In this document: positions 1 through 64,000 of the stretch, piece by piece | How the letters are laid out: each line of letters begins with the position of its first letter | Position numbering within the stretch: the first letter of the stretch is position 1 | From: an uncultured Candidatus Saccharibacteria bacterium | GTDB taxonomy: Bacteria; Patescibacteriota; Minisyncoccia; Phycocordibacterales; JACNGX01 | DNA: 64,000 nt | Direction of reading: 5' to 3' | Assembly: GCA_964621395.1 (NCBI GenBank) | Contig: CAZULS010000001.1 | Location: 135,920 to 199,919, forward strand | Program-made: the position numbers and the translations under genes | Notes under the pieces: model-generated | Databases searched by the model: none | What the model saw: the letters and a program-made list of their open reading frames with translations, nothing else | Told to the model about the DNA's origin: nothing

Positions 1-178
1 CTGTTTTCTCTCTTTTGTTGTCAGTCCGTTTCTCCTCGAGAGAGAAAAAGAGGGGAGAGCGACCGAACTTCTTCCGGAAGAGCTCCAAACGAACATCGCC
101 CTAAGCTTTATTGTGTCATTTGTAGGATGGTGGAGCGCTGTGGTACTTTTGGTTATGTACATCTTTGGTTTTTAACCT

Positions 179-227
179 TGCGCGCACGAAAAAAGCAGCC
201 TTTTGGCTGCTTTTTTCGTGCGCGCAA
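179..227. terminator. 21-bp-stem perfect palindrome GCGCGCACGAAAAAAGCAGCC-TTTT-GGCTGCTTTTTTCGTGCGCGC; bidirectional rho-independent terminator
   Basis: Read directly: long GC-rich inverted repeat flanked by T/A runs immediately downstream of the minus-strand DUF378 ORF. Confidence 0.6.
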
Positions 228-232
228 CGCAA

Positions 233-454
233 TTACATCTGCATGGACGAACCAGCACCGTCTTTCTTGGAGAGCGCTACAACAATCATGTAAATTGCCG
301 CAAGCCCCACGATGATGTAGATAATGTCCGCAGCGACACCGCTTCCGAAGATTGCTGCCACGAGATCAAGATCAAACGCGCCGACAAGTCCCCAGTTAAT
401 GCCACCGATGACGGTAAGCACAAGAGCGATCCACTCCATGGCATTGCATTTCAT
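233..454 (-). CDS. Small membrane protein, DUF378-like (MKCNAMEWIALVLTVIGGINWGLVGAFDLDLVAAIFG...)
   Basis: C-terminal 73 aa of the 233..637 minus ORF match the conserved DUF378 pattern (IGGxNWGLVGxFxxDLVAAIFG, two TM helices). Start chosen at MKCNAM; the upstream part of the track ORF looks like read-through. Confidence 0.45.
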   Translation of the reverse strand: MKCNAMEWIALVLTVIGGINWGLVGAFDLDLVAAIFGSGVAADIIYIIVGLAAIYMIVVALSKKDGAGSSMQM

Positions 455-623
455 CATAGTGATATAAAACATGAAAACGAATAATGTTCGACCAACGTAC
501 AATCCCATTATACCAATATAAGACTCATATGACACGTAGGTGTGCATAACGAATATCTCCATACTCGTTTTTTTAACTGTTCTGGTGTAGAATACACCCA
601 TATGTATTATCTTTATTACCACT

Positions 624-1700
624 ATGATTGATATCACTTCTCTTACTCAATACTTTAGCCAGGGTTTTTGGCAATATGCTTGGGCGGGGAATACGCTTGG
701 CGAATATGTCATTGCCTGTATTGTCCTTGTCCTTGGGCTTATTGTGCTCAAATATGTGCAATGGTTTGTCTTGCGTATACTGAAGAAAGGAGCAAAGCAC
801 ACAAAGACAGACATCGATGACACGCTTGTCGATATTGTCGGCAGTATCAGACCACCCTTTTACTCTTTTCTTGCCTTGTATGTGGCCGTGCGTACACTCG
901 CGCTTTCAGATATCGTTGCACGTATCTTTACTGTCATTTTGATTGCGTGGATTGCCTATCAGGTGGTGCTTGCGCTTCAGATTCTGATTGATTATGTGAT
1001 TAAGAAAAAATTCGTTTCCGAAAGTGATGCGGGTGCGCAGGGCGCGGTATCGTTTATGAGCGGACTTTTCAAGGGGGTGCTCTGGGGCATTGCGCTGATT
1101 ATGGTGTTGGGGAATCTTGGTGTGGATGTGACCTCGCTCATCGCGGGCCTCGGTATTGGCGGTATTGCCATTGCATTTGCACTCCAGAATATTCTTTCCG
1201 ATCTCTTTAGCTCGTTCGTGATTCACTTTGACAAACCGTTTGTTATCGGTGATTTTATTATTGTCGGCGAACACATGGGCACGGTGGAGAAAATTGGCAT
1301 CAAAACAACACGCATCCGCGCGCTTCAGGGAGAAGAGATTGTGATTTCCAATCAGGAGCTCACATCCGCGCGCGTGCAGAATTTCAAAAAGATGGAGGAA
1401 CGACGCATTGTTTTTCATCTCGGTGTTACCTATGATACGGATCTGAAGGCGATGCAAGAGATCCCGGATATGGTGAAGAGTGTGATTGACCCTATTGAAG
1501 GCGCACGTTTTGATCGCTGTCATTTCCAAACATTTGCCGATTCAGCGCTTGTCTTTGAGACGGTGTATTATGTACATTCGGGAGATTATGCTCAATACAT
1601 GGACATTCAGCAGACTATGAACATGGCGATTTTGAAAAACTTTAATGATAAGGGAATTGATTTCGCCTTTCCGACACAGACGATTCATATTGAGAAGTAA
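624..1700 (+). CDS. mscS: Small-conductance mechanosensitive channel, MscS family
   Basis: 358 aa; N-terminal TM helices followed by the MscS beta-domain signature (GDFIIVGEHMGTVEKIGIKTTRIRALQGEEIVISNQEL); bidirectional terminator 1725-1775. Confidence 0.8.
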   Translation: MIDITSLTQYFSQGFWQYAWAGNTLGEYVIACIVLVLGLIVLKYVQWFVLRILKKGAKHTKTDIDDTLVDIVGSIRPPFYSFLALYVAVRTLALSDIVARIFTVILIAWIAYQVVLALQILIDYVIKKKFVSESDAGAQGAVSFMSGLFKGVLWGIALIMVLGNLGVDVTSLIAGLGIGGIAIAFALQNILSDLFSSFVIHFDKPFVIGDFIIVGEHMGTVEKIGIKTTRIRALQGEEIVISNQELTSARVQNFKKMEERRIVFHLGVTYDTDLKAMQEIPDMVKSVIDPIEGARFDRCHFQTFADSALVFETVYYVHSGDYAQYMDIQQTMNMAILKNFNDKGIDFAFPTQTIHIEK

Positions 1701-1778
1701 CGAGTTTCGAGACGGCGCGCTCACGCGCGCCGAGAAGAAAAAGCGGGGCGGCCTTTGGTCGCCCCGCTTTTTCCATAC

Positions 1779-2954
1779 CTACCCCTCAATCACATCAAGA
1801 AGCATGTCACGCAGTTCGGGAGCTAGATTTTCCATAAAGAAATCGGCACGTTCTTTGAGATTGCCGGAGAGATAGGTGGAAAGTGCCATGCCGGTATCGG
1901 TAAAGAGTGTGTGATTGATATGCAAAGGTGTGATGGCATTGAGCTCGCGTTCGGAAGTCGTGTCGCCTTCGGAGCTGGTGACCACAATGCCGGCAAGTGT
2001 GCCGGTTGTGATGTCTACAATACCGCCACCGGAAGATCCTTGCTGTGCGGCGATATTGCCCGACACGGCAAAGAGATCAGCCGTGTGTTCGCCGAATGTA
2101 TAGACATCCAACACATGAGTGACAGCGGTGACAGGCCAAAGCTCGCGACTCACGGCGGATCCGCTCAGAAATTCTGCCGGATAGCCGGCAACGAGCATGG
2201 GAAGCCCTTCGGGAATGTCGTCGTTTTTTGCTCGGAGGGAAAGAGCGGGGAAGGAAGAAGGCAGGGGATCATCGGTAATCGATTCGTTGATAAGAAGCAG
2301 GGCAACGTCATATTCACCCGTTCCCAGCGGTCTGTCTTGGACAATCGCCTCGGCGTTTCCGGCAATCCACGAAGAAGAAATAAAGAGCGGTACGGCATCG
2401 TAGGCACGCTCGGCAGGCGCTCCGGTGCGGACGATGCAATCCGTGTATCCGGTGCCGCCCTGTTCTTCTTCAAGGAGGAAATATTGAGCCACATGGGAAT
2501 TGGTAAGGACGATACCGCGAGAATCAATAATCATACCGCTTCCCGACGATGCGCTGATGCTGCTTCCGGTGTGGGTTGTGCAAAAGACGTTTACCAGAGC
2601 GGAACGCGCGGCGACATTGAGTACATCAGTGGGCTGGACATCCGGCGGTGGCGGAGTGCTTTCTTCCGGCTGTAATTGCTCATCTGTTGGGTCGGTGCTT
2701 GTGGCAGGCTCGGCGGCATGGGGAGTATCGTTTGCCGTATGCGGATGTTGTTGGGAGGGGGACTGCTGATATCGTTCGGAAGGAGACGGCGGTGTGTTGA
2801 GGGTGTGTTCGGAGCGTGGTGTTTCGGCTATGGGTCCTTTGGGAGGCGAGAAAGAATTGGTATCGGCAATACCGATAGATGCCAGAAGTTGCATTGTTGC
2901 GGCAATGACGATAACAAGAATTTCTTTTGCAATGTGGATAAGCTCTTCAAGCAT
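1779..2954 (-). CDS. Trypsin-like (S1 family) serine protease with N-terminal TM anchor and Pro/Ser/Thr-rich linker
   Basis: Catalytic triad context TNSHV ... YDVALL ... GSSGGGIV (GxSGG serine motif); N-terminal hydrophobic segment then low-complexity P/S/T-rich region. Confidence 0.7.
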   Translation of the reverse strand: MLEELIHIAKEILVIVIAATMQLLASIGIADTNSFSPPKGPIAETPRSEHTLNTPPSPSERYQQSPSQQHPHTANDTPHAAEPATSTDPTDEQLQPEESTPPPPDVQPTDVLNVAARSALVNVFCTTHTGSSISASSGSGMIIDSRGIVLTNSHVAQYFLLEEEQGGTGYTDCIVRTGAPAERAYDAVPLFISSSWIAGNAEAIVQDRPLGTGEYDVALLLINESITDDPLPSSFPALSLRAKNDDIPEGLPMLVAGYPAEFLSGSAVSRELWPVTAVTHVLDVYTFGEHTADLFAVSGNIAAQQGSSGGGIVDITTGTLAGIVVTSSEGDTTSERELNAITPLHINHTLFTDTGMALSTYLSGNLKERADFFMENLAPELRDMLLDVIEG

Positions 2955-3261
2955 GGCGCTATTATACGTTTTTTGCGTGAAATACGCGAATATTTGACAT
3001 ATTTATACATGCGTGATGTAGTCTTGACTTTTATTGAGGAGCGGTATAGAATGGGGGAGTAAATGTACAGCTTTCGGGCTGTCATTTTCATCAAAGGTCC
3101 CTTGGGCTTTTGCCCTCATATTTTTTGGCAGTAAGTATTTTAGGCTTACTTTATGGAAGATAATGTAATGAATCCGGTAGATGATCAGCAGAATGATGCT
3201 GCTCAGCCGGCAGAAGGAGAAACTCCTGAAGCTACTGAAGAGTCAGCTGAATAGTCTCCTC

Positions 3262-3298
3262 ACACAACCCGCCTCTGGCGGGTTGTGTGTTTTTTTGG
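3262..3298 (+). terminator. Rho-independent terminator CACACAACCCGCC-TCTG-GCGGGTTGTGTG + T7
   Basis: Perfect 13-bp stem followed by a T-run, immediately after a 33-aa acidic mini-ORF (3153..3254). Confidence 0.6.
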
Positions 3299-3451
3299 TA
3301 GGATAGTGCAACAAACGATAAACCCTAGAGCACGCAAGTGTGCTCGGGCGAAGCGATAAACGCGGCGGATGTCGCAAAGCGACATCCTCCGCGATGATAA
3401 ACTTTCTCTTCGTTGTCATTCCCGGCTTGAATGGGAATCCAAAGCCCTAAT

Positions 3452-3550
3452 CCAGCCCCACACTGATGTGTTTCAGGATAAAATAAACTGATCAGTAGAG
3501 ATACTACCGGATACAGAATTATGTCTCTGGACACATAAGTGTGGGGCTGG
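3452..3550. repeat. Family-E MITE-like element (TIR CCAGCCCCACAC ... GTGTGGGGCTGG), with a family-A GTCATTCC hairpin at 3414-3445
   Basis: Inverted termini read directly; related TIR-bounded copies at 16063-16168, 34975-35095, 49845-49965. Confidence 0.55.
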
Positions 3551-3591
3551 ACGGGCATGTCCTAAACCAGGCGTAGCCTGGTCGGACAAGA

Positions 3592-3662
3592 GCGGGTATA
3601 GTTTAGTGGTAGAATATCTGCCTTCCAAGCAGAGGACGGGAGTTCGATTCTCCCTACCCGCA
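3592..3662 (+). tRNA. tRNA-Gly (anticodon UCC)
   Basis: GCGGGTA acceptor stem pairs with TACCCGC; D-loop AGTTTAGTGGTAGAA; anticodon stem TCTGC/GCAGA with loop CTTCCAA giving anticodon TCC; T-arm GGGAGTTCGATTCTCCC; discriminator A; no encoded CCA. Confidence 0.9.
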
Positions 3663-4308
3663 CAGCCAAAGCGAACCGCCATGAAGGGGCGGTTTTCGCT
3701 TTGAGCTGTGCGGGTAGAATGCCACACCTCATACGCATATGGAGTTTTTGGAAGTATGGAATAATGCAAGAAAGTAAAGATGTGTGGGGACAATATCTCT
3801 TGTGAGGTGTGGCATGTGGAGAATCGAACCAAACACAACTTTCACTGATTATTTTGATTGGTTAATTAAATGTTAGAGATTTTTCTTAACGAGAAGTAGC
3901 TATTTTCGGTTATAAGTGAAAGTGGTGTTCGGCGCCCAAGAGTACTTAGCGGATTGCGAATACTTGGAGCAATACGCTTAGTAACTCTGGGACGATTCTC
4001 CCTACCCGCACCACTTCGCCGAGCACCACTTCCGAAAGGAAGTGGTGCTCGGCTTCGCGGCGTCCGTCCTGCATAGCTTTAGCGACGTAGGGCAAGCACC
4101 ACCAACAGCGTGTATATCATATAATCGCGAAGTGGCCCTGCAGAGCCTCGGCGACGTGGGGCATGTAAGACTGTGAGCCGCGCCTGCCTGCCGGCAGGCA
4201 GGTCCAGCAGCACTTTATAAAATACGAGCTCTCAGGCGAAGTATTTTACTTAGTAACTCTGGGACGATTCTCCCAAAATAAAAGCCGGCTTCTGCCGGCT
4301 TCTGCCCT

Positions 4309-4686
4309 CTATTTTCTGGGAGCAGGTATAGGGTACAAGGCTGCTAATTCGGGAGAAAATTGTGCTGACGAGACTGCCACCCAACCCCCCTCTTCAATAA
4401 TGAATCCAAGGATAGGTTTCGTATCGCCTTCTTTTCTGAATATTCCCACAGCCAAGTCACCGTCTCTCACATCTCCGCCTTGCCAGGCTCGTGTGAAGAA
4501 ACCCTCGAATTCTTTTTCGTAACCAAGCTCACATACTTTTTCCCATATAGACACGGCATGCCATCCGTGTATGTGGTAAGCTTCTGAGGGATTATTCAAA
4601 TCTCGGATAAATTTAACCCCTAAATGTGCGATGGCTAACATTTTTACTATCCTCCTAGATTGATTTTGTGTTTTATTATCCATCAT
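4309..4686 (-). CDS. Hypothetical protein (accessory islet next to tRNA-Gly)
   Basis: 125-aa ORF with no recognisable motif; start may be internal (MLAIAHLG). Confidence 0.3.
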   Translation of the reverse strand: MMDNKTQNQSRRIVKMLAIAHLGVKFIRDLNNPSEAYHIHGWHAVSIWEKVCELGYEKEFEGFFTRAWQGGDVRDGDLAVGIFRKEGDTKPILGFIIEEGGWVAVSSAQFSPELAALYPIPAPRK

Positions 4687-4698
4687 TTTTCCCCTTCC

Positions 4699-5070
4699 TT
4701 AATTTTTTACATATTTCCGTTCGTTCAGAAAATGGTTGGCCGCTGCCCCAATAAGCCAAATTGAGGGAAGTAATATTGCTGCAATGGTGGCAGTGAGAAT
4801 AGATACATAGGATTTCTCTGTAGTGGTTACAGTTATAAATATTATTCCAGACGCAACTATGCCCACATAGCTGGCATTCCTGAGTTGTTTTAAAGTTCCC
4901 GTTTTCATTTTGGGCATGAATACGAGCGAAAAGAGCATTGTGATGATATAGAGTATGATGATTTCCATTTTCCCTCCGTTTTTGTTCAAGTACAAGTTAC
5001 ATAAAGAAATATTTCCTGCCCGCATAATTGCACAAGTTTGACATCTGTTCAAAGAAGTGCTGCAAAACAT
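4699..5070 (-). CDS. Hypothetical small membrane protein
   Basis: 123-aa ORF; several hydrophobic helices (IIILYIITMLFSLVF, IVASGIIFITV, ILTATIAAILLPSIWLIGAAA); 13-bp gap to the upstream ORF. Confidence 0.3.
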   Translation of the reverse strand: MFCSTSLNRCQTCAIMRAGNISLCNLYLNKNGGKMEIIILYIITMLFSLVFMPKMKTGTLKQLRNASYVGIVASGIIFITVTTTEKSYVSILTATIAAILLPSIWLIGAAANHFLNERKYVKN

Positions 5071-5124
5071 TCATTTTATAAACAAATAGTTGAAAAATAG
5101 CACAAAGAGATGTATGGTTGAAAT

Positions 5125-5967
5125 ATGCTTTCATTCTATAAGGGAATTGAAAATGATATCATTGCTCATCTCACAGAAGGGCCGCTTCCGGCAAAAACAC
5201 TGGTGAAAACGATTGTCGCTGAGCGAGGAGTGACCGACCAGGGCGTGTATAAGGCGCTGAAATATCTTATCGACGGAGAGGTGGTGACGAAAGAAAAGCG
5301 GTCTGTTGGTTTATCGCATGCATGGGTGGAGCGCCTTGTTGCTTTTGCTGACGATGTGGCTCGAAAATATGAAATGAGTGACATGAACGATTTTCTCCGC
5401 CTCAACGACAAAGAGAAAGTATCATATACGTTTACTGAATATTTTAAATCCGATATCCATTGGGCACATATCTTTTTTCTCCTTGCCAAGCGGACTGATG
5501 CGCCGATTTTTCTCCTTTCTCCACACAATTGGTTTATTATTGCGCGTCCGGATACCGAGTCGGTTTTGTATGATTGGGCTAATCGTTCAAAACGGCATAT
5601 GTACACGCTCACAAAAGGTAATACCGCACTTGATCGTGCTGCACAAGCTACAATTGAAAGTGATTTTGTGCACTTTTATCACGATGAAGAGATGAGCACG
5701 CCGCTCAATCGCTTTGTAACAGTTATCGGTGATTTTATTTTTGAATTCATCATTCCGGAACGCATTGCCGACACAATGGAAGAATATTATGCAACATACA
5801 CCGAGTTTAATGAGGAAAGTATCGGTGCATTCCGCGCGCTCAGCGATACAAAGTGGCCGGCAAAATTTACCGTTGAAAAAAATGCGAAAAAAGCACTTAA
5901 ACTCCGCCGGCGCATAGCCAAAGATTTTTTCATTCCGGCAGACGTAAAGGAGAAGTGGCTGACCTGA
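5125..5967 (+). CDS. Hypothetical protein, possible N-terminal winged-helix domain
   Basis: 280-aa ORF; the N-terminal approx 70 aa have a wHTH-like pattern; no catalytic motif recognised. Confidence 0.3.
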   Translation: MLSFYKGIENDIIAHLTEGPLPAKTLVKTIVAERGVTDQGVYKALKYLIDGEVVTKEKRSVGLSHAWVERLVAFADDVARKYEMSDMNDFLRLNDKEKVSYTFTEYFKSDIHWAHIFFLLAKRTDAPIFLLSPHNWFIIARPDTESVLYDWANRSKRHMYTLTKGNTALDRAAQATIESDFVHFYHDEEMSTPLNRFVTVIGDFIFEFIIPERIADTMEEYYATYTEFNEESIGAFRALSDTKWPAKFTVEKNAKKALKLRRRIAKDFFIPADVKEKWLT

Positions 5968-6034
5968 GTATATATGTCAAGAAGTTATACACAGTGTGCT
6001 TGACTTTTTTACATAGTTCGCATAAAATGTCATT

Positions 6035-6742
6035 ATGACCAAGAACACACATAAAGAATTGATGTCCACTATCAAATCGTTGCGGACCGAGAAAGGATTC
6101 TCGCAGGAGCAGACAGCTTCTGCTATCGGCGTTTCGCGCCCGACCTATACAGCCATTGAAGCAGGTAAGCAAAAACTTGATGTTGAAGAGGCGAAAAAGC
6201 TCGCGGTGTTTTTAGGTATTGATGTTGAAGATATCGTGTATGAAGATGTGTCGAATTTGGAAAAGTATAAACACATGATTCTTGCATATCTTCGCGCAAA
6301 GGTGTCGGACGATGGAAAGGTGACAAAGACGAAACTTGCCAAACTCTTGTATCTGGCTGATTTTGCGTGGTATTACGATCACATGAAAAGTATGAGTGGT
6401 ATGCGATATCGTCGTTTACAGTATGGTCCGGTACCAGACATGTTTTTTCGCGCACTCGCGGAGCTTGAAGACAGTGGGAAGATTGTTGTGGAACGGAAAG
6501 ATATGGAGGAAAGAGAAATGTTTCTTATTAGCGAATCTGAGAGCAACAAGAACGATCCTCTTGAGAAGGTGGGAACTGATGAGGTTTCCCTTATTAAGAG
6601 CATCGCAAAAAAGTGGAAAGATAAAAAAACGCAAGATATTGTGACTTTCACACATAATCAATTGCCATATCGGATTTGTCGTGATAATGAGATTATCCCT
6701 TATGAGCTCATCACACAGGAGGATTCCGACCTGGTGTATTAG
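6035..6742 (+). CDS. Antitoxin candidate: N-terminal XRE-family HTH + C-terminal Panacea (DUF4065/SocA-like) domain
   Basis: HTH: LRTEKGFSQEQTASAIGVSRPTYTAIEAGKQKL. Panacea-like core: TKLAKLLYLADFAWYYDHMKSMSGMRYRRLQYGPVPDMFFRAL (KLLYLAD ... Y.YGPV pattern). Downstream ORF starts 4 nt after its stop. Confidence 0.55.
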   Translation: MTKNTHKELMSTIKSLRTEKGFSQEQTASAIGVSRPTYTAIEAGKQKLDVEEAKKLAVFLGIDVEDIVYEDVSNLEKYKHMILAYLRAKVSDDGKVTKTKLAKLLYLADFAWYYDHMKSMSGMRYRRLQYGPVPDMFFRALAELEDSGKIVVERKDMEEREMFLISESESNKNDPLEKVGTDEVSLIKSIAKKWKDKKTQDIVTFTHNQLPYRICRDNEIIPYELITQEDSDLVY

Positions 6743-6745
6743 GGT

Positions 6746-7150
6746 ATGCCAGGGACATGTTCTGTTACAATTGAATCTTTTGCGGAAAGTCATTATGTGA
6801 AGACGTTTGAAAAGAGGCACAAGTGGCACTGGGATGTAACTCGTCGCGCCATTATCGCCGAGCTTGAACGTATTGAAGCACTTCTTCTCACCGACAAGGC
6901 GGATTGTATTTGTGAGCAGGATGGTGTTGCCATTGTAAAAGTGGATTTCAAGGTGGCGGGAACAAAAGGGTCAGCAAAAAAGTCCGGTAACAGATGTATT
7001 GTTGCGTGGCATAAAGATAATGAAAAAGTCTCTATACTTTTGTTATACGGAAAGACAAATTTGCCAGGTAGAGGGAAAAATGAGACCGCGGTATGGAAAA
7101 AGATGGTGAGAGAGCAGTATCCCGAATATAGATATTTGCTAAAGAGCTAG
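6746..7150 (+). CDS. Toxin candidate partnered with the Panacea-domain antitoxin; weak RelE/ParE-superfamily-like C-terminus
   Basis: 134 aa; operonic with 6035..6742 (4-nt gap); C-terminal KSGNRCIVAWHKDNEKVSILLLYGK resembles the RelE/ParE beta-strand core (g.yR.iy.v ... v.il.i.h); otherwise unassigned. Confidence 0.35.
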   Translation: MPGTCSVTIESFAESHYVKTFEKRHKWHWDVTRRAIIAELERIEALLLTDKADCICEQDGVAIVKVDFKVAGTKGSAKKSGNRCIVAWHKDNEKVSILLLYGKTNLPGRGKNETAVWKKMVREQYPEYRYLLKS

Positions 7151-7282
7151 CACGCTTATTTTGCTTGCACCCGACCCGCAAATATGCTTAAATAGTGGGC
7201 ACAACGAAAGAAAGGGGATTTTGGCGTCTGGCTGGACTCTTTTTATTTTCTTTTTTATTTCTGACTTTTGATTTTCAGTCCT

Positions 7283-7372
7283 ATGGGAACTTCGTTAAAG
7301 AACAAACGCAAAAGTGTGAAGCGTCGTCGTCGCAAGAAAATGCGTCGTCAGAATCGCTTTAAGAACAAATAA
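7283..7372 (+). CDS. 29-aa highly basic peptide, possible bS22-like ribosomal protein (MGTSLKNKRKSVKRRRRKKMRRQNRFKNK)
   Basis: Not in ORF track (<60 aa). ATG 7283, TAA 7370-7372, immediately followed by terminator AAACCGCC-CTCGAG-GGCGGTTT + T-run (7375-7410). Composition and length resemble the ~30-aa actinobacterial/bacteroidete bS22. Confidence 0.35.
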   Translation: MGTSLKNKRKSVKRRRRKKMRRQNRFKNK

Positions 7373-7374
7373 CG

Positions 7375-7410
7375 CAAAACCGCCCTCGAGGCGGTTTTGC
7401 GTTATTTGTT
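7375..7410 (+). terminator. Rho-independent terminator after the basic mini-ORF
   Basis: AAACCGCCCTCGAGGCGGTTT hairpin + TTGCGTTATTTGTT. Confidence 0.6.
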
Positions 7411-7551
7411 CAGGAATATGAAAAACGAAATATGGAATATGGTGTACGGCGTAGCTTCGCTCTGTCGCACGCTCGAAACTCGAAACTTGACTCTCGAAAC
7501 TCAACGAAAAAACTCCGCGGTGCGGAGTTTTTTCGTAAGTGGGTGATGCGT

Positions 7552-7824
7552 TTATTTCACCGCATCCTTGAGGGCTTTCGCCGCACGGAACTTCGGTACG
7601 CGCTGCGCGGGAACCTGAACGGCTTCACCGGTGCGCGGATTGCGTGCCGTGCGTGCCGCACGCATCTTTGCCGAGAAGATGCCGAGACCCGCGATGGACA
7701 CTTCGTCGCCCGCCTTCAGCGTGTCAACGATTGCATCAAGCATTGCGTCTACGGCGCGTTCAGCGTCCGCTTTGGTGCTGCCGGTTTTTTCCGCAACAAC
7801 ATCAACGATAGCTGCTTTATTCAT
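7552..7824 (-). CDS. hup: HU family DNA-binding protein
   Basis: 90 aa from MNKAAIVDVVAEKTGSTKADAERAVDAMLDAIV ... GLGIFSAKMRAARTARNPRTGEAVQVPAQRVPKFRAAKALKDAV; canonical HU/IHF arm motif RNPRTGE. The track ORF 7552..7896 has a 24-aa N-terminal over-extension. Confidence 0.85.
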   Translation of the reverse strand: MNKAAIVDVVAEKTGSTKADAERAVDAMLDAIVDTLKAGDEVSIAGLGIFSAKMRAARTARNPRTGEAVQVPAQRVPKFRAAKALKDAVK

Positions 7825-8380
7825 GGGATGTATTTCAAGAGAATATCTCTTGTACGTTAGTCGGGTAAAATCGACCTCGTCGAGTATATTTTCCAATCAT
7901 CCTTGCGGACGTTATTGAGAAATAGACTCCTTTCAATCCCGGAAACGGGTTCGCTTCCTATAAAACATTATAAAACAATGCTTTTTACGGGGACAATCTT
8001 GACATGTGAATAAGATGTTGCATGAGTTTTGGGGACAGTGTTGAAAATAAAGGATAAATTGCAAATAATTCGTTTTTTGTGTTTACGCAACGTATATTTT
8101 AGGCAGAAATTGTCCACCACACACCACTTTTTATGAGCGAGCGTCTTGCGGTAGTGTATTTCACGAAACGAGCATCTTTTGTATCGTTGGTTTGCGCATT
8201 GTGAAAAGATGGTGTGCGGTACGCGCTAAAACAAAAACGCCCTGACGGGTCTTTGAAAAGGAGGCATACCACACACCACTTTATATTGGACAACGTGAGA
8301 AGGTTTTTCGTGTATATGTAACATAAGTATTTTTATGGTTATTTGAGTGTATTAAAAGATGGTGTGCGGTACGCGCGATA

Positions 8381-8412
8381 AAGAAAAGCCCTTTCGGGCT
8401 TTTCTTTATCGC
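8381..8412. terminator. 19-bp-stem perfect palindrome GCGCGATAAAGAAAAGCCC-TTTC-GGGCTTTTCTTTATCGCGC, bidirectional terminator downstream of rny
   Basis: Read directly; the stop of rny (8406) is embedded in the stem flank. Confidence 0.6.
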
Positions 8413-9968
8413 GCGTACTCTATAACCTTCGTCTCTCGTATCACATGAACCTTAATTTCTCCCGGATATTTGAGCTCTGTCTCTATCTGACGAGCGATTT
8501 TTTGTGCCAAATCTTTTGCCTGCATATCAGTAATTTTCTCCGGCGACACGAAAATGCGGATTTCCCGCCCCGCTTGGAGGGCAAAACATTTCTCCACGCC
8601 TTCAAACGACAAGGTAATCTTCTCCAAATCTTCCAAACGCTTCAAATATTGCTCAATGGAATCGCGCCGTGCGCCCGGACGTCCGCCTGAAATCGCGTCA
8701 GCCGTTTGCACAATAATAGACTCAAGTGTTTCATACGGATATTCTTCATGATGCGACTGCATTGCCTTCACGATTGCCTCATCAGCACCAAATTTCTGCA
8801 AAATACGGCGACCGATTTCCACGTGGGTGCCCTGCACCTCATGATCCACCGCCTTTCCGATATCGTGGAGAAGTGCGCCTGCTTTGGCAATAGGCACGCT
8901 TGCCCCGAGTTCCTCAGCAATCATGCCGGCAATATGCGCCATTTCCACGGAATGCTGAAGCACATTCTGCCCGTAGCTGGTGCGGAAGTGTAAACGCCCC
9001 AAAATGGCAATAATGCGCGGATCAAGATTGAGAATACCGCATTCATATGCCGCCTGCTCACCCTTATCTTTAATGATTTTACTGATTTCGTCTTTTGCCT
9101 TGACGATATAATCTTCAATCTTCGCCGGCTGGATGCGTCCGTCTAGAATGAGATTTTCAAGCGCAACGCGAGCAATCTGACGGCGAACCGGATCAAAGGA
9201 AGAAATGGTAATAGCGCCGGGCGTGTCATCAACGATCACATCCACGCCGGCGGCGCGCTCGAATGCTTTGATGTTGCGTCCTTCTTTTCCGATAATCTTT
9301 CCCTTTATTTCATCCGAGGGAAGGGTAATCGTTGTGGAGGTGATATCGGCATTGGTTGCATTGGCATAGCGCTGCACCGCCGTTGTGAGGATCTCTTGTG
9401 CGCGGCGGTCGAGTTTTTCGGTATTGGCGTTTTCAAGCTTCTGAATACGCACAAGCAAATCTTCTTCATATTGCGCCTCAGCACGCTTATACAATTCCTC
9501 GCGAGCTTCCTCGGAGGAAAGATTGCCAACACGCTCCAATTCTTTTTGCTGCTCTTCTACTGATTTCTCCACTGACTCGCGAATTCCCTTCACTTCCTCG
9601 ATGCGATGTTTCACTTCTTCAATCTGCTTGTCGATATCAAGCTGACGCTTATCCAGGAAGTCTTCTTTTTTCACCAAACGCTGTTCAAGTTCTTTGGCGT
9701 CTGCCTTCTTCTCCTTCGCCTCCTTCTCAGCGTCTCTTAACACGTGCTCCGCTTTTTTCTCCGCTTCGTGTGTGATTTTTGTTGCCGCTTCTTCCGCCGA
9801 AAGACGCATGCGTTTGATCTCAAGCTCCATGCTGCCCTTTTTCCCGAGGGAGATGATGAAACGCAGGAAATACCCGAGGGCGACTCCGACGAGCACGGCG
9901 CCTCCGGCTATCAAAAACATAAAAAGAGTAAAGCTCATACCTGCATGTTCCTCCGAACACGACAACAC
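8406..9968 (-). CDS. rny: Ribonuclease Y
   Basis: 520 aa; N-terminal TM, coiled-coil, KH domain (IIGKEGRNIKAFE) and HD domain (LLHDIGKAVDHE). Confidence 0.9.
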   Translation of the reverse strand: MLSCSEEHAGMSFTLFMFLIAGGAVLVGVALGYFLRFIISLGKKGSMELEIKRMRLSAEEAATKITHEAEKKAEHVLRDAEKEAKEKKADAKELEQRLVKKEDFLDKRQLDIDKQIEEVKHRIEEVKGIRESVEKSVEEQQKELERVGNLSSEEAREELYKRAEAQYEEDLLVRIQKLENANTEKLDRRAQEILTTAVQRYANATNADITSTTITLPSDEIKGKIIGKEGRNIKAFERAAGVDVIVDDTPGAITISSFDPVRRQIARVALENLILDGRIQPAKIEDYIVKAKDEISKIIKDKGEQAAYECGILNLDPRIIAILGRLHFRTSYGQNVLQHSVEMAHIAGMIAEELGASVPIAKAGALLHDIGKAVDHEVQGTHVEIGRRILQKFGADEAIVKAMQSHHEEYPYETLESIIVQTADAISGGRPGARRDSIEQYLKRLEDLEKITLSFEGVEKCFALQAGREIRIFVSPEKITDMQAKDLAQKIARQIETELKYPGEIKVHVIRETKVIEYAR

Positions 9969-10096
9969 AGGGCTTTCATTCAGGCGTACGACAAACTATG
10001 CGCGCATGGGTGTTATGCGACGCGAAAAGAAAAGACGAAAAGCGTTGAAACGAAAATCCAAAATCATACGTGTTCGTAATGGAAAGATAATTTCGA

Positions 10097-10285
10097 GAGC
10101 CTGTTCACGGTTCTCATGTCGTGCGTTAATGCATCATATACCGAGCGAAAATCGTGAAAAACGGTGATAGAGTACTATCGTACTTTGAGACGTTTTGAGC
10201 GATTTGCAGCCGGTATATGGTGCATTAAGCCGACAAGGATATATTGTTCTTCGTTTAATTCCGTTGAGAACTGTGAACAGGCTCT
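10097..10285. mobile_element. Family-C MITE (189 bp) with 19-bp TIRs GAGCCTGTTCACGGTTCTC / GAGAACTGTGAACAGGCTC
   Basis: Inverted termini read directly; near-identical internal sequence to the copy at 17903-18090 (opposite orientation) and the partial copy at 52690-52812. Confidence 0.7.
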
Positions 10286-10525
10286 AGGCCACACTGCCTA
10301 TCATGTATGCCGTGTAAGACAGTGTGGAGGACTAATAACCTATACCCTGAGTGTACTATGGAATGGCTAAAATGGCAAATATCTTGGGAGCTTATAGCTG
10401 GTAGCTTGTAGCTTATAGAAAAAAGGCGCGCTGACGCGCGCCTCTCTGGGGATATCCAAGACAATTGACCGTAAGCGCTTGTCGTGCTATGAATAATGCA
10501 GTTGTACTTGCATAACTAAAATTCA

Positions 10526-11329
10526 GTGAAAATGAAAAAAGATGATCGGTTACCGGGAAGGTTTACATTGTGCCGCTTCAGAGTTCTTGTATTTCTCGAG
10601 AATCATGGAGCAGGTTGGATACCTCTCCTTTTTGAGAAACCACAAGGGGCCATTGTATTTGGATATATTCCAGGCGCCTGTATTCTTGGTATTATAGGCG
10701 CTTGGAGTCTGTGGGCTCTTTTGGGTACGTTGGTTGCTGCAGGGGCAGGTATGTTTTGGAGTATCCATTTTCTGTACCAAAGACATCTTCTTTGGTATAA
10801 AAAATATCAGGAAGAATGGGCGCGTCGCTATGATATGATTCTCAGGGCGATTTCTCCGGAAGTTTATGATTCTTTTCAGGAAGATGGGGAGATACCCAAG
10901 GATTCGTTTTGTGCAATGAACATTCTTGCCAACTTGAAACCGAGACTATCAGCGGAGCTTTTGGGAGACTATGATGATTCAACAAAAATCAGGCTCTTGG
11001 AATCGTTTCAGAATGAAATAGGACGCACATATTTCAGACTCCCTCTTTTATTTATCGGATACGATGAAATAGTCAAAGTTATTGATTCGTTTACGAGTAG
11101 GAAGGTTTTTCTTAAACCAGAGGACTATGTCGGTGGAGATACCTCTCTTATTGATGCGATTTTAAAATGCCAAGATTACATGTTGGAGAAGAATGATGAG
11201 ACAATCAGTCAGATAAGAGAAACTTTTTCAAAGCATAAGGAAAACGATATCGATCAAATAGGTGTCATTAAAGCGTACTTTTCTGAAAGGGAGACAGCTC
11301 GTAGAAGACATGTGGAACAAGCCGGGTAA
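10526..11329 (+). CDS. Hypothetical membrane protein
   Basis: 267-aa ORF; two N-terminal hydrophobic helices (GAIVFGYIPGACILGIIGAWSLWALLGTLVAAGAGMFW); no recognised domain. Confidence 0.35.
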   Translation: MKMKKDDRLPGRFTLCRFRVLVFLENHGAGWIPLLFEKPQGAIVFGYIPGACILGIIGAWSLWALLGTLVAAGAGMFWSIHFLYQRHLLWYKKYQEEWARRYDMILRAISPEVYDSFQEDGEIPKDSFCAMNILANLKPRLSAELLGDYDDSTKIRLLESFQNEIGRTYFRLPLLFIGYDEIVKVIDSFTSRKVFLKPEDYVGGDTSLIDAILKCQDYMLEKNDETISQIRETFSKHKENDIDQIGVIKAYFSERETARRRHVEQAG

Positions 11330-11390
11330 TTCCGGCTTTTTTTGTGTCCTTTCTTTTCAAAGTCTTTTCATATATACTGTCCGTATCGGT

Positions 11391-11594
11391 ATGTATGAGA
11401 AGCTGAAGAATTATGCGACGAGGATTGATGCCGAGGCGGACGGCGCAGTGCTGAAAGTGCACGGTGTTCCCTACATATTGTCATCCGACGATGCCGGTGG
11501 CATGCGCCCCGATGTTGGGATGTCAACGGGAGGCGTGTGGCTGTCTGTTGATGAAAAAGACATCGACACGGCACGAACCATTCTCAATGTATAA
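11391..11594 (+). CDS. Small DUF2007-like protein
   Basis: 67 aa from MYEKLKNYATRIDAEADGAVLKVHGVPYILSSDDAGGMRPDVGMSTGGVWLSVDEKDIDTARTIL; resembles the DUF2007 fold pattern; a -10-like TATATACT lies 10 nt upstream. Confidence 0.35.
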   Translation: MYEKLKNYATRIDAEADGAVLKVHGVPYILSSDDAGGMRPDVGMSTGGVWLSVDEKDIDTARTILNV

Positions 11595-11636
11595 TTTTTT
11601 GTCTATTAATTTCCTAATTTTTTAATCTCCTAACCT

Positions 11637-12233
11637 ATGCTTATTCCCACAGTTATCGAAAAATCACAATTTGGTGAGCGCGCGTATGATATTTATTCGC
11701 GTTTGCTTAAGGAGCGTATTATCTTTTTGGCAGGACCGATTGATGATGCTGTTGCCAATACGGTGATTGCCCAGCTCCTGTTTCTTGAGTCTGAAGATCC
11801 AAAGAAAGACATCAGCTTGTATATCAATTCGCCGGGCGGGTATGTGCATGGAGGGTTGGCGATTTATGATACGATGCAGCACATTAAGCCGGCTGTCTCT
11901 ACGATTTGTGTCGGTATGGCCGCTTCTATGGCATCGGTGATTCTCTCAGGGGGCGAGAAAGGGAAGCGATTTGTATTGCCGCGCGCGGAAGTGATGATTC
12001 ATCAGCCGCTTGGTGGCGTGGAAGGACAGGCGAGTGATATTGAAATCTCCGCAAAGCATATTTTGAAACAGCGCGCGCTTCTGAATAAAGAGCTTGCGAA
12101 AAATACCGGCCAGACATTGGCGAAAATCGAAAAAGACGTAGAACGCGATTTCTTCATGGATGCCGAAGAAGCGAAGAAGTACGGCATTGTGGACGCGATT
12201 TTGAAAGAGAAGAATGGGAAGAAAGAACGATAA
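11637..12233 (+). CDS. clpP: ATP-dependent Clp protease proteolytic subunit
   Basis: 198 aa; [17 protein letters not shown], catalytic Ser context GMAASMAS, His in MIHQP; tandem TAATCTCCTAA motif immediately upstream of the ATG. Confidence 0.95.
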
Positions 12234-12272
12234 TGATAAACAGAAAACGATAAACGATAAACTAAACTAACA

Positions 12273-12304
12273 AGCGGCGCCTAATGGCGCCGCTTGTGTG
12301 TTGT
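12273..12304 (+). terminator. Terminator after clpP (GCGGCGCC-TAAT-GGCGCCGC + TGTGTGTT), preceded by ACGATAAAC tandem motif
   Basis: Read directly. Confidence 0.55.
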
Positions 12305-12335
12305 GTAAAAAAGGCACCGCGTAGCGGTGCTGAAC

Positions 12336-12644
12336 TTAGTCACTTCCATACGGAAAGTGCCCGAAAAATGCTTTGCTTTCCAGCCAAGACACAAGGAAGC
12401 GACAAAGTCTCTTGAGGATTCGGAAGACAATGAATCCTACTGAAAACCATATCCCTGAAATTTTTAATGTCTCCAAATGGTCACTACTTGTGCCGATAGT
12501 GAATACCACAAAAAATAGAGCAACAAGGAACGGTGCCCACGCGTAGGCGACATGTCTTTTCGGAACTATGTCGAAAAAGCAGTGATTCCATATTGGGATT
12601 GTGAAGAATCCCATCACGAAAGAGACGCACATAAGGATTGTCAT
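12336..12644 (-). CDS. Hypothetical small membrane protein
   Basis: 102-aa ORF with three hydrophobic segments; terminator hairpin GGCACCGC-GTAG-CGGTGC just downstream (12307-12334). Confidence 0.25.
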   Translation of the reverse strand: MTILMCVSFVMGFFTIPIWNHCFFDIVPKRHVAYAWAPFLVALFFVVFTIGTSSDHLETLKISGIWFSVGFIVFRILKRLCRFLVSWLESKAFFGHFPYGSD

Positions 12645-12779
12645 AGCATCCTCCTTTACAGGAAAAAGTTAAGAAATTTTTTCTATAGGCGAATATACTA
12701 CAAGGTACGTTATTTCGCAAGGGAAAGCGGCGCGGTCTTTGAGGACCGCGCCGCTTATTCTTTTTCAGGAATCAAACGA

Positions 12780-13928
12780 TTATTTCATCCCTTCCAAAAA
12801 GATAAAGACTGCATCGTTGGTGAGAATGGTTTCCACGTATACGCGCACGTTATCTTCTCCTGCATCTTTGTATTGTTCAAGAAGCGCTTTTGTTTCTTCC
12901 TCCAGGCGTTTTGCATCAGGTTGGATGTTTTCCGTGACGGCAATTTTGTTCAATACAAGCTGTGTCTTTGCGCGCTTTTCAGCGTCGGGGCGCCATTCTT
13001 TTCGCAAATCTTCACGCTCTTTTTTGATGTGCTTGAGGTATTCATCAAATTTGAGCCCCATGCGCGCGATATCGCTCTCAAATTGTGCCATCATGCGATC
13101 GAGTTCACCCTCAATCATCACTCCGGGAACCGACACCTTCGTTCCTTCGAGGATTGCATCCATAATAAGGCCACGATGTTTCTGTGCTTCACGGTGTGTT
13201 TTCTCGTGAAGCATATTGTCTTTGAGTTGTTTTTTGAAATCGTTCACATCTTTGAAATTACCCAAACCTTTGGCAATCTCATCAGTGAGCTCGATAGGGG
13301 TATTATCTTTCTTGGCCGACCGAGCGCCACTTTTATCTTCTTTTGAAAGAGGTGCTCGGTTTAGGCTCTTTTCTTCCTCATTCTTTTCACTTTCCTCGGA
13401 AGGAGATGTCTCAGCATCAGCCATGTCGGCCTCGGCAGCTCGTTGCTTCAAAATTTGCTGAATCGTCTCTTCTACTTCCGCATCGGAAACGCTTACCTTC
13501 TCTTTCTTTTCATTTGCTTCTTTGGCAGCTTTTTTATAATCAGGAAGAACAACCTCAGGCATCACCGCTACAGTAACAGAAAAACCGAGAGGGGAGCCGG
13601 CACCGATTTTGGTAATGGAAATTTCCGGACGGCCAATAATCTGAATGTCTTTGGCAAGAATAAGCTGCGGATAATGCGCCGCGATGGTGTCGCGAGCCAT
13701 CTCTTCCAAGATGCCCATATCGCCAATATGCTTTTTGAGCACATCTTCCGGCACATGACCCTTGCGAAAGCCATCAATGGATACGTGTTCGGAAAGCTTT
13801 TTCACGACACGTGCACGATGTTTTTCCATTTCATCAAAGGGAAGCTCGCCGAGAATGGTAACGGTGGAATCATCATTTTTGGTGACGGTAAATCCGTCGT
13901 AGAGTGTGTTTGTGTTTGTTTCTGACAT
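12780..13928 (-). CDS. tig: Trigger factor lacking the PPIase domain; carries an in-frame 57-bp palindromic insertion
   Basis: N-terminal ribosome-binding domain with GFRKGHVP signature and a C-terminal chaperone arm. The FKBP/PPIase module is replaced by an approx 44-aa acidic low-complexity linker that contains the palindromic element (13311-13367, encodes SLNRAPLSKEDKSGARSAK). Confidence 0.85.
   Translation of the reverse strand: MSETNTNTLYDGFTVTKNDDSTVTILGELPFDEMEKHRARVVKKLSEHVSIDGFRKGHVPEDVLKKHIGDMGILEEMARDTIAAHYPQLILAKDIQIIGRPEISITKIGAGSPLGFSVTVAVMPEVVLPDYKKAAKEANEKKEKVSVSDAEVEETIQQILKQRAAEADMADAETSPSEESEKNEEEKSLNRAPLSKEDKSGARSAKKDNTPIELTDEIAKGLGNFKDVNDFKKQLKDNMLHEKTHREAQKHRGLIMDAILEGTKVSVPGVMIEGELDRMMAQFESDIARMGLKFDEYLKHIKKEREDLRKEWRPDAEKRAKTQLVLNKIAVTENIQPDAKRLEEETKALLEQYKDAGEDNVRVYVETILTNDAVFIFLEGMK
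13311..13367 (-). repeat. 57-bp palindromic element in-frame inside tig (sense: AGCCTAAACCGAGCACC...GGCGCTCGGTCGGCCAAG)
   Basis: Same conserved termini (AGCCTAAAYCGAGC ... GCTCGRTCGGCCRAG) and identical length (57 bp = 19 codons) as the copy inside nusA; related shorter copies sit at recJ and rplE 3' ends. Confidence 0.7.
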
Positions 13929-14197
13929 AATATAGGAACCTGCCTCGCATTAAAACATGTTAATAAATATTCCACGTTTTCACGTGTCCATTCGACAGCT
14001 CTCGTAACAAAAATCCGGCTGCAACTTGTCGTTCAATTTAGTCGTGTGATAGCACGGCTAAATCTCCACGACGGTGTTTCGCTCGAATTTTTTTCACGAG
14101 AGCAAGTCGTTTAATACGAGGCAGATTCCCCCGAGTGTACCTCAAAAGAACAGAAAAGGCAAAAAACAATTACGTCACCCCTGATTGCGTCTTAGTC

Positions 14198-15028
14198 TTA
14201 CGAAGAATTTATTAACTCACTTATTCTCAAAGCAAAAAATTCTTTCGTAATGACTTTTATTCCCGCTTCATTAGTATGCCAATTGTCTTTTGAAAATTCT
14301 TTCGAAACCCTGTCGGTGTTTATTCTCACAAGTTCTGTTCCGGGAAAAGACATTTTTTGAAAATGTGCCCACCCGCGTCGTTGAGAGAACGGCGAGTTAA
14401 CCAGAATGATTTTTTGATGAGGGACGTCTGATTGCTCTAAAAGATTAAGAGACCGTTTTACATTATCAGGGACGGTGATTGACTGATCTTCGCTAATAAT
14501 ATCGTCTTCAGGAACTCCGTTCTGGACGGCAAATGTTTTCAACATATTCGCCTCAGCCTCTTGCACAATATCTTTCTCATAAAAGGGCGATTTGCCGCTT
14601 ACGAGTATGTAGGGTGCCAGACCTTGTTTGTATAACTCAATTGCTTTCTCCATGCGAAACGTTTTCTTTCCGCCAAAGACAAAAATAATATCAGCGTGCT
14701 CAAGAGAATCTTCCTCGGAAAGATAATCATATAGTGCGTTAAACAACACTTTGTTCTCCGGATTGGTATCTGAGAGAATCGCCTTGCTTAAGTTTTGAAA
14801 TAATTCAACAGTCTCATTAAAAAGACGTTCGTCAGCAAAATCTTCGAAAGTGAATTTATTTGTGAAAAAGTTATTTGGTAAATGATACGCTTGGAGAAGG
14901 TCGAGGACTGAGGAAAAGTCCGCATAGTGGGATAACTCTTTTTCTTTGGGGATGACTCGCTTGTCTTCGTACGCGAGAATATGACAGAGTTCATTATATG
15001 TTGGGAGTTGCGCGGGATTTGTTCGCAT
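14198..15028 (-). CDS. DUF218/YdcF-like (ElyC/SanA family) protein
   Basis: 276 aa; core IIFVFGG ... ILVSGK ... pattern of DUF218. Confidence 0.4.
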   Translation of the reverse strand: MRTNPAQLPTYNELCHILAYEDKRVIPKEKELSHYADFSSVLDLLQAYHLPNNFFTNKFTFEDFADERLFNETVELFQNLSKAILSDTNPENKVLFNALYDYLSEEDSLEHADIIFVFGGKKTFRMEKAIELYKQGLAPYILVSGKSPFYEKDIVQEAEANMLKTFAVQNGVPEDDIISEDQSITVPDNVKRSLNLLEQSDVPHQKIILVNSPFSQRRGWAHFQKMSFPGTELVRINTDRVSKEFSKDNWHTNEAGIKVITKEFFALRISELINSS

Positions 15029-15146
15029 AAATTATAGTATATGTGATTCTTGTTTCTTGTCCACATTTCTATTTTAAAAGGAAGGGTTGCATCCAAAAGA
15101 ATGGGGGAGTATAATGAGTGAGTACTCACTTTAATCACTCAGGCAT

Positions 15147-16034
15147 ATGCTCACAAAATTTTTCTCAGACCTTCTCATAAAATCGGGTAAGGCGCCGGTA
15201 TTCGACAACCCCGCCGACTATGGTCTTGAGTATGAAGATGTTACATTCACTACCGACGATGGTGTAGAACTTTCAGGATGGCTTATCAAAGGAGGGACCG
15301 ACAAGGTCATTATCCAGACGCACTTTGGTATTCAGTCTTCTCGCAGCGGTTTTACCCTCAAGGGCAAAAACCCCATGACCAGACTGCTCTGGAATGATGA
15401 TATTCATTTTCTCAAGCAAGCAAAATATCTGCAAGAAGCCGGATACTCGGTGCTCATGTATGATATGCGTAATCACGGCAAGAGCGACAGAGGGGTAAGT
15501 GAATGGATTCAATATGGCCTCGATGAACGCAAGGATGTACTTGCGGCGGTGGAATATATTTCCGGCAGGGAGGAATATCAAAATGCTGCCATAGGGCTTC
15601 TGAGCATCTGTATGGGTGCGGCAGCGACAACATTTGCCTACGGTATGGAAGAAAAAATGAGGCAGCATGCGAATGTAAAAGTCGTAGTCGCTATTCAACC
15701 ACTGACGTATGATCATTTTGTGCGGGTGCTTGGTCTCCCTGAGAACATGATTGCGCGGATCAATGCCTTCAATAAAGAAGAGCGAGGGGTTGATCTCACA
15801 GGGGATTCATTTTTGTCAAGCGCAAAGCATGTCACCGTCCCCACGCTTCTGGTGCAGAATCAAAATGATCCGATGACCAATATGGATATGGTGAAGCAAT
15901 ATTTCGAAGATCTTCCCGAAGAGAAAGAAATGCTCTGGCTTGACCTCAAGAAAAAACGCGGTGCGGCGTATGACTGGCTTACCAAAACACCGGAGCCGAT
16001 TCTCCGTTGGTTTGATGCTTATGTCCGTCCGTAG
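15147..16034 (+). CDS. Alpha/beta hydrolase-fold protein (possible Cys/Ser nucleophile LSICMGAA)
   Basis: 295 aa; HG oxyanion-like HFGIQSS, nucleophile elbow region GLLSICMGAAAT, C-terminal His; paralogous arrangement with the next ORF. Confidence 0.55.
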   Translation: MLTKFFSDLLIKSGKAPVFDNPADYGLEYEDVTFTTDDGVELSGWLIKGGTDKVIIQTHFGIQSSRSGFTLKGKNPMTRLLWNDDIHFLKQAKYLQEAGYSVLMYDMRNHGKSDRGVSEWIQYGLDERKDVLAAVEYISGREEYQNAAIGLLSICMGAAATTFAYGMEEKMRQHANVKVVVAIQPLTYDHFVRVLGLPENMIARINAFNKEERGVDLTGDSFLSSAKHVTVPTLLVQNQNDPMTNMDMVKQYFEDLPEEKEMLWLDLKKKRGAAYDWLTKTPEPILRWFDAYVRP

Positions 16035-16062
16035 CTAGAAACCATCTCATAGTACATGGTTT

Positions 16063-16168
16063 ATCCAGCCCCACTTTCACTGATTACCTCAACGTGTCCT
16101 TTCTCGTTAGAAATGAACATTAACGAAACATGGTAACAATACACAAATGAGTGAAAGTGGGGCTGGAT
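16063..16168. mobile_element. Family-E MITE (106 bp), TIR ATCCAGCCCCACTTTCACTGA / TGAGTGAAAGTGGGGCTGGAT
   Basis: Perfect 21-bp inverted termini read directly, in the spacer between the two hydrolase genes. Confidence 0.7.
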
Positions 16169-16262
16169 TGCCAAGCATCTACACGAAGTGTAAAGTATTA
16201 TTTTGAGCGGTTTAATATGAGATGGGTTCTAGTATCATTATCAGTATTATTTTTTAACGCGT

Positions 16263-17318
16263 ATGAATACACACAACAAAGTGCTGAAGATTGTGGGATA
16301 TGTCGCTGCCATTTGTATCATTCTTCTCGTCGCCTTTAATATCTACGGTCGAACACAGTACAATCCGTCGGGGTTACTCTCTGAAGCGGCTCCCAATCAA
16401 GAATTGCAGGTAGGGAAAAATACGGTTGAATATCTGAGTAATGGAGACAGCATTTCCGCATTCCTCTTTATCCCCGAGGATTATGTGCAGGGGGAGAAGC
16501 GTCCGGCAATTGTGGTGACACCTCCGCACACGGGTGTGAAAGAGCAGACAGCCGGCATGTATGCTGAAGAATTAAGCAAGAAAGGATATATCACGCTGGC
16601 ATTTGACCCGCGAGGATTTGGAGCAAGTGGAGGACACAGGGGATATTTGAGTTCTCCAAGGCAAATTGAAGACTTGGAGCGTTCCTTTGATTATCTCCTC
16701 ACACTTGAGCACATAGATGCCGAGCAGATGTTTAGCTTGGGTATGTGTGCGGGTTCGGGTGTGGCGGCCTATGAAGCGATGAACGATTCACGCATTCAGG
16801 CACTTGCCATTGTGAGCCCGTATCTGACAGGAGCAAGAGATAATGGAGGGGAATCACCATTCATAAAGAATGCAGTCTACGCGCTCCATGGTTTCCTCAA
16901 GACATATCATGCACTTACCGGAGGCGATGTCGTGCGATCGCTCGTTCCCACAACGGATGAAGAAGCGAAAGGGGCAAATGCGATAACCAAGGGCATGATG
17001 GAGTATTATTTACCGGGGACGCCCGGGGGTGTTCCGAACTGGAGCAATGATTTGAGCGCACTCTCAGTATTGCCGGTTATTGAATTCTCCATTTTTGATT
17101 ACCCTCGCGGATTCGACACAATCCCCACGCTTACGGTATACGGCTCGGAAGCGGTGAGCAAAGATGGGGCGATGATGTTCTATGACATGGTGGGAGGTCC
17201 GAAGGAGGAGCTTGTCCTTGAGGGTGCGGGACATTTTGAGCTGTATTGGATGCCGGAGTATGTTGGTCCGGCAGTTGAGAAGATCGATGAGTTCTTCAAG
17301 AAGTATGGTGCTCGATAA
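16263..17318 (+). CDS. Dienelactone-hydrolase-like alpha/beta hydrolase with N-terminal TM anchor
   Basis: 351 aa; GMCAGSG (GxCxG Cys nucleophile typical of the DLH family); TPPHTG; DPRGFGASGG. Confidence 0.6.
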   Translation: MNTHNKVLKIVGYVAAICIILLVAFNIYGRTQYNPSGLLSEAAPNQELQVGKNTVEYLSNGDSISAFLFIPEDYVQGEKRPAIVVTPPHTGVKEQTAGMYAEELSKKGYITLAFDPRGFGASGGHRGYLSSPRQIEDLERSFDYLLTLEHIDAEQMFSLGMCAGSGVAAYEAMNDSRIQALAIVSPYLTGARDNGGESPFIKNAVYALHGFLKTYHALTGGDVVRSLVPTTDEEAKGANAITKGMMEYYLPGTPGGVPNWSNDLSALSVLPVIEFSIFDYPRGFDTIPTLTVYGSEAVSKDGAMMFYDMVGGPKEELVLEGAGHFELYWMPEYVGPAVEKIDEFFKKYGAR

Positions 17319-17353
17319 AAGATACTGTAATAATAAATGTTTGCACAATATCT

Positions 17354-17902
17354 ATGACCAAAAAAGAGAAATTATTACAAACAGCACTGGAGCTATTTGC
17401 CACACAAGGCGTGGGCAATACCTCTACGGCTCAGATTACACAGGAAGCTGGTGTGGCTGAAGGGACACTCTTTGTGCATTTCAAAAACAAACAAGCACTT
17501 GTCGATGCTGTGTATACACACATTAAAGCGCATGAGGCGGAAGTGTTTGGAGAGGCAATTCATCAAGAAAAAAGCGCGGAGGCTAATGTTAAAGAACTGT
17601 CAAAGAGCATGGTCCGACATTTTGTGGAACACTACAATGAATTGTTGTTTATTGAGAACGTGAAGCACTTGGATTTGGTGTCGGAGAAAGCTGTGAAGGA
17701 AGCGCATACATCACTTACCGTACTTTTTGAAGTGTTTGCAACGTGGCAAAAGAGAGGAGAGATAAAGGCGGTTGATTTGAATGTACTTGGTGCCATGGTG
17801 TGGGCAATGATAGTATCGCTCACAGAATATTGTAAGAAGAATAACAAAAAAGTCACCGATATGTTGGTGGAGCCGATTTGGGATGCGGTCAAGTCTCACT
17901 AA
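17354..17902 (+). CDS. TetR/AcrR family transcriptional regulator
   Basis: 182 aa; N-terminal HTH LLQTALELFATQGVGNTSTAQITQEAGVAEGTLFVHFKNKQALVDAVY. Confidence 0.8.
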   Translation: MTKKEKLLQTALELFATQGVGNTSTAQITQEAGVAEGTLFVHFKNKQALVDAVYTHIKAHEAEVFGEAIHQEKSAEANVKELSKSMVRHFVEHYNELLFIENVKHLDLVSEKAVKEAHTSLTVLFEVFATWQKRGEIKAVDLNVLGAMVWAMIVSLTEYCKKNNKKVTDMLVEPIWDAVKSH

Positions 17903-18090
17903 GAGCCTGTTCATGGTTCTCAACGGAATTGAAAGAAAAAGAATAAATCCTTGTCGGCTTAATACACTGTTATACCGGCTGCAAATCGCTTAAAATGTCT
18001 TGAAGTACGAGAGTACTCCCGCGCCATTTTTCACGATTTTCGCTCGGTATAACAGTGCATTACGCACGACAAAGAACCATGAACAGGATC
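17903..18090. mobile_element. Family-C MITE (188 bp), TIR GAGCCTGTTCATGGTTCTC / AGAACCATGAACAGGATC; begins 1 nt after the TetR stop codon
   Basis: Near-identical to 10097-10285 in inverse orientation. Confidence 0.7.
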
Positions 18091-18104
18091 TAACATCGCC
18101 AAAT

Positions 18105-18140
18105 AAAAAACAACACCCGCATGCAGGTGTTGTTTTTTGG
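18105..18140. repeat. 36-bp hairpin AAAAAACAACACC-CGCATGCA-GGTGTTGTTTTTTGG (copy 1), flanks TA cassette
   Basis: Identical copy at 18765-18800; the two copies bracket the antitoxin-toxin pair. Confidence 0.7.
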
Positions 18141-18180
18141 TTTTGTTTCCTGTTAGTGCATTTCATGGTAAGATGATTAT

Positions 18181-18426
18181 ATGAGCAAAACAGAAAAACA
18201 GAAAAAAGAAGCGATGGTTCGTGTGCCTCTGTCGGCGTTCAGATCGCTTTCGCGGTATCCGCGGGAAAAGAAAATCGTCGTGGAAATTTCCACGGACGAT
18301 ATTGCGCGTGTCAACAAAGCGGAAACACTTGATGAAATTATCAACGAAGCACGTCTTGAATACGCGACCGGAGATTACACGACACACAGAACGGCGAAAA
18401 GTGTTATTGCCACGCTTGAAGCATAA
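18181..18426 (+). CDS. Type II antitoxin candidate (partner of downstream RelE/ParE toxin)
   Basis: 81-aa ORF ending 2 nt before the toxin ORF; typical upstream-antitoxin arrangement; family not assigned. Confidence 0.45.
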   Translation: MSKTEKQKKEAMVRVPLSAFRSLSRYPREKKIVVEISTDDIARVNKAETLDEIINEARLEYATGDYTTHRTAKSVIATLEA

Positions 18427-18428
18427 GT

Positions 18429-18698
18429 ATGATACACGTCAATGTTTCTCCGCGTTTCAAGCGGGCATATAAAAAGTTGCCGCGCCATATTAAAAACAGT
18501 TTTCAGAAACGTGTAGAAGTGTTTGCGGAAGATCCGTGGCATCCATCGCTCAAAACACACAGACTCAAGGGTGCGTATCAGGAGTGTCTGTCTTTCAGAC
18601 TTGATGACGGCTACCGAGTGCTTTTTGAATTCTCTTCCGCGCATGCCGTGGATCTCTTAGATGTCGGACCGCACGACTTATATCGTAAGCGACGGTAG
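18429..18698 (+). CDS. RelE/ParE-family type II toxin
   Basis: 89 aa; C-terminal LKGAYQECLSFRLDDGYRVLFEFSSAHAVDLLDVGPHDLY matches the RelE/ParE core. Confidence 0.65.
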   Translation: MIHVNVSPRFKRAYKKLPRHIKNSFQKRVEVFAEDPWHPSLKTHRLKGAYQECLSFRLDDGYRVLFEFSSAHAVDLLDVGPHDLYRKRR

Positions 18699-18764
18699 AA
18701 ATGTATCTGTGTTCCTATGGCTTGTTCCAAAGATAAGGTGTGTCCAGAACCAAACAGAAGGTAT

Positions 18765-18800
18765 AAAAAACAACACCCGCATGCAGGTGTTGTTTTTTGG
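18765..18800. repeat. 36-bp hairpin AAAAAACAACACCCGCATGCAGGTGTTGTTTTTTGG (copy 2)
   Basis: Identical to 18105-18140; also a plausible bidirectional terminator between the toxin (+) and the 18818 ORF (-). Confidence 0.7.
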
Positions 18801-18817
18801 TGAACTTGTTTTAATGT

Positions 18818-19180
18818 TTACGCTCCGAGTTCCGCTTCAATGGCATCGAGCTCCGCGTCGAGATTATCGAGGTCGGTTGTGTTGAGGTCTTCCTCAATGT
18901 CGGTGATGTCGGTTGACGTGCTCTGCTCTTCGGAAAGCGCCTCAAGTTGCGAGTCGGGAGCATTCAAGATATCTTCGACGGTAACGTCACCGGCTTCATA
19001 TTCACTCATACGTTCATCGATTTTTTGACCCCAGAAATAGAGTCCGCCGATGATAATCACAGCAACAATGAGAATGATACCGATTGCCGATCCCCATGAG
19101 CTCTTTTCTTCTGGAGCTGGTGTCGGAGGAGTGGTATTCTCTTGATTGAATTCTTGATTCATATTGGGTGTTGTCTCCAT
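18818..19180 (-). CDS. Hypothetical membrane-anchored acidic protein
   Basis: 120 aa; one TM helix (IGIILIVAVIIIGGLYFW) followed by an acidic, D/E/T-rich tail. Confidence 0.3.
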   Translation of the reverse strand: METTPNMNQEFNQENTTPPTPAPEEKSSWGSAIGIILIVAVIIIGGLYFWGQKIDERMSEYEAGDVTVEDILNAPDSQLEALSEEQSTSTDITDIEEDLNTTDLDNLDAELDAIEAELGA

Positions 19181-19358
19181 AGATGATTTGGTTATGAGAA
19201 TAATTATACCATCCCCGATTCACCACTGCAAAGCACTTTTTCATCATTTCGAGCGAAAAACGAGTTGGAGCCCGAAACGTATCGAGATACGTTAAGGGCG
19301 AAACCGGTTTTCTCGCCGAAATGCTGGAACAGTGCGCAGAAGTGAATTGGGGCTGGTA

Positions 19359-20414
19359 TTATTCCGTATCACCGGATGTATTGCCTTTAAGGTGTCGAAT
19401 GGCTTCTTTCAAATCGGCGCGAGCCTCTCGTACTTCCTCGGCCGCTGCGCGAATTGCTTCTTTCACGATTGTGATGGATTCACGCGGAGTCTCTGTGGCA
19501 AGTGCATCTGCGGAGAGTGTTGCAACATCAGCAAGATATTCAGCTGCCGCCTCAAGGTGGTCGCGAGCGGCGTCAACCGATGTCTGCGCATCTGATGTAT
19601 CAATACCTTCGGACTCAAGGATGGCAATGCGCTCTAGAGTGCGGTCGGCAAGCTTCGAGAGGCGGTCGATGGCTGCATTGATACGGTCAATCAAACGAGC
19701 GATATAGGCATCGATCCGGTCTTTGGCGTTCTCTTTCAATTCCTCTTTCTTTTCTTCCCAATTCTCTTTAATTTCACCGCGTTTTTCTTCCACTTTTGCG
19801 CGTACTTCATCCAAACGATTCTTCACGTCTTCCTTCTTCTCGGCGATATGCGTGCATCGTTCTTCAACGTCTGTGCAGGTTACTTCGTCGATTTTCACAC
19901 ATTCATTTGTGTGTGCGGCATCTGTTGTGGTTGTGGTGTCTTCGGAAAGCTCTTCACATTTTGCTTTGAGCTTCTCTTTTACTTCTTCACAAGTGGTGGT
20001 ATCGGAACACGCGGCAATAATCCAACGAGGGATTTCTGAGAGATGGTCATGAGCTTTTGTCTTGATGGCCTCAATACGGTCGGCATGTGATTCTTTTACG
20101 TCTTGCATGCGTTCTTTTGCCGCCTCAACGGCATTGTGCATGTGTTCGCGGTGGTTCTTTACTGCTTCTATCGGACGTACTTTTTGTACAGATGGAGTTC
20201 CATCGGGCTTTCCCGCATTTCCCGGAGTGTGTCCTCTCCCTGTCGACGGAACAGAGCCGTCTTCGGTAGAGATTGGCATGACCTGAGCCTGATCGGCATG
20301 TGTTTTTACAGCTCTGTTGGGTGCTCCGGCGGCATCGGTGGGTGGATATACCGCATGCGCGGTTGGCGCCACAAGAAGCGCGGCGAGTGTAAGTGTGATG
20401 AATGTATGTTTCAT
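19359..20414 (-). CDS. Secreted coiled-coil protein with Cys-containing segment (hypothetical)
   Basis: 351 aa; signal peptide MKHTFITLTLAALLVAPTAHA; long E/K-rich heptad-like region. Confidence 0.4.
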   Translation of the reverse strand: MKHTFITLTLAALLVAPTAHAVYPPTDAAGAPNRAVKTHADQAQVMPISTEDGSVPSTGRGHTPGNAGKPDGTPSVQKVRPIEAVKNHREHMHNAVEAAKERMQDVKESHADRIEAIKTKAHDHLSEIPRWIIAACSDTTTCEEVKEKLKAKCEELSEDTTTTTDAAHTNECVKIDEVTCTDVEERCTHIAEKKEDVKNRLDEVRAKVEEKRGEIKENWEEKKEELKENAKDRIDAYIARLIDRINAAIDRLSKLADRTLERIAILESEGIDTSDAQTSVDAARDHLEAAAEYLADVATLSADALATETPRESITIVKEAIRAAAEEVREARADLKEAIRHLKGNTSGDTE

Positions 20415-20451
20415 AGTATTGAATATATGTGTCTTCTGACAATTATGACAT

Positions 20452-20519
20452 TAGAACCAGTCCCATTGAAAACGTGAAAAAAGAAGATTACATTCACGTT
20501 TTCAATGGGACTGGTTCTA
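20452..20519. mobile_element. Family-D mini-MITE (68 bp): 27-bp perfect TIR TAGAACCAGTCCCATTGAAAACGTGAA / TTCACGTTTTCAATGGGACTGGTTCTA
   Basis: Read directly; the termini match the approx 200-bp family-D copies at 23871-24069 and 59423-59620. Confidence 0.7.
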
Positions 20520-20603
20520 GTATATCAGAAATCGGGAATCGTCCATAATCGGTGTGTATAGCCACGAAACATCCCCCTTCAGGGGGATTTTTCGTGGCAA
20601 GTA

Positions 20604-21134
20604 TTACTCACCGTATTTCTCGCGATACAAATCAAAGGAATGCTGTACTGCTTCCACGGCCGCTTCACGACCCTTCCATTCGTCCACTTCCACCTTCTTC
20701 TTCTCAAGATCTTTGTATACGGAGTAGAAATGTTTTGTCTCTGAGAGCAGGTGCGGTTCAAGGTCGGAGATGTCTTTAGTGTTCGCGAAGCGCGGATCCG
20801 TTACCGGTACCGCCAACACTTTCGCATCACCGTCACCATCGTCTTTCATGTCGAGTACTCCGATGACACGCGCTTCCACAAGTGCTCCCGGCACAATCTC
20901 TTCGTGCGCAAGCACAAGCACATCAAGCGGGTCGCCGTCTTCCCAGAGGCTGCGGGGCACAAAACCATAATTGGTCGGATAGTGCATGGGGGAGTAAAGC
21001 ACACGGTCAAATTGAATGAGCCCGGTGTCTTTGTCGAGTTCGTATTTTACGCGCGAGCGTTTTGGGATTTCAATGATTACATTGACTTCGTCGGGAGTGT
21101 TTTTCCCGGCGGAAACATCATGCCAGAGATTCAT
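20604..21134 (-). CDS. ppa: Inorganic pyrophosphatase
   Basis: 177 aa from MNLWHDVSAGKNTPDEVNVIIEIPKRSRVKYELDKDTG ... DPLDVLVL ... VIGVLDMKDDGDGDAKVL. The track ORF is extended 54 aa upstream into repeat sequence. Confidence 0.9.
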   Translation of the reverse strand: MNLWHDVSAGKNTPDEVNVIIEIPKRSRVKYELDKDTGLIQFDRVLYSPMHYPTNYGFVPRSLWEDGDPLDVLVLAHEEIVPGALVEARVIGVLDMKDDGDGDAKVLAVPVTDPRFANTKDISDLEPHLLSETKHFYSVYKDLEKKKVEVDEWKGREAAVEAVQHSFDLYREKYGE

Positions 21135-21284
21135 ATTTAATGAGAATGACGAATTAAGAATAATGAATGAAGAATATATGAAGCATAGCGCGAGAAAAGG
21201 TAGGGTGCAAGGGGTATGGACTCCAAATGTACGAATAGATACAAATCTACAAATGGTACGAATGGGCACAAATACTTCCTTTGT

Positions 21285-21369
21285 TGTCATTCCCAACTTG
21301 ATTGGGAATCTTCGTTGTTTTGTTTCTGAGAATTATTTGAGAAGATTCTGAATCAAGTTCAGAATGACA
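21285..21369. mobile_element. Family-A hairpin-ended MITE (GTCATTCCCAACTTGATTGGGAATC ... GATTCTGAATCAAGTTCAGAATGAC), with a solo half copy at 21395-21440
   Basis: Two terminal stem-loops with termini TGTCATTC / GAATGACA; the family recurs at least 12 times in the window. Confidence 0.65.
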
Positions 21370-22080
21370 AGTAACAACCCCTATAAGCCACATATCTGTC
21401 ATTCCCGACTCGATTGGGAATCTTCGTTGTTTTGTTTTCGAAAAAACAGAACCCCCGAACAAAATTGTCAGGGGTTCGAGGCTGCGCCAGCTTTTGAGCT
21501 TGCAGCCTTGCCTTATGGTAACCGAGTTATTCGCGCTGGTCAGCGAATATGGTGTGGTCGGCACCGGCGGCAGCTGAGGCAATAGTGGTATTTTTTTCTC
21601 CAAAAGGTTCAGCGGCATGGCCGAACGGAGGTGAGTGGGTACAAAGCTTTTTCATAAGCTTATCTCCTCATCTTTTTGAGTTAATCCGCAATCCTACAAT
21701 GGAACATGCGGAAAAAATGCTTACAGAAACACACTACCAAAGAACACATTGTCCCCTATATCCTGGTAAGATAAGACAAAGTTGGAACCAATCAATTGAC
21801 CCCTATTATATACCACTCAAAATATTTGTCAAGCGCATTTTGGGATTTTTTGTACAAAAAGCCAATTTCAACCTTATTTTCCAACATATTTCATGAAAAT
21901 AAAAAACACGGCGGAGCGCGAGCCCCGCCGTGTTTTCCTGGTAAACTGCTCGAAAGCTCGCCCTGTTTTCTTAATATGGCATGTCGTGAAATGTGGCTTA
22001 AACCATATTACCTTATCTTGCTAAAAAACAGCGGGGCTTTGAGCCCCGCCGTTTTCTTTTTGTGTGGTCTTTGTTATTTT

Positions 22081-23583
22081 TTACTGCTCTTTCTTCTCGT
22101 TGTCTTCGTCAGATTTTTCCTCATTAAGTTCTTCTTCCTCCGCGACAGCGTCTTCCACGTCTTCCGGTGATGTGCCTTCGGTGTCGTCGATGCTTTGTTC
22201 GCTTTCTTCGTCGTGCGCACCTTCCTCCTCTTCAGAGCCCATTTCTTCCACCGCTTCCTCAGAAACTGTTTCTTCGTTATCATTCATTGCGCTTTCGAGC
22301 GCGTCTTCAAGATTATGCTCTACCACCTCATCCTTGACCGATTGCGCTTCGGCGGAGTCTAGGTCGGCTTGCATTTCGTCGAGTACCTCATCTTCCGTGG
22401 TGCCGTCTTCGCCTTCGATATCGATATTCCATCCGGTGAGTTTCACTGCGAGACGCGCATTTTGTCCTCCCTTCCCGATAGCGAGTGAAAGCTGATCGGA
22501 CGGGACAATCACCTTTGCGTATTTACTCTCTTCATCCACTTCCGTATCAATCACCTTTGCGGGAGAGAGTGCGGCAGCAACAAATTCTGCAGGATTCTCG
22601 CTCCAAAGAATGATGTCGATTTTTTCTCCGGCGAGTTCGTTCATAATGGTGGACACACGCACACCGCGCTGACCGACACATGCGCCAATCGGATCGACCG
22701 AATCGTCTACCGAGTGCACGGCAATCTTCGAGCGATTGCCCGGTTCGCGCGCAATGGATTTAATTTCCACGGTTTCATTTGCCACTTCCGGTGCTTCCAC
22801 GGCAAAGAGTTCGCGAAGGAGTTCCGGATGGGTGCGCGACAGGCGAATGGAAACACCGCGCGGTGTTTCCATCACATCGTAGATATATGCCTTGATACGT
22901 GCACCCTGACGATAATGCTCGCCCGGGATTTGTTCTTCATACGGCATGATACCGGTTGCACGTGCAAGATCCACAAAGACATTGCCGCGCTCCACACGCT
23001 GCACGATACCGGAGACAACCTCGCCTTTGCGATCTGCGTATTCGTCTAAGACAGACTCTTTCTCCGCCTCGCGGATTTTCTGAATAATCACTTGCTTTGC
23101 TGTTTGGGCGGCGATGCGTCCATAGTCTTCTTTCGCTTCAAGCGGGAAGATCATCTCATCATCAAGAGACACGCCTTTCTTAATGCGTTGCGCGTCTTCA
23201 ATCATGATGTGGCGTTCCGGATTAAAGAGAGGGAGCACTTCTTCTTCGTCCTCGGCCGATCGAGCATCGCTTTCGCCCGCAGGCGAAAGCGATGCTCGAT
23301 TTAGGCTTCGCTTATCATTTTCCGGTACGGGAATTTCATCCTCATCCTCTTCAGACGGCATGCGCACGGTGGATTCGTCCACAACGATTTTCACCTGCTC
23401 AAAAGACACGCTGCCCGTTTCCGGATCAAACGCGGCGCGCACGATTTGGTCTTTTTTGCCGTAGTCTTTTTTGTATGCAGCGGCAACAGCCTGTTCAATG
23501 GCTTCCATGATTTTCTCGCGCGAAATCCCGCGCTCTTCTTCGAGCTGCGACAACGCGGAGTTGAATACTTTGATGTCAAACAT
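22081..23583 (-). CDS. nusA: Transcription termination/antitermination factor NusA with acidic C-terminal tail and an in-frame 57-bp palindromic insertion in the N-terminal domain
   Basis: 500 aa from MFDIKVFNSALSQLEEERGIS; S1 domain and two KH domains (GACVGQRGVRV, IGKGGQNARLA); approx 48 extra residues in the NTD relative to E. coli, containing the palindromic element (23251-23307, encodes SLNRASLSPAGESDARSAE). The track ORF start is over-extended. Confidence 0.9.
   Translation of the reverse strand: MFDIKVFNSALSQLEEERGISREKIMEAIEQAVAAAYKKDYGKKDQIVRAAFDPETGSVSFEQVKIVVDESTVRMPSEEDEDEIPVPENDKRSLNRASLSPAGESDARSAEDEEEVLPLFNPERHIMIEDAQRIKKGVSLDDEMIFPLEAKEDYGRIAAQTAKQVIIQKIREAEKESVLDEYADRKGEVVSGIVQRVERGNVFVDLARATGIMPYEEQIPGEHYRQGARIKAYIYDVMETPRGVSIRLSRTHPELLRELFAVEAPEVANETVEIKSIAREPGNRSKIAVHSVDDSVDPIGACVGQRGVRVSTIMNELAGEKIDIILWSENPAEFVAAALSPAKVIDTEVDEESKYAKVIVPSDQLSLAIGKGGQNARLAVKLTGWNIDIEGEDGTTEDEVLDEMQADLDSAEAQSVKDEVVEHNLEDALESAMNDNEETVSEEAVEEMGSEEEEGAHDEESEQSIDDTEGTSPEDVEDAVAEEEELNEEKSDEDNEKKEQ
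23251..23307 (-). repeat. 57-bp palindromic element in-frame inside nusA (sense: AGCCTAAATCGAGCATCGCTTTCGCCTGCGGGCGAAAGCGATGCTCGATCGGCCGAG)
   Basis: 17-bp perfect internal stem; conserved termini shared with the tig copy. Confidence 0.7.
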
Positions 23584-23870
23584 AATAGTAAGTGTTAGGA
23601 GATTAATGATTAGGAGACTAAAAGAATGCAATCTCTTATTTTTAATATTTAATTTCCTAATGGCTAATCTCCTTTTATTAAAAATACCGGTGCACAAAGC
23701 ATCGGTCATCGTGAATACAGTATATCGCATGCAAGAGAAAAGTCAAGCGAGATGTTCCCTCGCCTTCATTTGTCTATAACGAAATACGTATCATGCCGAG
23801 GTTATATGTTTTTATACACACGCATAACCGATATTTCAGGTGTGTGTCTGATATACTATATATGAATACA

Positions 23871-24069
23871 TAGAACCAGTCTCACTGAAAACGTGAAAAA
23901 AATAAGAAGATCGTATTCAAGAGCTTCGCTTGACAGTTCTCGCACCCACACCGCGGCTGCACCTTGTCGCTCAACCGCACCGCACGAGAAGTGCGGCACG
24001 GTCTCCGCGACATCGGTTCGCTCGCGGTGTGGGTGCGAGAACAAGCCATTTTCAGTGAGACTGGTTCTA
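23871..24069. mobile_element. Family-D MITE (approx 200 bp), TIR TAGAACCAGTCTCACTGAAAACG / CATTTTCAGTGAGACTGGTTCTA
   Basis: Internal sequence homologous to 59423-59620; lies between nusA and pilB. Confidence 0.7.
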
Positions 24070-24088
24070 GATAAAAATTTTATATTCC

Positions 24089-25843
24089 ATGCATGCCGAT
24101 GAAACACAATTGAAAACATTTATTGTTGATTCCGGACTTATTGCCGCAGACGATCTCCTTGCGGCGGAGAAGAAGGCCAAAAAAGGGAAAAAGGCGCTCA
24201 AGGAGGTAATTCTCTCTGAAGGGCTGCTTTCGGAAGACGATCTGAGACGAGTGGAGGCGCATGTCTTTGGTATTCCCTTTGTGAATCTGAAAAATCATAA
24301 GATTGATTTTGAACTCCTTTCACTTATTCCGGAACCGATTGCGCGACGTCACAATATTATCGCCTTCAAAAAAGGAGAGGGTTCTTTGGAGGTTGCCATG
24401 CTTGATACCGATGATCTGGCAGCTATTGATTTCATCAAAAAGAAGGTGGGACTGAAAATATTGCCGCGTATTACCGATACGGCATCAATTAAGTCGGCAC
24501 TGTTGCAGTATCAAAAAAACCTCAAGGCTGAATTTGGCGACATGATTAAGGAAGAAGCAGAGGTTCTGAAGGCGGTACCGGAAAGTAAAGAAGGAGAACA
24601 GCTTTCAGAGGGTGATTTGAAAAAACTCGCTGAAGATTTACCGGTGGTGAAAATTGTCGATTCGCTCTTGAAACATGCCATTGTGCAAAATGCCTCCGAT
24701 ATTCATATTGAGCCGCAGGAAAAGGAACTTCTCATTCGCTATCGTATCGATGGTATTCTCCACGATGCCATGGTGTTGCCGAAGGCTGCGGGTCCCGGTA
24801 TTGCCGCTCGCGTAAAAGTGCTTTCAGATCTCAAACTTGATGAAAAGCGCTTGCCGCAGGATGGCCGTTTTAAAATCATCCAGAATGAAGAGAAGGTGTC
24901 GTTTCGTGTGTCCACCATCCCGACCGCTTTTGGCGAAAAAACAGTGATGCGACTTCTCCGTGAGCGCTCAAGTGGCTTCACGCTCGAGACACTCGGTTTT
25001 CACGGGGTGGGTGAAGAGCGTATTCAAGAAGCAACACGGCAAAAGACCGGTATGATTCTTGTGACCGGACCGACAGGATCGGGAAAGACGACAACGCTCT
25101 ACACCATTCTTGATATTTTGAATACTCCGGAAGTAAATATTTCCACGGTAGAAGACCCGATTGAGTATCAGGTGCCGCGCATCAATCAGACACAAGTGCG
25201 GCCGGATATTGGTTTTACCTTTTCAAAAGGATTGCGTGCGCTCGTGCGTCAGGACCCGGACATCATTCTTGTGGGCGAGATTCGTGACACCGAAACGGCA
25301 AGTCTTGGTGTGAACGCTGCCCTTACCGGTCATTTGGTGCTTTCCACGCTCCACACCAATTCCGCCGGTGGCACCATTCCGCGTATGCTTGAGATGGACG
25401 TGGAATCTTTTCTCCTTGTCTCCACAGTGAATGTTATTATCGGGCAGCGACTCGTGAGAAAACTCTGCGACACGAAAGAAAAATATTTCTTGACCAAGAG
25501 TGAAATTACGCAGCTTGGCGAAGAAGCGAATCTTGATTTGGTGATGACATACCTCAAGGAGGAGAAGGTGGTCGATGCGAAGGCAACATGGGAAAAGATT
25601 CCGTTTTATAAGCCAAAGAAGAGTGCACAGAGTGAAAGTGGATATTCCGGACGTATCGGTATTCATGAAATCTTACGCATGTCTGATGGTATCCGCACTC
25701 TTGTCATGGCAGACGCGACAGCTCATGAGATTCAAGAGCAGGCGCGGAAAGAAGGTATGATGACAATGCTTGAAGACGGTATCTTTAAGGCGGCGGCAGG
25801 AACAACGAGTATTGAGGAAGTGCTTCGCGTTGTGTCGGAATAA
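24089..25843 (+). CDS. pilB: Type IV pilus assembly ATPase PilB (GspE family)
   Basis: 584 aa; N-terminal GSPII domain, Walker A GPTGSGKTT, Asp/His boxes. Confidence 0.9.
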   Translation: MHADETQLKTFIVDSGLIAADDLLAAEKKAKKGKKALKEVILSEGLLSEDDLRRVEAHVFGIPFVNLKNHKIDFELLSLIPEPIARRHNIIAFKKGEGSLEVAMLDTDDLAAIDFIKKKVGLKILPRITDTASIKSALLQYQKNLKAEFGDMIKEEAEVLKAVPESKEGEQLSEGDLKKLAEDLPVVKIVDSLLKHAIVQNASDIHIEPQEKELLIRYRIDGILHDAMVLPKAAGPGIAARVKVLSDLKLDEKRLPQDGRFKIIQNEEKVSFRVSTIPTAFGEKTVMRLLRERSSGFTLETLGFHGVGEERIQEATRQKTGMILVTGPTGSGKTTTLYTILDILNTPEVNISTVEDPIEYQVPRINQTQVRPDIGFTFSKGLRALVRQDPDIILVGEIRDTETASLGVNAALTGHLVLSTLHTNSAGGTIPRMLEMDVESFLLVSTVNVIIGQRLVRKLCDTKEKYFLTKSEITQLGEEANLDLVMTYLKEEKVVDAKATWEKIPFYKPKKSAQSESGYSGRIGIHEILRMSDGIRTLVMADATAHEIQEQARKEGMMTMLEDGIFKAAAGTTSIEEVLRVVSE

Positions 25844-25845
25844 AA

Positions 25846-26046
25846 CATTACGAATAACGAATAACGCGAATATACGAATACACAATCATACCATTCTTGA
25901 CTCACGTATATGTCTGTCGCTATACGCTGTACCGAAACACCACAAAGAAACAATATTGACGCTACATGTTAATCGTAAGTCCGAAGCAGAGAAGCGACCC
26001 ATTCGTATATTCGCATCATATTCGTAATTCGTAATTGTTCGTAACT
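25846..26046. mobile_element. Family-B ACGAAT-rich MITE (approx 200 bp), copy 1; TIR ATTACGAATAACGAATAACGCGAATATACGAATACACAAT ... ATTCGTATATTCGCATCATATTCGTAATTCGTAAT
   Basis: Four near-identical copies occupy every spacer of the pilus cluster; diverged or composite copies at 45279-45446, 53449-53645, 54254-54420, 56216-56322, 61812-61858. Confidence 0.75.
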
Positions 26047-26158
26047 AAAAACACACGAAGATCCTGAATCAAGTTCAGGATGACATCGAAAGTGGTTTAT
26101 ATGTCAAAAATCAGATTCGTATGTTCGTACCGATTCGTAATTCGTAATTTGTTTATCC

Positions 26159-27376
26159 ATGCAGTTTACCTATACCACCATTAATAAGGAAGGGGAGCGG
26201 GAAGAAGGGCGTGCCTATGCGTCTGACAAATTTGCGCTTTCAGCACTTCTGAAAAAAGAAGGGAAAACACTTGTCTCCGCCGAAGAGGTGAAGAAGGGAG
26301 TGTTTTCTTCGATGAAGAATATCGCTCTCTTTAAGCGTATCTCAATGGATGAAAAGATTATGTTTGCGCACAACCTCGCAGCCATGACGCGCGCAGGACT
26401 TTCTCTCTCGCGGACACTTTCCATTCTTGAGCGGCAAAGTACGAATACACGTTTTAAGGAAGTAATGAATGCTCTTGCCGAGACGATTAAAAAGGGAGGA
26501 ACATTGGCCGATGCACTGCGGGAATTTCCCACAGAGTTTTCGCCGCTCTTTGTCTCTATGGTGCATGCCGGTGAAGAATCGGGCGGCTTGGCTGATGCGC
26601 TCGAAGTGGTGGGAACACAAATGAAAAAGAATCATGAGCTTGTAAAGAAGGTAAAGGGTGCCATGATTTATCCGTCGATCGTGATTGGGGTGATGGTACT
26701 TGTCGGGATAGTGATGATTGTGAAGGTGGTGCCAACACTCACGGCGACATTTGTTGAACTCGATGTTGAGTTGCCTGCTGCGACAAAGATTTTGATCGCT
26801 GTCTCTGACGCACTGCGAGACCATTTCCTTCTTGTGCTCTCCGGGGGAGTACTTCTCATTCTTCTTTTTGTATACGCAATGAAAACACAACGCGGTCGGG
26901 AGATTAAAGATGCGCTGTTGCTCCGCATGCCTCTTATCGGTGGTTTTGTCCGAGAATTCAATGCCGCACGCACAGCACGCACACTCTCTTCTCTTCTCTC
27001 TTCAGGGGTTGATATCGTTCAGTCGCTTGTCATCACGCGTGATGTGATTCAAAACACGCAATTTAAGAACACAGTGAGCAGCGCTTCGGAACGTATCCAA
27101 AAAGGCATACTGCTTTCCGTGCTCTTTTCCGAGGAAAAGGCAGGTGCACTCTATCCGATTTTGTTTTCCGAAATGATTGCCGTGGGAGAGGAGACGGGAA
27201 AAGTATCTGATATGCTTGAAGAAGTGGCGCTGTATTATGAAGGTGAGGTGGAAGCGGCAACGAAAAATATGTCGACGATTGTTGAGCCGATTCTCATGCT
27301 CATTGTGGGTGTTGTGGTGGGATTTTTCGCTCTTGCCATGATTACACCGATGTATAGCGTCATGAGCGGAATATAA
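26159..27376 (+). CDS. pilC: Type IV pilus inner-membrane platform protein PilC (GspF family)
   Basis: 405 aa; two GspF repeats and three TM segments. Confidence 0.85.
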   Translation: MQFTYTTINKEGEREEGRAYASDKFALSALLKKEGKTLVSAEEVKKGVFSSMKNIALFKRISMDEKIMFAHNLAAMTRAGLSLSRTLSILERQSTNTRFKEVMNALAETIKKGGTLADALREFPTEFSPLFVSMVHAGEESGGLADALEVVGTQMKKNHELVKKVKGAMIYPSIVIGVMVLVGIVMIVKVVPTLTATFVELDVELPAATKILIAVSDALRDHFLLVLSGGVLLILLFVYAMKTQRGREIKDALLLRMPLIGGFVREFNAARTARTLSSLLSSGVDIVQSLVITRDVIQNTQFKNTVSSASERIQKGILLSVLFSEEKAGALYPILFSEMIAVGEETGKVSDMLEEVALYYEGEVEAATKNMSTIVEPILMLIVGVVVGFFALAMITPMYSVMSGI

Positions 27377-27566
27377 ATTACGAATGACGAATAACGCGAA
27401 TATACGAATACACAATCGTACCATTCTTGGCTTACGTATATGTCTGTTACTATACGTTGTACCGAAACACCATAAAGAAATATTATTAGTGCTAAATGCT
27501 AATCGTAAGCCCGAAGCAGAAAGAATACCCTTTCGTAGATTCGTATCATATTCGTAATTCGTAATA
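27377..27566. mobile_element. Family-B MITE, copy 2
   Basis: Starts 1 nt after the pilC stop; the right TIR ends 16 nt before the next ORF. Confidence 0.75.
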
Positions 27567-27632
27567 TAAAGAGAAGTATTTATGTCAGAAAACTTCCTCA
27601 AACCATATATAGCAAGACGAAAGGACAAAGGG

Positions 27633-29363
27633 ATGAATCTTTCCCGTGGGTTTACCTTCATCGATATTCTCATTGGCATGGCGCTGATGTTGATTGTGTT
27701 TGTTTCTCTCGTCGGCGTGTTTCGTATGAGTATCGGCGTCATCGTACAGAGCAAGGCGCGAGTGGGTGCCCTTGCGCTGGTCCAGGAACGAGTGGAATTT
27801 CTCCGAAGTCTTTCATACGACGAGGTGGCAACGGAGAATGGTATCCCCGAAGGATCTCTTAAGCAAGAAGAAGCAATTACGCTTAACGGTATTCTCTACG
27901 AAAGACGTACGTTTGTGCAATATGTGGACGCACCCCAAGACGGTACGGGAAATGATGATGAGAATAATGTCCCCACCGATTATAAGGTTGCCAAAGTGGA
28001 AGTTTCTTGGACGGTGAGCGGCGTTGAAAAGAGCGTGGCGGCTGTCACCAATGTGATGCCACCCGGTATTGAAACCAATGAAGGGGGTGGGACGCTCATC
28101 ATCGAAGTGTTTGACGCTCTTTCCTCGCCCGTACAAGGAGCGACGGTGCATATCGTAAACACAAACATTGCTCCGGCGGTAGACGTGGAGGTTTCTACCA
28201 ATGAGAATGGACGGGTGATGTTTCCGGGAAGTCCGTCGGCAAACGACTATGAAATGACTGTGACAAAAAACGGATATAATTCAGCACAAACACGCGATGT
28301 AACCGCCGAGTTGCCTGTGCCGCTTCCCGGGCATGTGTCTGTTTTGGAAGGAGAAACAACAGAGGTAAGCTTTGCCATCGACCTTTTGGGGAGTTTGCGC
28401 ATTGATACGTGGCTGCCCATATTGCCGTATGTGTGGGAAGATACAATGGATACAACAGCACAGATGCAGTTCTTCAACCAAATCGCGCTTTCCTTCGGCA
28501 GTGTGGCCCTGGGAGACAGTGGTCATGGATATTATACAAACGGATCAATCATGTCTGAGGACATAACGCATACGTATCTTGATTCTTGGGATGCGTTTTC
28601 CTGGAGCGACACAACGCCTCCCGGTACCACTATTCTGTACCATGTGTACGATGCCGATACGGATACGCGTATTCCCGATGTGGTGCTTCCGGGAAATGCG
28701 GCAGGATTTTCTTCTTCTCCGGTGTCGCTATCTCTCCTTGCGCCTGAAACATACACAACGCTTTCTGTGGAAGCTCTTTTTGAAACATCTGCAACGAGCA
28801 CAACACCCGCGCTTCATGAATGGAGTGTATCATATGAAGCCGGACCAATTCCCGTGGGAGACGTACCATTTTCTCTTTCAGGAACAAAGTCTATCGGTTT
28901 TGACGGCGAGGGAGAACCGGTACTTGCCTACGATACCAATCAGGTAACAGATGCAAACGGTAACATCGTCATCGATCTTCTGACGTGGGATACGTATACG
29001 GTTATCGTTGATGATGATGCGTCGGGATACGATGTACGGGCATTGTGTCCGGAGGCACCGTTTGGAGTTGATCCCGGTGAGAATGAAGAAGTGGATATCT
29101 ATCTTGCGCCCGATACACAGCACTCTCTTCGAGTGATTGTCTATACGACTGAGCCGGCACCGGCAGCAGGTGTGGATGTGGAGCTTTCACGGAGTGGATT
29201 TTCCGCGGAAGAAACAACCGACTCATGTGGACAGGCCTTTTTTGCAGATCTTGTCTCTTCAAGTAATTATGTTCTCAGTGTGGACGATTCTCCCTTTGGT
29301 ACTGGAACGGTGAGCGATGTGTCGGTGGATGGTGTGTCGTTTGAAGAGGTGTGGTTGGAGTAG
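27633..29363 (+). CDS. Large pilin-like protein with prepilin-type N-terminal cleavage/methylation domain
   Basis: Leader MNLSRG then FTFIDILIGMALMLIVFVSLVG (class III signal; Asp at +5 instead of Glu); 577 aa; C-terminal region with repeated beta-rich segments. The track ORF starts 17 codons earlier (27582). Confidence 0.6.
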   Translation: MNLSRGFTFIDILIGMALMLIVFVSLVGVFRMSIGVIVQSKARVGALALVQERVEFLRSLSYDEVATENGIPEGSLKQEEAITLNGILYERRTFVQYVDAPQDGTGNDDENNVPTDYKVAKVEVSWTVSGVEKSVAAVTNVMPPGIETNEGGGTLIIEVFDALSSPVQGATVHIVNTNIAPAVDVEVSTNENGRVMFPGSPSANDYEMTVTKNGYNSAQTRDVTAELPVPLPGHVSVLEGETTEVSFAIDLLGSLRIDTWLPILPYVWEDTMDTTAQMQFFNQIALSFGSVALGDSGHGYYTNGSIMSEDITHTYLDSWDAFSWSDTTPPGTTILYHVYDADTDTRIPDVVLPGNAAGFSSSPVSLSLLAPETYTTLSVEALFETSATSTTPALHEWSVSYEAGPIPVGDVPFSLSGTKSIGFDGEGEPVLAYDTNQVTDANGNIVIDLLTWDTYTVIVDDDASGYDVRALCPEAPFGVDPGENEEVDIYLAPDTQHSLRVIVYTTEPAPAAGVDVELSRSGFSAEETTDSCGQAFFADLVSSSNYVLSVDDSPFGTGTVSDVSVDGVSFEEVWLE

Positions 29364-29366
29364 CAA

Positions 29367-29557
29367 AATTACGAATGACAAATAACGCGAATATACGAAT
29401 ACACAATCGTACCGATAGAAGTTCTTATATTCGTATTATCACAATCTATTGTAATGGGAGATCACAAAGAATATATACGTGTCATATGATAAACGTAAGC
29501 CCGAAGCAGAAAGAACACCCATTCGTAGATTCGTATTATATTCGTAATTCGTAATAT
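29367..29557. mobile_element. Family-B MITE, copy 3
   Basis: As above. Confidence 0.75.
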
Positions 29558-29611
29558 TAAGAAGAATACATGTTTCATCATTCCAAACAATTGAAAAAAG
29601 AAAGACGACGG

Positions 29612-30217
29612 ATGAATGTATCGCGTGTTTCCGGTATCTCCATCGTAGAAATGGTTGTATCAATTGCAATGGCAACATTTGCCATTGTTGCTATCGGCTC
29701 GTTTACCATATCGTTTTATCGCACTAATGCCTACGGTATCGAACAATCGTTTGCCATCCATTCTGCCCGTAAAGGTATCGACCTTATGGTGCGTGACATC
29801 CGTGAAGCAACCTATTCTGACGAGGGGAGTTTCCCTGTGGTATCAATCGCACCGTATGCAATGGTTGTGTACAGTGATGTTGATCGTGATGATTCAGTAG
29901 AGCGCATCAGTTTTTCGCTTGAGGGTACAAACCTTATCCGAGGAAAAGCTGAGAGTGCAGGCGATCCGCCGGTATATCCGGGAGAGAACGATGAAGAGTA
30001 TAGCGTTTCCGATTCCGTCCGCAACGAAACGTATGGAACACCGATATTTCAATATTATGATGAATCAGGAAATGAAATTACCGACTACGACGCTGTGACC
30101 GATGTGGTGTTTGTGACCGTGAATGTGTTGGTGAATATTAATCCGAGTCGTTTGCCGCGTGATTTTTCTTTGCGTTCCAGTGCGTCATTGCGAAATACGC
30201 GTGTCGGTACGGAGTAG
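29612..30217 (+). CDS. Pilin-like protein (prepilin-type N-terminal domain)
   Basis: Leader MNVSRVSG then ISIVEMVVSIAMATFAIVAIG (G | hydrophobic helix with Glu at +5); approx 201 aa mature. The track ORF begins 14 codons earlier. Confidence 0.6.
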   Translation: MNVSRVSGISIVEMVVSIAMATFAIVAIGSFTISFYRTNAYGIEQSFAIHSARKGIDLMVRDIREATYSDEGSFPVVSIAPYAMVVYSDVDRDDSVERISFSLEGTNLIRGKAESAGDPPVYPGENDEEYSVSDSVRNETYGTPIFQYYDESGNEITDYDAVTDVVFVTVNVLVNINPSRLPRDFSLRSSASLRNTRVGTE

Positions 30218-30220
30218 CAG

Positions 30221-30408
30221 AATTACGAATGACGAATAACGCGAATATACGAATACACAATCTACCATTCTTGGCTCACGTATATGTCTGTCGCTATACG
30301 CTGTACCGAAACACCACAAAGAAATATCTTGGCATAAGACGACAGCCACAAGCCCGAAGCAGAAAGAATACCCATTCGTAGATTCGTATCATATTCGTAA
30401 TTCGTAAC
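30221..30408. mobile_element. Family-B MITE, copy 4; right end carries TATAAT 9 nt upstream of the next ATG
   Basis: As above; sequence ...TTCGTAACTGTAGTATAATAGAAACAATATG. Confidence 0.75.
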
Positions 30409-30428
30409 TGTAGTATAATAGAAACAAT

Positions 30429-31832
30429 ATGAACGATGTACATTCCTCTCGCGGATATATGATGATTATGGTGCTGGTGTTTGGCGCCGTGTTTATTACA
30501 CTCATGGGTGGTTTGTCGGGGTTTGTGTTGATGCAAAAGAACGTTACTGAGAAAAAAGAGTATGCCGAACAGGCGCTTCAAATTGCCGAAGCGGGACTCG
30601 AATATTACCGATGGTTTCTTTCCCACAACCCGGGTGATACAACAGACGGGACCGGAGAACCCGGTCCCTATGAGCACATCTATGCCGATCCGGAAGGAGG
30701 AGATATTGGAACGTTTTCTCTCAATATCGCAGGGACTGTCTCATGCAGTGAAATTACCTCCATTGATATTTATTCAACGGGATGGGTTGATGCTGATCCT
30801 GATGTGACGCGAACGGTATACGGCAAATATACTCGTCCGTCTGTCGCCGAATATGCGTATGTCTTAAATGATAATGTATGGGCGGGAAGCGACCGACAGA
30901 TTTATGGTCCGTATCATTCCAATCTTGGTATTCGCATGGACGGAACCAATCACTCTATTGTGACATCAGGCGTGGAAGAGTGGCGATGTACGAGCAGCTT
31001 TGGCTGCTCTCCTTCGCGGGATGAGAGCGGAGTATTTGGTGACGGACCCAATACCGAACTATGGGACTTTCCCGCGGAGACGGTTGATTTTGTGGGCATC
31101 TCCGTTGACCTGGTGCATATGAAAGATCGCGCGCAAAACGGAGGCGGTTTGTATTTTCCCAAAGTATCAAATTGGCGAAACCGTGAGGGATACCGCGTGA
31201 TTTTTCGGGAGAGCGGCACCATTGATGTCTATGAGGTGACGAGCACGCGGAGGGTATGGAGTGAGCCGGTCGGACGCGCCACGGAAGATAATTACGAAAG
31301 AATTCATTCGCAGCACTATGTGGGGAATTATGACATACCGGAGGAGTGCAGTTTACTGTTTTTCGAAGATAATCTGTGGGTGGAAGGAGAGGTGGAAGGA
31401 AGAGTAACGCTTGTATCCGCCAACGTGACTGATCCGGGAACCGATACCAACGTGTACCTCATTGATGATATTACCTATGCAGATACCCAGAGCGGGTTGA
31501 CGCTTCTCGGTGAGCACTCGGTCTTGATTGCGTACGATGTGCCGTATAATCTTGAACTTCGCGGTATTTTCATCGCACAAATGGGATCGTTCGGGCGGAA
31601 TTATTACAATCCATGGTGGTTGTCGCTCTCTAAGCGAGGAGTGCTTGAAATGACCGGCAGCATCGTATCCAACGGACGCGTGGGAACAAAGTGGACGTCT
31701 TGGGGATCCCATGTATCGGGCTTTGCACAGCGATATAACTCCTATGATCGACAGCTTGCGGGGGATCCGCCACCGTTTACGCCGTATATGGACGATGAGT
31801 ATCGTTTTGTCGAGTGGCGACAGGAGGAATAA
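30429..31832 (+). CDS. PilX-like pilus assembly / minor pilin protein
   Basis: 467 aa; N-terminal TM helix then QALQIAEAGLEYYRWFL, matching the PilX N-terminal domain pattern (A..AEAG). Confidence 0.5.
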   Translation: MNDVHSSRGYMMIMVLVFGAVFITLMGGLSGFVLMQKNVTEKKEYAEQALQIAEAGLEYYRWFLSHNPGDTTDGTGEPGPYEHIYADPEGGDIGTFSLNIAGTVSCSEITSIDIYSTGWVDADPDVTRTVYGKYTRPSVAEYAYVLNDNVWAGSDRQIYGPYHSNLGIRMDGTNHSIVTSGVEEWRCTSSFGCSPSRDESGVFGDGPNTELWDFPAETVDFVGISVDLVHMKDRAQNGGGLYFPKVSNWRNREGYRVIFRESGTIDVYEVTSTRRVWSEPVGRATEDNYERIHSQHYVGNYDIPEECSLLFFEDNLWVEGEVEGRVTLVSANVTDPGTDTNVYLIDDITYADTQSGLTLLGEHSVLIAYDVPYNLELRGIFIAQMGSFGRNYYNPWWLSLSKRGVLEMTGSIVSNGRVGTKWTSWGSHVSGFAQRYNSYDRQLAGDPPPFTPYMDDEYRFVEWRQEE

Positions 31833-31920
31833 TGGTTGCTGGTCCTAGTTGGCGCGGCTTTCGCCGCGCCTTTTCCAATGTCCCCTGGTATTCCGCTTAT
31901 GTATGGGGGATAATATATGT

Positions 31921-32997
31921 ATGATGTCTACCCCACACATGGTGCGTCGCATTATATACGGTGCTTTTGTACTAATCATCGGATGTGTATTCTTGGTTCC
32001 GATTGCATACGCAAACCCTCATCAAAATATAGATGATGGAGGAACAGGTTCAGGTACCAACGGCTACGTCCTCCTCGAACCCAGTATTCTCGTTCAAGGA
32101 GGAGGCAAATCCGCAAGTCCCGCCGACTATCTCGAAAACATCTTCTACTTTATGATCGGCACAGCCGGTGTCTTGGCAGTCCTTGTATTTGCCATTGGCG
32201 GTATTCAGTTTATGGTCTCAGGTGCCACTCCTTCTGCAAAGAAGGAAGGACAAGAAAAAATGACTGCCGCCATCTTCGGACTCATCCTCGCTCTCGGCAC
32301 CTGGCTTATTTTAAACACTATCAATCCGGATTTGGTGAAGAAGTTTGACTTGAAGCTTGATACGGTGACGGTGACGGGGAGTGGGGGAACGGGAAGCGGA
32401 ACGAGCACTCCGGGGAACCTTCCCTCAAATCTTCCCATAGGATGTTCGAATTATAAGAATGCTTTTATCAATGCGGCAAACACTGCAAAAATTGACGCGT
32501 GTCTTCTCTATGCGGTTGCATCACAGGAGTCGGGCTGTAATCCCGGTTTGGTAAGTAAGGCGGGTGCATGTGGCATTATGCAAATGCTTCCCTCAACAGC
32601 AAATGCCTCATGCAACTGGCTCAAGACAAATCCCGAAGCAAGTATTCTCAGGGCGGCTTTTTATCTGAAAAGCAATGCAAACGGATTGCATGCATATGAC
32701 AGTATGTTTGATATCGGTAATGCATATGGTCAATCAGGAAAAACAGTGCAAGTTGGTGGCTTTATATATGATACGGGGAACGATGATCTCATTGCATCGT
32801 ACAATGCCGGAAATGGTACGGTATCAACAAATGGTCGAGGACCATTTTCCCTCTCCCAAGATTGTCCAAAATCAACATATGGGACGAACATCCCCGCATG
32901 GCAATGTCATATCAATCCGGGAGGATTTGATGAAACACAAAATTATGTTCGTCGCGTGCAGTCATATCAGGATATGTGTAATCTGAAAGGGTTGTAA
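31921..32997 (+). CDS. Fusion protein: signal peptide + VirB2/TrbC-like two-helix hairpin + lytic transglycosylase (SLT) domain
   Basis: Hairpin IFYFMIGTAGVLAVLVFAIGGIQFMVSG-ATPSAKKEGQEKM-TAAIFGLILALGTWLILNTI; SLT motif AVASQESGCNPGLVSKAGACGIMQMLPSTA (ES ... GLMQ ... TA). Start placed at MMSTPHMVRR because the track start (31849) overlaps a terminator hairpin. Confidence 0.55.
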   Translation: MMSTPHMVRRIIYGAFVLIIGCVFLVPIAYANPHQNIDDGGTGSGTNGYVLLEPSILVQGGGKSASPADYLENIFYFMIGTAGVLAVLVFAIGGIQFMVSGATPSAKKEGQEKMTAAIFGLILALGTWLILNTINPDLVKKFDLKLDTVTVTGSGGTGSGTSTPGNLPSNLPIGCSNYKNAFINAANTAKIDACLLYAVASQESGCNPGLVSKAGACGIMQMLPSTANASCNWLKTNPEASILRAAFYLKSNANGLHAYDSMFDIGNAYGQSGKTVQVGGFIYDTGNDDLIASYNAGNGTVSTNGRGPFSLSQDCPKSTYGTNIPAWQCHINPGGFDETQNYVRRVQSYQDMCNLKGL

Positions 32998-33018
32998 GTG
33001 TGATATAATTGAGAGAAG

Positions 33019-34053
33019 ATGATTCAGAGAATGCAACGTAATATGTGGGACGTGGGTATTCTTTTGGCAATCGTGTCGTGCGCGGTTGTTGTTTTTGGGG
33101 AGCCCACACTCGCGTATAGTCCTGAAGGAACCGGCTACGCCCTCCTCGAACCCAGTATTCTCGTTCAAGGAGGAGGCAAATCCGCAAGTCCCGCCGACTA
33201 TCTCGAAAACATCTTCTACTTTATGATCGGCACAGCCGGTGTCTTGGCAGTCCTTGTATTTGCCATTGGCGGTATTCAGTTTATGGTCTCAGGTGCCACT
33301 CCTTCTGCAAAGAAGGAAGGACAAGAAAAAATGACTGCCGCCATCTTCGGACTCATCCTCGCTCTCGGCACCTGGCTTATTTTAAACACTATCAATCCGG
33401 ATTTGGTGAAGAAGTTTGACTTGAAGCTTGATACGGTGACGGTGACGGGGAGTGGGGGAACGGGAAGTACATATGATGGGAAGTTGAATGAAATTACCAT
33501 AACAAGAGAAGATGGAACAACCTACACGTTTAGGGGAATACAAGACGCATATCAAAGCTCACCTGGATTGCAGCTCGTGGGGGAGGATGGAAAGTATCTT
33601 CCCGAGAAAATAACAAAGGAAGAGGCAATGCGATATACGCTTATGAAAGATAGTGATATTGTGATTACGAGTACAACAGGAAGTTCAAAGCCATGTACCT
33701 ATCCCGGACAAACGGGATGTACGGATCTCTATGGCATGAAAGCCGCGACAATAGAAGAAATAAAATATATTGATGAAAAAACAAAGGGTCAAGTTTTGGT
33801 GACGGGCGGCACGGAACATGGGCCACATGCTATCGGAGCGTATAGTCATGGAAGTGGACATAAGGTGGACATTGATGATACATCGAATGTGACTGATTAT
33901 GTGGAGAATAATTTTATTCGAAGAAAAGATTTAGATAGAGAAGGAACACATGCTTCTCGCGCATACGAAAATCCTGACACGGAAGCCATCTGGCATCATG
34001 AGTATAAGAAGAAAACGCATTTTGATGTAGTGGTGTATCCCGAGAGACCTTAA
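33019..34053 (+). CDS. Paralog: same VirB2/TrbC-like hairpin N-terminus (approx 330 bp identical DNA) + LAS/M15-like peptidase C-terminal domain
   Basis: Residues approx 40-150 are identical to the preceding gene; C-terminal GTEHGPHAIGAYSHGSGHKVDIDD resembles the VanY/M15 motif SxHxxGxAxDI. Confidence 0.5.
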   Translation: MIQRMQRNMWDVGILLAIVSCAVVVFGEPTLAYSPEGTGYALLEPSILVQGGGKSASPADYLENIFYFMIGTAGVLAVLVFAIGGIQFMVSGATPSAKKEGQEKMTAAIFGLILALGTWLILNTINPDLVKKFDLKLDTVTVTGSGGTGSTYDGKLNEITITREDGTTYTFRGIQDAYQSSPGLQLVGEDGKYLPEKITKEEAMRYTLMKDSDIVITSTTGSSKPCTYPGQTGCTDLYGMKAATIEEIKYIDEKTKGQVLVTGGTEHGPHAIGAYSHGSGHKVDIDDTSNVTDYVENNFIRRKDLDREGTHASRAYENPDTEAIWHHEYKKKTHFDVVVYPERP

Positions 34054-34055
34054 AA

Positions 34056-34100
34056 AGCACATAAACACGCGGCGCCGAAGGCGCCGCGTGTTTATGTGCT
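34056..34100 (+). terminator. 21-bp-stem terminator AGCACATAAACACGCGGCGCC-GAA-GGCGCCGCGTGTTTATGTGCT
   Basis: Read directly; starts 3 nt after the stop of 33019..34053. Confidence 0.6.
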
Positions 34101-34118
34101 TCATGCTATAATACCCCT

Positions 34119-34901
34119 ATGAAAAAGAAAGCAGAAAAAAACCGTACGCTCATTGTTGCCAATTGGAAAATGAATCCGGCAACGCTTGCCGATGCGAAAA
34201 AGCTCGCCATGAAGTCACAGTCTCTTGGAAAAGGCCTCAAAAAGACCGTACTCATCGTGTGTCCGCCGTTTCCTTTCTTGGGTGACGTTGCAGCACCGAG
34301 CGCAAAAGGATATGCGTATGGCTCACAGGATATTTCGAGTGAGTCACTCGGATCACATACGGGAGATGTTGCCGCAATCCAAGTGGCATCACTCAAAGCT
34401 TTATATACAATCGTGGGTCATTCCGAGCGTCGCGAAATGGGAGAAAGCGATGAGGATGTAGCGGCAAAGGTGCGCGCGGCCCTTTCGGCAAAACTCACTC
34501 CGATTGTATGTGTTGGTGAAAAAGAGCGCGATGATGAAGCGAAATATCTTCTCACATTACGCGAGCAGATTCACAATTCCCTTGAAGGAGTATCGTCGCG
34601 TGATTTCGGTAACATTATCATTGCCTACGAACCAATATGGGCCGTCGGTGGATCAATTGCCGATACTCCCGATGATACAGCCGAGACAATTCTCTTTATA
34701 AAGAGAACACTCATGGAGCTTACGAGTGAGAAGACAGCTCTGTCTATTCCGATTTTGTACGGCGGTTCGGTTGATGATAAAAACGCAGCAGGATTTCTTG
34801 CCAAAGAAGAGATTGACGGACTGCTTGTCGGACGCGCAAGCAGGGATCCTAAAAAGCTCGCTGCGATTATCGACGCTTCAGAAAGAAGGGATGTTGCGTA
34901 A
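34119..34901 (+). CDS. tpiA: Triosephosphate isomerase
   Basis: IVANWKMN, VGHSERRE, AYEPIWAVGGS, YGGSV signatures. Confidence 0.9.
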   Translation: MKKKAEKNRTLIVANWKMNPATLADAKKLAMKSQSLGKGLKKTVLIVCPPFPFLGDVAAPSAKGYAYGSQDISSESLGSHTGDVAAIQVASLKALYTIVGHSERREMGESDEDVAAKVRAALSAKLTPIVCVGEKERDDEAKYLLTLREQIHNSLEGVSSRDFGNIIIAYEPIWAVGGSIADTPDDTAETILFIKRTLMELTSEKTALSIPILYGGSVDDKNAAGFLAKEEIDGLLVGRASRDPKKLAAIIDASERRDVA

Positions 34902-34902
34902 T

Positions 34903-35099
34903 CTATTTTGTTGTCATCCCGCACTTGATGCGGGATCTTCCCGAATTACCTTTAGAAACAAGACAGCGAAGATTCCGGGTCACCAGAGCCCCACTTTCAC
35001 CAATGCTGTATATGATAAAACATCTTCCACCCTTTCTTCTATCGTCTACGACCTCTTCATGTACTCAGTGAAAGTGAAGCTCGGCAGGAGCCCGGAATG
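34903..35099. mobile_element. Composite family-A/family-E repeat filling the tpiA-pgk spacer
   Basis: GTCATCCCGCACTTGATGCGGGATC hairpin, then CCAGAGCCCCACTTTCACC ... CAGTGAAAGTGAAGCTCGGCAGGAGCCCGGAATGACA; near-duplicate of 49620-49968. Confidence 0.65.
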
Positions 35100-36257
35100 A
35101 CATATACATTTATGAAATCATCACTCCCACAACTGAGTACTTTGAATGCAAATATGCTTCGCGGGAAGTATGTGCTTGTTCGTGCTGGGGTGAATGTGCC
35201 GCTTGTGAATGGAAAAGTGGCGGATGGTTTTCGTATTAAAAAAGCACTCCAAACGATTCACTTTCTCAAAAAGGCGGGGGCTCGTGTCATTGTGATTGCT
35301 CATATCGGACGTGACCCTAAGGAATCGCTTCTTCCTGTTGTACGCTACATGAACACCAAGACACGCATCGGATTTGCTTCGGATGTCTTTGGCCCGGCCA
35401 CTGAAAAGATGATTGCCAATATGAAAAACGGCACTGCCCTTCTTCTGGAAAACCTTCGTCAGCATGAGGAAGAAAAAGGGAATAACGTTGCCTTTGCAAA
35501 GCGTTTGGCGTCGTATGCGGATCTATATGTGAATGATGCCTTCTCTGTCTCTCACCGCGGACATGCTTCTATTGTCTCCATACCGAAATATCTTCCTTCG
35601 TATATCGGATTGTCATTCGAGGAGGAACACGGAGAACTTATGCGTATGCGTGAGCCAAAAGAGCCATTCGTGCTTGTGTTGGGCGGGGCGAAAATAAAAA
35701 CAAAGATGCCACTCTTGTCTCTCTATGCGAAAAAAGGAGACACGGTGTGTGTCGGCGGTGCAATTGCTAACACCTTGCTCAAAGCGCGAGGATATGAAAT
35801 CGGAAAGTCTGTTGCCGATGATACGAAAGAGCTTTCAGCTTTGGCGAAGAAAAAGAATATTCTCTTGCCGGTTGATGTTGTGGTGGAAACGGCAAAAAAA
35901 GAGCGCATCGTGCGGGATGTGGGTGATATACGGAAAACGGATACCATTTTTGATATTGGTCCGGAGACGGTACGCACGTGGGAAGAAGTGTTGTCACATG
36001 CGAAATCAATTGTGGCAAATGGTCCTTTGGGGTGGTATGAAAAAGGGTATACGAAGGGAACGAAAGATATATTGAAGGTTATTGCACAAGGCAGTGCGCG
36101 GAGTGTGGTTGGTGGTGGCGATACGGTGGCGCTCGTACGAAGTGCAAAGATGGCTCAAGACATCACATTTCTCTCAACCGCCGGCGGCGCCATGCTTGAT
36201 TTCCTTGCTGATGGGAGTCTGCCCGGGATTAAGGCGATAATAGAAGTTAGGAATTAG
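35097..36257 (+). CDS. pgk: Phosphoglycerate kinase
   Basis: 386 aa; N-terminal RAGVNVPL ... hinge and C-terminal nucleotide-binding motifs; SD AGGAG 7 nt upstream. Confidence 0.9.
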   Translation: MTYTFMKSSLPQLSTLNANMLRGKYVLVRAGVNVPLVNGKVADGFRIKKALQTIHFLKKAGARVIVIAHIGRDPKESLLPVVRYMNTKTRIGFASDVFGPATEKMIANMKNGTALLLENLRQHEEEKGNNVAFAKRLASYADLYVNDAFSVSHRGHASIVSIPKYLPSYIGLSFEEEHGELMRMREPKEPFVLVLGGAKIKTKMPLLSLYAKKGDTVCVGGAIANTLLKARGYEIGKSVADDTKELSALAKKKNILLPVDVVVETAKKERIVRDVGDIRKTDTIFDIGPETVRTWEEVLSHAKSIVANGPLGWYEKGYTKGTKDILKVIAQGSARSVVGGGDTVALVRSAKMAQDITFLSTAGGAMLDFLADGSLPGIKAIIEVRN

Positions 36258-36706
36258 AAAATAGGATACAAAGTCGGCGCTCCGCGCCGACTTTGTGTAT
36301 AAAAAAGGCCCCGCGTAACGGGGCTATTGAAGAAAGTATCCTACACTAATAGCGAGTATCGTTAATGCACTCATGACGAGCGTGAATACTTTTGTTGTCA
36401 TCCGCTTACGTTCCTGGGAAGAAAAGTGTGGCAAGAAATCCCAGAGTTCTTTCCGGTAATTATGATAATGAGACATCGGAAAAATATTTTAGGTGTTGAG
36501 AAAAGGACGAGTATTGTTTTTAATCATATCCTTATGAAAAGAAAAGTCAAAATGGGGATAAATAGAAACGATAAACTTTGAACGACCATAAAGCACAACA
36601 AGTTGTGTTCGGGCACAGTAAACGATAAATAAAAATACAAAAGCGCGGCTTCGCCGCGCTTTTGCTATGAAAAATTAATTATATAATTAATTACATAATT
36701 AACCTT

Positions 36707-37108
36707 TTACACAATCGCCCGCAACTTCTCTCCCATCTCTTTGAGATCTTCGGGAGTCGCTTTCTTGCCATGCCACAGCCTATGTCCGTCGTCTGAAAAG
36801 CGCGGAATGATGTGAACGTGCAAGTGAAACACCACTTGCCCGGCTGCTTCTTCATTATTGATGGCAATATTGACACCATCGGCACCGGTCACTTTCTGTA
36901 TCTTCGGTGCAAGAGTATGTACCGTTTTCATGACATGTGAGAATGTATCGGCATCGATATCGAAGATATTGGTTGCATGTATTTTCGGAATCACCAATGT
37001 GTGCCCAGAATTAACGGGAGCAATATCCAAAAATGCGAGCGTATGCTCGTCTTCATATATTTTTTCCGCCGGAATATCCCCGGCGACGATGGAGCAGAAA
37101 AGACACAT
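36707..37108 (-). CDS. HIT family (histidine triad) hydrolase
   Basis: 133 aa; HLHVHIIPR histidine triad. Confidence 0.85.
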   Translation of the reverse strand: MCLFCSIVAGDIPAEKIYEDEHTLAFLDIAPVNSGHTLVIPKIHATNIFDIDADTFSHVMKTVHTLAPKIQKVTGADGVNIAINNEEAAGQVVFHLHVHIIPRFSDDGHRLWHGKKATPEDLKEMGEKLRAIV

Positions 37109-37298
37109 GGGAATAGAATTAAGAATGAAGAGTTACGAATTAAGAATATATACAGTGTAGGGGAAAAACGGGGGTGGTGCAATATATCAGGAGATTAAAA
37201 GTTAGGAAATTAAAAGTTAAACAAAATTATTTTCCACTTTCTGTATCCTAAAAGCTCAAAGCTATAAGCTATAAGCTCGGCATGCTATACTTCTCCCT

Positions 37299-39035
37299 AT
37301 GCCTCAAAAGACTTATCGTATGGCTGATGTGCCCGGTAATGATGCGCGGGAAGCGCTCAGCGCATATTCGCCTCTTGTGCAGACACTTCTTGTGCGTCGC
37401 GGTATTTTCACCGCTGAAGATGCTGAGCACTTTCTTTTTCCCGATTGGGAACGCGACACATCCGACCCATTCCTCCTCACTGATATGGAAAAAGCGGTTG
37501 CGCGTACTTTCGCTGCAATGGATGCTGGTGAGCACATTGTGATTTACGGCGACTATGATGCCGATGGCATTCCGGCAAGTGTTATCCTTCACGATCTCTT
37601 CGTGAAAATACAGTATCCGCATTTCTCCAATTACATGCCTCATCGACACAATGAAGGGTTTGGACTTAATACCGAGGCGATTGAAGAGTTTGGAAGTCGC
37701 CAAGTGAAACTCATCATCACCGTTGATTGCGGTATTACCGACAATGCACACATCGCCCGCGCCAAAGAGCTCGGCATGGATGTGATTGTTACCGATCATC
37801 ACCTTCCTGGAGAAACACTTCCCGATGCGTGTGCTGTGATTGACCCCAAGAGAGAAGACGACATGTATCCCGATGACATGCTGTGCGGTGCCGGTCTTGC
37901 TTTCAAGCTTGCCCACGCACTTCTCATGCGCGGACGAGAGAGTGGTCGCTTTGATGTCCCGGAGGAATGGGAAAAGTGGCTTCTTGATATGGCGGGTGTG
38001 GCAACGATTGCCGATATGGTACCGCTTGTGAAAGAAAATCGCGCCCTTGCACACTTTGGATTGAAGGTGATTCGGAAGGGTGTGCGCCCGGGTATTCGTG
38101 CGCTGTGTAAGGTCGCGAAGTGTGCGTATGAAACGATAGATGAGGGAGATGTGGGTTTTACCATCGGTCCGCGTATTAATGCCGCAAGCAGAATGGATCA
38201 TCCCGATGTGGCATTTCGGCTTCTTTCCGCTATCAATCGCAGCGACGCGGAAGAAGCAGCTGCGTATCTGGAGAGTTTAAATAATGAACGAAAGACACTT
38301 GTCGCCGTAATGATGCGACAGGCACATAAAAAAATTGATGCCGAGGCACTTCCTAATGTGATTGTGCTCGGGGATCCTTCGTGGCGTGTGGGTGTGCTCG
38401 GCATTGCTGCCAATAAACTCATGGAAGAATATGGCCGACCGGTTTTTCTTTGGGGGCGTGAAGGCGCGGAAAAGATTCGCGGCTCGGCGCGCTCCGACGG
38501 CAGCGTGGATGTCACGGAGCTCATGCGCGCACTTCCCGAAGGAGTATTACCGGAAGCAGGCGGACATGCCGAGGCGGGCGGATTTGAAGTGTCATTTGAT
38601 GCGGTGCACACCTTGGGTGAAGAGCTCAATAAAGCATACGGAGAGGTGCGCCGCGATATCCTCGAAGAGGAAGCGGTGATTGATGCCGTGCTTTCCTTAG
38701 ACGACGTCAATGAGCGAACGTTTCATGATATGAATCAGCTCGCACCCTTTGGCATGGGAAATCCCAAGCCCCTCTTTTGGTTTCGTGACGTGACGATTTC
38801 TGACGTGTCCGTCTTTGGCAAAGGCAAAGAGCATCTCAAGCTGACGTTTCACAATGCGCGCGGTGGTGCAATAGAGGCGATTGCCTTTTTCACGCTCCCC
38901 GATGCGTATGGAGAAGAGCTTACTGCCGGCATGACCATCAACATGATTGCCACAATGGAACAATCATTCTTCCGCAGTCGTCCCGAACTCCGCTTGCGGA
39001 TAGAGGATGTAAAAATACAAGAGACAAATGCCTAA
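37299..39035 (+). CDS. recJ: Single-stranded-DNA-specific exonuclease RecJ; C-terminal Ala-stop supplied by palindromic element
   Basis: 578 aa; DHH motifs (IYGDYDADG, TVDCGITD, VTDHH) and DHHA1 domain. The last codons ...AAT GCC TAA are the start of the element GCCTAAAGCACGACGAATCGTGCTCGGCCACGG (39030-39062). Confidence 0.9.
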   Translation: MPQKTYRMADVPGNDAREALSAYSPLVQTLLVRRGIFTAEDAEHFLFPDWERDTSDPFLLTDMEKAVARTFAAMDAGEHIVIYGDYDADGIPASVILHDLFVKIQYPHFSNYMPHRHNEGFGLNTEAIEEFGSRQVKLIITVDCGITDNAHIARAKELGMDVIVTDHHLPGETLPDACAVIDPKREDDMYPDDMLCGAGLAFKLAHALLMRGRESGRFDVPEEWEKWLLDMAGVATIADMVPLVKENRALAHFGLKVIRKGVRPGIRALCKVAKCAYETIDEGDVGFTIGPRINAASRMDHPDVAFRLLSAINRSDAEEAAAYLESLNNERKTLVAVMMRQAHKKIDAEALPNVIVLGDPSWRVGVLGIAANKLMEEYGRPVFLWGREGAEKIRGSARSDGSVDVTELMRALPEGVLPEAGGHAEAGGFEVSFDAVHTLGEELNKAYGEVRRDILEEEAVIDAVLSLDDVNERTFHDMNQLAPFGMGNPKPLFWFRDVTISDVSVFGKGKEHLKLTFHNARGGAIEAIAFFTLPDAYGEELTAGMTINMIATMEQSFFRSRPELRLRIEDVKIQETNA

Positions 39036-39062
39036 AGCACGACGAATCGTGCTCGGCCACGG
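39030..39062 (+). repeat. 33-bp palindromic element GCCTAAAGCAC-GACGAAT-CGTGCTCGGCCACGG overlapping the recJ stop codon
   Basis: Same termini as the in-frame copies in tig and nusA; twin copy at the rplE stop (63451-63483). Confidence 0.7.
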
Positions 39063-39369
39063 AAAAATAACAAACAAAAGATGAAAAGAGATTACTTTCC
39101 ACTGTCACCAAGCACCAAACTTATGACTGAGTTGTGGCGGAGAATGTTGAGAAATAAAATTACTGAGAATGACATAATGATTTCCTAAACACACAGGTTT
39201 GGTGCTCGGTCTCGCTGGAGTTGGCGGAGAAGTATGCAGAGATTGAGACATTAAAAGACGATAAAAACAACAAAACCGCTCCCTTACGGGAGCGGTTTTG
39301 TTTGACATTGATGCGGTGGTGGGGTAGATTTGGGGGAGTTATGTTCTCGATAATCAAAAGGATAGTCCC

Positions 39370-39849
39370 ATGAAGAATGAACAAAAAGATCTCAGAGGTC
39401 AATTTCAAGAGCTTTGTGAGAGCGCGTGTCGCGGAAGAGTATATCCACCTCATTTAGCGGGGTGGTATGCGTTGCGATGGGCCGCACAGTACCGTCTCGG
39501 ATATGGATATCGTGATGAAGCACGCGAAATCCTTTCTCTGCTTATTCGTATATTTAAAAAGGGTCGGGAAAAGATTGATCCTGAATTCCGAGATTCGTTC
39601 ACGAAGGAATCGCCTTTTGAAGTAATAACAGCAGAGATAAATTGCATGGAAAGAATTGAAGGGGCAATTAAATCAGGGTGCTGTGATGCTTGGATACTTT
39701 CTATTTTTCACGAATGGTATCTTGCACGGATAAGACCGTATCTTTCCTTTGAATTTAAGGAAGAACTCACTGCTCCAATCGTGAAACAGTGGAGATTGGG
39801 ACAGGAAGGAAACGCCCTTTTGCCATTTTTGGCATATGCATCGTCGTAA
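39370..39849 (+). CDS. Hypothetical protein
   Basis: 159-aa ORF; Cys/His-containing; no family recognised. Confidence 0.3.
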   Translation: MKNEQKDLRGQFQELCESACRGRVYPPHLAGWYALRWAAQYRLGYGYRDEAREILSLLIRIFKKGREKIDPEFRDSFTKESPFEVITAEINCMERIEGAIKSGCCDAWILSIFHEWYLARIRPYLSFEFKEELTAPIVKQWRLGQEGNALLPFLAYASS

Positions 39850-39939
39850 GGCGGTGCTTTTTATACTTATTTCATATTTCGTTTTTTCTTTGGCCGAGCA
39901 TGATGTATCATGCTGTAGGCATAATTCGTATCATGCGGT

Positions 39940-40392
39940 ATGATAAAAGCCATGACTACAGAAAAAACGGATGCCGATATTGTGATGTCGACGGATGGTG
40001 GCGCGCGGGGGAATCCGGGAATTGCCGGTGCCGGTGTGCATATCGTTGATGGCGCAGGGAATGAGGTGACGAGTGTGTCGGCATATCTTGGTGAGCGGAC
40101 CAATAATTGGGCGGAATACCAAGCAATCATTCTCGGCTTGGAGAAACTTCATGCGCTGTATGGTGAGGCACTTACCAACATGAAGGTTGTGGTGCGCATG
40201 GATAGCGAACTCATTGTGCGACAATTAAACGGTGTTTATAAAGTGAAGAATGCGGATCTCAAAGAACAGTATGCAAAGGCGCGTGAACTCTTGAGCGGAC
40301 TGAAGCATATCGATATTGTGCATGTGCGTCGCGAATATAATAAAGAAGCAGATGCTTTGGCGAATGAGGCGATGGACAAAGGGAGTGTGTAA
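39940..40392 (+). CDS. rnhA: Ribonuclease H (RNase HI-like)
   Basis: STDGGARGNPG, EYQAIILGL, and the C-terminal ADALAN segment of the RNase H fold. Confidence 0.8.
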   Translation: MIKAMTTEKTDADIVMSTDGGARGNPGIAGAGVHIVDGAGNEVTSVSAYLGERTNNWAEYQAIILGLEKLHALYGEALTNMKVVVRMDSELIVRQLNGVYKVKNADLKEQYAKARELLSGLKHIDIVHVRREYNKEADALANEAMDKGSV

Positions 40393-40402
40393 CACTCCCT
40401 TT

Positions 40403-40513
40403 GTCATTCCGTACTTGATGCGGAATCTCCGTTATATTGTTTCTTGGGATTGTTTGCGAAGATCCCGCATTGCATCCGATCGTTTGCGATATAGGATCAA
40501 GTGCGGGATGACA
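40403..40513. mobile_element. Family-A hairpin-ended MITE (GTCATTCCGTACTTGATGCGGAATC ... GATCAAGTGCGGGATGACA)
   Basis: Starts 11 nt after the RNase H stop. Confidence 0.65.
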
Positions 40514-40562
40514 GGATATTACTTTTCTCTCAACTCTCCTCTCTCTACTCTTAACTCGTGTT

Positions 40563-42059
40563 ATGCACCCATCCCATATCTTAAACGCAATCATGATTGG
40601 TCTTATTGCCGGTGTGGGATTGCGTTCGTTTTTTGTATGGGGGAATGAGGTCGCGATATTTCTCGCTGTGCTTTCTTTGGCTGTGGCGGCTGTAGCCTAT
40701 CTCTATGGGGAGAAAGAGCGGCTGGTTGGAGCCACACTTGCCATTGTGTTGGCAAGCGCCGCCCTCGGTATATGGCGATACAATGTGCTCGATACGTGCG
40801 AGGCGCGTTTTGCCGAATCCGAAAAAGAAATATCCGCGCGAGTGTATGTGGCGGATGAGCCGGATATACGCGAATCTTCCACTCGTCTCACGCTTGAGAT
40901 TTTGGGCGGCACATCAGCGTGTCCGAAGCGCGAGCGAATCTTGGCGTATGTTGATCACTATCCTTCGTACACATACGGTGATGAACTTTTGATTTCGGGA
41001 CGGATCACTTTTCCCGAACGTTTTGAAGCTGATGATACCGGTCGTATTTTCGACTACCCCGCATTTTTAAAAAAGAGTGGCATTGCATATCAGATGTTTC
41101 GGCCCGAGATTGAAAAGGTGGGCGAAAGGAAGGGGAATGTGATCGTCGGTACGCTTTTTTCAATCAAGCACACGCTTCTTAAAAGTATGGGTCGGATATT
41201 GCCCGAGCCCGAAGCGTCGTTTGCCGGAGGCCTCATCGTGGGCGCGAAAGAATCACTTGGCGAAGAGCTTCTGGAGAAATTTCGAATGACGGGTGTGATG
41301 CATATTGTTGTCCTCTCCGGATACAATATCACCATTGTTGCCGAAGCGATTCTCGCGCTCTTCTCCTCACTCTCGCCGGCACTTGCATCACTCTTTGGCG
41401 CGCTCGGCATTATTCTTTTTGCACTTCTTACCGGCGCGGGAGCAACGGTCGTACGCGCATCGCTTATGGCGCTGTTGGTCATTCTCGCACGGCGTGTTGG
41501 CAGAGGATACGACATCACCCGAGCGCTGTATGTGGCGGCGTTTTTCATGATTCTGCACAATCCTTTCATTTTGGCATTTGATCCTTCCTTCCAGCTTTCA
41601 TTCCTTGCCACATTCGGACTCATTGTGGTGGCGCCTTTGGTGGAACCCTACCTTTTCCGTATACCCACATTCTTGGGGCTACGTGAAATTGCCGCGGCAA
41701 CAATTGCTACGCAGATCTTTGTCCTCCCGCTTATTCTGTATCTCATGGGTGACTTGTCACTTGTGGCGGTGCCGGCAAATCTTCTCGTCCTCATCGCTGT
41801 GCCCGGGGCAATGTTCTTTGGCTTCTTGGCTGCTCTTGGCGGACTTATCCACCCGCTCCTCGGCACTCTCATGGCAGTGCCGGCATTTGGCCTCCTTGCC
41901 TACATGCTCGGTGTGGTAAACATCTTTGGCGACCTTCCATTTGCATCTCTTCACATCCCGGCATTCCCATTTTGGATTGTGATTTGTGTGTATGCCGTGT
42001 ATGGAATGGTCATTACGAAACTCCGCACGTATCGAGAGGCAACGATTGACCGTGAGTAG
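40563..42059 (+). CDS. comEC: ComEC/Rec2 DNA internalization channel, N-terminal (DUF4131) + competence membrane domain
   Basis: 498 aa polytopic membrane protein; the MBL domain is encoded separately at 42543..43415. Confidence 0.75.
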   Translation: MHPSHILNAIMIGLIAGVGLRSFFVWGNEVAIFLAVLSLAVAAVAYLYGEKERLVGATLAIVLASAALGIWRYNVLDTCEARFAESEKEISARVYVADEPDIRESSTRLTLEILGGTSACPKRERILAYVDHYPSYTYGDELLISGRITFPERFEADDTGRIFDYPAFLKKSGIAYQMFRPEIEKVGERKGNVIVGTLFSIKHTLLKSMGRILPEPEASFAGGLIVGAKESLGEELLEKFRMTGVMHIVVLSGYNITIVAEAILALFSSLSPALASLFGALGIILFALLTGAGATVVRASLMALLVILARRVGRGYDITRALYVAAFFMILHNPFILAFDPSFQLSFLATFGLIVVAPLVEPYLFRIPTFLGLREIAAATIATQIFVLPLILYLMGDLSLVAVPANLLVLIAVPGAMFFGFLAALGGLIHPLLGTLMAVPAFGLLAYMLGVVNIFGDLPFASLHIPAFPFWIVICVYAVYGMVITKLRTYREATIDRE

Positions 42060-42112
42060 GGAATGGTGTAAGTTTGAGGAAGAAGTGCTCCAATAATATA
42101 AATTGAAGTCTC

Positions 42113-42481
42113 ATGGATAAAAAACTTTATATGTACCTGCCTCTTTTAGGAGAGAAAAGTGTACAAGCGATGGTTAGAATGTCGGACTATGTCTTTCATA
42201 GTACATGGCATCAAGGGAACATATACATTTATTCTCCAGAGGATGGACAAACACACTTCTTTTGTCCTGCGCCACGGTTGTATCCCTCAAAAGATGAAAT
42301 TGGGTGTAGTGGCACCGAACAGCTGCCCCTTTGGCGCGTATATGTTGGCGGAGGAGAAGGTTGTGTGGGAAGTATCTGCACAACGTGTGGTGCGGTTATT
42401 CTGACCCCGGGCGCAAAGAAAGCGAAAGTGTATGTACCAAAAGAAAAGAAAATGTTTCGCCTTCCCGATTTGAGGGATTGA
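42113..42481 (+). CDS. Hypothetical Cys-rich small protein between the two ComEC parts
   Basis: 122-aa ORF with CPAP...C...C..C pattern; unassigned. Confidence 0.25.
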   Translation: MDKKLYMYLPLLGEKSVQAMVRMSDYVFHSTWHQGNIYIYSPEDGQTHFFCPAPRLYPSKDEIGCSGTEQLPLWRVYVGGGEGCVGSICTTCGAVILTPGAKKAKVYVPKEKKMFRLPDLRD

Positions 42482-42542
42482 GAAACATGTGGCAAAGAAA
42501 GAGCGGACCCCGAGCCCGCTTTTTTAGTGTACAATTATACGC

Positions 42543-43415
42543 ATGAAAGCTCTTGTATGGATACGCAAACACGGCGAGATTGTGCTTATCGGTCTTTTGC
42601 TTGTGTTGGTACTTTCTCTCATGTGGATGATTATTGCTCGGGAGGGCGATGTGCTGCGCGTGTCATTCTTGGATGTAGGGCAGGGCGATGCAATTTTTAT
42701 TGAATACGAAGATACGCAAATACTCATTGATGGCGGACGCGGTGGAAAGGTGCTCTCTGCGCTTGGGGATGTGATGCCTTTCTGGGACCGCTCAATCGAT
42801 ATGCTCATTGCCACTCACTCCGATGCCGATCACATTGGCGGATTGCCGGAAGTGCTTGAGCGATTTGCCGTGGGTGCCGTGATTGAATCCGGAAGCGTGT
42901 CGGATACCGGTGTGTACGATGCATTTGTTGGAAGTGTGGAGAAAGAAGGATGCGCACATGACGTGTTTCGCTCCGGGCATATACTCACTCTTTCGGATGA
43001 GACATATCTCGAATTCTTATTTCCTGATAGAGCAAGGAGCGAGGTCGCGAAATGGGAAGCCAATACCGCGTCACTCGTGGTGCGCTTGGTTCACGGAGAA
43101 ACATCGTTTCTTCTCACGGGGGATGTGCCGTCGTCCGTGGAAATGTATCTCACCGGTATCTATGGCAATGGACTCAAGAGTGATATTTTAAAAGCCGGGC
43201 ATCATGGCTCGGACACCTCATCTGCCGCGGCATTTCTTGCGGCGGCAGACCCGGAAGCAGTGGTGATTTCTGCCGGATGTGATAATTCGTATGGTCATCC
43301 CGATAAGGAGGTGATGAATCGGATCGAGGCGCTAGGAGCTGAGCCACTGGAAACGTGCGAAGAGGGGACGATTATATTTGAGAGCGATGGAGAACATATT
43401 AAGAGGGTAAGGTGA
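42543..43415 (+). CDS. ComEC C-terminal metallo-beta-lactamase domain protein (separate ORF, N-terminal TM)
   Basis: HSDADHIGG (HxHxDH), TGD, AGHHGS, GHPD motifs of the ComEC/ComA MBL domain. Confidence 0.75.
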   Translation: MKALVWIRKHGEIVLIGLLLVLVLSLMWMIIAREGDVLRVSFLDVGQGDAIFIEYEDTQILIDGGRGGKVLSALGDVMPFWDRSIDMLIATHSDADHIGGLPEVLERFAVGAVIESGSVSDTGVYDAFVGSVEKEGCAHDVFRSGHILTLSDETYLEFLFPDRARSEVAKWEANTASLVVRLVHGETSFLLTGDVPSSVEMYLTGIYGNGLKSDILKAGHHGSDTSSAAAFLAAADPEAVVISAGCDNSYGHPDKEVMNRIEALGAEPLETCEEGTIIFESDGEHIKRVR

Positions 43416-43603
43416 TATGCTCATCTCACGGCATATTTTATTCCCCAAACTCTTTTTTGTAGTCGAGCACCACTTTCACTTATTACTTACATTGGTCGAT
43501 ATGAAAAAATAGGTGGACATCATCTAAATTATCAAAGAAGGTATTAGTGGAAGTGGTGCTTGGCGATGGGAAAGATGTGCGAAGAGTGCGATAGTCGCGC
43601 CAC

Positions 43604-43736
43604 TGTCATTCCGTGCTTGACACGGAATCTAAAAACCAAGGTTGAGCTTTGGTATGTATACCAAAGCTCAACCTTGGTTTTCGAATAACACTCAGAAACA
43701 ATATAGCGGAGATCCCGCATCAAGTGCGGGATGACA
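43604..43736. mobile_element. Family-A MITE containing a 23-bp perfect palindrome (AAACCAAGGTTGAGCTTTGGTAT-GT-ATACCAAAGCTCAACCTTGGTTT, 43631-43678)
   Basis: Read directly. Confidence 0.65.
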
Positions 43737-43797
43737 AATAACAAAAAACCGCGGCGCCTACTGCGCCGCGGTTTTTATGTTCTCTATAATGCGGAGT

Positions 43798-44001
43798 TTA
43801 GACTTTTGCCTCCAAATGCTTATTTGCTTTGAGACAACGAGTACAGATCTTTACGCGAGATCCGTCTGCCTTTCTCGCCCACTGCAAATTCGGCTGACGG
43901 CGCTTTTTGCCTGTCGGATTAAATTTGGTTGCACGCGTCTTGTTGGAATATCCCTGAGCGACGAGCGATCCCTTTCCACATATTTCACATGTTGTAGCCA
44001 T
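43798..44001 (-). CDS. rpmB: 50S ribosomal protein bL28
   Basis: 67 aa MATTCEICGKGSLVAQGYS...; terminator 43744-43776 downstream. Confidence 0.9.
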   Translation of the reverse strand: MATTCEICGKGSLVAQGYSNKTRATKFNPTGKKRRQPNLQWARKADGSRVKICTRCLKANKHLEAKV

Positions 44002-44141
44002 AGTGCCCAGAATAGTAGCAAAAGAGGGTTATGTTGTCAATTATGCTTGGATGAATTGACATCTCTATGTATTTGTGTATATTTAAATACATAGAAATGT
44101 GTTCTTTTACCCCTTAATTTTGAAAGAAATAATTTAAAATC

Positions 44142-44570
44142 ATGCAAGAAAGAACATCAAACGTACCTGAAGTAGATCTAACAGCGATTATGACAGCCCT
44201 CAGAAGATACGGATGGGAGCGAGTCGACTATCTCTATAACTCCGACTATTCGGAATGCGAAATCTCTGGTTTCTTGTGGACAACGAGAGAGAAAAAGAAA
44301 AAAAGGTTGTATGGTATAACGATAAACGTTGTGGATGAAGGAGACACGTTAACCTTGTCGCTCATTACGACAGACAGAAAGGGAGATACTGTGCGGACAG
44401 GGAAGAAATGCACTTCCTGGGGGACTTTTTTAAAGATGATCAAGGTTCCCAGTGCCTGTTTCAAAGACGTGCTTCTAAATGTTCCTGGAGTTGACAACAA
44501 GGGAAGGAATTACAGAAACGTAACAAAAAATTCGAAGGCATGGAAGGAGGGGTATCGTATTTCATGTTGA
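44142..44570 (+). CDS. Hypothetical protein
   Basis: 142-aa ORF, lysine-rich; no recognised domain. Confidence 0.3.
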   Translation: MQERTSNVPEVDLTAIMTALRRYGWERVDYLYNSDYSECEISGFLWTTREKKKKRLYGITINVVDEGDTLTLSLITTDRKGDTVRTGKKCTSWGTFLKMIKVPSACFKDVLLNVPGVDNKGRNYRNVTKNSKAWKEGYRISC

Positions 44571-44657
44571 ATGACAGGGTGTCTTTATTGCACGGCAGAG
44601 ATGTCGTGCTTTTTCTTTTTCTCCATTCCTTCTCAACCCATGGTATACTATCTCTAA

Positions 44658-45278
44658 ATGATATCAGGAATTGAAATTATATTTGGTATTGCTGTTTTGA
44701 TTATGTCGGTGATTGCTCATGAGGTGTCGCACGGATATGCCGCCGCGCTTTTGGGAGATCCGACGGCACGTTTGGCAGGGCGATTGTCGCTCAATCCGGT
44801 GAAGCACATTGATCCGGTGGGTTCTATTGTCGTGCCCCTCCTTTCTTACATGCTCGGTGGATTTATTTTCGGATGGGCAAAGCCGGTGCCGTATAATCCG
44901 TATAATCTGAAAAATCAGCGTTTTGGTCCGGCGATTGTTGCTGCGGCAGGGCCGGCTATGAATATTGCCATTGCCATTATCTTTGGTATGTTGGTGCGTT
45001 TTGCCGCTCCGCTCGGTATCGCCAATGAGGCATTTTATTCACTGGCAATTATGATTGTCTTTATTAATGTGCTTTTGGCGCTTTTCAATCTTATCCCTAT
45101 CCCGCCGCTTGATGGCTCCAAAATACTCTCCGCATTTCTCCCCGGCAGATATCTCTCTTTCATGGCATCGCTTGAGCAATACTCCTTCTTTGCTGTTATT
45201 ATCTTCATCCTTCTCTTCTGGCAATCTATTGTGCCGGTGGTATACGGCATTACGTGGTTTTTGGTGGGAGGCGCTTAG
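44658..45278 (+). CDS. Site-2 protease family (peptidase M50) membrane metalloprotease
   Basis: HEVSHGYAA (HExxH) in the first TM helix; LNPVKHIDPVGS downstream motif. Confidence 0.75.
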   Translation: MISGIEIIFGIAVLIMSVIAHEVSHGYAAALLGDPTARLAGRLSLNPVKHIDPVGSIVVPLLSYMLGGFIFGWAKPVPYNPYNLKNQRFGPAIVAAAGPAMNIAIAIIFGMLVRFAAPLGIANEAFYSLAIMIVFINVLLALFNLIPIPPLDGSKILSAFLPGRYLSFMASLEQYSFFAVIIFILLFWQSIVPVVYGITWFLVGGA

Positions 45279-45446
45279 GGGTACGAAGTACGAATGAGTA
45301 CGAACATACGAAGACAGCTCGCAGTGAGCTACTTGTTGTCATCCAAAAAACACACGAAGATTCCGCATCAAGTGCGGAATGACAGCAAAAAAGAGTTATA
45401 TGCTGAAAGTCAGACTCGTATGTTCGTATATGTTTGTAGTTCGTAC
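45279..45446. mobile_element. Composite family-B variant (GTACGAA TIRs) enclosing a family-A hairpin
   Basis: GGGTACGAAGTACGAATGAGTACGAACATACGAAG ... CGTATGTTCGTATATGTTTGTAGTTCGTACCC with internal GATTCCGCATCAAGTGCGGAATGACA; sister copy at 53449-53645. Confidence 0.6.
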
Positions 45447-45503
45447 CCGGCGTAGGCGCGCTTGCGTTTTTTTCCCGCATAGTGTATAGTGCTGTGCACA
45501 TAT

Positions 45504-45911
45504 ATGCCGACAATCAATCAACTCGTGAAGAAGGGTCGCAAGAAAGTGGAGCGGAAGAATAAAACCGTGGCGCTTTCGCGTGGATTCAACTCCATTGAAA
45601 ACAAGCCGACCTCATTTCCGTCACCGTTTAAGCGCGGTGTGTGTACCAAGGTAACAACCGCAACGCCGAAGAAGCCAAACTCCGCTCTTCGAAAGATTGC
45701 CCGTGTACGTCTTACCAATGGTAATGAGGTGACCGCCTACATCCCCGGCGAAGGACACAATCTTCAAGAACACTCCGTGGTGCTCCTTCGTGGTGGTCGT
45801 GTGAAGGACCTTACCGGTGTGCGGTATACGGTTGTTCGTGGTGTGCTTGATGCCGGTGGTGTTGATAAGCGTAAGAAGACCCGCAGCCGCTACGGTGTGA
45901 AGAAGTCGTAA
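45504..45911 (+). CDS. rpsL: 30S ribosomal protein uS12
   Basis: [14 protein letters not shown] ... [10 protein letters not shown] ... conserved uS12. Confidence 0.95.
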
Positions 45912-45935
45912 TCATTTTTGTTTTCATTTACTTGT

Positions 45936-46406
45936 ATGCGTCATCCGATCAAAAAACGTCCAGAACCGCAGCCTGATTACCGCTACAATTCGGTAAAGGT
46001 AACGAAGTTCATCAATATGCTTATGCGGGGCGGAAAGAAGAGCGTGGCTGAGCGCGTGGTATACGATGCCTTTGATTCCATCAAAAAGCGCGATGAGAAT
46101 GCAAATCCGCTTGAAGTCTTTGAAGCAGCGATTAAGAATGTCGGCCCTTCCATGGAAGTGCGCTCACGTCGTGTGGGTGGTGCCAATTATCAGGTGCCGC
46201 GTCCGGTACAGCCGAATCGTCGCTTGGCTCTGACATTCCGTTGGATTCTCGAAATTGCCCGTAAGAAAAGTGGTAAAGCGATGTCTGAGCGTTTGGCAGA
46301 CGAACTCCTTGCGGCAGCGAAAGGCGAAGGCGATGCAATCGCAAAACGCGACAACATGCACAAGATGGCAGAAGCTAATAAGGCATTTGCTCACTTTGCA
46401 AACTAA
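45936..46406 (+). CDS. rpsG: 30S ribosomal protein uS7
   Basis: [39 protein letters not shown] ...; start moved to MRHP. Confidence 0.95.
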
Positions 46407-46433
46407 CGATAAACGATAAACTCATAAACGATA

Positions 46434-46466
46434 AAAAAGCGCGGGCTAACGCCCGCGCTTTTTTGT
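46434..46466 (+). terminator. Terminator after rpsG (AAAAAAGCGCGGGC-TAAC-GCCCGCGCTTTTTT), preceded by three ACGATAAAC motifs
   Basis: Read directly; it implies rpsG and fusA are transcriptionally uncoupled here. Confidence 0.6.
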
Positions 46467-46487
46467 ATGCCAAAAGCCTTCATTTCG

Positions 46488-46555
46488 TGTCATTCCCAAA
46501 AATATTAAGGTTAAACCTTAATATTGTGATGTCATTCCGAGCTTGACCCGAAATC
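46488..46555. mobile_element. Family-A hairpin repeat pair
   Basis: GTGTCATTCCC ... GTCATTCCGAGCTTGACCCGAAATC. Confidence 0.55.
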
Positions 46556-46647
46556 TAGTTTATAGCTAGGACGGACCTAGCTACGGCCAGCGCTTTTCGC
46601 ACCTTGCATACTACACAAAAAAAGCGGGTCGCTATGGACCCTGCTTA

Positions 46648-47070
46648 TTACGATGGGACAAGTATGCCATTACGTTCAATCTCATCCATTTCCTCCATGA
46701 CTTTTTCAAGCTGAATTTCTTTGTCCTGTCCGAATTCTTTGGTGCTTATACCTTTCCATAGCCATTCCGTTGCGTTTTGGATTTTTTGAAGTCCTTCGAT
46801 TCTTATTTCACGAGATTGTTCAACTCGTTTAAGCTCTATGCGAGTGACCCTTGTAAAGGAGTGGTATGAATTATGCAAAGAATCGTGATTGGCATCTTTG
46901 AAATCAATCATGATATACAGATAGTAGTCAAAACGCCCTTCTGCGAAGACAGGATCGACTTTTTCTGCCCTAATCTCGATTTCATTTTCGGCTGGGTGGA
47001 AGATTTCTTTTTTCGAAACCAAGCACCACTCGTGCTTTTTCAGCAATCTGTAGAGTTCACGAGTATTCAT
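46648..47070 (-). CDS. Hypothetical protein inserted on the opposite strand between rpsG and fusA (weak HicA-like N-terminus)
   Basis: 140-aa ORF; N-terminus MNTRELYRLLKKHEWCLVSKK resembles HicA/YcfA-type toxins but lacks the GSH motif; flanked by family-A hairpins at 46488-46555 and 47296-47323. Confidence 0.35.
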   Translation of the reverse strand: MNTRELYRLLKKHEWCLVSKKEIFHPAENEIEIRAEKVDPVFAEGRFDYYLYIMIDFKDANHDSLHNSYHSFTRVTRIELKRVEQSREIRIEGLQKIQNATEWLWKGISTKEFGQDKEIQLEKVMEEMDEIERNGILVPS

Positions 47071-47367
47071 GAGTTTTTGATTGTTTTGTTTTTGAGAATA
47101 TAACTTTTAGAGCGTTTACTGGTATTACTATACATTCGTCAGAAATTTTAGCAAGCCCCGCATGTACCTTTAGGTACATGCGGGGCAGTGGAATTGTCGC
47201 TTTTTGCTTGCAAAAAGCCCATCACTCCAGTATAGTATGCCCACTAGCCAGCACGGCTTTTTGTTTTTGAGAGTTGTCGTTAGGGTGTACTCCTTAAGAT
47301 TCCCGATCAAGTCGGGAATGACAACATATCTTTTATCGTTATTATTTAATCGTTTATCATTCATTAT

Positions 47368-49518
47368 ATGCAGCGAGATTATCCATTGGAGAAAGTGCGC
47401 AATTTCGGTATTATCGCCCACATCGACGCGGGGAAGACCACCGTTTCAGAGCGTATTCTCTTTTATACCGGCGTCTCACACAAAATCGGTGAGGTGCACG
47501 AAGGTGAGGCGGTCATGGACTGGATGGAACAGGAACGCGAGCGCGGTATCACCATTACGTCCGCGGCGACAACCTGTTTCTGGGTGCCGACACACGACGA
47601 TGCCTCTGATGCTTCCAAGAAATATCGATTCAATATTATCGACACTCCGGGGCACGTCGACTTTACCGTGGAGGTGGAGCGATCCCTTAAGGTGCTCGAC
47701 GGTGGTGTTGTCGTCTTCGACGGCGTTGCCGGCGTAGAGCCTCAGTCTGAGACCGTGTGGCGCCAGGCAGATAAATACAAAGTGCCGCGCATGTGTTTCA
47801 TCAACAAGCTCGATCGTACCGGCGCTTCTTTTGAGCGTTCATACAAGTCGATTTTGGATCGTCTGACCAAAAAGGCGGTTCGTTTCCAGATTCCGATGGG
47901 TGAAGAGGAGTACCACCAAGGCGTGGTAGACCTTCTCAAGATGAAAGCATACTTCTTCGAGGGTGAGATGGGTAATACCGTGCGCGAAGATGAGATTCCG
48001 GCAGAATATAAAGACGACGCCGAAACATATCACAATGAGCTCATCGAAGCGGTGGTACAGCACGATGAAGAAGCAATGAATCGTTTCCTCGAAGGGGAGA
48101 CAATTTCCGTGGAAGAGCTTCAAAAAATCGCGCGTAAGGCGGTGATTGCAAACGAACTCGTACCGGTCTTCACAGGTACGGCACTCAAAAACAAAGGCGT
48201 GCAGCTTCTCCTAAACGCGGTGGTAGATTATCTGCCGTCTCCGCTTGATGTTCCGGCAATTTCCGGAGAAAATCCCAAGACGGGTGGAAAGGAAGAGCGT
48301 CATTCTTCCGACGACGAGCCGTTTGCAGCGCTTGCCTTCAAGCTCGCTGTGGATCCGTTTGTTGGTCAGCTCACATTCTTCCGCGTGTATTCCGGAACAC
48401 TCGAAGCCGGATCATATGTGTACAATGCCCGCACGGGAAATAAAGAGCGCGTGGGCCGTATTTTGCGCATGCACTCCAATGATCGCGAAGAGGTGAAGAA
48501 GGTGTATGCCGGTGAAATCGCGGCGGCTGTTGGTTTGAAAGACGTGCGCACGGGAGACACCTTGTGTGATGAAGGGCATCCGGTGCTTCTGGAAGGAATT
48601 GAATTCCCTGAGCCGGTAGTGTCGCTCAAGATTGAGCCGAAGACCAAAGCCGATCAGGAGAAGATGGGCATTGCGCTTTCTCGTTTGGCGCAGGAAGACC
48701 CGACATTTAAGGTTTCCACCGATCAGGAAACGCTTGAGACAATCGTTTCAGGTATGGGTGAGCTTCACCTCGACATTATCGTGGATCGTATGAAGCGCGA
48801 ATTTAAGGTGGAGGCAAATGTGGGTCAGCCGCAGGTGGCATATCGCGAAACAATCACCGCACCGTCGGAATCTGAAGTGAAATACATCAAGCAGACGGGT
48901 GGTCGCGGTCAGTATGGTCATGTGAAGATTCGCATGAAGCCCATTGAGAAACTCTCCGAAGAAGAGATTGCGGATTTGCCCAAGACAGTGAAGCGTTCGG
49001 AAGGATTCGAATTCGTAAATTCAATCAAGGGAGGGGTTATTCCGCAGGAATATATTCCGGCTTGTGAGAAAGGATTTAAGGAAGCGATGGAGAAGGGTAT
49101 TGTTGCCGGCTTCCCCTTGGCGGATGTGTCGGTAGAGCTGTATGATGGTTCGTACCATGAAGTGGACTCCTCTGAAGTTGCCTTCAAGATCGCGTCCTCA
49201 CAGGCATTTCAGGAAGCTGCGCAGAAAGCAAAGCCGGTGGTCCTTGAGCCGATGATGAAGGTGGAAGTGGTGACTCCCGATCAATTCATGGGAGACATTA
49301 CCGGAAACCTCTCTTCCAAGCGCGGACAAGTGGAAGGCACCGAAGACCGCGGTATGAACAAGGTGGTGCGTGCCGCCGTGCCTCTTTCGGAGATGTTTGG
49401 GTACATGACCCAGCTTCGAAGCATGACCGAAGGTCGCGCAAGCTTCACGATGGAATTTGCGGAATACGCAATCGTACCGCAGAATATCGCGGATGAGATT
49501 GTGGCGAAAAGGAAGTAA
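47368..49518 (+). CDS. fusA: Elongation factor G
   Basis: 716 aa; [22 protein letters not shown]-domain motifs. Confidence 0.95.
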
Positions 49519-49619
49519 AAAGAGGAGATTAGGAGATTAAAGATTAAAAAATTAAAAAAACTATAAACGGTAAACGATACACTAAAAGTCGCCCTGACGG
49601 GCGACTTTTAGTTTGCTTA

Positions 49620-49968
49620 CATGTACTGCTTGTCATCCTGTTTAATTTTCCCTCTGCCATCTCGCACCACCACTGTCATCCCGTCCAACCCCACATTGGT
49701 GAGCACGGAAATGTATATATTCAACCCAGCAACAATGCCACTGGCGAGTGCCATGTACTTTTCAGAATCATACATGTGGGGCTGGAATGCGGGATCTCCC
49801 CGAATAACCTCTGGGAAAAATATGTCGAAGATTCCCAATCACCAGAGCCCCACTTTCACCAACATAGTCTGTAATAAAACATTTTTCGTTTCTTCTTCTA
49901 TCGTTCACGGCTTCTTAATGTATTCAGTGAAAGTCGAGCTCGGCAGGAGTTGGGAATGACAAAAAATA
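49620..49968. mobile_element. Composite family-A/family-E repeat block downstream of fusA
   Basis: Contains TGTCATCC hairpin halves, GTGGGGCTGG, and CCAGAGCCCCACTTTCACC ... CAGTGAAAGTCGAGCTCGGCAGGAGTTGGGAATGACA (near-duplicate of 34903-35099). Confidence 0.6.
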
Positions 49969-50074
49969 GGGTAAAGAAAAGGCGGCGCGGTCCTAAAGGA
50001 CCGCGCCGCTTTGCGTGGTGGGGTAATAAAAAAGCCCCGAAAATCTCGGGGCCTTTAGAGTAGCTTCGTGTAAC

Positions 50075-51100
50075 TTAATACGAACTACCTGCGTGTTTCA
50101 TCTCTCCCGCCTTTGCAAACTCAAGAGTTGCCGACAAATCATCGGGTTCAAGTATGTTTGCAAGAAGGTCCTGCATAACACAGTAACCCTTCCATACATC
50201 CTCGATGGTGTCGAATTGGTGCTGTGTCCAGTCATACCGGAGGAGTGTTTCCATGACTTTGACCCATGTTGCCAGCACTTCATTGGCATCGGCATTTTCT
50301 ACCACTCCGGAGTGTTTGACCGCAGTAAGGCCATGCATGAGTTCCATTACACCGGCGAGATTTCTCTCGTTTCCGACGCTGTGCATTGAGATGTTGAGAC
50401 CACAACCGCCGATAAATCCACCGGCATTCCTGACTTCAAAATTACGCCCGTAAAATCCGCCCTCACAGGCGAAATTCGGTGTGAGACCGAATTTGTAACG
50501 GACAAAGAGATTACAGAACGCATGAAGCATGGGAAGAACAGGCAGTTCTGCTCCTCGTCCCATAATGCCGCCAGAAATCGAACGATTGCCAACCTTTATG
50601 CTCCTTACGTTTCCGTTGCCATCATCCGTTACTTCCACAGACAGAACAGGTTTCTCCAGGAGTGGTGCCTTCGACGGCACATGCGGTTCAAAGTCGAGAG
50701 GAGGAGGCTCCATTTCTCCCCCGGTTTTTTCGTAGATATCTTTCAGCAGCCAGTAATCAAGCGTGCTGATTGAATCTCCCCACTCTCGTCCACCAGGGAA
50801 TTTTACATGACAGCTTCCAAGACAGGTGTCTTGGACAACGCCAACTTTTCCATTTATCATGACACGTGTACCGCGCCAATCAAAATGGTATTCGTACTTA
50901 TCAAACAGAGGCATAAAGACCACTGTTTTTTGTACGGAAAGTTCGACATTGTCCGGACCGAACAATTCATCTTTCCGGTAGAAACAATTTTCACACACAG
51001 TACCGATGGTCGGATTTTCACCGGCCCATTTTTTGCTAATGGAACTGCCGCAAACAGGGCACTTCCCCTGTACAAGAGTTACGTTTTTCATGATGTACAC
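50075..51100 (-). CDS. Hypothetical protein with N-terminal zinc-ribbon (CPVCGSS ... CENC), inserted antisense between fusA and tuf
   Basis: 341-aa ORF; two CxxC pairs at the N-terminus; Gly-rich central region (NAGGFIGGCGLN); unassigned. Two terminator hairpins (49978-50014, 50030-50056) downstream on its strand. Confidence 0.4.
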   Translation of the reverse strand: MYIMKNVTLVQGKCPVCGSSISKKWAGENPTIGTVCENCFYRKDELFGPDNVELSVQKTVVFMPLFDKYEYHFDWRGTRVMINGKVGVVQDTCLGSCHVKFPGGREWGDSISTLDYWLLKDIYEKTGGEMEPPPLDFEPHVPSKAPLLEKPVLSVEVTDDGNGNVRSIKVGNRSISGGIMGRGAELPVLPMLHAFCNLFVRYKFGLTPNFACEGGFYGRNFEVRNAGGFIGGCGLNISMHSVGNERNLAGVMELMHGLTAVKHSGVVENADANEVLATWVKVMETLLRYDWTQHQFDTIEDVWKGYCVMQDLLANILEPDDLSATLEFAKAGEMKHAGSSY

Positions 51101-51453
51101 GTTTTCTTTTTGGTGAGAAAAAATATGGTTTCAAATAAAATAACTGCTCGTTTCAGTCTATCATACCATATGTAATATGTCAATACCAGCACCCGCTCCT
51201 TTTTCCTATCCTATAAGCCATAAGCTAAAAGCTATAAGCTCAATTGCGCTTGCGCAAATTCGGCGGCTCTGGTAGGATAGTGGCACCGCATGGCGGGCTT
51301 GTTTTTTCTTGTATGTATTTTTTTGTTTCTAAAAAGCAGAAAAGTATATCATCCAAGTCCATCACGCATTTTATTTATTATCAGGTATAGCTGTTTCTTT
51401 TCGGGCAATGCTCTCGCTTCGAGAAGGAACAGGTATCCAATTCATTCAAACGT

Positions 51454-52647
51454 ATGGCTGATACATTTGATCGCAGCAAGCCGCATGTGAATGTGGGTAC
51501 CCTCGGTCACGTTGACCACGGGAAGACCACATTGACTGCCGGCATCTTGAATGCCCTCGACCTCGCAGGACAGAAGGTCCGCAAAGAGGATGTGAGCGCA
51601 ATCGACAACGCGCCGGAAGAGCGCGAACGTGGTATTACCATTTCGCTCCACCACAGCGAATACGAAACAGAAGCACGTCACTACGCGCACATCGATGCGC
51701 CGGGACACGCCGACTACATTAAAAACATGATCACCGGTGCCGCACAGATGGACGGTGCAATCCTTGTGGTTGCAGCAACCGATGGTGTGATGCCGCAAAC
51801 TCGTGAGCACGTACTCCTTGCAAAGCAGGTGGGCCTTACTCACATGATCGTCTTCATCAACAAGGTAGACATGGTTGATGATGCTGATTTGGTTGAGCTC
51901 GTGGAAGAAGAAATCCGCGAAGTGCTTACCCAGCAGGGCTTTGATGGTGCAAACGCGCCGGTTATCAAGGGCTCCGGCCTTAAAGCAGCGGAAGCAACAT
52001 CTGTTGACGATGAATACGTACAGAAGATTCTTGAGCTCATGAATGCTCTTGATACGTACATTCCGCTTCCGGAACGTCAGACTGACAAGCCGTTCCTTAT
52101 GCCGATTGAGGACATCTTCTCAATTGAAGGACGTGGTACTGTCTGCACCGGTCGTATTGAACGCGGACAGATCAAGGTCGGAGAAGAGGTTGAAATCGTG
52201 GGTATTAAAGATACCGTAAAGACAACCGTGACCGGTATTGAGATGTTTAACAAATCGCTTGAGCAGGGCGAAGCCGGCGACAACGCGGGAATTCTCCTTC
52301 GCGGTACCAAAAAAGAAGATATTCACCGCGGTCAGGTGCTTGCTGCACCGGCAAGTGTTACCCCGCACACCGAATTCGAAGCGGAGGTATACATTCTTAA
52401 GAAAGAGGAAGGTGGTCGTCACACTCCGTTCTTCTCCGGATACAAGCCGCAGTTCTATGTCGGTACAACGGATGTGACCGGCGACGTGACTCTGGCAGAA
52501 GGCGTTGAAATGGTGATGCCGGGCGATACCGTTACCTTCAAAGTGAAGCTTGTAGCACCTGTTGCTCTTGAAGATCAGCAGCGCTTCGCAATCCGCGAAG
52601 GCGGTAAGACCGTTGGTGCCGGTGTGGTAACCAAGGTTATTGCCTAG
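51454..52647 (+). CDS. tuf: Elongation factor Tu
   Basis: 397 aa; [22 protein letters not shown] motifs. Confidence 0.95.
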
Positions 52648-52689
52648 AGCTTGATTACGATTCCCACCGCAAGGTAGGAAGAGTAGAAG

Positions 52690-52812
52690 CTTGTCGGCTG
52701 ACACGTTCGTATGCCGGCTGCAAATCGCTCAAAGCGTCTTGAAGTACGACAGTACTCCCGCGACACTTTTCACGATTTTCGCTCGACATACGGACGTGTC
52801 ACGCACGACATG
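52690..52812. repeat. Partial family-C MITE copy (internal region, no TIRs) downstream of tuf
   Basis: CTTGTCGGCTGACACGTTCGTATGCCGGCTGCAAATCGCTCAAAGCGTCTTGAAGTACGACAGTACTCCCGCG ... aligns with the interior of 17903-18090. Confidence 0.55.
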
Positions 52813-52926
52813 TTAATCGTAACCAAGCTCACAATTCATGTTTGCGTCGCGGTGGAAATCGTGACCAAACTTATTCTCCGGACACCCCTTCTCGAAAGGT
52901 AGGGGCACGTCCGCCCGCTCTGTTCT

Positions 52927-53277
52927 ATGACAGCAACCGAAACACAAAAGAAGAAACGTTCTGAAACGAGCGCGCCGAAACTTCGTATCAAAGTGCGTGC
53001 GTATGAGAACAAAGTGCTTGATGCATCGGTAAAGCAGATTATCGACACGGCGATTCGCTATGATGCGGATATTGCCGGACCGACACCCTTGCCGACATCG
53101 ACAAAGAAGTACACCGTCAATCGCTCCACGTTCGTTCACAAAGACGCGCGAGAGCAGTTCGAAATGCGAGTGCATAAGCGTTTGATCGATATCCTCAATC
53201 CGACCCCTAAGGTCGTTGAGGCATTGACCAATCTCTCACTCCCTTCGGGCGTCAGCGTGGATGTACGCATGATGTAA
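52927..53277 (+). CDS. rpsJ: 30S ribosomal protein uS10 (with short N-terminal extension)
   Basis: LRIKVRAYENKVLDASVKQIIDTA ... GPTPLPT ... conserved uS10. Confidence 0.9.
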   Translation: MTATETQKKKRSETSAPKLRIKVRAYENKVLDASVKQIIDTAIRYDADIAGPTPLPTSTKKYTVNRSTFVHKDAREQFEMRVHKRLIDILNPTPKVVEALTNLSLPSGVSVDVRMM

Positions 53278-53448
53278 TTGAGCAGTATTGCTCGGGTTCG
53301 CGCATTCAATTTGCCCAGCGAAGTGAATGCGCTCTACCCGATCAATGCAAGAAGCGGCGACGGCGGCGCGCAAAGCGCCCCGCCGCAACAACGCGAATCA
53401 TGACATGAATAGATATGTCACGAGCCGCATGTTTTTTGTATTGCATAA

Positions 53449-53645
53449 GGGTACGAACTACGAACATATACGAACATACGGAGACAGTGTCTCGCGACAT
53501 AATATAATTATATCGTCATTCCGCACTTGATGCGGAATCTAGGAGACTCTGTATCTGGATTCCTGGTCAAGCCAGGAATGACAGCAAAAGAGAGTTTCCT
53601 GCTGAAAGTCAGATTCGTATGTTCGTACAAATTCGTAGTTCGTAA
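53449..53645. mobile_element. Composite family-B variant enclosing family-A hairpins, between rpsJ and the inserted minus-strand ORF
   Basis: GGGTACGAACTACGAACATATACGAACATACGGAG ... GTCATTCCGCACTTGATGCGGAATC ... CCAGGAATGACA ... GATTCGTATGTTCGTACAAATTCGTAGTTCGTAAC. Confidence 0.6.
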
Positions 53646-53710
53646 CAGTTCATAACACAAAAAAACCGCACAGCGGCATATGACGAATCATATACATGTG
53701 CGGTCGGGTT

Positions 53711-54037
53711 TCAGAGACCTGTCTCCCTTTTTGCTTTTTTGCCCCACGGCCAAAGAAAGCCGTGAAATCCATAAAAGCCAAAGTCCACAAGCGCCGCAAT
53801 GAGTCCAATGGGACCCGAGAAGAGACGAATAAATTCAGATGCTTCCCACCATAAATTATTCTCTTTCTTGACTGTTTCCACGGCTTTTTTCAAACGATTG
53901 TCATTTGGAAAAGAAGAAGTTAAGTCATCAAGAAAAGTTTTTCTTCTTACAGAACTTGCAAAAGAGAATCCTGCTCCCAATACACCACAGGCCAGCCATA
54001 GTAAGAGGAGAAGTATCGAAAACAATGTTATATTCAT
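53711..54037 (-). CDS. Hypothetical small membrane protein inserted antisense between rpsJ and rplC
   Basis: 108-aa ORF; N-terminal TM/signal (ITLFSILLLLLWLACGVLGAGF) and C-terminal hydrophobic segment. Confidence 0.35.
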   Translation of the reverse strand: MNITLFSILLLLLWLACGVLGAGFSFASSVRRKTFLDDLTSSFPNDNRLKKAVETVKKENNLWWEASEFIRLFSGPIGLIAALVDFGFYGFHGFLWPWGKKAKRETGL

Positions 54038-54253
54038 CGGAGTAAATTTTTTGTGTTCAAAAGTTCAAAAAACGCCAAGCTAATTCTAACAGTAATATAT
54101 TTCCTATTTAGAGTCAAACATATTTTTTGTCTCTCATCCCAAATTACCCAATTCCTATTTTCTACCGTGACCGAGCATGACTTGTCATGCTGTAGGCACT
54201 CCTAGTTTCCAATCCACCCAGTTGACTTTTCAAATCAAAAAAGGTAGTATCTG

Positions 54254-54420
54254 GAAACGTATAATTCCGAATTACGAATGCACGCGAATATACGAATGAG
54301 TGAAATAGCGGATGTGCCTTCGAAGTATCCTCGGAACATATATAACAATAAGAAGAGAAATATAAAAATGCACGATATATTGAGTATTCGTATATTCGTA
54401 ATAAATTCGTAATTCGTAAC
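54254..54420. mobile_element. Family-B MITE variant directly upstream of rplC (right TIR ends 3 nt before the ATG)
   Basis: ATTACGAATGCACGCGAATATACGAATGAG ... GTATTCGTATATTCGTAATAAATTCGTAATTCGTAAC. Confidence 0.65.
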
Positions 54421-54423
54421 TTT

Positions 54424-55035
54424 ATGAAATTCATCCTCGGCACAAAAGAAGAGATGACACAGATTTTCCAGGAAGATGGACGTGTCGTACCGGTAACAGC
54501 AATCGCTGCCGGTCCTGTTGTGGTGACACAAGTGAAGAATGCTGATACCGATGGATACAGTGCTGTGCAGGTTGGCTTTGGTACACAGAAAGAATCTCGC
54601 TTGGGCAAGTCTGTTCTTGGGCACACCAAAGATCTTGGTGCATTTAAAACACTTCGCGAATTCCGCCTGGAGGATACGGCAGACATGGAAAAAGGGAAGA
54701 CTATCGACGTGTCTATCTTTGAGCCGGGTGAGGAAATCGAAGTGAGCGGAATTTCGAAAGGAAAAGGTTTCCAAGGTGTGGTGAAGCGTCATGGCTTCAA
54801 AGGCGGTCCTCGTTCACACGGTCAGAAGCACTCTGAGCGTAAGCCGGGTTCTATCGGATCAACCGGTCCGCAGCGCGTGCTCAAAGGCTTGCGCATGGCA
54901 GGACGCATGGGTTCGGATCGCGTAACGGTGAAGAATCTTTCAGTGGTTGCCGTCGACGCGGAAAAAGGGCTCCTCTTTGTGAAAGGTGCCGTTCCCGGAC
55001 GTCGCGGCACATTGCTCGAAGTCCGCACCGCCTAA
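54424..55035 (+). CDS. rplC: 50S ribosomal protein uL3
   Basis: Conserved uL3 N-terminus and KGKGFQGVVKRHGF motif. Confidence 0.95.
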   Translation: MKFILGTKEEMTQIFQEDGRVVPVTAIAAGPVVVTQVKNADTDGYSAVQVGFGTQKESRLGKSVLGHTKDLGAFKTLREFRLEDTADMEKGKTIDVSIFEPGEEIEVSGISKGKGFQGVVKRHGFKGGPRSHGQKHSERKPGSIGSTGPQRVLKGLRMAGRMGSDRVTVKNLSVVAVDAEKGLLFVKGAVPGRRGTLLEVRTA

Positions 55036-55089
55036 GAGCGCACGGAGTGCGCGTTAATCTCCTAACCTTTAACTTCCTAATCTCCTAAT

Positions 55090-55758
55090 ATGGAATCACC
55101 CATCTACAACGAACAAGGAAAAGAAACAGGCAAGCTCACACTTCCTAAGGAAATCTTTGGTTTGCCGAAAAATGACGACCTCGTGCACCAGGTGGTTGTA
55201 TCGATGCAGTCAAATGCACGCACCAATGTGGCGCATGCAAAAGACAGAAGCGAAGTACGAGGCGGTGGTCGCAAGCCCTGGAAGCAGAAGGGTACCGGTC
55301 GTGCGCGTCATGGTTCGCGCCGTTCACCGATTTGGATTGGTGGTGGCGTTACCCACGGACCTTCCAATGAAAAGAATTTCGATAAGAAAATCAATCGCAA
55401 GATGGCACGCAAGGCGCTCCATACGGTGCTTTCCGGTAAGATGAAAGACGGTGAGGTGATGTTTGTTGACATCTTCTCCACTGAAGAGCCGAAAGCTTCA
55501 TGGGCAAAGGGTGTTCTTCAAGCACTCGGAAGCGTGAAAGGATATGAGGCGATTGCGGAGCGCAAGAACAATGCCGTGCTCATTGCCGTGGGCGAGAAAA
55601 ACGATGCAGTATTCAAGAGCTTTGGAAACTTCGGCAACGTTGCCATCATGGAAGCACGCAATGTAAATCCTGTGGAAGCTCTTTCATACAAGCACATCGT
55701 ATTTGTGGGCCCCGAGGTATGTGTTGCACACCTTACTCGTGAAAAAGGAAATGAATAA
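55090..55758 (+). CDS. rplD: 50S ribosomal protein uL4
   Basis: RGGGRKPWKQKGTGRARHGS signature; TAATCTCCTAA tandem motif directly upstream. Confidence 0.9.
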   Translation: MESPIYNEQGKETGKLTLPKEIFGLPKNDDLVHQVVVSMQSNARTNVAHAKDRSEVRGGGRKPWKQKGTGRARHGSRRSPIWIGGGVTHGPSNEKNFDKKINRKMARKALHTVLSGKMKDGEVMFVDIFSTEEPKASWAKGVLQALGSVKGYEAIAERKNNAVLIAVGEKNDAVFKSFGNFGNVAIMEARNVNPVEALSYKHIVFVGPEVCVAHLTREKGNE

Positions 55759-55776
55759 TTCAGATTCTCGTTAACT

Positions 55777-56211
55777 ATGAGCATTCTCTCTTCCAAAACA
55801 AAAGAGTCTCAGTCGAAAAAGACGACCGACCAAGGGTCTAAGGCAAAAGCTCCGGCAAAGCCGAAAGCAAAAGCTGCATCAAAGAGTGCGCAGCCCAAGC
55901 CTAAGTCACAGAAAGCTGCGACCGCTCCCAAGAAAGGTGCATATGCACACGTGCTTCTTGCACCGCGTATTACAGAGAAGGCAGCTCTTTCAAGCGAACG
56001 TGGCGCGTATGTCTTTACGGTTGCACCAGAGGCGACAAAGGTTGATGTGAAGAAGGCGTTTTTCCAGGTATACGGTATTCTGCCGAGAAAAATCACCATG
56101 ACCCGCATCCCGAAGAAGAACACGTTCATTCGCGGAAGAAAGGGTACGAAAGGTGGTGGTAAGAAAGCGGTTGTATATCTTCCCGAAGGACAGAAGATTG
56201 AAATTGTGTAA
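55777..56211 (+). CDS. rplW: 50S ribosomal protein uL23 with approx 50-aa K/A-rich N-terminal extension
   Basis: The C-terminal 90 aa match uL23 (LLAPRITEKA ... VDVKKAFFQVYGI ...). Confidence 0.85.
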   Translation: MSILSSKTKESQSKKTTDQGSKAKAPAKPKAKAASKSAQPKPKSQKAATAPKKGAYAHVLLAPRITEKAALSSERGAYVFTVAPEATKVDVKKAFFQVYGILPRKITMTRIPKKNTFIRGRKGTKGGGKKAVVYLPEGQKIEIV

Positions 56212-56215
56212 ATCA

Positions 56216-56322
56216 TCGAATTACAAATGAAATACGAATATACGAATTACAAATATATGTGTTAATGATAATAAAGAGCATGATTTGTAATTTGTATATT
56301 TGTATCAATTCGTAATTTGTTT
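56216..56322. mobile_element. Miniature family-B derivative (ACGAAT/ACAAAT-rich, approx 107 bp) between rplW and rplB
   Basis: CGAATTACAAATGAAATACGAATATACGAATTACAAATA ... TATTTGTATCAATTCGTAATTTG. Confidence 0.5.
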
Positions 56323-56328
56323 ATAGCC

Positions 56329-57168
56329 ATGAAAAAATATAAGCCGACAACAGCATCTCGCAGACACATGAGCACGGTGACCTACCGAGGCGTGCTTTCC
56401 GGCGACAAGCCACACAAACCGCTTGTGAAAGGAAAGAAGCGTTCTGTTGGTCGTAACAATGCCGGACGTATCACCACTCGTCATAAGGGAGGCGGTCACA
56501 AGCGTTTGCAGCGTGATATCGATTTTACATACGATAAGAAAAACATTATCGCGCGCGTGGAGACGATTGAATACGATCCAAACCGCTCAGGTTTCATTGC
56601 TCTCGTGTGTTATCGTGATGGTGAACGTCGCTATATCCTTGCTCCGCAGAGTGTTGTGGTGGGAGATGAATTCGTGGTATCCGAAGAGGCGGAAGTGAAG
56701 GTGGGAAATCGCATGCCCCTTGGTAAGATTCCTGCCGGTACGTTTGTATATAATGTTGAATTAAAGCCGGGTGCCGGCGCACGCTTGGCACGCTCCGCCG
56801 GATCATTCCTTGAAGTGGTTGCAAACGACGAAGGCTACACCCAGGTGAAGATGCCGTCGGGAGAAATTCGCAAGATTATCGCCACCGCATGGGCGTCAAT
56901 CGGTGAAGTATCCAATCAAGAGCACAAGCTTGTGACTATTGGAAAAGCGGGTCGTAGCCGCTGGATGGGTAAGCGCCCGACGGTGCGTGGTACGGCCATG
57001 AACCCTGTTGATCACCCCCATGGTGGTGGTGAAGGACGCCAAGGACGCGGACGCCGTCGCGCAACCTCTAAATGGGGTAAGGAGACCGGAAAGGGACACA
57101 AGACACGTCGTGCAAAGAAATATTCAAACAATCTCATCGTTTCTCGCAGAAAGAGCAAAAAGAAGTAA
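56329..57168 (+). CDS. rplB: 50S ribosomal protein uL2
   Basis: MKKYKPTTASRRHMS ... GGGEGRQGRGRRRA conserved uL2; start moved 4 codons into the track ORF. Confidence 0.95.
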   Translation: MKKYKPTTASRRHMSTVTYRGVLSGDKPHKPLVKGKKRSVGRNNAGRITTRHKGGGHKRLQRDIDFTYDKKNIIARVETIEYDPNRSGFIALVCYRDGERRYILAPQSVVVGDEFVVSEEAEVKVGNRMPLGKIPAGTFVYNVELKPGAGARLARSAGSFLEVVANDEGYTQVKMPSGEIRKIIATAWASIGEVSNQEHKLVTIGKAGRSRWMGKRPTVRGTAMNPVDHPHGGGEGRQGRGRRRATSKWGKETGKGHKTRRAKKYSNNLIVSRRKSKKK

Positions 57169-57204
57169 AAAAACGATAAACGATAAACTTTTCAACGATA
57201 AAAC

Positions 57205-57243
57205 AAAAAGCCGCGCAGCTCTCAAAGGATGCGCGGCTTTTGC
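57205..57243 (+). terminator. Terminator after rplB (AAAAAGCCGCGCAGC-TCTCAAAGGA-TGCGCGGCTTTTGCC), preceded by ACGATAAAC motifs
   Basis: Read directly. Confidence 0.55.
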
Positions 57244-57332
57244 CCCCCCTCACACTTTTTCCTCAAAATATGTTATATTGGGAAACACTCATTTTTAATT
57301 TCCTAATATTTAACTTCTAATCTCCTACCACA

Positions 57333-58436
57333 ATGACCGACGACCCTTCCCCTAGTGCACGCTTCATGTTCGCCCTCTATGGCGGGCTTATTGTTCTTTT
57401 TGGCATTCTCTTCTCTGTTGATACCAACATCGCCCTTGTTGCACTTCTCGTGCTGTTTTCGGGACTTTTTTCCGGTCTTACCATTGGTATTCTCGGGCTT
57501 TCTCCCGAAGATCTCAAAATTGAAGCCGATTTGGGCTCGCGCTTGGCAAAGAAGATTCTTCCGGTGCGGCAGAAGGGGAATCTCATTCTCTCCACATTGC
57601 TCGTCTCCAATGTTATCGTCAACTCCGTTCTCTCTATTTTTCTTTCCGACGTCGCTTCAGGTGTTATCGGCGGTATTATCGCCATTGCGCTCATTACCGT
57701 CTTCGGTGAAATTTTGCCGCAATCAATCGCAATCAAGCATGGTCTTAAAATGGGATATATGTCGCTGCCGCTTTTGTATGTGGTGATGACCGTGCTGTAT
57801 CCGATTACTCGCCCTGTGGCATGGGCGCTCGACAAAGCAATCGGTAAGGAATTGCCGGCAATCTATTCCAAGCGCAAACTCTCAAAGATTCTTGAGCACG
57901 TGGAGGACCAGGGAATTATCGATGAAGATGAAGAACAGATTCTTCTCGGCGGCGTGTCGTTTTCGGAGAAATATGTTGGCGATGTAATGACACCAATCGA
58001 CAAGGTCTTTCTCTTGCCCGACACCACACTTCTTTCGGGAGAAAAACTTCGGGAAATATATGAAAGCGGACACTCACGTATCCCTATCTACGATGAAAAT
58101 ATTCACGATATTGTCGGTATGTTGTATGTGAAGAAGCTTATTGCCATTAATCCCGACGACAATACACCGGTTGTAGATGTGATGAGTGACGATGTGCCCA
58201 AGGTGATGGCGAGCGAGCATCTCGATGCGGTTTTGAATAAGTTTAAGCTCAAAAAGAAGCACCTGTTTGCGGTGTATGCCACCGATTCCGACGCCGCCGG
58301 CATCATCACGCTCGAAGACATTATGGAAGAAATCCTCCAAGACGAGATTGTAGACGAGACGGATTTTAAGGAACGAGTTGAGAGTAAAAGAGGGAAGAGT
58401 CGAGAGCGTGGTTATTCGAGTACAGTGAAGAAATAG
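57333..58436 (+). CDS. CNNM/CorC-family transporter (DUF21 transmembrane domain + CBS pair), inserted between rplB and rpsS
   Basis: 367 aa; four N-terminal TM helices (DUF21), then CBS pair (DVMTPIDKVFLL ... IVGMLYVKKL ... AGIITLEDIMEEIL); TAATCTCCTAC motif upstream. Confidence 0.8.
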   Translation: MTDDPSPSARFMFALYGGLIVLFGILFSVDTNIALVALLVLFSGLFSGLTIGILGLSPEDLKIEADLGSRLAKKILPVRQKGNLILSTLLVSNVIVNSVLSIFLSDVASGVIGGIIAIALITVFGEILPQSIAIKHGLKMGYMSLPLLYVVMTVLYPITRPVAWALDKAIGKELPAIYSKRKLSKILEHVEDQGIIDEDEEQILLGGVSFSEKYVGDVMTPIDKVFLLPDTTLLSGEKLREIYESGHSRIPIYDENIHDIVGMLYVKKLIAINPDDNTPVVDVMSDDVPKVMASEHLDAVLNKFKLKKKHLFAVYATDSDAAGIITLEDIMEEILQDEIVDETDFKERVESKRGKSRERGYSSTVKK

Positions 58437-58547
58437 ACAAGTTTCGAGTATCGAGTATCGAGTTGCGAGAGTCGCGCGCTACCGCGCGCGACGATACAAA
58501 CTAAAAAACTCAAAAGCGCGACTTACGCCGCGCTTTTGGAATTGTAC

Positions 58548-58576
58548 TTGACACAAAATCCATATCGTGATAGCAT
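58548..58576 (+). promoter_or_regulatory. Near-consensus sigma70-type promoter TTGACA-N17-TAGCAT
   Basis: TTGACAcaaaatccatatcgtgaTAGCAT read directly, downstream of two terminator hairpins and approx 70 nt upstream of the 58647 mini-ORF and rpsS. Confidence 0.5.
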
Positions 58577-58646
58577 ACTATGCGTAGTGGTTATTTTGTA
58601 AAAGACGATCAAAATCGTTTATTCTATAAAAAGAAAACGAAAGAAA

Positions 58647-58856
58647 ATGAAAAACAGCGCTTTTGTGATCTGGATGATAGGGTACCCCATGTATCATATC
58701 CTCGCTGACTATCTCCATTTTCTTATGGAGAAGCCCATCGAAGATCCGACGAATTGGGGACTTGTCATTATTTTTGCATTTTGGGTTTTTGTCGGCTGGT
58801 TGGTTTATGAGCCGAAAGAAAGCAAGAAAGTCGAAAATAAAGAAAATGAGGACTGA
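58647..58856 (+). CDS. Hypothetical small membrane protein
   Basis: 69-aa ORF with two hydrophobic helices. Confidence 0.3.
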   Translation: MKNSAFVIWMIGYPMYHILADYLHFLMEKPIEDPTNWGLVIIFAFWVFVGWLVYEPKESKKVENKENED

Positions 58857-59086
58857 CCTGTTCTGTTTATCTTTATCCCAAAAAGCTGCCTTCCGGGGCA
58901 GCTTTTTATGTGGAATTGGTTTTTGTGTTTCGCGCGGCGTGATTCTTCATTCATAATTCTTAATTCTCAGCCGCGAATGGTTCTCTGCCGTGCTCGCACG
59001 GCAGAGAACCATTCGCGGCTGTTGACTTCTCCCCGGCTATCTGCTAGGATACTGCAACGAGTGTGTGCTCGACTTTTGTTTTATAT

Positions 59087-59425
59087 ATGACACGATCGCT
59101 GAAGAAAGGTCCGTATGTGGACGAAAAATTGCTCAAGAAAATCGCCGGAAAGAAGCCGGCGGATGTTGGCGTGATTACAACATGGGCACGCGCAAGCCAA
59201 ATTTCTCCGGAAATGGTAGGTTTCAAGTTTGGTGTGCACAATGGCCGTAAACACATTGAGGTGTTGATATCCGAAGACATGGTAGGACATCGTTTGGGTG
59301 AATTCTCCCCGACAAAGACCTTCCATCGTCACGGTGGTAAGATGCAGAAAGAGCTTGAGCAGAAGAAGAAAGAAGCGGAAATCGCTGCAGCAAAAGCCGC
59401 TAAGGCCGCTGCCGACAGTAAGTAG
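59087..59425 (+). CDS. rpsS: 30S ribosomal protein uS19 with K/A-rich C-terminal extension; stop codon TAG is the first triplet of a family-D MITE
   Basis: [19 protein letters not shown] ... [17 protein letters not shown] conserved; the track ORF starts 8 codons upstream. Confidence 0.9.
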
Positions 59426-59620
59426 AACCTGTCTCACTGAAAAATATATGATAACCACAACTCTTCATTCATAAGCTGCGCTTGGCAGCTCTCGCACCCA
59501 CATTGCGGCTGTGCCTCGTCTCTCAACCTCACCGTACGACAGTACGCTTCGGTCTCCGAGACGTCGGCTCACTCGCAATGTGGGCACGAGAACAAGCCAT
59601 TTTCGGTGAGAAAGGTTCTA
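59423..59620. mobile_element. Family-D MITE between rpsS and rplV (TAGAACCTGTCTCACTGAAAAA ... CATTTTCGGTGAGAAAGGTTCTA)
   Basis: Internal sequence homologous to 23871-24069; the 5' TAG doubles as the rpsS stop. Confidence 0.7.
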
Positions 59621-59639
59621 ACACATTATCACGACTATT

Positions 59640-60110
59640 ATGGAAGCGTATCTCAAAAATTATCGTCAATCACCTCGAAAAGTGCGTTTGCTCGCTGATT
59701 TGGTGCGTGGAAAGAGCGTAGAACGTGCACTTTCTGAATTGTCGTTTATGCCGAAGCGCGCTGCTGGTCCTATGAAAAAGCTGATTGAGTCGGCTGTGGC
59801 TAATGCAGAGCACAATTTCAATGCGAAAAAGGAGGGTTTTGTCGTGAAGGAAATTACCGTTGATAGCGGTGTAACCTTGAAAAGATGGCGTCCGCGAGCA
59901 TTTGGTCGCGCATCGTCGATTCATAAGCATACAAGCAATGTCTTTGTTCGTCTTGCAGCTGCCGAGTCGGTAAAAGACGAGGATAAAAAGGCAGAGGCTC
60001 CCAAAAAAGCGAAGAAGCCTAAATCACAGCAAGCTGTGACCGGCCAAGAGAGCCTAAACCGTGCAAAAGGCACGGTCGGCCAAAAGGAGGCAGCTGCGGC
60101 AGCAGCGTAA
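59640..60110 (+). CDS. rplV: 50S ribosomal protein uL22 with C-terminal K/A-rich extension
   Basis: MEAYLKNYRQSPRKVRLLADLVRGKSVERAL ... conserved uL22. Confidence 0.9.
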   Translation: MEAYLKNYRQSPRKVRLLADLVRGKSVERALSELSFMPKRAAGPMKKLIESAVANAEHNFNAKKEGFVVKEITVDSGVTLKRWRPRAFGRASSIHKHTSNVFVRLAAAESVKDEDKKAEAPKKAKKPKSQQAVTGQESLNRAKGTVGQKEAAAAAA

Positions 60111-60170
60111 AGAGCCACGTAGCGGCGACCCTTAATCTCCTAATTTCCTAACTTACTAATCTCCTAACAT

Positions 60171-60872
60171 ATGTCTCATACCGTACATCCATATTCCCAT
60201 AGAGTTGGCGTTATCCGTGATTGGAAATCACGCTGGTTTGCGGGTGGCAAAGATTATGTTGATGCACTTCGTGGCGATGTACTCCTGCGCGAATACCTTG
60301 TGAAGCGTTTGCGTGGTATGTACGTATCGGGCATTGATATTGAACGTAATAAAAACGAAATGCGTGTGGTGATTCACACATCTCGCCCCGGTCTTATCAT
60401 CGGTCGTTCCGGTGAACACATGACCAAGCTTCGCGCTGAGGTTGATAAAGAAATGCGCCGTTTGCGCATCAAAAAGCCCGAATCTCTCAAGCTCGATGTG
60501 GAGGAAGTGCGCGTGCCGGAGGCTGATGCTGCTATTGTGGCGGCCATGATTGCCGAAGGTCTTGAGCGTCGCTTGCCGTTTCGTCGTGTGATGAAGCAGA
60601 CGATGGATAAAGTGATGGCAAATCGCGAAGTGAAAGGTGCACGTATTGTGCTCTCAGGGCGCTTAGGTGGTGCAGAAATGAGCCGTAAAGAAGAGCTTAA
60701 AAAGGGTGGTATTCCGCTTCAGACATTCCGCGCAGACATTGATTTTGCTCGCGAACGCGCGCACCTTCCCTACGGTGATCTCGGTATTAAGGTATGGATT
60801 TATCGCGGTGAAGTGTTTGCTGATGAAGCGAAAAAGAATGCGAAGAAGGATATTAAGGATTCTTCAAAATAA
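60171..60872 (+). CDS. rpsC: 30S ribosomal protein uS3
   Basis: KH and C-terminal domains conserved (GHTVHPYSHRVGV ... GRLGGAEMSR); two TAATCTCCTAA motifs upstream. Confidence 0.95.
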   Translation: MSHTVHPYSHRVGVIRDWKSRWFAGGKDYVDALRGDVLLREYLVKRLRGMYVSGIDIERNKNEMRVVIHTSRPGLIIGRSGEHMTKLRAEVDKEMRRLRIKKPESLKLDVEEVRVPEADAAIVAAMIAEGLERRLPFRRVMKQTMDKVMANREVKGARIVLSGRLGGAEMSRKEELKKGGIPLQTFRADIDFARERAHLPYGDLGIKVWIYRGEVFADEAKKNAKKDIKDSSK

Positions 60873-60884
60873 CCCCAAATCATT

Positions 60885-61310
60885 ATGTTGTTTCCGAAAA
60901 AAGTAAAATATCGCAAGTGGCAGACAAACCGCAAGCACCCTGAGAAACTCGCACGTCCTGATACGCGCGGTATTACCCTTGCCTTTGGTTCATTTGGTTT
61001 GAAGGCCGAGACTCAAGGTCGCATCACATCGAATCAGATTGAAGCGGCTCGTCGTGCACTCACTCGTTCTATCGGTAAAACAGGAAAGGTGTGGATTCGT
61101 ATTTTCCCTGATCGTCCGGTAACGGCAAAAGCAGCCGAAGTGGGAATGGGAAAGGGAAAAGGTGACCTCAAAGGATATGTGATGGAGGCACGTCCCGGAC
61201 GCATGCTCTTCGAGGTTGACGGAGTGACGGAAGAAGCAGCGCGCCTTGGCATGCACAAAGCGGGAGCGAAGCTTCCGGTGAAGACGAAGTTTATCATCCG
61301 CGAGCATTAA
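60885..61310 (+). CDS. rplP: 50S ribosomal protein uL16
   Basis: MLFPKKVKYRKWQ ... conserved uL16. Confidence 0.95.
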   Translation: MLFPKKVKYRKWQTNRKHPEKLARPDTRGITLAFGSFGLKAETQGRITSNQIEAARRALTRSIGKTGKVWIRIFPDRPVTAKAAEVGMGKGKGDLKGYVMEARPGRMLFEVDGVTEEAARLGMHKAGAKLPVKTKFIIREH

Positions 61311-61349
61311 ACTTGCAATTTCCTTATCGAAAGGTATACTTCCAAAATT

Positions 61350-61556
61350 ATGGCTCATTCCTTCGCACAAAAGAAAACAGCAGAGCTCAAAGCTCTTCTT
61401 CTGGAAAAGAAAGAGGCATTGCGTGCCAACCGTTTTGATATTGCCGGAAGTAAAGGTTCCAATGTGAAAGAGAATCGCAATCTCCGTAAGGATATTGCAC
61501 GCATTGAAACGGTTCTCGCTTCACAAAAAAGCGAAGAAGAGGTAACCACACAATAA
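61350..61556 (+). CDS. rpmC: 50S ribosomal protein uL29
   Basis: 68 aa; ELKALLLEKKEALRANRFDIA pattern. Confidence 0.85.
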   Translation: MAHSFAQKKTAELKALLLEKKEALRANRFDIAGSKGSNVKENRNLRKDIARIETVLASQKSEEEVTTQ

Positions 61557-61565
61557 TATTTTCAT

Positions 61566-61811
61566 ATGGCAGATACTACACAAAAAATAATCAAGCGCCT
61601 GGAGGGAACTGTTGTTTCAGATGCAATGGACAAGACAGTGACCGTTCTCGTGGACCGCTTTGTAAAGCACCCGAAATACGGCAAGTTTTACACGCGTTCG
61701 AAGAAGTACAAGGCACATGACCCGGAGAATGCTCATAAGAAAGGGGATCGTGTGACCATCGAATCGTGTCGCCCGATTTCAAAAGACAAAGCATTCCGCG
61801 TCGTTGAGTAA
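61566..61811 (+). CDS. rpsQ: 30S ribosomal protein uS17
   Basis: [44 protein letters not shown] ... [16 protein letters not shown]. Confidence 0.9.
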
Positions 61812-61966
61812 ATTACGAATTACGAATAACGCGAATATACGAATACACAATACAGTTTCTGAGAACAATTATCCTGTCATTCATACAAAAGCGGAGATCC
61901 CGCATCACCCACGCCCCAGTTTTCAAGAAAGAGGAAAACTGAGCGGGGCAAGAGTGCGGGATGACA
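61812..61966. mobile_element. Family-B left half (AATTACGAATTACGAATAACGCGAATATACGAATACACAAT) + family-A hairpin (TGTCATTC ... GTGCGGGATGACAG) inserted between rpsQ and rplN
   Basis: Read directly; followed by AAGCTCAAAGCTATAAGCTAT motif (61997-62025). Confidence 0.6.
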
Positions 61967-62034
61967 GAGGACAGAAGGAGAGCCGCGTAGCGGCGATTCC
62001 TAAAAGCTCAAAGCTATAAGCTATTACCCAAACC

Positions 62035-62406
62035 ATGATTCAGCCTGAAACACAAGTAAAGATTGCCGACAACTCCGGTGCAAAGATCGGAAAAGTCTTC
62101 AAGATTCTCGGCGGAACACGTCGAAGATATGCACGCATTGGTGATGTGGTGATTTTGTCGGTGAAATCGGCTGAGCCGCGCAAGGCGGTGAAGAAGAAAG
62201 ATGTGGTACAGGCCGTGGTGGTGCGTCAGCGTCAGCCGCTCCGACGCAAAGACGGTTCATACATTCGCTTCGACGAGAACGCGGTTGTGATTCTCGAAAA
62301 AGGAAAGCAAGAGCCGAAAGGAGGTCGTGTGTTTGGTCCGATTCCGCGTGAACTCGCAGAGCGTGGCTATCAGAAGATTATTTCTCTCGCACCCGAGGTG
62401 CTTTAA
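62035..62406 (+). CDS. rplN: 50S ribosomal protein uL14
   Basis: [27 protein letters not shown] conserved. Confidence 0.95.
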
Positions 62407-62408
62407 AT

Positions 62409-62714
62409 ATGAAAATCAAGAAAGGAGATACCATTGTAGTGATTGCCGGTGCCGATAAAGGAAAGGAAGGAAAGGTGGCCGAAGCACTCCCCGCGCAGAG
62501 TCGTGTGGTTGTTGATGGTGTGAATATGCGCAAGCGCCACAGCAAGGCGCGAAAGAGTGGCGAAAAGGGTCAGATTGTTGAATATGCTGCGCCGCTTCAT
62601 GTGTCCAATGTGGCGCTCAAGGATCCGAAGACTGGAAAGCCGACACGCACGGGTGTGAAGATGGAAGGGAAGAAGAAAGTGCGTATTGCGCGAAAGAGCG
62701 GTAGCACAGTTTAA
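62409..62714 (+). CDS. rplX: 50S ribosomal protein uL24
   Basis: MKIKKGDTIVVIAGADKGKEGKV KOW motif. Confidence 0.9.
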   Translation: MKIKKGDTIVVIAGADKGKEGKVAEALPAQSRVVVDGVNMRKRHSKARKSGEKGQIVEYAAPLHVSNVALKDPKTGKPTRTGVKMEGKKKVRIARKSGSTV

Positions 62715-62910
62715 TTCAAGAACCTCTCTCAGTAAAAATGGCTTACGTCCGTGCTCTCCGTTCGAGCGAGACGCCGGCGCGGAGTACGAAGCATACTGAG
62801 ATATGGTGAGGACGAGCGACAAGTCGCAGCCGAATGGAGAGTGCGGAAGTTGCCAAGTTATTGAATATCATTTTATTATTACGTTTTTTACTGAGATAGG
62901 TTCTGATACT

Positions 62911-63456
62911 ATGGAAACGATTGCAGACAAATTGAAGAGTACACGTGAAGCGCTCGGCGAGCGTTTTGGATACACAAATATGTTTCAGGCACCGCGCCTT
63001 GAGAAGATTGTTGTCTCAACCGGCGTTGGCTCCACTATCGATAAAGAGAAGCTCAAACTCGTACCTGAGCGTTTGGCACTCATTACCGGCCAGAAGCCGT
63101 CGGCACGCGCAGCAAAGAAGTCTATTGCGTCCTTTAAGGTGCGCGAAGGAAGTGTTGTTGGTCATAGTGTTACTCTTCGTGGCGCACGCATGCGCGGTTT
63201 CCTCGAGAAGCTCATTCACGTGGCGCTTCCGCGTACCCGCGACTTCGGTGGTATTTCGCCGAAAGCAATTGATGATATGGGCAACCTCACCATCGGCATC
63301 AAGGAACACACGATTTTCCCGGAAACATCCGATGAAGAATTGAAAAATGTCTTTGGCATGGCTATCACGCTCGTCTCCACGGCGAAAAACAAAGAAGAAG
63401 CACTCGCATTCTTCACCCACCTCGGTGTTCCGTTTAGAAAAGAGGAGAAAGCCTAA
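62911..63456 (+). CDS. rplE: 50S ribosomal protein uL5; terminal Ala-stop supplied by palindromic element
   Basis: 181 aa from METIADKLKSTREALGERFGYTNMFQAPRLEKIVVSTGVG; the track ORF is extended 36 codons upstream. The final codons GCC TAA begin the element GCCTAAAGCACAACAAGTCGTGCTCGGCCACGG. Confidence 0.9.
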   Translation: METIADKLKSTREALGERFGYTNMFQAPRLEKIVVSTGVGSTIDKEKLKLVPERLALITGQKPSARAAKKSIASFKVREGSVVGHSVTLRGARMRGFLEKLIHVALPRTRDFGGISPKAIDDMGNLTIGIKEHTIFPETSDEELKNVFGMAITLVSTAKNKEEALAFFTHLGVPFRKEEKA

Positions 63457-63483
63457 AGCACAACAAGTCGTGCTCGGCCACGG
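63451..63483 (+). repeat. 33-bp palindromic element overlapping the rplE stop; further copy at 63649-63680
   Basis: GCCTAAAGCAC-AACAAGT-CGTGCTCGGCCACGG; CCCAAAGCACAACAAGTCGCGCTCGGCCGCG. Confidence 0.7.
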
Positions 63484-63505
63484 TAAAGATTAGGAGATTA
63501 AACAT

Positions 63506-63538
63506 TAAAAAAGCGCGGGCATACGCCCGCGCTTTTTA
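63506..63538 (+). terminator. Terminator after rplE (AAAAAAGCGCGGGC-ATAC-GCCCGCGCTTTTT)
   Basis: Read directly; near-identical to the rpsG terminator stem. Confidence 0.6.
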
Positions 63539-63808
63539 CACTTTCACATACCGCGTCGCGCGACCGATTTCATAGGGGTAAAAATCGAATATATAACACT
63601 ATACTGTATATAACAGATTATGGTGGATTATAGCGGATAACGCAAGCAGCCCAAAGCACAACAAGTCGCGCTCGGCCGCGATAGAGATTAGGATAAAAAG
63701 AAATCCCGCCGAAGTTAAGCTTTGGCAATTCCGCCAAAGCTTAACTTCGGCGGGACACAACTTCTTCATGCTGTAAAGAATATGGAATATGGAAAAAACG
63801 CAAACCAC

Positions 63809-63886
63809 TGTCATTCCGCACTTGATGCGGAATCTTCATTGTTTTGTTTCTTTTTGTTAAGATTCTGAGTCGAGCTCAGAATGACA
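63809..63886. mobile_element. Family-A hairpin-ended MITE (TGTCATTCCGCACTTGATGCGGAATC ... GATTCTGAGTCGAGCTCAGAATGACA)
   Basis: Read directly. Confidence 0.65.
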
Positions 63887-64000
63887 GTTTTTTGGATCCA
63901 GGATGACGGAAATTTTTATGCTCGCGCTTTTGTATTGCAACAATGAACAATAAATAAACGACCGCTGGAATGCGGTCGTTTTTGGCGAAAAAAGAAAAGA

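Follow-up and report, generated by a model that had tools for sequence, protein, structure and literature searches.

A VirB2-like pilin module shared by two tandem genes for different predicted cell-wall hydrolases in Patescibacteria

Two adjacent genes in a 64-kb window of patescibacterial DNA (the window being the whole stretch analyzed) encode proteins in which one and the same VirB2-like pilin module is followed by two different heads, a predicted SLT lytic transglycosylase and a predicted zinc peptidase of the LAS fold. The genes probably form a bicistronic cassette for a matched pair of exported enzymes, a glycan cutter and a peptide cutter, each borne on one shared VirB2-like handle feeding into a type IV secretion system (T4SS) pilin pathway. 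The two copies of the module are identical in DNA and, as judged from related genomes, are kept so by gene conversion.

Patescibacteria are ultrasmall bacteria that account for much of bacterial diversity. Their T4SS is essential for epibiotic growth in the sole species tested genetically, S. epibionticum, and the same holds for its PF18895 pilins and cell-wall hydrolases (PMC10633639). In this cultivated species one cluster includes separate essential genes for a lysozyme-like protein, VirB4, PF18895 pilins and a protein of the Hedgehog/DD-peptidase type. Arrays of PF18895 pilins have been reported in S. epibionticum (SEML1_0014-0019) and in N. lyticus TM7x, where they form a "Sec-secreted array" (PMC12102498, PMC10633639). 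Pilin-hydrolase fusions are undescribed in the full-text literature searched, including the main paper on the Patescibacteria T4SS, which does not prove that they are unpublished.

Organization and Genomic Context of the Gene Pair

Both open reading frames, on the forward strand, are as given in the preliminary description of this DNA. Gene 1 (31921..32997, 358 aa; Pfam SLT 1.5e-15, T4SS_pilin 3.9e-08) encodes, in order, a signal peptide, the VirB2-like pilin module, a Gly/Thr/Ser linker, the SLT lytic transglycosylase and, at the C-terminus, an extension that contains Cys. Its ATG at 31921 is preceded, 10 nt upstream, by a GGGGGA ribosome-binding site (the mechanically called ORF begins earlier, at a TTG at 31849); its ortholog in locus L001 is 64% identical. 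Gene 2 (33019..34053, 344 aa; Pfam T4SS_pilin 3.7e-08), for whose protein an identical entry (P0145) exists in public data, starts 21 nt past the gene 1 stop, the gap containing a GAGAG-type ribosome-binding site, and encodes a signal peptide, the identical pilin module, a linker and a LAS-fold zinc-peptidase-like domain. The Sec signal peptide predicted by hydropathy for gene 1 (31921..32013, aa 1-31, ending in PIAYA) lies outside the repeat described below and, having no similarity to the gene 2 signal peptide, is unrelated to it; an AxA-type motif suggests where it may be cleaved. The signal peptide predicted for gene 2 (33019..33120, aa 1-34, ending in TLAYS) was recognized by hydropathy and coincides with an AlphaFold helix at residues 2-26.

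The two-gene unit follows a type IV pilus operon (24089..31832, forward strand; Pfam T2SSE and T2SSF, ORFs and repeats), as had been noted before. The operon comprises a PilB/T2SSE ATPase (24089-25843), a PilC/T2SSF platform protein (26159-27376) and, after PilC, three proteins (593, 215 and 467 aa) whose hydrophobic N-termini resemble those of prepilins. The gaps between its genes contain inserted MITE-like elements. Between its last gene, which ends at 31832, and gene 1, a GC-rich hairpin was read from the sequence at 31851..31870 on the forward strand (GGCGCGGC-TTTC-GCCGCGCC, then TTTTCC); it falls slightly under the T-run rule of the terminator scan and may serve as the upstream boundary of the unit. 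The downstream boundary is marked by a perfect 22-bp inverted repeat with a 3-nt loop (34055..34101), directly 3' of the gene 2 stop, after which come a TATAAT box and the start of TIM (triosephosphate isomerase) at 34119. Polymorphic toxins are accompanied by immunity genes; no such gene lies downstream of gene 2, where the hairpin is followed by the isomerase. No T4SS gene was found among the scanned genes of the window, in which VirB4, VirB6 and VirD4 were sought, and the syntenic loci likewise had none less than 10 kb from the pair; the window contains no free-standing pilin able to serve as a major subunit. The Rfam search of the window returned one tRNA and nothing else.

The tandem pair is common to three lineages, represented by the window, L001 and L027/L028, all with the same pilus-operon gene order, and it is also present in L029 in a different neighborhood. 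In four assemblies the PilB/PilC operon ends with it; in a second clade it stands upstream of miaA-parB, a fixed, housekeeping-like position. Since L029-L031 and L035 show no link to the pilus operon, this link is specific to one lineage. A metagenome scan added just the contig of L001 under another accession and pilin-only matches.

The block shared by the two genes comprises 327 identical nucleotides (32070-32396 and 33141-33467, offset 1071), a level of identity far above chance; extended to 336 nt (32061-32396 and 33132-33467), the match contains a single mismatch, at 32069. Its edges are sharp, the likeness ending abruptly on both sides, and outside it no similarity between genes 1 and 2 is detectable, either in the upstream signal-peptide regions or in the downstream catalytic domains. 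The preliminary description had placed the block at 32068-32395 and 33142-33470: the identical block is real, the coordinates were 1-3 nt off and the offset of 1074 was wrong, while the peptide given for the repeat was correct, its hyphens not being gaps. An HMM search of all six-frame ORFs of the window detected only these two copies of the module.

A Pilin Module of the PF18895 Family

The module belongs to PF18895 (T4SS_pilin), which it matches with 33.7 bits in gene 1, 33.8 bits in gene 2 and 37.3 bits when searched alone, against a Pfam gathering cut-off of 26.6 bits; TrbC/VirB2 (PF04956) is the runner-up, with a sub-threshold 18.9 bits. The hairpin had been described as VirB2/TrbC-like, which agrees with the PF18895 scores of both proteins. 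Hydropathy reveals three hydrophobic stretches, corresponding to the signal peptide and two helices, and AlphaFold, as proposed for the N-terminal block, predicts, with moderate confidence, a two-helix hairpin (helices at 2-26, 58-93 and 95-125; pLDDT 69.5 for the model and about 80 in the hairpin). Copy 1 (32070..32396, forward strand), delimited by the 327-nt identity, the PF18895 match of the isolated module, the two long AlphaFold helices and hydropathy, consists of helix A (32128-32223), the polar/basic loop ATPSAKKEGQEKM (32224-32262), helix B (32263-32337) and the linker (32338-32397). Copy 2 (33141..33467, forward strand), delimited by its identity to copy 1, PF18895 and AlphaFold, comprises the corresponding helix A (33199-33294), loop (33295-33333) and helix B (33334-33408). 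When the hairpin model was compared with the PDB by Foldseek, the conjugative pilin of A. pernix (8dfu) came second with an E-value of 0.46, among generic helical hairpins.

The two proteins thus have the layout of PF18895 pilins, that is, a signal peptide and then two hydrophobic helices around a short polar/basic loop, while they lack the small free-standing size of that family (at 358 and 344 aa, with C-terminal enzyme domains) and its location in a virB4 cluster, as far as the scanned genes of the window are concerned. With the PF18895 arrays of Patescibacteria they share the Pfam family, the signal peptide with two-helix hairpin, the tandem arrangement of the genes and the phylum. The array pilins, however, are free-standing proteins of about 120-140 aa, encoded beside virB4 and mutually divergent (mean 25%, maximum 54% identity), whereas here the two modules are identical, with an enzyme of about 200 aa attached to each and T4SS genes absent from the vicinity.

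The closest free-standing relatives of the module (117-143 aa, 54% identity) are pilins of PrgI/TraC-like/VirB4 clusters adjoining dnaA (L032, L033). Overall the module is 50-55% identical to true T4SS-cluster pilins, and it retains their mature N-terminal Y-x-LLEP motif and their LNTINPD end. Moreover, a pilin-SLT fusion from Saccharibacteria (L004) is encoded inside a T4SS (VirB4) cluster, after the conserved T4SS-cluster gene (E 1e-52) and next to yidC-rnpA-dnaA. The uncharacterized genes that flank free pilins in T4SS clusters are unrelated to either enzyme head.

Two Different Enzyme Heads

Family-1 lytic transglycosylases are recognized by a catalytic Glu in an E-S motif, followed by G-L/I-M-Q and A/S-Y-N-x-G. 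The gene 1 head (32461..32838, forward strand; aa 181-306) matches the SLT profile PF01464 with 57.3 bits, above the cut-off of 21.3 bits, and contains all three motifs, namely QES with E203 (aa 202-204, 32524-32532), GIMQM (aa 218-222, 32572-32586) and SYNAG (aa 293-297, 32797-32811). The earlier assignment, made from the ES and GIMQM motifs, is borne out, and the head is a predicted SLT lytic transglycosylase that would cut glycan strands. Weaker NCBIfam matches are to specialized lytic transglycosylases.

The gene 2 head (33601..34038, forward strand) is best read as a LAS-fold (Hedgehog/DD-peptidase fold) zinc peptidase, predicted to cut peptide stems or cross-links. It was assigned to LAS by fold comparison alone. 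Sequence searches gave nothing useful: no Pfam match at E <= 10 was obtained for it or for five other family members, no NCBIfam match was obtained for it with the Peptidase_M15 families (M15, M15_2/3/4, VanY) included, and no PDB sequence was matched with either the single sequence or a 121-sequence profile. Fold comparison revealed the characteristic LAS alpha/beta fold, which the head shares with LAS/clan MD peptidases (VldE-C 9flh, MepA 1tzp, S. albus DD-carboxypeptidase 1lbu, VanX 1r44 and the L-Ala-D-Glu peptidases of phage T5 and Ply500) and with the Hedgehog N-domain. The putative zinc ligands H277 (33847-33849), D284 (33868-33870) and H334 (34018-34020), all on the forward strand, form an H277-x6-D284...H334 triad that is invariant in 121 family members and has the spacing of the VldE zinc ligands H301, D308 and H375; T235, E266, H270, G280, K282 and D336 are also family-invariant. 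By hhalign, H277 and D284 align with the zinc motif LHYEGRAVD of Shh, at a weak E-value of 0.006. The canonical H-x-H at the third ligand is absent, the family having an invariant H334-W/F-D336 instead. The preliminary description had called this head LAS/M15-like from its SHGSGHKVDI motif: the motif is present and the LAS part agrees with the fold and the invariant triad, while no M15 profile matches. Two UniRef entries are named "Peptidase M15A C-terminal domain-containing protein", names that are labels and not tests.

The head belongs to a widespread family of LAS-like peptidoglycan peptidases for which there is no existing sequence model. A word-indexed database search with the head alone returned a single homolog, and a three-sequence profile reached the family. 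Its members occur behind WXG100, PG_binding_1/3 or PF18895 domains, so that the head appears to behave as portable secreted cargo; like the known LAS peptidases, with which it also shares the VldE-type H-x6-D...H spacing, the family is joined to peptidoglycan-binding domains. Together with the modules that carry different heads, this range of architectures, seen in both directions, supports the previously suggested modular swapping on a common carrier. One C-terminal enzyme placed behind interchangeable N-terminal trafficking handles recalls the WXG100/LXG effectors of type VII secretion. Unlike these polymorphic effectors, gene 2 has no immunity gene and the pair occupies fixed chromosomal sites rather than variable toxin islands; furthermore, the handle is here a membrane hairpin, whereas that of WXG100/LXG proteins is a soluble helical bundle. 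At the one WXG100-LAS fusion locus inspected, neither T7SS core genes (within 7 kb) nor an obvious immunity gene were found.

Proposed Function of the Cassette

In the proposed mechanism, which seems somewhat more plausible than its alternatives taken together, each predicted enzyme would be tethered by its flexible Gly/Thr linker to the same PF18895 module. The signal peptide would export the N-terminus, the two hydrophobic helices would span the membrane and the lysine-rich loop would stay in the cytoplasm; because the N-terminus would be exported and two helices would cross the membrane, the enzyme head should lie outside the cell, as for VirB2. Through the module as their common handle, both enzymes would enter the type IV secretion pilin pathway of Patescibacteria, by docking at the machine or by acting as minor subunits that bear an enzyme, and glycan and peptide bonds would be cut together where the secretion apparatus crosses a wall. 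The tie of the module to the T4SS is drawn from the presence of its nearest free pilins and of the L004 fusion in VirB4-type clusters and from the grouping of the S. epibionticum parts in one cluster.

With regard to the wall that would be cut, local opening of the cell's own wall by a split, pilin-anchored equivalent of VirB1 is favored, if tentatively, and action on the wall of a host bacterium, which ranks second, is rather unlikely. The VirB1-like bifunctional hydrolases of monoderm conjugation include PrgK (pCF10), TraG (pIP501) and CwlT (ICEBs1), as cited in PMC12102498. The resemblance would lie in membrane-anchored glycan-cleaving (SLT or muramidase) and peptide-cleaving activities that open the wall locally at a T4SS. 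In those proteins, however, both activities reside in one polypeptide with a single N-terminal transmembrane segment and a CHAP or NlpC/P60 peptidase, whereas here both predicted activity types and the membrane anchoring are split over two genes, each with a pilin-type hairpin, the peptidase is a predicted LAS-fold zinc enzyme and no T4SS locus is found among the window genes scanned.

It is unlikely, though still a serious alternative, that the hairpin is a membrane anchor only. The proteins would then be ordinary tethered autolysins in which PF18895 was recruited as a two-helix anchor with no T4SS role, and their task would be to make an opening in the wall for the neighboring type IV pilus or to act in growth and division. 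The position of the pair at the end of the PilB/PilC operon in four assemblies, the lack of T4SS genes near it, its fixed, housekeeping-like site in the second clade and the presence of TIM rather than an immunity-like gene next to it all agree with such a role. Specialized lytic transglycosylases are, moreover, known to associate with pili, flagella and secretion systems, and it is these that the gene 1 head nearly matches in NCBIfam. Against an anchor-only role, the identity of the module to T4SS-cluster pilins, Y-x-LLEP and LNTINPD included, indicates that it is not a generic anchor, and a single transmembrane helix would suffice for tethering; besides, the link to the pilus operon is lineage-specific, being absent from L029-L031 and L035, and GC-rich hairpins separate the pair from the pilus genes, on both sides.

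Host-directed action by an "armed pilus" is improbable: the fusions would be minor subunits of a VirB2-like filament, or would be released from it, and their heads, exposed on the filament, would digest the wall of the host to which the epibiont is attached, the identical modules ensuring that both enzymes are co-assembled. Modular type IV pilins carrying functional domains exist and provide a precedent, to which the long flexible linker after the module may be added. The LAS-like head is also found on WXG100 type VII handles, an architecture typical of interbacterial toxins, and the need of S. epibionticum for both PF18895 pilins and wall hydrolases in epibiotic growth (PMC10633639) points in the same direction. 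However, no polymerization of PF18895 proteins is known, the window contains no major pilin and no immunity gene, a head of about 200 aa on every subunit would have to be sterically tolerated and the WXG100-LAS locus is uninformative. The fuller version, in which a VirB2-type filament bears enzyme-carrying "modular pilins" on one polymerization module, gene-converted for co-assembly, and drills the host wall, is quite improbable; if true, it would be the first example of catalytic subunits in a conjugative-type pilus and would give epibionts a mechanism of access to their hosts.

Concerted Evolution of the Module

Within each genome the core of the module is 99.6-100% identical (window, L001, L027, L028), whereas between lineages its identity drops to 61-74%, that is, a divergence of 26-39%. 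The modules of the window and L001 differ at 29 synonymous codons, as against none between the two copies of either genome. Since module DNA is homogenized within each genome and yet has diverged between genomes, synonymous sites included, the identity is attributed, on this comparative evidence, to concerted evolution by recurrent gene conversion, with a conversion tract bounded by unrelated flanks. Protein-level selection as the sole cause was rejected, since it does not account for the identity at synonymous sites. After a single old duplication the paralogs would be at least as divergent as the orthologs, and separate recent insertions with matching boundaries into these two genes are implausible. 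Of the two explanations offered at the outset, recent duplication or ongoing gene conversion, the latter is upheld and the former falls on comparison with three other assemblies, which represent two further lineages.

That the repeat is an assembly error or a one-off, very recent duplication with no continuing process is vanishingly improbable: although the assembly is apparently metagenomic, a setting in which repeats exceeding the k-mer length may be joined wrongly or homogenized, and although the related contigs L002 and L003 end exactly at the module, the same tandem pair is carried by L001, L027 and L028 from different samples, and the module has been homogenized independently in three lineages 26-39% apart. 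The two copies are real, because in L027 and L028, which are independent assemblies, they are distinct loci, 99.6% identical in the core with a few differing sites. Both recent duplication and assembly collapse were ruled out by the cross-genome identity matrix. Bubble-popping in short-read metagenome assembly could remove a few true differences between copies, so that the 100% module identity in the window may be slightly overstated.

RecA-dependent gene conversion drives the concerted evolution of duplicated bacterial genes such as tufA/tufB and the rRNA operons. As in those examples, each genome has paralogs that do not differ even at synonymous sites, whereas the orthologs diverge. Unlike in tufA/tufB and the rRNA operons, conversion is here limited to an internal domain of about 330 bp of two otherwise unrelated genes, and the result is a mosaic in which a homogenized handle is combined with independent heads and signal peptides. 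Rather than answering a functional requirement, the identity of the two modules could have arisen neutrally, as a consequence of their tandem homology.

Significance

The pair shows with unusual clarity how concerted evolution can be confined to one domain of two genes that are otherwise unrelated. It also defines a LAS-like family that had no sequence model and that is the cargo of three different export or targeting handles. Two enzyme heads on one handle, with defined (predicted) active-site residues, provide testable reagents. Because the module is fused to both of the hydrolase kinds found in the T4SS cluster of S. epibionticum, the fusions provide a "Rosetta-stone" clue to joint action of pilin and wall cutting, and hint that Patescibacteria may couple wall cutting to a type IV secretion pilus.

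Two Neighbouring Pilin-Hydrolase Genes

Gene 1 (31921-32997, 358 aa) and gene 2 (33019-34053, 344 aa), as read from the open reading frames of the window, are neighbours on one strand, and self-comparison of the window reveals 327 identical nucleotides between them (32070-32396 = 33141-33467, offset 1071), a match that grows to 336 nt if one mismatch, at 32069, is allowed. The adjacent genes and identical block of near 330 bp reported in the preliminary description are thus confirmed, the repeat coordinates having been off by 1-3 nt and the rest being accurate; its overall interpretation, different wall enzymes on a common pilin-like carrier, is supported and made sharper. Both edges of the repeat are sharp, the signal-peptide regions of the two genes being unrelated, and likewise their C-terminal halves.

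The VirB2/TrbC-like hairpin proposed for the block was recovered by Pfam profile search, since both proteins exceed the curated cut-off (26.6 bits) of PF18895 T4SS_pilin, with 33.7 and 33.8 bits, respectively (37.3 for the module alone), and TrbC/VirB2 PF04956 comes next at 18.9 bits, below threshold. From hydropathy and the AlphaFold model, a signal-peptide helix is followed by a short unstructured stretch and two long hydrophobic helices, separated by the loop ATPSAKKEGQEKM. Among solved structures, an archaeal conjugative pilin ranks second as a weak match to the hairpin (E 0.46).

The C-terminus of gene 1 is, as predicted, an SLT lytic transglycosylase (Pfam, 57.3 bits), with the E-S, GIMQM and SYNAG motifs all present. 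For gene 2 a LAS/M15-like head had been claimed: the LAS fold is upheld by the AlphaFold model and triad spacing, not by a sequence profile, as these 194 aa have no match among Pfam, NCBIfam or PDB sequences. A three-sequence profile of this head retrieves 380 relatives, and its AlphaFold model with 121 relatives is confident (pLDDT 86.8, pTM 0.78). T235, E266, H270, H277, G280, K282, D284, H334 and D336 are invariant in 121/121 head sequences, and H277-x6-D284...H334 are spaced as in VldE, whose L,D-endopeptidase activity is proven and whose zinc ligands are H301, D308 and H375. Moreover, hhalign matches H277 and D284 with the LHYEGRAVD zinc site of Sonic hedgehog, in a weak alignment (E 0.006). 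The third-ligand motif is H-W-D instead of the canonical LAS H-x-H. On the model, the invariant residues and the VldE-like spacing, the gene 2 head is a putative LAS-fold enzyme from a family without a sequence model.

This family (P0041-P0144) is widespread, lacks a Pfam model and has the invariant pattern T..E...H......H..G.K.D...H.D. Among the matches listed, at least 28 protein clusters join the head to an N-terminal PF18895 module, 9 to a WXG100 type VII secretion handle and 10, from actinomycetes, to PG_binding_1/PG_binding_3 domains; in Streptomyces and some fungi it lacks a partner domain. The PG_binding-linked heads occur in Streptomyces, Kitasatospora and Ktedonobacteria; the fungal form is a protein of ~160 aa (Coprinopsis cinerea), and a Cercospora member carries the label 'Ecp2 effector'.

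Concerted Evolution of the Module

The locus of the Parcubacteria MAG NIOZ-UU136 (L001) is fully syntenic (PilB, PilC, three pilus-associated proteins, pilin-SLT, pilin-LAS, TIM, PGK) and its pair shares 323 identical nucleotides (6824-7146 = 8321-8643), whereas its module is just 73-74% identical to that of the window. In two further syntenic loci (L027, L028) the module copies are distinct, with a core 99.6% identical. Overall, module identity is 99.6-100% inside genomes versus 61-74% across lineages; the pair of L029, a genome further removed, reaches 78.5% identity over 261 nt. Between the window and L001, 29 codons of the module differ synonymously and 24 non-synonymously; synonymous differences between the two copies of one genome are 0 in both.

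Of the origins previously considered, recent duplication or ongoing gene conversion, these cross-genome identities favour the second and not the first. Protein-level selection is rejected because synonymous sites are identical too, a single old duplication because paralogs would then diverge at least as much as orthologs, contrary to the identity matrix, and an assembly artefact because the pattern recurs in four assemblies. Since each of these fails, the sequence comparisons leave recurrent gene conversion as the remaining explanation, with the unrelated flanks setting the bounds of the tract.

Assemblers break contigs at unresolved repeats. Two related Moranbacteria MAG contigs (L002, 1-240; L003, 1-360) begin within the pilin module of their SLT gene or right behind it, a suggestive position, as expected if those genomes hold identical module repeats too. 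In L001, the gene 1 ortholog (7560-7780) changes frame ~60 codons from the stop, and a different frame encodes the rest of the orthologous C-terminus, either through sequencing error (8x-coverage MAG) or through a real pseudogenising frameshift. In the gene 2 ortholog (7785-8320) the pilin module is preceded by ~170 additional N-terminal residues that include a separate signal peptide, so that the module can carry cargo on both sides.

Genomic Context and Other Repeats

The pair is the last unit of the type IV pilus operon of the window, closing it as previously placed, between GC-rich hairpins at 31851-31870 and 34055-34101. Neither T4SS components, among the scanned genes, nor a free pilin were found in the window. 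At 50-55% identity, the module has close relatives that are nearly all free-standing pilins of 117-143 aa. In both loci traced for their setting (2/2), the pilin belongs to a typical Patescibacteria T4SS cluster with the order PrgI, TraC-like, VirB4-type ATPase, unknown gene, pilin, unknown gene, adjoining yidC-rnpA-rpmH-dnaA, an origin-proximal arrangement as in PMC12102498. A Saccharibacteria MAG (L004) encodes a 414-aa pilin-SLT fusion immediately following the conserved 411-432-aa gene of the T4SS cluster (E 1e-52), ahead of yidC-rnpA-dnaA. In a second Patescibacteria clade (L029, L030, L031, L035; at ~8-11 kb of each locus), pilin-LAS is fixed upstream of miaA-(ahpC)-parB-relA-topA-dprA-serS, with a pilin-glycosidase partner present or absent; in L030 a pilin is joined to another, possibly lysozyme-like head, and an intervening 192-aa gene is present.

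The three genes after PilC (593, 215 and 467 aa; 27582-31832) have prepilin-like hydrophobic N-termini (RGFTFIDILIG, GISIVEMVVS, RGYMMIMVLV) and, beyond CarboxypepD_reg-type domains in the 593-aa protein, match no Pfam/NCBIfam family; in the Patescibacteria type IV pilus they may act as large minor pilins. Between PilB and the gene for the 467-aa protein, each of the four intergenic gaps holds one member of a family of ~190-200 bp elements (25836-26035, 27367-27565, 29349-29566, 30201-30411; fragment at 61809-61851), with 75-90% mutual identity and inverted termini 5' ATTACGAATGACGAAT... / ...ATTCGTAATTCGTAAT 3'. These look like MITEs, match no Rfam family and are absent from syntenic L001 and L027, whose gaps are short. 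An unrelated second family of intergenic repeats lies at 10096-10285 (-), 17902-18091 (+) and 52710-52830 (~85% identity over 190 nt), and a third repeat at 34928-35102, between TIM and PGK, and 49787-49961, downstream of EF-G (78% over 175 nt). Near-perfect intergenic palindromes of ~50 bp (178-227, 7363-7411, 8369-8418, 34055-34101, 43632-43681, 58968-59021) are probably bidirectional terminators or REP-like elements.

Possible Function of the Pair

Beyond the domain identities, layout, pair conservation and gene conversion established here, both proteins would be exported by Sec from co-transcribed genes and adopt a VirB2-like topology that puts the enzyme outside and keeps the lysine-rich loop inside. 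The module would then be a common handle through which the glycan-cutting and the peptide-cutting enzyme reach the working site of a T4SS/pilin apparatus. We tentatively lean towards local opening of the own cell wall, the pair acting as a split, pilin-anchored VirB1 equivalent, because the genes keep fixed chromosomal positions, no immunity gene accompanies them and the pair resembles the hydrolases with two activities of monoderm T4SS. Action on the host wall, possibly from a filament, is a less probable yet serious alternative, supported by the WXG100 fusions of the LAS-like head and the epibiotic lifestyle. Finally, the module may be a plain membrane anchor, its enzymes serving the adjacent type IV pilus.

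Each component is familiar, VirB2-like pilins as well as specialised cell-wall hydrolases, and their fusion is not: no description of pilin-hydrolase fusions was found in the literature searched, an absence that does not prove that none is published. The VirB2-like pilin arrays of Patescibacteria have been described as consisting of free-standing proteins that diverge strongly, identity inside an array not exceeding 54% (PMC12102498). In the essential T4SS cluster of S. epibionticum ML1, separate genes encode a lysozyme-like protein (SEML1_0006), a protein whose C-terminal domain is Hedgehog/DD-peptidase (SEML1_0007), VirB4 (SEML1_0008) and six PF18895 pilins (SEML1_0014-0019; PMC10633639), whereas the lineage of the window fuses both kinds of enzyme to a pilin. 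What the pair adds is a clear case of domain-limited concerted evolution, together with a LAS-like family without a sequence model.

Follow-up and report, generated by a model that had tools for sequence, protein, structure and literature searches.

Predicted self-promoted units and cargo turnover in the str-S10 cluster of a Patescibacteria genome

The str-S10 cluster of a tiny-genome CPR/Patescibacteria bacterium appears to be cut into at least five units with predicted promoters of their own, and in this Yonathbacteria-like lineage the spacers between the units probably serve as permissive landing pads with a fast turnover of cargo (probability about 0.7). Ribosomal-protein gene clusters are contiguous as a rule. 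In the window (the whole 64,000-nt stretch of DNA analysed), rpsL (45504-45911, +) and rpsG (45936-46406, +) are followed by orf140 (46648-47070, -), fusA (47368-49518, +), orf341 (50075-51091, -), tuf (51454-52647, +), rpsJ (52927-53277, +), orf108 (53711-54037, -), rplC, rplD, rplW and rplB (54424-57168, +), a CNNM+CBS protein (57333-58436, +; PF01595, E 5.6e-34; PF00571, E 4e-9), orf69 (58647-58856, +) and rpsS (59087-59425, +). Non-ribosomal ORFs are therefore present in four gaps, rpsG|fusA, fusA|tuf, rpsJ|rplC and rplB|rpsS, in the gene order that the initial annotation had described as interrupted operons. The same annotation called these ORFs foreign. The GC content of the three small ORFs is indeed low (0.40-0.41 vs 0.467 for the window), but that of orf341 (0.478) and the CNNM gene (0.473) is unremarkable, so that composition only weakly suggests a foreign origin.

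Promoters and terminators were called by consensus and by conservation in five relatives, L091, L092 and L093 (EF-G 96, 87 and 85% identical; L093 is a Ca. Yonathbacteria) and L215 and L217 (80% identical). From these sequences we infer that the promoter-like blocks are active and that transcription ends at the terminators; the scan found 48 terminator-like sites, vs 22.3 ± 5 in shuffles. Unit 1, rpsL-rpsG (45504..46406, +), has a promoter-like TTGCGT-17-TATAGT 42 nt 5' of rpsL, a pattern kept in L092, L093, L215 and L217, and is followed by a bidirectional intrinsic terminator (46433-46464; A6-stem-T6, dG -27), through which the blastn match to L093 extends. Unit 2 comprises fusA and its terminator (47368..49612, +; terminator 49581-49612, dG -23.3), preceded by a promoter-like block TTGCAA-17-TATAGT (47208-47236, +) and then a weak leader hairpin with a U tract, to 47269. 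Between this block and the divergent orf140 promoter lies a 15-bp perfect palindrome (47155..47186, dG -30) without a T run. Unit 3 (51250..53277, +) consists of a promoter-like block, a leader hairpin with a U tract, tuf and rpsJ. Its block, TTGCGC-17-TAGGAT (51250-51278, +), has a weak -35 hexamer (3/6 matches), and the tuf promoter region GCTCTGGTAGGATA is identical between the window and L093. The tuf-rpsJ spacer of 279 nt contains a repeat at about 52690-52815 that matches 17950-18080, and the end of the unit is not defined because the structures after rpsJ and after tuf are without T runs. Unit 4, rplC-rplD-rplW-rplB (54222..57241, +), begins with a predicted promoter TTGACT-17-TAGTAT (54222-54250, +), a block kept in L093, continues with a leader of ~170 nt carrying TACGAAT repeats, and ends at the rplB terminator (57206-57241, dG -21.5). 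The start of unit 5 (58968..59425, +) is formed by a 26-bp perfect palindrome (58968-59021, dG -53) abutting the predicted rpsS promoter TTGACT-17-TAGGAT (59022-59050, +), a leader hairpin with a U tract, and rpsS. The strong terminators proposed after rpsG, fusA and rplB are thus in place, and the accompanying view of separately terminated and separately promoted units agrees with them and with the conserved, predicted promoter blocks.

The fusA block (TTGCAA/TTGCAT-17-TATAGT) is common to the window, L091, L092 and L093 despite different upstream cargo. The rpsS block (TTGACT/TTGACA-16/17-TAGGAT/TAAGAT) is common to the window, L093, L215 and L217, and is kept in the cargo-free L215, where rplB|rpsS spans only 125 nt. 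Each of the promoter-like blocks that precede fusA, tuf, rplC and rpsS persists in relatives with other cargo or none, and the unit boundaries therefore appear to be older than the present cargo. The fusA block is missing in L215 and L217, and rpsG and fusA are 8 nt apart in L217; the rpsG|fusA boundary therefore seems to be derived within the clade and not ancestral to all of its members.

A survey of 24 related Paceibacteria loci (EF-G ≥68% identical; denominators vary by junction) found the same four junctions expanded, rpsG|fusA in 12/22, fusA|tuf in 19/20, rpsJ|rplC in 5/14 and rplB|rpsS in 8/11, while none of the other 11 junctions showed expansion (0 of 6-21 loci each). The relatives are mostly represented by MAG contigs, and breaks in the assembly may account for some absences. 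Among 25 non-CPR loci the corresponding counts were 0/25, 2/23, 1/11 and 0/11. The cargo at the expanded junctions of the Paceibacteria loci was different nearly every time, and included a toxin-antitoxin pair, a Tad4-like protein, a HEAT-repeat protein, a TPR protein and ORFans. L091 carries an RHH antitoxin and a PemK toxin 5' of fusA, and L092 the Tad4-like cargo protein (PF25186, E 3e-22). L093 is broken at rpsG|fusA, rpsJ|rplC and rplB|rpsS; its cargo includes a triplicated HEAT-repeat gene and four small ORFs, the ORFs at rpsJ|rplC and rplB|rpsS are unlike the window's, and its fusA|tuf junction is empty, at only 352 nt with no gene. In L215 and L217 the junctions are empty, tight or occupied by a TPR protein. 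None of the gap ORFs of 37 loci clustered with the window cargo, and no relative had the same cargo at these junctions, except for an orf140 homolog in L093. The interrupting genes are lineage-specific and not an ancient fixed arrangement.

Three of the five inserted ORFs run antisense, each insulated by termination signals of its own. The orf140 cassette (46620..47154, -) contains a terminator (46626-46641 and a T run), the ORF and a promoter-like TTGCTA-16-TATAGT (47154-47127, -). In L093 the homolog encodes 141 aa and occupies the equivalent position (36% identity, E 1e-17); one further homolog cluster was found among 1.84e9 representatives, and orf140 has no Pfam, PADLOC or PHROG match. 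The orf341 cassette (49979..51183, -) contains twin terminators (49979-50012 and 50031-50058, -), the ORF and a predicted promoter TTGACA-17-TAGACT (51183-51155, -). The gene had been annotated as a 341-aa minus-strand zinc-ribbon protein at fusA|tuf; gene and location stand, but translation probably begins at the ATG at 51091, giving a protein of 338 aa that equals P0001. Its N-terminus carries CxxC...CxxC, and C11, C14, C33 and C36 are conserved among 28 homologs (40-66% identity), which lie in five unrelated gene neighbourhoods. The AF2 model (pLDDT 88) gave no informative fold match in a structure search. The third antisense gene, orf108, together with its minus-strand terminator (dG -22) occupies 53660..54037 (-); it has two predicted hydrophobic segments and is an ORFan, with no homolog besides itself among 5.8e9 clusters. 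The cargo at rplB|rpsS (57333..58907, +) comprises the CNNM+CBS transporter with its terminator (58510-58539, +) and orf69, which has a terminator around 58880-58907 (+) and the previously noted consensus promoter TTGACA-17-TAGCAT with an upstream TG (58548-58576, +). No convincing promoter of its own was found for the CNNM gene, whose expression may require transcription to continue past the rplB terminator.

The initial annotation had attributed the broken operons to MITE-associated insertions, with each foreign ORF carried or promoted, and bracketed, by such elements. This is now improbable, although several observations favour it. The 'family A' hairpin, TGTCATTCC-stem-CTTGA-stem-GGAATC, is a REP/REPIN-like unit, and 'MITE' as a label for the window repeats is an interpretation. 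The 16 copies of the hairpin in the window are all intergenic (E 1e-10 to 1e-13) and show compensatory stem changes. Hairpins do lie on both sides of orf140, in inverted orientation: on the left a truncated unit (TGTCATTCCCAA and the palindrome 46501-46525) and then a full one at 46528-46559 (46488..46559, +), and on the right a unit at 47294-47325 (-) within a 59-nt insertion in the inferred fusA 5' UTR (47272..47330, -). We considered the 46528 and 47294 units as two ends of one composite element and rejected this. In the alignment L091 retains the fusA promoter but lacks the 59-nt insertion at this position; because the right-hand unit is inside an indel between that conserved promoter and the fusA start, it is an independent later insertion, and the pair therefore delimits no single element. 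No hairpin unit occurs in L093, which nevertheless shares three of the four breaks and the orf140 homolog. For orf140 the element-borne origin is largely refuted. Repeat blocks also adjoin orf341 and orf108. The block next to orf341, which also has the twin terminators as annotated, is a 331-nt composite non-coding repeat (49631-49961; bounds TGTCATCC...GGGAATGACA) homologous to 34912-35102 (78% over 175 nt), and the ORF calls within it are probably spurious. The loop of the unit at 49674 is split by a ~117-nt element with ends CCARCCCCACAT, and after fusA the corresponding site of L091 holds an element of 95 nt with two hairpins; this size difference, the nested insertion and the 59-nt indel point to units that are mobile or, at the least, prone to indels. 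The composite repeat next to orf108 (53443-53644, of the same family as 45273-45445) has ~40-nt TACGAA-rich inverted arms around an inverted doublet of units (53512-53543, +; 53554-53585, -). A true TA-flanked MITE of 198 nt is present at rpsS|rplV (59423..59620), with a 21-nt terminal inverted repeat TAGAACC(T/A)GTCTCACTGAAAA and a second copy at 23871-24069; its first three bases form the rpsS stop codon, and the L093 junction is 22 nt. Yet the orf341 repeat is on one side only; orf108, annotated as bounded by composite elements, has one on one side and only TACGAAT-type repeats on the other (54257-54301, 54386-54428); and the rplB|rpsS gap has no hairpin unit. The units, doublets included, show no target-site duplications, their density per non-coding kb is similar in the cluster (1.24) and in the rest of the window (1.04), and repeats occupy every spacer among co-oriented non-ribosomal genes at 24-32 kb too. 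The unit is absent from 40 other Paceibacteria loci as well as L093, and present in at least 120 unrelated metagenome contigs. Together with promoter blocks that seem to predate the cargo, this makes the repeats later genome-wide passengers of intergenic space and not vehicles of gene entry.

Active targeting, with the junctions or terminator hairpins as recombination sites for an integron-like or island-like cassette exchange by an unlinked enzyme, is unlikely, if slightly less so. The same four junctions are occupied repeatedly by cassette-like cargo, namely a toxin-antitoxin pair, a Tad4-like protein and ORFans, all of which have hairpin terminators of their own; three small L093 cargo genes have 84-97% identical terminators, the L091 terminator after PemK and the window rpsG terminator share 97% identity, an GGAGATTA-repeat module with a terminator recurs after different genes, and in L093 the copies of a 24-nt direct repeat, 529 nt apart, lie on either side of the orf140 homolog. 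However, none of the loci examined contains an integrase, recombinase or transposase, the terminators are short and GC-rich and their similarity may be convergent, the cargo is heterogeneous in orientation and size, and the larger gaps (up to >10 kb) resemble ordinary separation of flanking genes. We infer tolerance, i.e. relaxed selection, and not such targeting behind the hotspots, although tolerance alone is insufficient to explain the choice of exactly these four junctions as boundaries. Equally doubtful as the MITE scenario is a recruitment of the inserted genes to serve translation and gain from the cluster's expression context, in which the Zn-ribbon protein could be a factor associated with the ribosome and the CNNM protein could, by Mg2+/Co2+ transport, serve ribosomal Mg2+ homeostasis. 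The CNNM gene runs in the same direction as rplB, with no clear promoter, the orf341 family is well conserved in a purifying manner, and the L093 orf140 homolog retains its fusA-proximal position; against this stand the absence of all other cargo from these junctions in any relative, the unrelated contexts of the orf341 homologs, the antisense, insulated ORFs and the lack of any orf108 homolog. Chimeric joins that put unrelated DNA into the cluster are hardly credible: the source is a metagenome-assembled contig and repeats at junctions are classic misassembly points, but independent Logan assemblies of two runs (L001, L002) agree at 100% identity over rpsJ-tuf-orf341 and into the beginning of the repeat block, the same junctions are expanded in relatives from other studies, and GC content shows no step at the joins.

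The preferred reading, permissive spacers between units, would work as follows. The cluster would consist of at least five independent units, rpsL-rpsG, fusA, tuf-rpsJ, rplC-rplD-rplW-rplB and rpsS onward, each having its own putative sigma-70-type promoter and three ending in a strong predicted intrinsic terminator. Because co-transcription across the four boundaries would no longer be needed, the spacers would tolerate extra DNA, and small self-contained cassettes (promoter, ORF and terminator, often antisense) would be rapidly gained, replaced and lost. Non-autonomous repeats, namely REP/REPIN-like hairpin units, TACGAA-armed elements and a TA-flanked MITE, have colonised these spacers as they have all others of the genome. 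Such junction expansion with cargo turnover may be likened to the known 'invasion-separation' erosion of operon clusters.

The source genome belongs to the Paceibacteria within the Patescibacteria (CPR), and the window EF-G is 96%, 87% and 85% identical to the proteins on three contigs from relatives, L091, L092 and L093 (the last from a Candidatus Yonathbacteria MAG); the best GTDB species representative by EF-G is only 78% identical. The ORF map with Pfam assignments gave the order rpsL, rpsG, orf140 (minus strand), fusA, orf341 (minus strand), tuf, rpsJ, orf108 (minus strand), rplC, rplD, rplW, rplB, a CNNM+CBS protein gene, orf69 and then rpsS through rplE, which confirms the interrupted str and S10 order proposed in the initial annotation. 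The window does not have the classical contiguous str/S10 organization of adjacent genes with short spacers and no internal terminators: the spacers at the rpsG/fusA, fusA/tuf, rpsJ/rplC and rplB/rpsS junctions measure 961, 1935, 1146 and 1918 nt, and all of them bear ORFs. The strong terminators claimed 3' of rpsG, fusA and rplB were likewise recovered as predicted intrinsic terminators (dG -27, -23 and -21.5 kcal/mol), a TTGACA-17-TAGCAT promoter is present 5' of orf69 as claimed, and orf140, orf341, orf108, the CNNM gene and orf69 each have a predicted terminator of their own. Since rpsJ-tuf-orf341 was found at 100% identity in two independent assemblies from other sequencing runs, the arrangement is not a chimera.

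For the synteny comparison, the window proteins were mapped onto 80 loci around EF-G from species representatives and onto closer relatives' contigs, with 24 loci having an EF-G at least 68% identical taken as close loci and 25 non-CPR loci as the comparison. The rpsG/fusA junction was expanded in 12 of the 22 close loci and 0/25 non-CPR loci, fusA/tuf in 19/20 and 2/23, rpsJ/rplC in 5/14 and 1/11, and rplB/rpsS in 8/11 and 0/11, respectively. None of 11 other junctions was expanded in any close locus (the non-CPR loci are not comparable at these), and apparent expansions at rplD/rplW and rpsS/rplV in non-CPR loci were discarded as tblastn misses of divergent L23 and L22 with no real gaps. Because the same four junctions are expanded in the close loci, those interrupted in the window are clade-wide hotspots. 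The gaps range from 0.4 to 7 kb, and in some relatives tuf or rpsS lies more than 10 kb away.

The breaks thus recur at the same junctions in related genomes, and the inserted non-ribosomal genes (cargo) differ almost every time; none of the gap ORFs from 37 loci clusters with the window cargo. At rpsG/fusA, L091 carries an RHH antitoxin and PemK toxin pair (281-901), L092 a protein with a Tad4-like (type I Thoeris inhibitor) domain (9129-9836), and L093 a triplicated HEAT-repeat gene, duplicated rpsG 3' ends and four small ORFs; among relatives with an EF-G 80% identical, L215 has no gene in 334 nt and L217 a tight 8-nt junction. The toxin-antitoxin pair and the Tad4-like protein are gene types typical of mobile elements, found here inside a CPR ribosomal cluster. 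The triplication in L093 (3289-7862) is a 2137-bp tandem unit consisting of the last 207 nt of rpsG, the terminator and a gene with internal 96-nt repeats for a 494-aa HEAT-repeat protein; this gene, lying beside the duplicated rpsG ends, was considered as an integrase and rejected, as it encodes a HEAT-repeat protein instead. Downstream of the triplication, the small cargo genes have terminators 84-97% identical to one another, and copies of a 24-nt direct repeat, spaced 529 nt apart, bracket the orf140 homolog. The fusA/tuf spacer of L093 contains no gene in 352 nt, and DNA similarity to the window resumes on either side of the gap, so that L093 in effect shows the locus as it would be without the 1.7-kb block (49567-51243) containing orf341.

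In contrast to the cargo, the predicted boundary signals are conserved. A fusA promoter-like block, TTGCAA-17-TATAGT (47208-47236) with a short hairpin and T tract, aligned in the window, L091, L092 and L093, and the genes upstream of it are all different among the four. The promoter-like blocks of tuf (around TAGGAT, 51250-51278) and rplC (TTGACT-17-TAGTAT, 54222-54250) are kept in L093, as is the rpsG terminator, and equivalents of the rpsS block (TTGACT-17-TAGGAT, 59022-59050) occur in L093, L217 and L215, the last of which has an rplB/rpsS spacer of only 125 nt with no gene. Judged from these alignments, the predicted unit boundaries are older than the cargo. Since these promoter-like blocks persist while the cargo changes, the cluster in this lineage would comprise at least five independently promoted units, namely rpsL-rpsG, fusA, tuf-rpsJ, rplC-rplD-rplW-rplB and rpsS onward; we infer that the predicted promoters and terminators are active. 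The fusA block is absent from L215 and L217, which places the origin of the fusA boundary within the clade.

The fusA, tuf, rpsS and orf69 promoters are each followed, immediately 3' of the -10 box, by a weak GC hairpin of 3-5 bp and then a U tract (47237-47269, 51279-51310, 59051-59086 and 58577-58600 in the window; consensus about GGCUUUUUGUUUU). This hairpin-tract arrangement is conserved in L091-L093, L215 and L217, and in the latter two it also follows the rpsL promoter; it could be a shared leader, an attenuator or a 5' stabiliser coordinating the separated units. In addition, a 26-bp perfect palindrome (58968-59021, dG -53) without a T run adjoins the -35 box of the rpsS promoter and could serve as an operator or as a barrier to read-through from orf69.

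Among the inserted genes, orf341 is certainly real: from a probable start ATG at 51091 it encodes 338 aa, it has 28 homologs with identity down to 40%, and its predicted structure is confident (pLDDT 88). Two CxxC pairs are conserved across the family, in agreement with its description as a zinc-ribbon protein. The best Foldseek match against the PDB (E 0.24) was not informative, Pfam gave only a sub-threshold DUF7573 match, PADLOC and PHROGs gave none, a profile search of PDB sequences was empty, and no relatives were found among IMG/VR viral contigs. Homologs from five other organisms lie in five unrelated neighbourhoods. A 257-aa ORF without a Pfam match is directly 5' of the homolog in two contigs with unrelated contexts, L086 (165-938) and L089 (2935-3708), and may be a conserved partner gene; it is missing next to orf341 in the window. 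The product of 57333-58436 combines a CNNM/DUF21 transmembrane domain (PF01595, E 5.6e-34, residues 36-200) with a following CBS region (PF00571, E 4e-9, residues 281-335) and is, by its predicted domains, a standard CNNM/CBS transporter; the initial annotation had called it CNNM/CorC, and Pfam reported no CorC_HlyC C-terminal domain.

The remaining small ORFs are far more restricted. For orf140, just two relatives were found in 1.84 billion representatives, and the relative in L093 is a 141-aa gene on the minus strand directly upstream of fusA (36% identity, E 1e-17). It has no Pfam, PADLOC, PHROG or PDB match, its single-sequence AlphaFold model (pLDDT 50.7) was not used, and its assignment as a HicA toxin from the N-terminus ELYRLLKKHEW was dropped for want of profile support. 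No homolog of orf108 was found in 5.8e9 clusters, and it is a putative gene by virtue of a predicted terminator and hydrophobic segments. At 0.40-0.41, the GC content of the three small ORFs is below that of the window (0.467) and of the ribosomal genes (about 0.50); the composition of orf341 and the CNNM gene is ordinary. An Rfam scan gave tRNA-Gly alone at gathering thresholds, and the sub-threshold matches in 45-64 kb were all terminator-driven.

The hairpin repeat designated family A is a 32-nt unit, TGTCATTCC-NNN-CTTGA-NNN-GGAATC (in degenerate form TGTCATYCC-N3-CTTGA-N3-GGRATC), with an invariant 5' tail (TGTCAT; GTCAT in the alignment and model) and loop (C-T-x-G-A). Its 8-bp stem is paired in 97.7% of cells, with 24 double-change cells and five of eight pairs covarying, a pairing matched by 0/500 shuffles. 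A covariance model found 16 full copies in the window, 16/16 of them intergenic. Inverted doublets of 70-190 nt number at least six in the window, with many more in metagenome loci; those at 21285-21369, 43604-43736, 53514-53583 and 63809-63886 open with TGTCATTCC and close with GGAATGACA. The doublets have terminal inverted repeats as a MITE would; across 10 elements, the flanking sequences contain no direct repeat that could be a target-site duplication, and no transposase-like ORF family recurs in 80 metagenome loci carrying the unit. Family A units are thus short imperfect palindromes that keep their 5' tail, lie strictly outside genes and pair in inverted orientation across a short spacer. 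This is the architecture of REP/REPIN elements (PMC3116915, PMC3337134), of which family A is a candidate member; the compensated stem, the invariant loop and the missing target-site duplication are further likenesses. RAYTs, which are Y1 HUH transposases, move such elements (Bertels and Rainey 2011, PMC3116915, PMC3337134). A genome with REP/REPIN elements is expected to encode a cognate single-copy RAYT, and none was noticed in the 64-kb window or the relatives' fragments examined.

Whereas vertical inheritance within a lineage is the main mode described for REPIN-RAYT systems, the family A unit was detected in at least 120 JGI metagenome contigs with a GC content of 31-65%, usually as an inverted doublet with a second hairpin, GGATTCCCGCTTTCGCGGGAATGACA. 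It is a cross-phylum non-autonomous element with a distribution that is patchy even among close relatives. A full-text literature search for the hairpin sequence returned primers only, with no published description in the library searched. Insertions and deletions affect the units readily: the fusA leader of the window has a 59-nt segment (47272-47330) containing one unit that is missing from the L091 leader, the element 3' of fusA is 331 nt in the window versus 95 nt in L091, and one unit has a second palindromic element nested in its loop. The unit also produces spurious ORFs, such as the peptide VIPGLTRNP...CGMT from 53508-53660.

The initial annotation had tentatively attributed the breaks to MITE-associated insertions, a reading that is not supported here. 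Family A is present in L091 and L092, L093 and 40 other Paceibacteria loci with the same breaks lack it, its density is equal inside and outside the cluster (1.24 versus 1.04 per non-coding kb), and the rplB/rpsS gap contains zero units. Nor are the two units around orf140 one element that moves with its content as a block: L091 keeps the fusA promoter inside the putative block without the right-hand unit, and L093 has an orf140 homolog without any units. The fragmentation itself is real and its cargo lineage-specific; it is the causal role of MITEs that falls away.

A genuine MITE does lie in the cluster, between rpsS and rplV (59423-59620, 198 nt), with a 21-nt TIR (TAGAACCAGTCTCACTGAAAA), TA flanks and no ORF. 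A second copy (23871-24069, 199 nt) has the TIR and TA on both flanks, and a solo end is at 20452-20482. The rpsS stop codon is the first TAG of the element, the same spacer is only 22 nt in L093, and the element is associated with none of the inserted genes. TA-duplicating MITEs are of the IS630/Tc1-mariner-like type, which these elements resemble, although here there are only two full copies and one solo end.

Other repeats fill the spacers as well. TACGAA-armed elements are at 45273-45445, 53443-53644 and in each spacer at 25.8-30.4 kb, where five co-oriented non-ribosomal genes (24089-31832) have a TACGAAT-rich repeat copy in each ~200-nt spacer (25836-30430); such an array indicates that repeat-filled spacers within gene arrays are a genome-wide trait. 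The tuf/rpsJ spacer (279 nt in the window versus 39 nt in L093) is filled by a ~125-nt repeat (52690-52815), 83% identical to a second copy (17950-18080) upstream of a RelE/ParE-like toxin-antitoxin pair (18181-18698). The rpsQ/rplN spacer (61812-62034; 223 nt versus 76 nt in L093) is occupied by a TACGAAT repeat (61801-61852), a 92-nt TGTCAT...ATGACA element (61875-61966) and an ATAAGCT repeat (61982-62022). Overall, spacers in the window have a median length of 182 nt, and non-coding DNA makes up 21% of the window. The UTRs consist of short degenerate tandem motifs of 7-8 nt (46407-46432, 47330-47367, 49523-49560, 51210-51240, 54386-54423, 55070-55091, 57170-57205, 57300-57332, 58440-58470 and 60133-60170), ATAAGCT and TCGAGTA among them. 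TAATCTCC is just 5' of the rplD, rpsC and CNNM start codons, where no Shine-Dalgarno-like GGAGG was found, and its complement GGAGATTA is 3' of fusA; TAAACGA is 3' of rpsG, rplB and fusA and reversed 5' of fusA, and TACGAAT is 5' of rplC.

We favor, at a probability of roughly 0.68, an account in which the cluster would have been rewired into units with promoters and, in part, terminators of their own, the four spacers between units would act as permissive landing pads with rapid cargo turnover, and several selfish repeat families would fill intergenic DNA throughout the genome. What makes the four junctions hot would then be tolerance rather than targeted integration. It is unlikely, in our estimation, that the junctions are instead active "safe-harbour" sites of Paceibacteria, at which an unlinked, integron-like recombination system recognising terminator hairpins or GGAGATTA-type modules would swap terminator-bounded cassettes (toxin-antitoxin genes, Tad4-like or other anti-defence genes, and genes for orphan membrane or Zn-ribbon proteins). 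The near-identical terminators of the small cargo genes in L093 and the direct repeats around its orf140 homolog are what such a mechanism would lead one to expect, but no recombinase was seen in the loci examined. If it were true, accessory-gene exchange would be embedded in the cell's most conserved gene cluster.

Literature searches returned no earlier description of interrupted ribosomal-protein operons in CPR/Patescibacteria. Elsewhere, concatenated translation operons come apart by "invasion-separation" in Gammaproteobacteria and Bacilli (PMC8046335, PMC6735719), a route that starts with the insertion of a few genes between neighbouring translation-machinery units and leads, in other lineages, to complete separation of the flanks (PMC6735719). 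Both states are seen here, as gaps of 0.4-7 kb and as distant tuf or rpsS. However, the breaks in Gammaproteobacteria and Bacilli fall between classical operons in a cluster stable over very long times, whereas here it is the classical str and S10 operons themselves that are split (after S7, EF-G, S10 and L2), far more frequently and repeatedly within one CPR class, with cargo turnover between genomes whose EF-G is 85-96% identical. The Correia elements and dRS3 repeats of Neisseria are small intergenic palindromes that insert beside or within transcription units, the former with a TA duplication and a 26-nt terminal inverted repeat. Like these, family A is able to bring promoter-like hexamers, its GGAATGACA end giving an ATGACA -35-like box 16 nt before TATTAT (47318-47345), but it has neither the TA duplication nor the 26-nt Correia TIR; its ATTCC-N-GGAAT core presumably resembles dRS3 (ATTCCC-N8-GGGAAT). 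In archaea, S10 follows EF-1alpha in a str-like cluster, apart from the L3-L4-L23-L2 cluster (see also PMC10833476). The inferred tuf-rpsJ unit separate from rplC is similar, except that here it is a derived state within a bacterial lineage. L2/S19 is not known to be a break point in archaea.

The str-S10-spc cluster is the textbook case of a gene order frozen by selection, and both ribosomal-protein phylogenies and the binning of contigs from uncultured bacteria are built on it. Annotators and binning tools working on Paceibacteria should be prepared to meet non-ribosomal genes within this marker block, as well as contig breaks caused by repeats, and the hairpin unit is a source of spurious ORFs across phyla. 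A whole CPR class repeatedly opens the cluster at the same four internal sites, where accessory genes, toxin-antitoxin and anti-defence genes among them, are exchanged; this implies that co-transcription is dispensable when each piece keeps its own promoter. These bacteria offer a natural system in which to study how stoichiometric ribosomal-protein expression is maintained without operon linkage.

Follow-up and report, generated by a model that had tools for sequence, protein, structure and literature searches.

Tandem, G-free octamer arrays adjoin start codons in a Parcubacteria-type genome without Shine-Dalgarno usage

In the 64-kb stretch of DNA analysed here (the window), an 8-nt, sometimes 7-nt, tandem repeat, (TAAYYTCC)n, lies immediately in front of the start codons of clpP, rplD, a CNNM transporter gene, rpsC and nusA, in a lineage that does not use Shine-Dalgarno (SD) pairing as a class. 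Our preferred reading, to which we give a probability of about 0.55, is that slippage has generated these arrays and that, free of G and unstructured, they act as spacers for initiation or re-initiation without SD. The observations behind it are the anatomy of the repeat, its orientation relative to start codons, the absence of SD usage and of predicted structure, the turnover of the sequence between relatives and the polymorphism in unit number. From these we infer that the array has an active part in promoting initiation and is not just standing in the sole orientation that is tolerated there.

Results

Repeat unit and positions of the arrays

The repeat TAATCTCCTAA is genuine, since the 64 kb hold 13 copies of TAATYTCCTAA, where dinucleotide-preserving shuffles predict 0.10. 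The string TAAT(C/T)TCCTAA proved to be the junction between two units of the longer tandem repeat, whose 7-8-nt units run head to tail and are scattered through intergenic DNA, as is characteristic of short tandem repeats. Gene identities were taken from Pfam and Logan gene calls (clpP, nusA, HIT, L3/L4/L23/L2, CNNM, S19, L22, S3, EF-G and PGK), and the 64 gene starts of the window are longest open reading frames and thus crude calls. An Rfam scan of the window returned tRNA-Gly alone, with no leader or riboswitch family. We found no paper describing TAAYYTCC arrays, and a full-text search with the sequence gave only unrelated eukaryotic primer and sequence matches.

An earlier note on this DNA had placed the tandem motif directly 5' of six start codons. 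For five of these genes, about 5 of the 64 in the window, this is indeed the case: the sense-strand arrays of clpP, rplD, CNNM, rpsC and nusA end 0-14 nt before the ATG, with the last YTCC at 4, 6, 6, 7 and 14 nt (Table 1). The sixth, the HIT gene, has to be removed from the list, as its array lies well upstream of the ATG, beyond a -10-like element. The note had also reported the reverse complement behind fusA and rplE, and it is present after both stops, followed each time by a terminator hairpin. In front of rplD and rpsC, a small GC hairpin follows the preceding stop codon and the array comes next, while the nusA leader array and its opposite-orientation copy make up an inverted pair. The clpP and CNNM genes carry -10-like elements upstream of their arrays (for CNNM, an extended TGtTATATT ending 53 nt before the ATG), so that the array sits in the 5' UTR.

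Table 1. Arrays, neighbouring signals and other repeated modules, in window coordinates
Feature	Position	Strand	Remarks
TATAAT hexamer	11590-11595	+	5' of the clpP array
clpP leader array, G-free	11602-11636	+	ATG 11637; Pfam clpP
nusA leader array	23584-23617	-	meets ATG 23583 (true start); NusA domains
Opposite-orientation array copy	23629-23672	+	nusA / pilB-like divergent spacer; ~25 nt from nusA array
TGaTATATT -10-like element, HIT gene	37181-37189	-	ends 72 nt before ATG; array upstream of element
HIT-region array	37189-37221	-	81-113 nt upstream of ATG 37108
fusA 3' trailer array, purine strand, GAGGAGATTAGGAGATTAAAGATTAAAA...	49522-49561	+
Terminator hairpin	49584-49609		after the fusA array
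Small GC hairpin GCGCAC-GGA-GTGCGC	55038-55052	+	between rplC stop (55035) and array; read from sequence
rplD leader array, TAATCTCC TAACCTT TAACTTCC TAATCTCC TAAT	55054-55089	+	fills rplC-rplD spacer; ATG 55090
Terminator	57205-57241		5' of the CNNM array
CNNM leader array, G-free	57283-57332	+	ATG 57333
Small imperfect GC hairpin GCCAC-GTA-GCGGC	60114-60126	+	after rplV stop (60110)
rpsC leader array	60128-60170	+	fills rplV-rpsC spacer; ATG 60171
rplE trailer array, purine strand, AAGATTAGGAGATTAAACATTAAAAAA	63486-63512	+	adjoins bidirectional terminator hairpin 63508-63537
ATTCGTA family			before rplC and pilus-like genes; TACGAAT after preceding stops
AACGATA family			after stops of clpP, rpsG and rplB
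AAGCTMW family			before recJ and rplN
TCGAGTA family			after CNNM
REP-like hairpin TGTCATTCCGCACTTGATGCGGAATC	3408, 21279, 21391, 34906, 40396, 43598, 46524, 53508, 63803	+
REP-like hairpin TGTCATTCCGCACTTGATGCGGAATC	21340, 26056, 40484, 43707, 45355, 47294	reverse
MITE-like element	23871-24069		upstream of, or between, genes as given in the text
MITE-like element	59423-59620		upstream of, or between, genes as given in the text
MITE-like element, partial copies	20452, 43333
Pilus-gene cassettes	25843-30429		four copies
Gene-end module AGCCTAAAGCACAACAAGTCGTGCTCGGCCACGG	36585, 39029, 60016, 63450, 63648		stop codon plus small hairpin
300-nt direct repeat	32061-32360, 33132-33431		within adjacent genes 31849-32997 and 33019-34053
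CNNM/CBS transporter gene	57205-58470		has a terminator and an extended -10-like element of its own

Absence of Shine-Dalgarno usage

The EF-G of the window shares 85% identity with a Candidatus Yonathbacteria MAG protein, and its near matches all belong to Patescibacteria/Parcubacteria; judged from these sequences, the host is a CPR bacterium of the Parcubacteria type, close to Candidatus Yonathbacteria. SD-like 4-mers stand at -20 to -4 of 7 of the 64 window genes, against a background of 10.6%, and across about 80 metagenome ribosomal-operon loci of relatives plus a named Yonathbacteria locus they precede 41 of 618 starts (6.6%; background 10.2%). Furthermore, G makes up 11-14% of positions -24 to -1 in the window, 3-10% in close relatives and 8-11% in 585 genes of other relatives. 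G thus falls before starts, whereas SD sites would raise it, which again points away from SD, and we conclude that SD pairing is not used as a class in this lineage.

These counts bear on the contrast drawn earlier between the CTCCT-bearing leaders, of anti-SD polarity, and other genes with a normal AGGAG. An AGGAG is present at pgk (35097), but SD-like 4-mers in the window are no more frequent than background, and the contrast fails in a clade that shows no SD usage. The polarity itself loses its meaning for the same reason, and also because the CTCC core is not kept at orthologous leaders and its spacing varies. Tsurumaki et al. 2022 (PMC9297842) could detect the CCTCCT anti-SD motif in no more than 48% of the 16S genes of Parcubacteria. 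A search for the universal sequence of the 16S 3' region gave no hit in the window or in any of the ~200 fetched loci.

The array as leader

The five window leaders have 0-1 G within the array and no AUG, GUG or UUG inside it, and since the array is essentially G-free, such codons cannot occur there; in four of the five, UAA stops are found in all three frames. Between -40 and +20, the predicted minimum free energy of the five array genes is 0 to -4.2 kcal/mol, whereas the other 59 genes average -8.1 and random 60-mers -11.3, and the array by itself has a predicted fold of 0 kcal/mol. With neither a start codon nor predicted structure in the array, the first start 3' of it is the gene's own, and is predicted to be single-stranded. 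Among all fetched loci, TAA-periodic G-free arrays that abut the start of an open reading frame have the G-free strand as the sense strand in 45 cases and as the antisense strand in 10 (binomial p = 2e-6). Measured from the ATG, TAA showed no constant phase in the leaders of the window and of four of the relatives' loci (L118-L121).

Every unit contains TAnnnT (TAATCT, TAACCT), which might be taken for a -10 element, so that the arrays would be internal promoters giving rise to leaderless or short-leader transcripts of rplD, rpsC and other genes. In most array-bearing genes a TAnnnT does lie 6-9 nt before the ATG. Leaderless architecture exists in this genome as well: in 4 of 64 genes, where 0.28 would be expected, the end of a TGnTAnnnT is 6-9 nt from the ATG. 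However, a spacing of 6-9 nt follows automatically from an 8-nt period, and the recognisable promoters here are of the extended -10 type (TGnTATAAT), whose TGn extension is impossible in a G-free array. As clpP and CNNM have a better -10 element upstream of the array, we regard a promoter function as quite unlikely; a consensus -35/-10 scan did not rise above shuffle expectation and so carries little information. Separately, TATAAT-like or TGnTAnnnT elements 6-9 nt before the ATG (1779-2954 on the minus strand, 34119, 37299, 42543, 44658 and others) suggest that the genes behind them have leaderless mRNAs.

Turnover at orthologous sites

A close relative (locus L118) shares 96% identity with the window in RplB and 81-88% in DNA, and yet its rplD leader reads TCACCTCC TCACTTAC TAACATAC TAACTAC TAACC, while its rplB and CNNM leaders have likewise been replaced relative to the window. 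In L119-L121 (RplB 81%), arrays of TAACCTCC, TAATCTCC, TAACATAC and TAACTTCC precede rplC, rplD, rplB, rpsC and rplN, and in Candidatus Yonathbacteria GCA_013335575.1 (L199) arrays precede rplC, rplD, rplB and rpsC, and purine arrays stand behind rpsG and fusA. Comparison of the orthologous spacers of the window, L118, L119 and L199 thus revealed that the presence of an array, its orientation and its freedom from G are kept, whereas the sequence has turned over; the rule of pyrimidine arrays in leaders and purine arrays in trailers also holds in all four. The dominant unit differs by genome, being TAATCTCC in the window and TAACCTCC in L119-L121. Over 6.4 kb in which L119 and L120 share 99.3% identity, the sole indel between them is one of 24 nt, that is, three units, in the rplB leader array. 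Because r-protein spacers typical of Parcubacteria measure 4-19 nt, the arrays represent derived expansions. Different tandem families are present in other relatives, some of them as inverted arms flanking a hairpin (L140, L181, L186 and L188).

Two local rearrangements were also noted. In L199, a unit made of a 494-aa open reading frame and a truncated rpsG copy is tandemly duplicated between rpsG and fusA (3634-7772). The CNNM/CBS transporter gene of the window is inserted in the S10 operon between rplB and rpsS, a position that L119 fills with a gene of unknown function and L199 with a 215-aa hypothetical.

The turnover argues against a sequence-specific signal and makes the conserved promoter/UTR module and the specific protein or S1 binding site considered earlier less likely. 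A related reading has ribosomes recruited to a subset of mRNAs through the CUCC units, which would either base-pair with a changed 3' tail of the 16S rRNA (an inverted SD/anti-SD) or be bound by an RNA-binding protein devoted to this task. The units do resemble the canonical anti-SD (TAACCTCC in L118-L121), many Parcubacteria are reported to be devoid of that motif (PMC9297842), and units are uniform within a genome and different between genomes, as a co-evolving trans partner would make them. Nevertheless, the last CTCC lies 4-30 nt from the ATG overall (5-30 nt in L118-L121), the motif marks only about 5 of 64 genes, orthologous leaders either have no CTCC (TAACATAC and TAACTAC in L118) or belong to another family, and unit number is polymorphic, so that recognition of this kind seems very unlikely.

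We give similarly little weight to a broader form in which the arrays are read by a co-evolving trans partner, either a remodelled, GGAG-like 16S 3' tail or antisense purine arrays in the fusA, rplE and rpsG 3' UTRs, for which the r-protein and clpP leaders could be the targets. Homogenisation of units within a genome could indicate such a partner instead of a spacer, and together with the leader-pyrimidine/trailer-purine rule it fits one, composition alone not being fully explanatory.

The gene classes involved differ from what had been proposed. A rule tying the arrays to highly expressed genes is ruled out, because they precede the CNNM transporter gene and, in relatives, rpiB-like and dnaE genes, whereas tuf and fusA have none in front of them. 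What stands of the proposed gene-class-specific leader element is therefore a leader or intercistronic element that abuts starts in a fixed orientation, without the class specificity, and that has a bearing on initiation by ribosomes in the absence of SD.

Other repeat families in the spacers

The intergenic spacers are mosaics of tandem 7-8-mers, nearly all containing TAA, among which TAAYYTCC is one of several families (Table 1). Families such as ATTCGTA and AAGCTMW occupy the place of TAAYYTCC in front of other genes or, in a relative, in front of the orthologous gene. For instance, the rplB leader is of the ATTYGTA type in the window and of the CCTCCT/ACTAA type in L118, and the rpsG trailer, AACGATA in the window, has become GGAGATTA in L199.

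Several further modules were observed in the window, a terminator module that recurs in the spacers among them. The REP-like hairpin occurs in about 15 intergenic copies, in both orientations. A MITE-like element of about 199 nt with 21-nt terminal inverted repeats (TAGAACCAGTCTCACTGAAAA ... TTTTCAGTGAGACTGGTTCTA) is present once upstream of the pilB-like gene and once between rpsS and rplV, where the stop codon of rpsS is provided by the first TAG of the element. Type IV pilus-like genes, T2SSE and T2SSF among them, are separated by four cassettes that are nearly identical and measure about 200 nt, and each consists of a TACGAAT-heptamer arm after the stop, a core with TTGACT/TTGGCT...TATACG and an ATTCGTA-heptamer arm before the next ATG. 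The gene-end module is common to unrelated genes, recJ and rplE among them, and the two copies of the 300-nt direct repeat are 100% identical.

A different reading of the arrays is that they are neutral or selfish intergenic repeats (microsatellite, STRR or BIME-like modules) with no role in expression, which spread in a genome whose spacers are freed from SD-based coupling, the orientation bias then reflecting the purge of harmful insertions. The window is in fact crowded with REP-like hairpins, the 199-nt MITE-like element and inverted heptamer cassettes; families swap at the same site, and the number of units differs between near-identical strains. On the other hand, such repeats would not be expected to show the strong orientation rule beside starts (45 versus 10), to end only a few nucleotides from the ATG, or to be kept as G-free arrays at the same spacers of the window, L118, L119 and L199 despite complete turnover of the sequence. 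We thus hold this reading to be unlikely, while taking it seriously.

Distribution in other phyla

We searched the genomes of 185,579 species for pairs of motif copies lying close together; as no control octamer was included, the result does not imply that this octamer is commoner than others. At least 115 stretches matched, mostly as (TAATCTCC)n or (TAATTTCC)n arrays, and the matches listed include Bacteroidota, Chloroflexota, Verrucomicrobiota, Planctomycetota, Cyanobacteria and Patescibacteria. In the other phyla, among the matches listed, the arrays take both orientations to neighbouring open reading frames and are often far from starts, which fits neutral repeats. Inverted pairs of the form (GGAGATTA)n - loop - (TAATCTCC)n are frequent there (L012, L053, L103 and L109 in Chloroflexota; L039, L004 and L108), and could fold into long hairpins, by their sequence.

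Pairing between arrays was also weighed as their function. Leader pyrimidine arrays would pair with trailer purine arrays, in cis as long stems at processing sites or terminator flanks, or in trans, with fusA, rplE or rpsG 3' UTR fragments regulating the r-protein and clpP leaders. Trailers and leaders carry perfectly complementary arrays, both arms flank one hairpin in the same spacer of four relatives' loci (those named above), and the region upstream of nusA holds both arms. Yet complementarity arises automatically when one family is inserted both ways, most window leaders have no partner arm in their own spacer, and the trailer family can be exchanged for a non-complementary one, as at rpsG, so that we consider pairing the least probable of the functions discussed here.

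Discussion

Taken together, the data are best accommodated by the unstructured-spacer reading given at the outset. Replication slippage would create the arrays and add or remove whole units, and the arrays would be homogenised or replaced within each genome. A sense-strand array would give the mRNA 30-50 nt with essentially no G and no predicted structure, leaving the gene's own start codon as the first one 3' of the array, in what should be fully single-stranded RNA. We infer that the array acts there as an SD-independent loading or re-initiation spacer, possibly through S1-type binding to pyrimidine-rich single strands, the role of S1 being putative, or through simple 30S/70S access, and that the CTCC core itself would not be read. 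The purine copies after stops would be the same filler, placed upstream of intrinsic terminators; that they have no obvious link to initiation is a point against this explanation.

As about half of the Parcubacteria are reported to be without the anti-SD motif, the locus offers a concrete cis-architecture for start-codon choice. Starts here are preceded either by nothing, as in leaderless genes, or by G-free, start-free, stop-rich, unfolded repeats that gain or lose whole units. Should the arrays promote initiation, they would offer a simple, readily evolving stand-in for SD; should they have no such effect, they would show that repeats can colonise even the S10 ribosomal operon once SD coupling is lost. 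Gene callers dependent on SD will score starts wrongly in such genomes.

Comparison with known systems

The nearest functional parallel lies in the SD-independent, G-depleted, unstructured initiation regions of Bacteroidota, cyanobacteria and chloroplasts, which are driven by S1 or accessibility and which share with the present leaders the lack of SD enrichment, the depletion of G and a predicted unstructured start. The leaders of the Bacteroidota type differ in their diffuse A-rich context, whereas here pyrimidine-rich, UAA-containing tandem octamers are found and dependence on S1 is putative; more distant Parcubacteria relatives also show an A-rich upstream context.

In anatomy, the arrays resemble the STRR heptamers of heterocystous cyanobacteria and micro/minisatellites, in that 7-8-nt tandem repeats of several families are scattered between the genes of one genome and are polymorphic in copy number. 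A Calothrix match from the genome scan indeed consists of CCCCTAAT/CTCCTAAT arrays. They differ in lineage, in unit sequences and in that their orientation at start and stop codons follows a clear rule; the TAAYYTCC, ATTCGTA and AACGATA units presumably do not match the cyanobacterial STRR heptamer consensus.

As in the REP/BIME elements of enterobacteria, spacers are assembled from a few reusable modules, namely hairpins, terminators and arrays, in varied combinations, but the array here is non-palindromic and cannot fold, while its neighbouring modules are hairpins. Finally, with the SD/anti-SD pair the arrays share a short motif upstream of starts and a related sequence. They depart from an SD site in polarity, which is the wrong one, in spacing, which varies instead of holding to about 5-10 nt, in prevalence, as a minority of genes have them, and in conservation, as they are not kept in sequence at orthologous sites.
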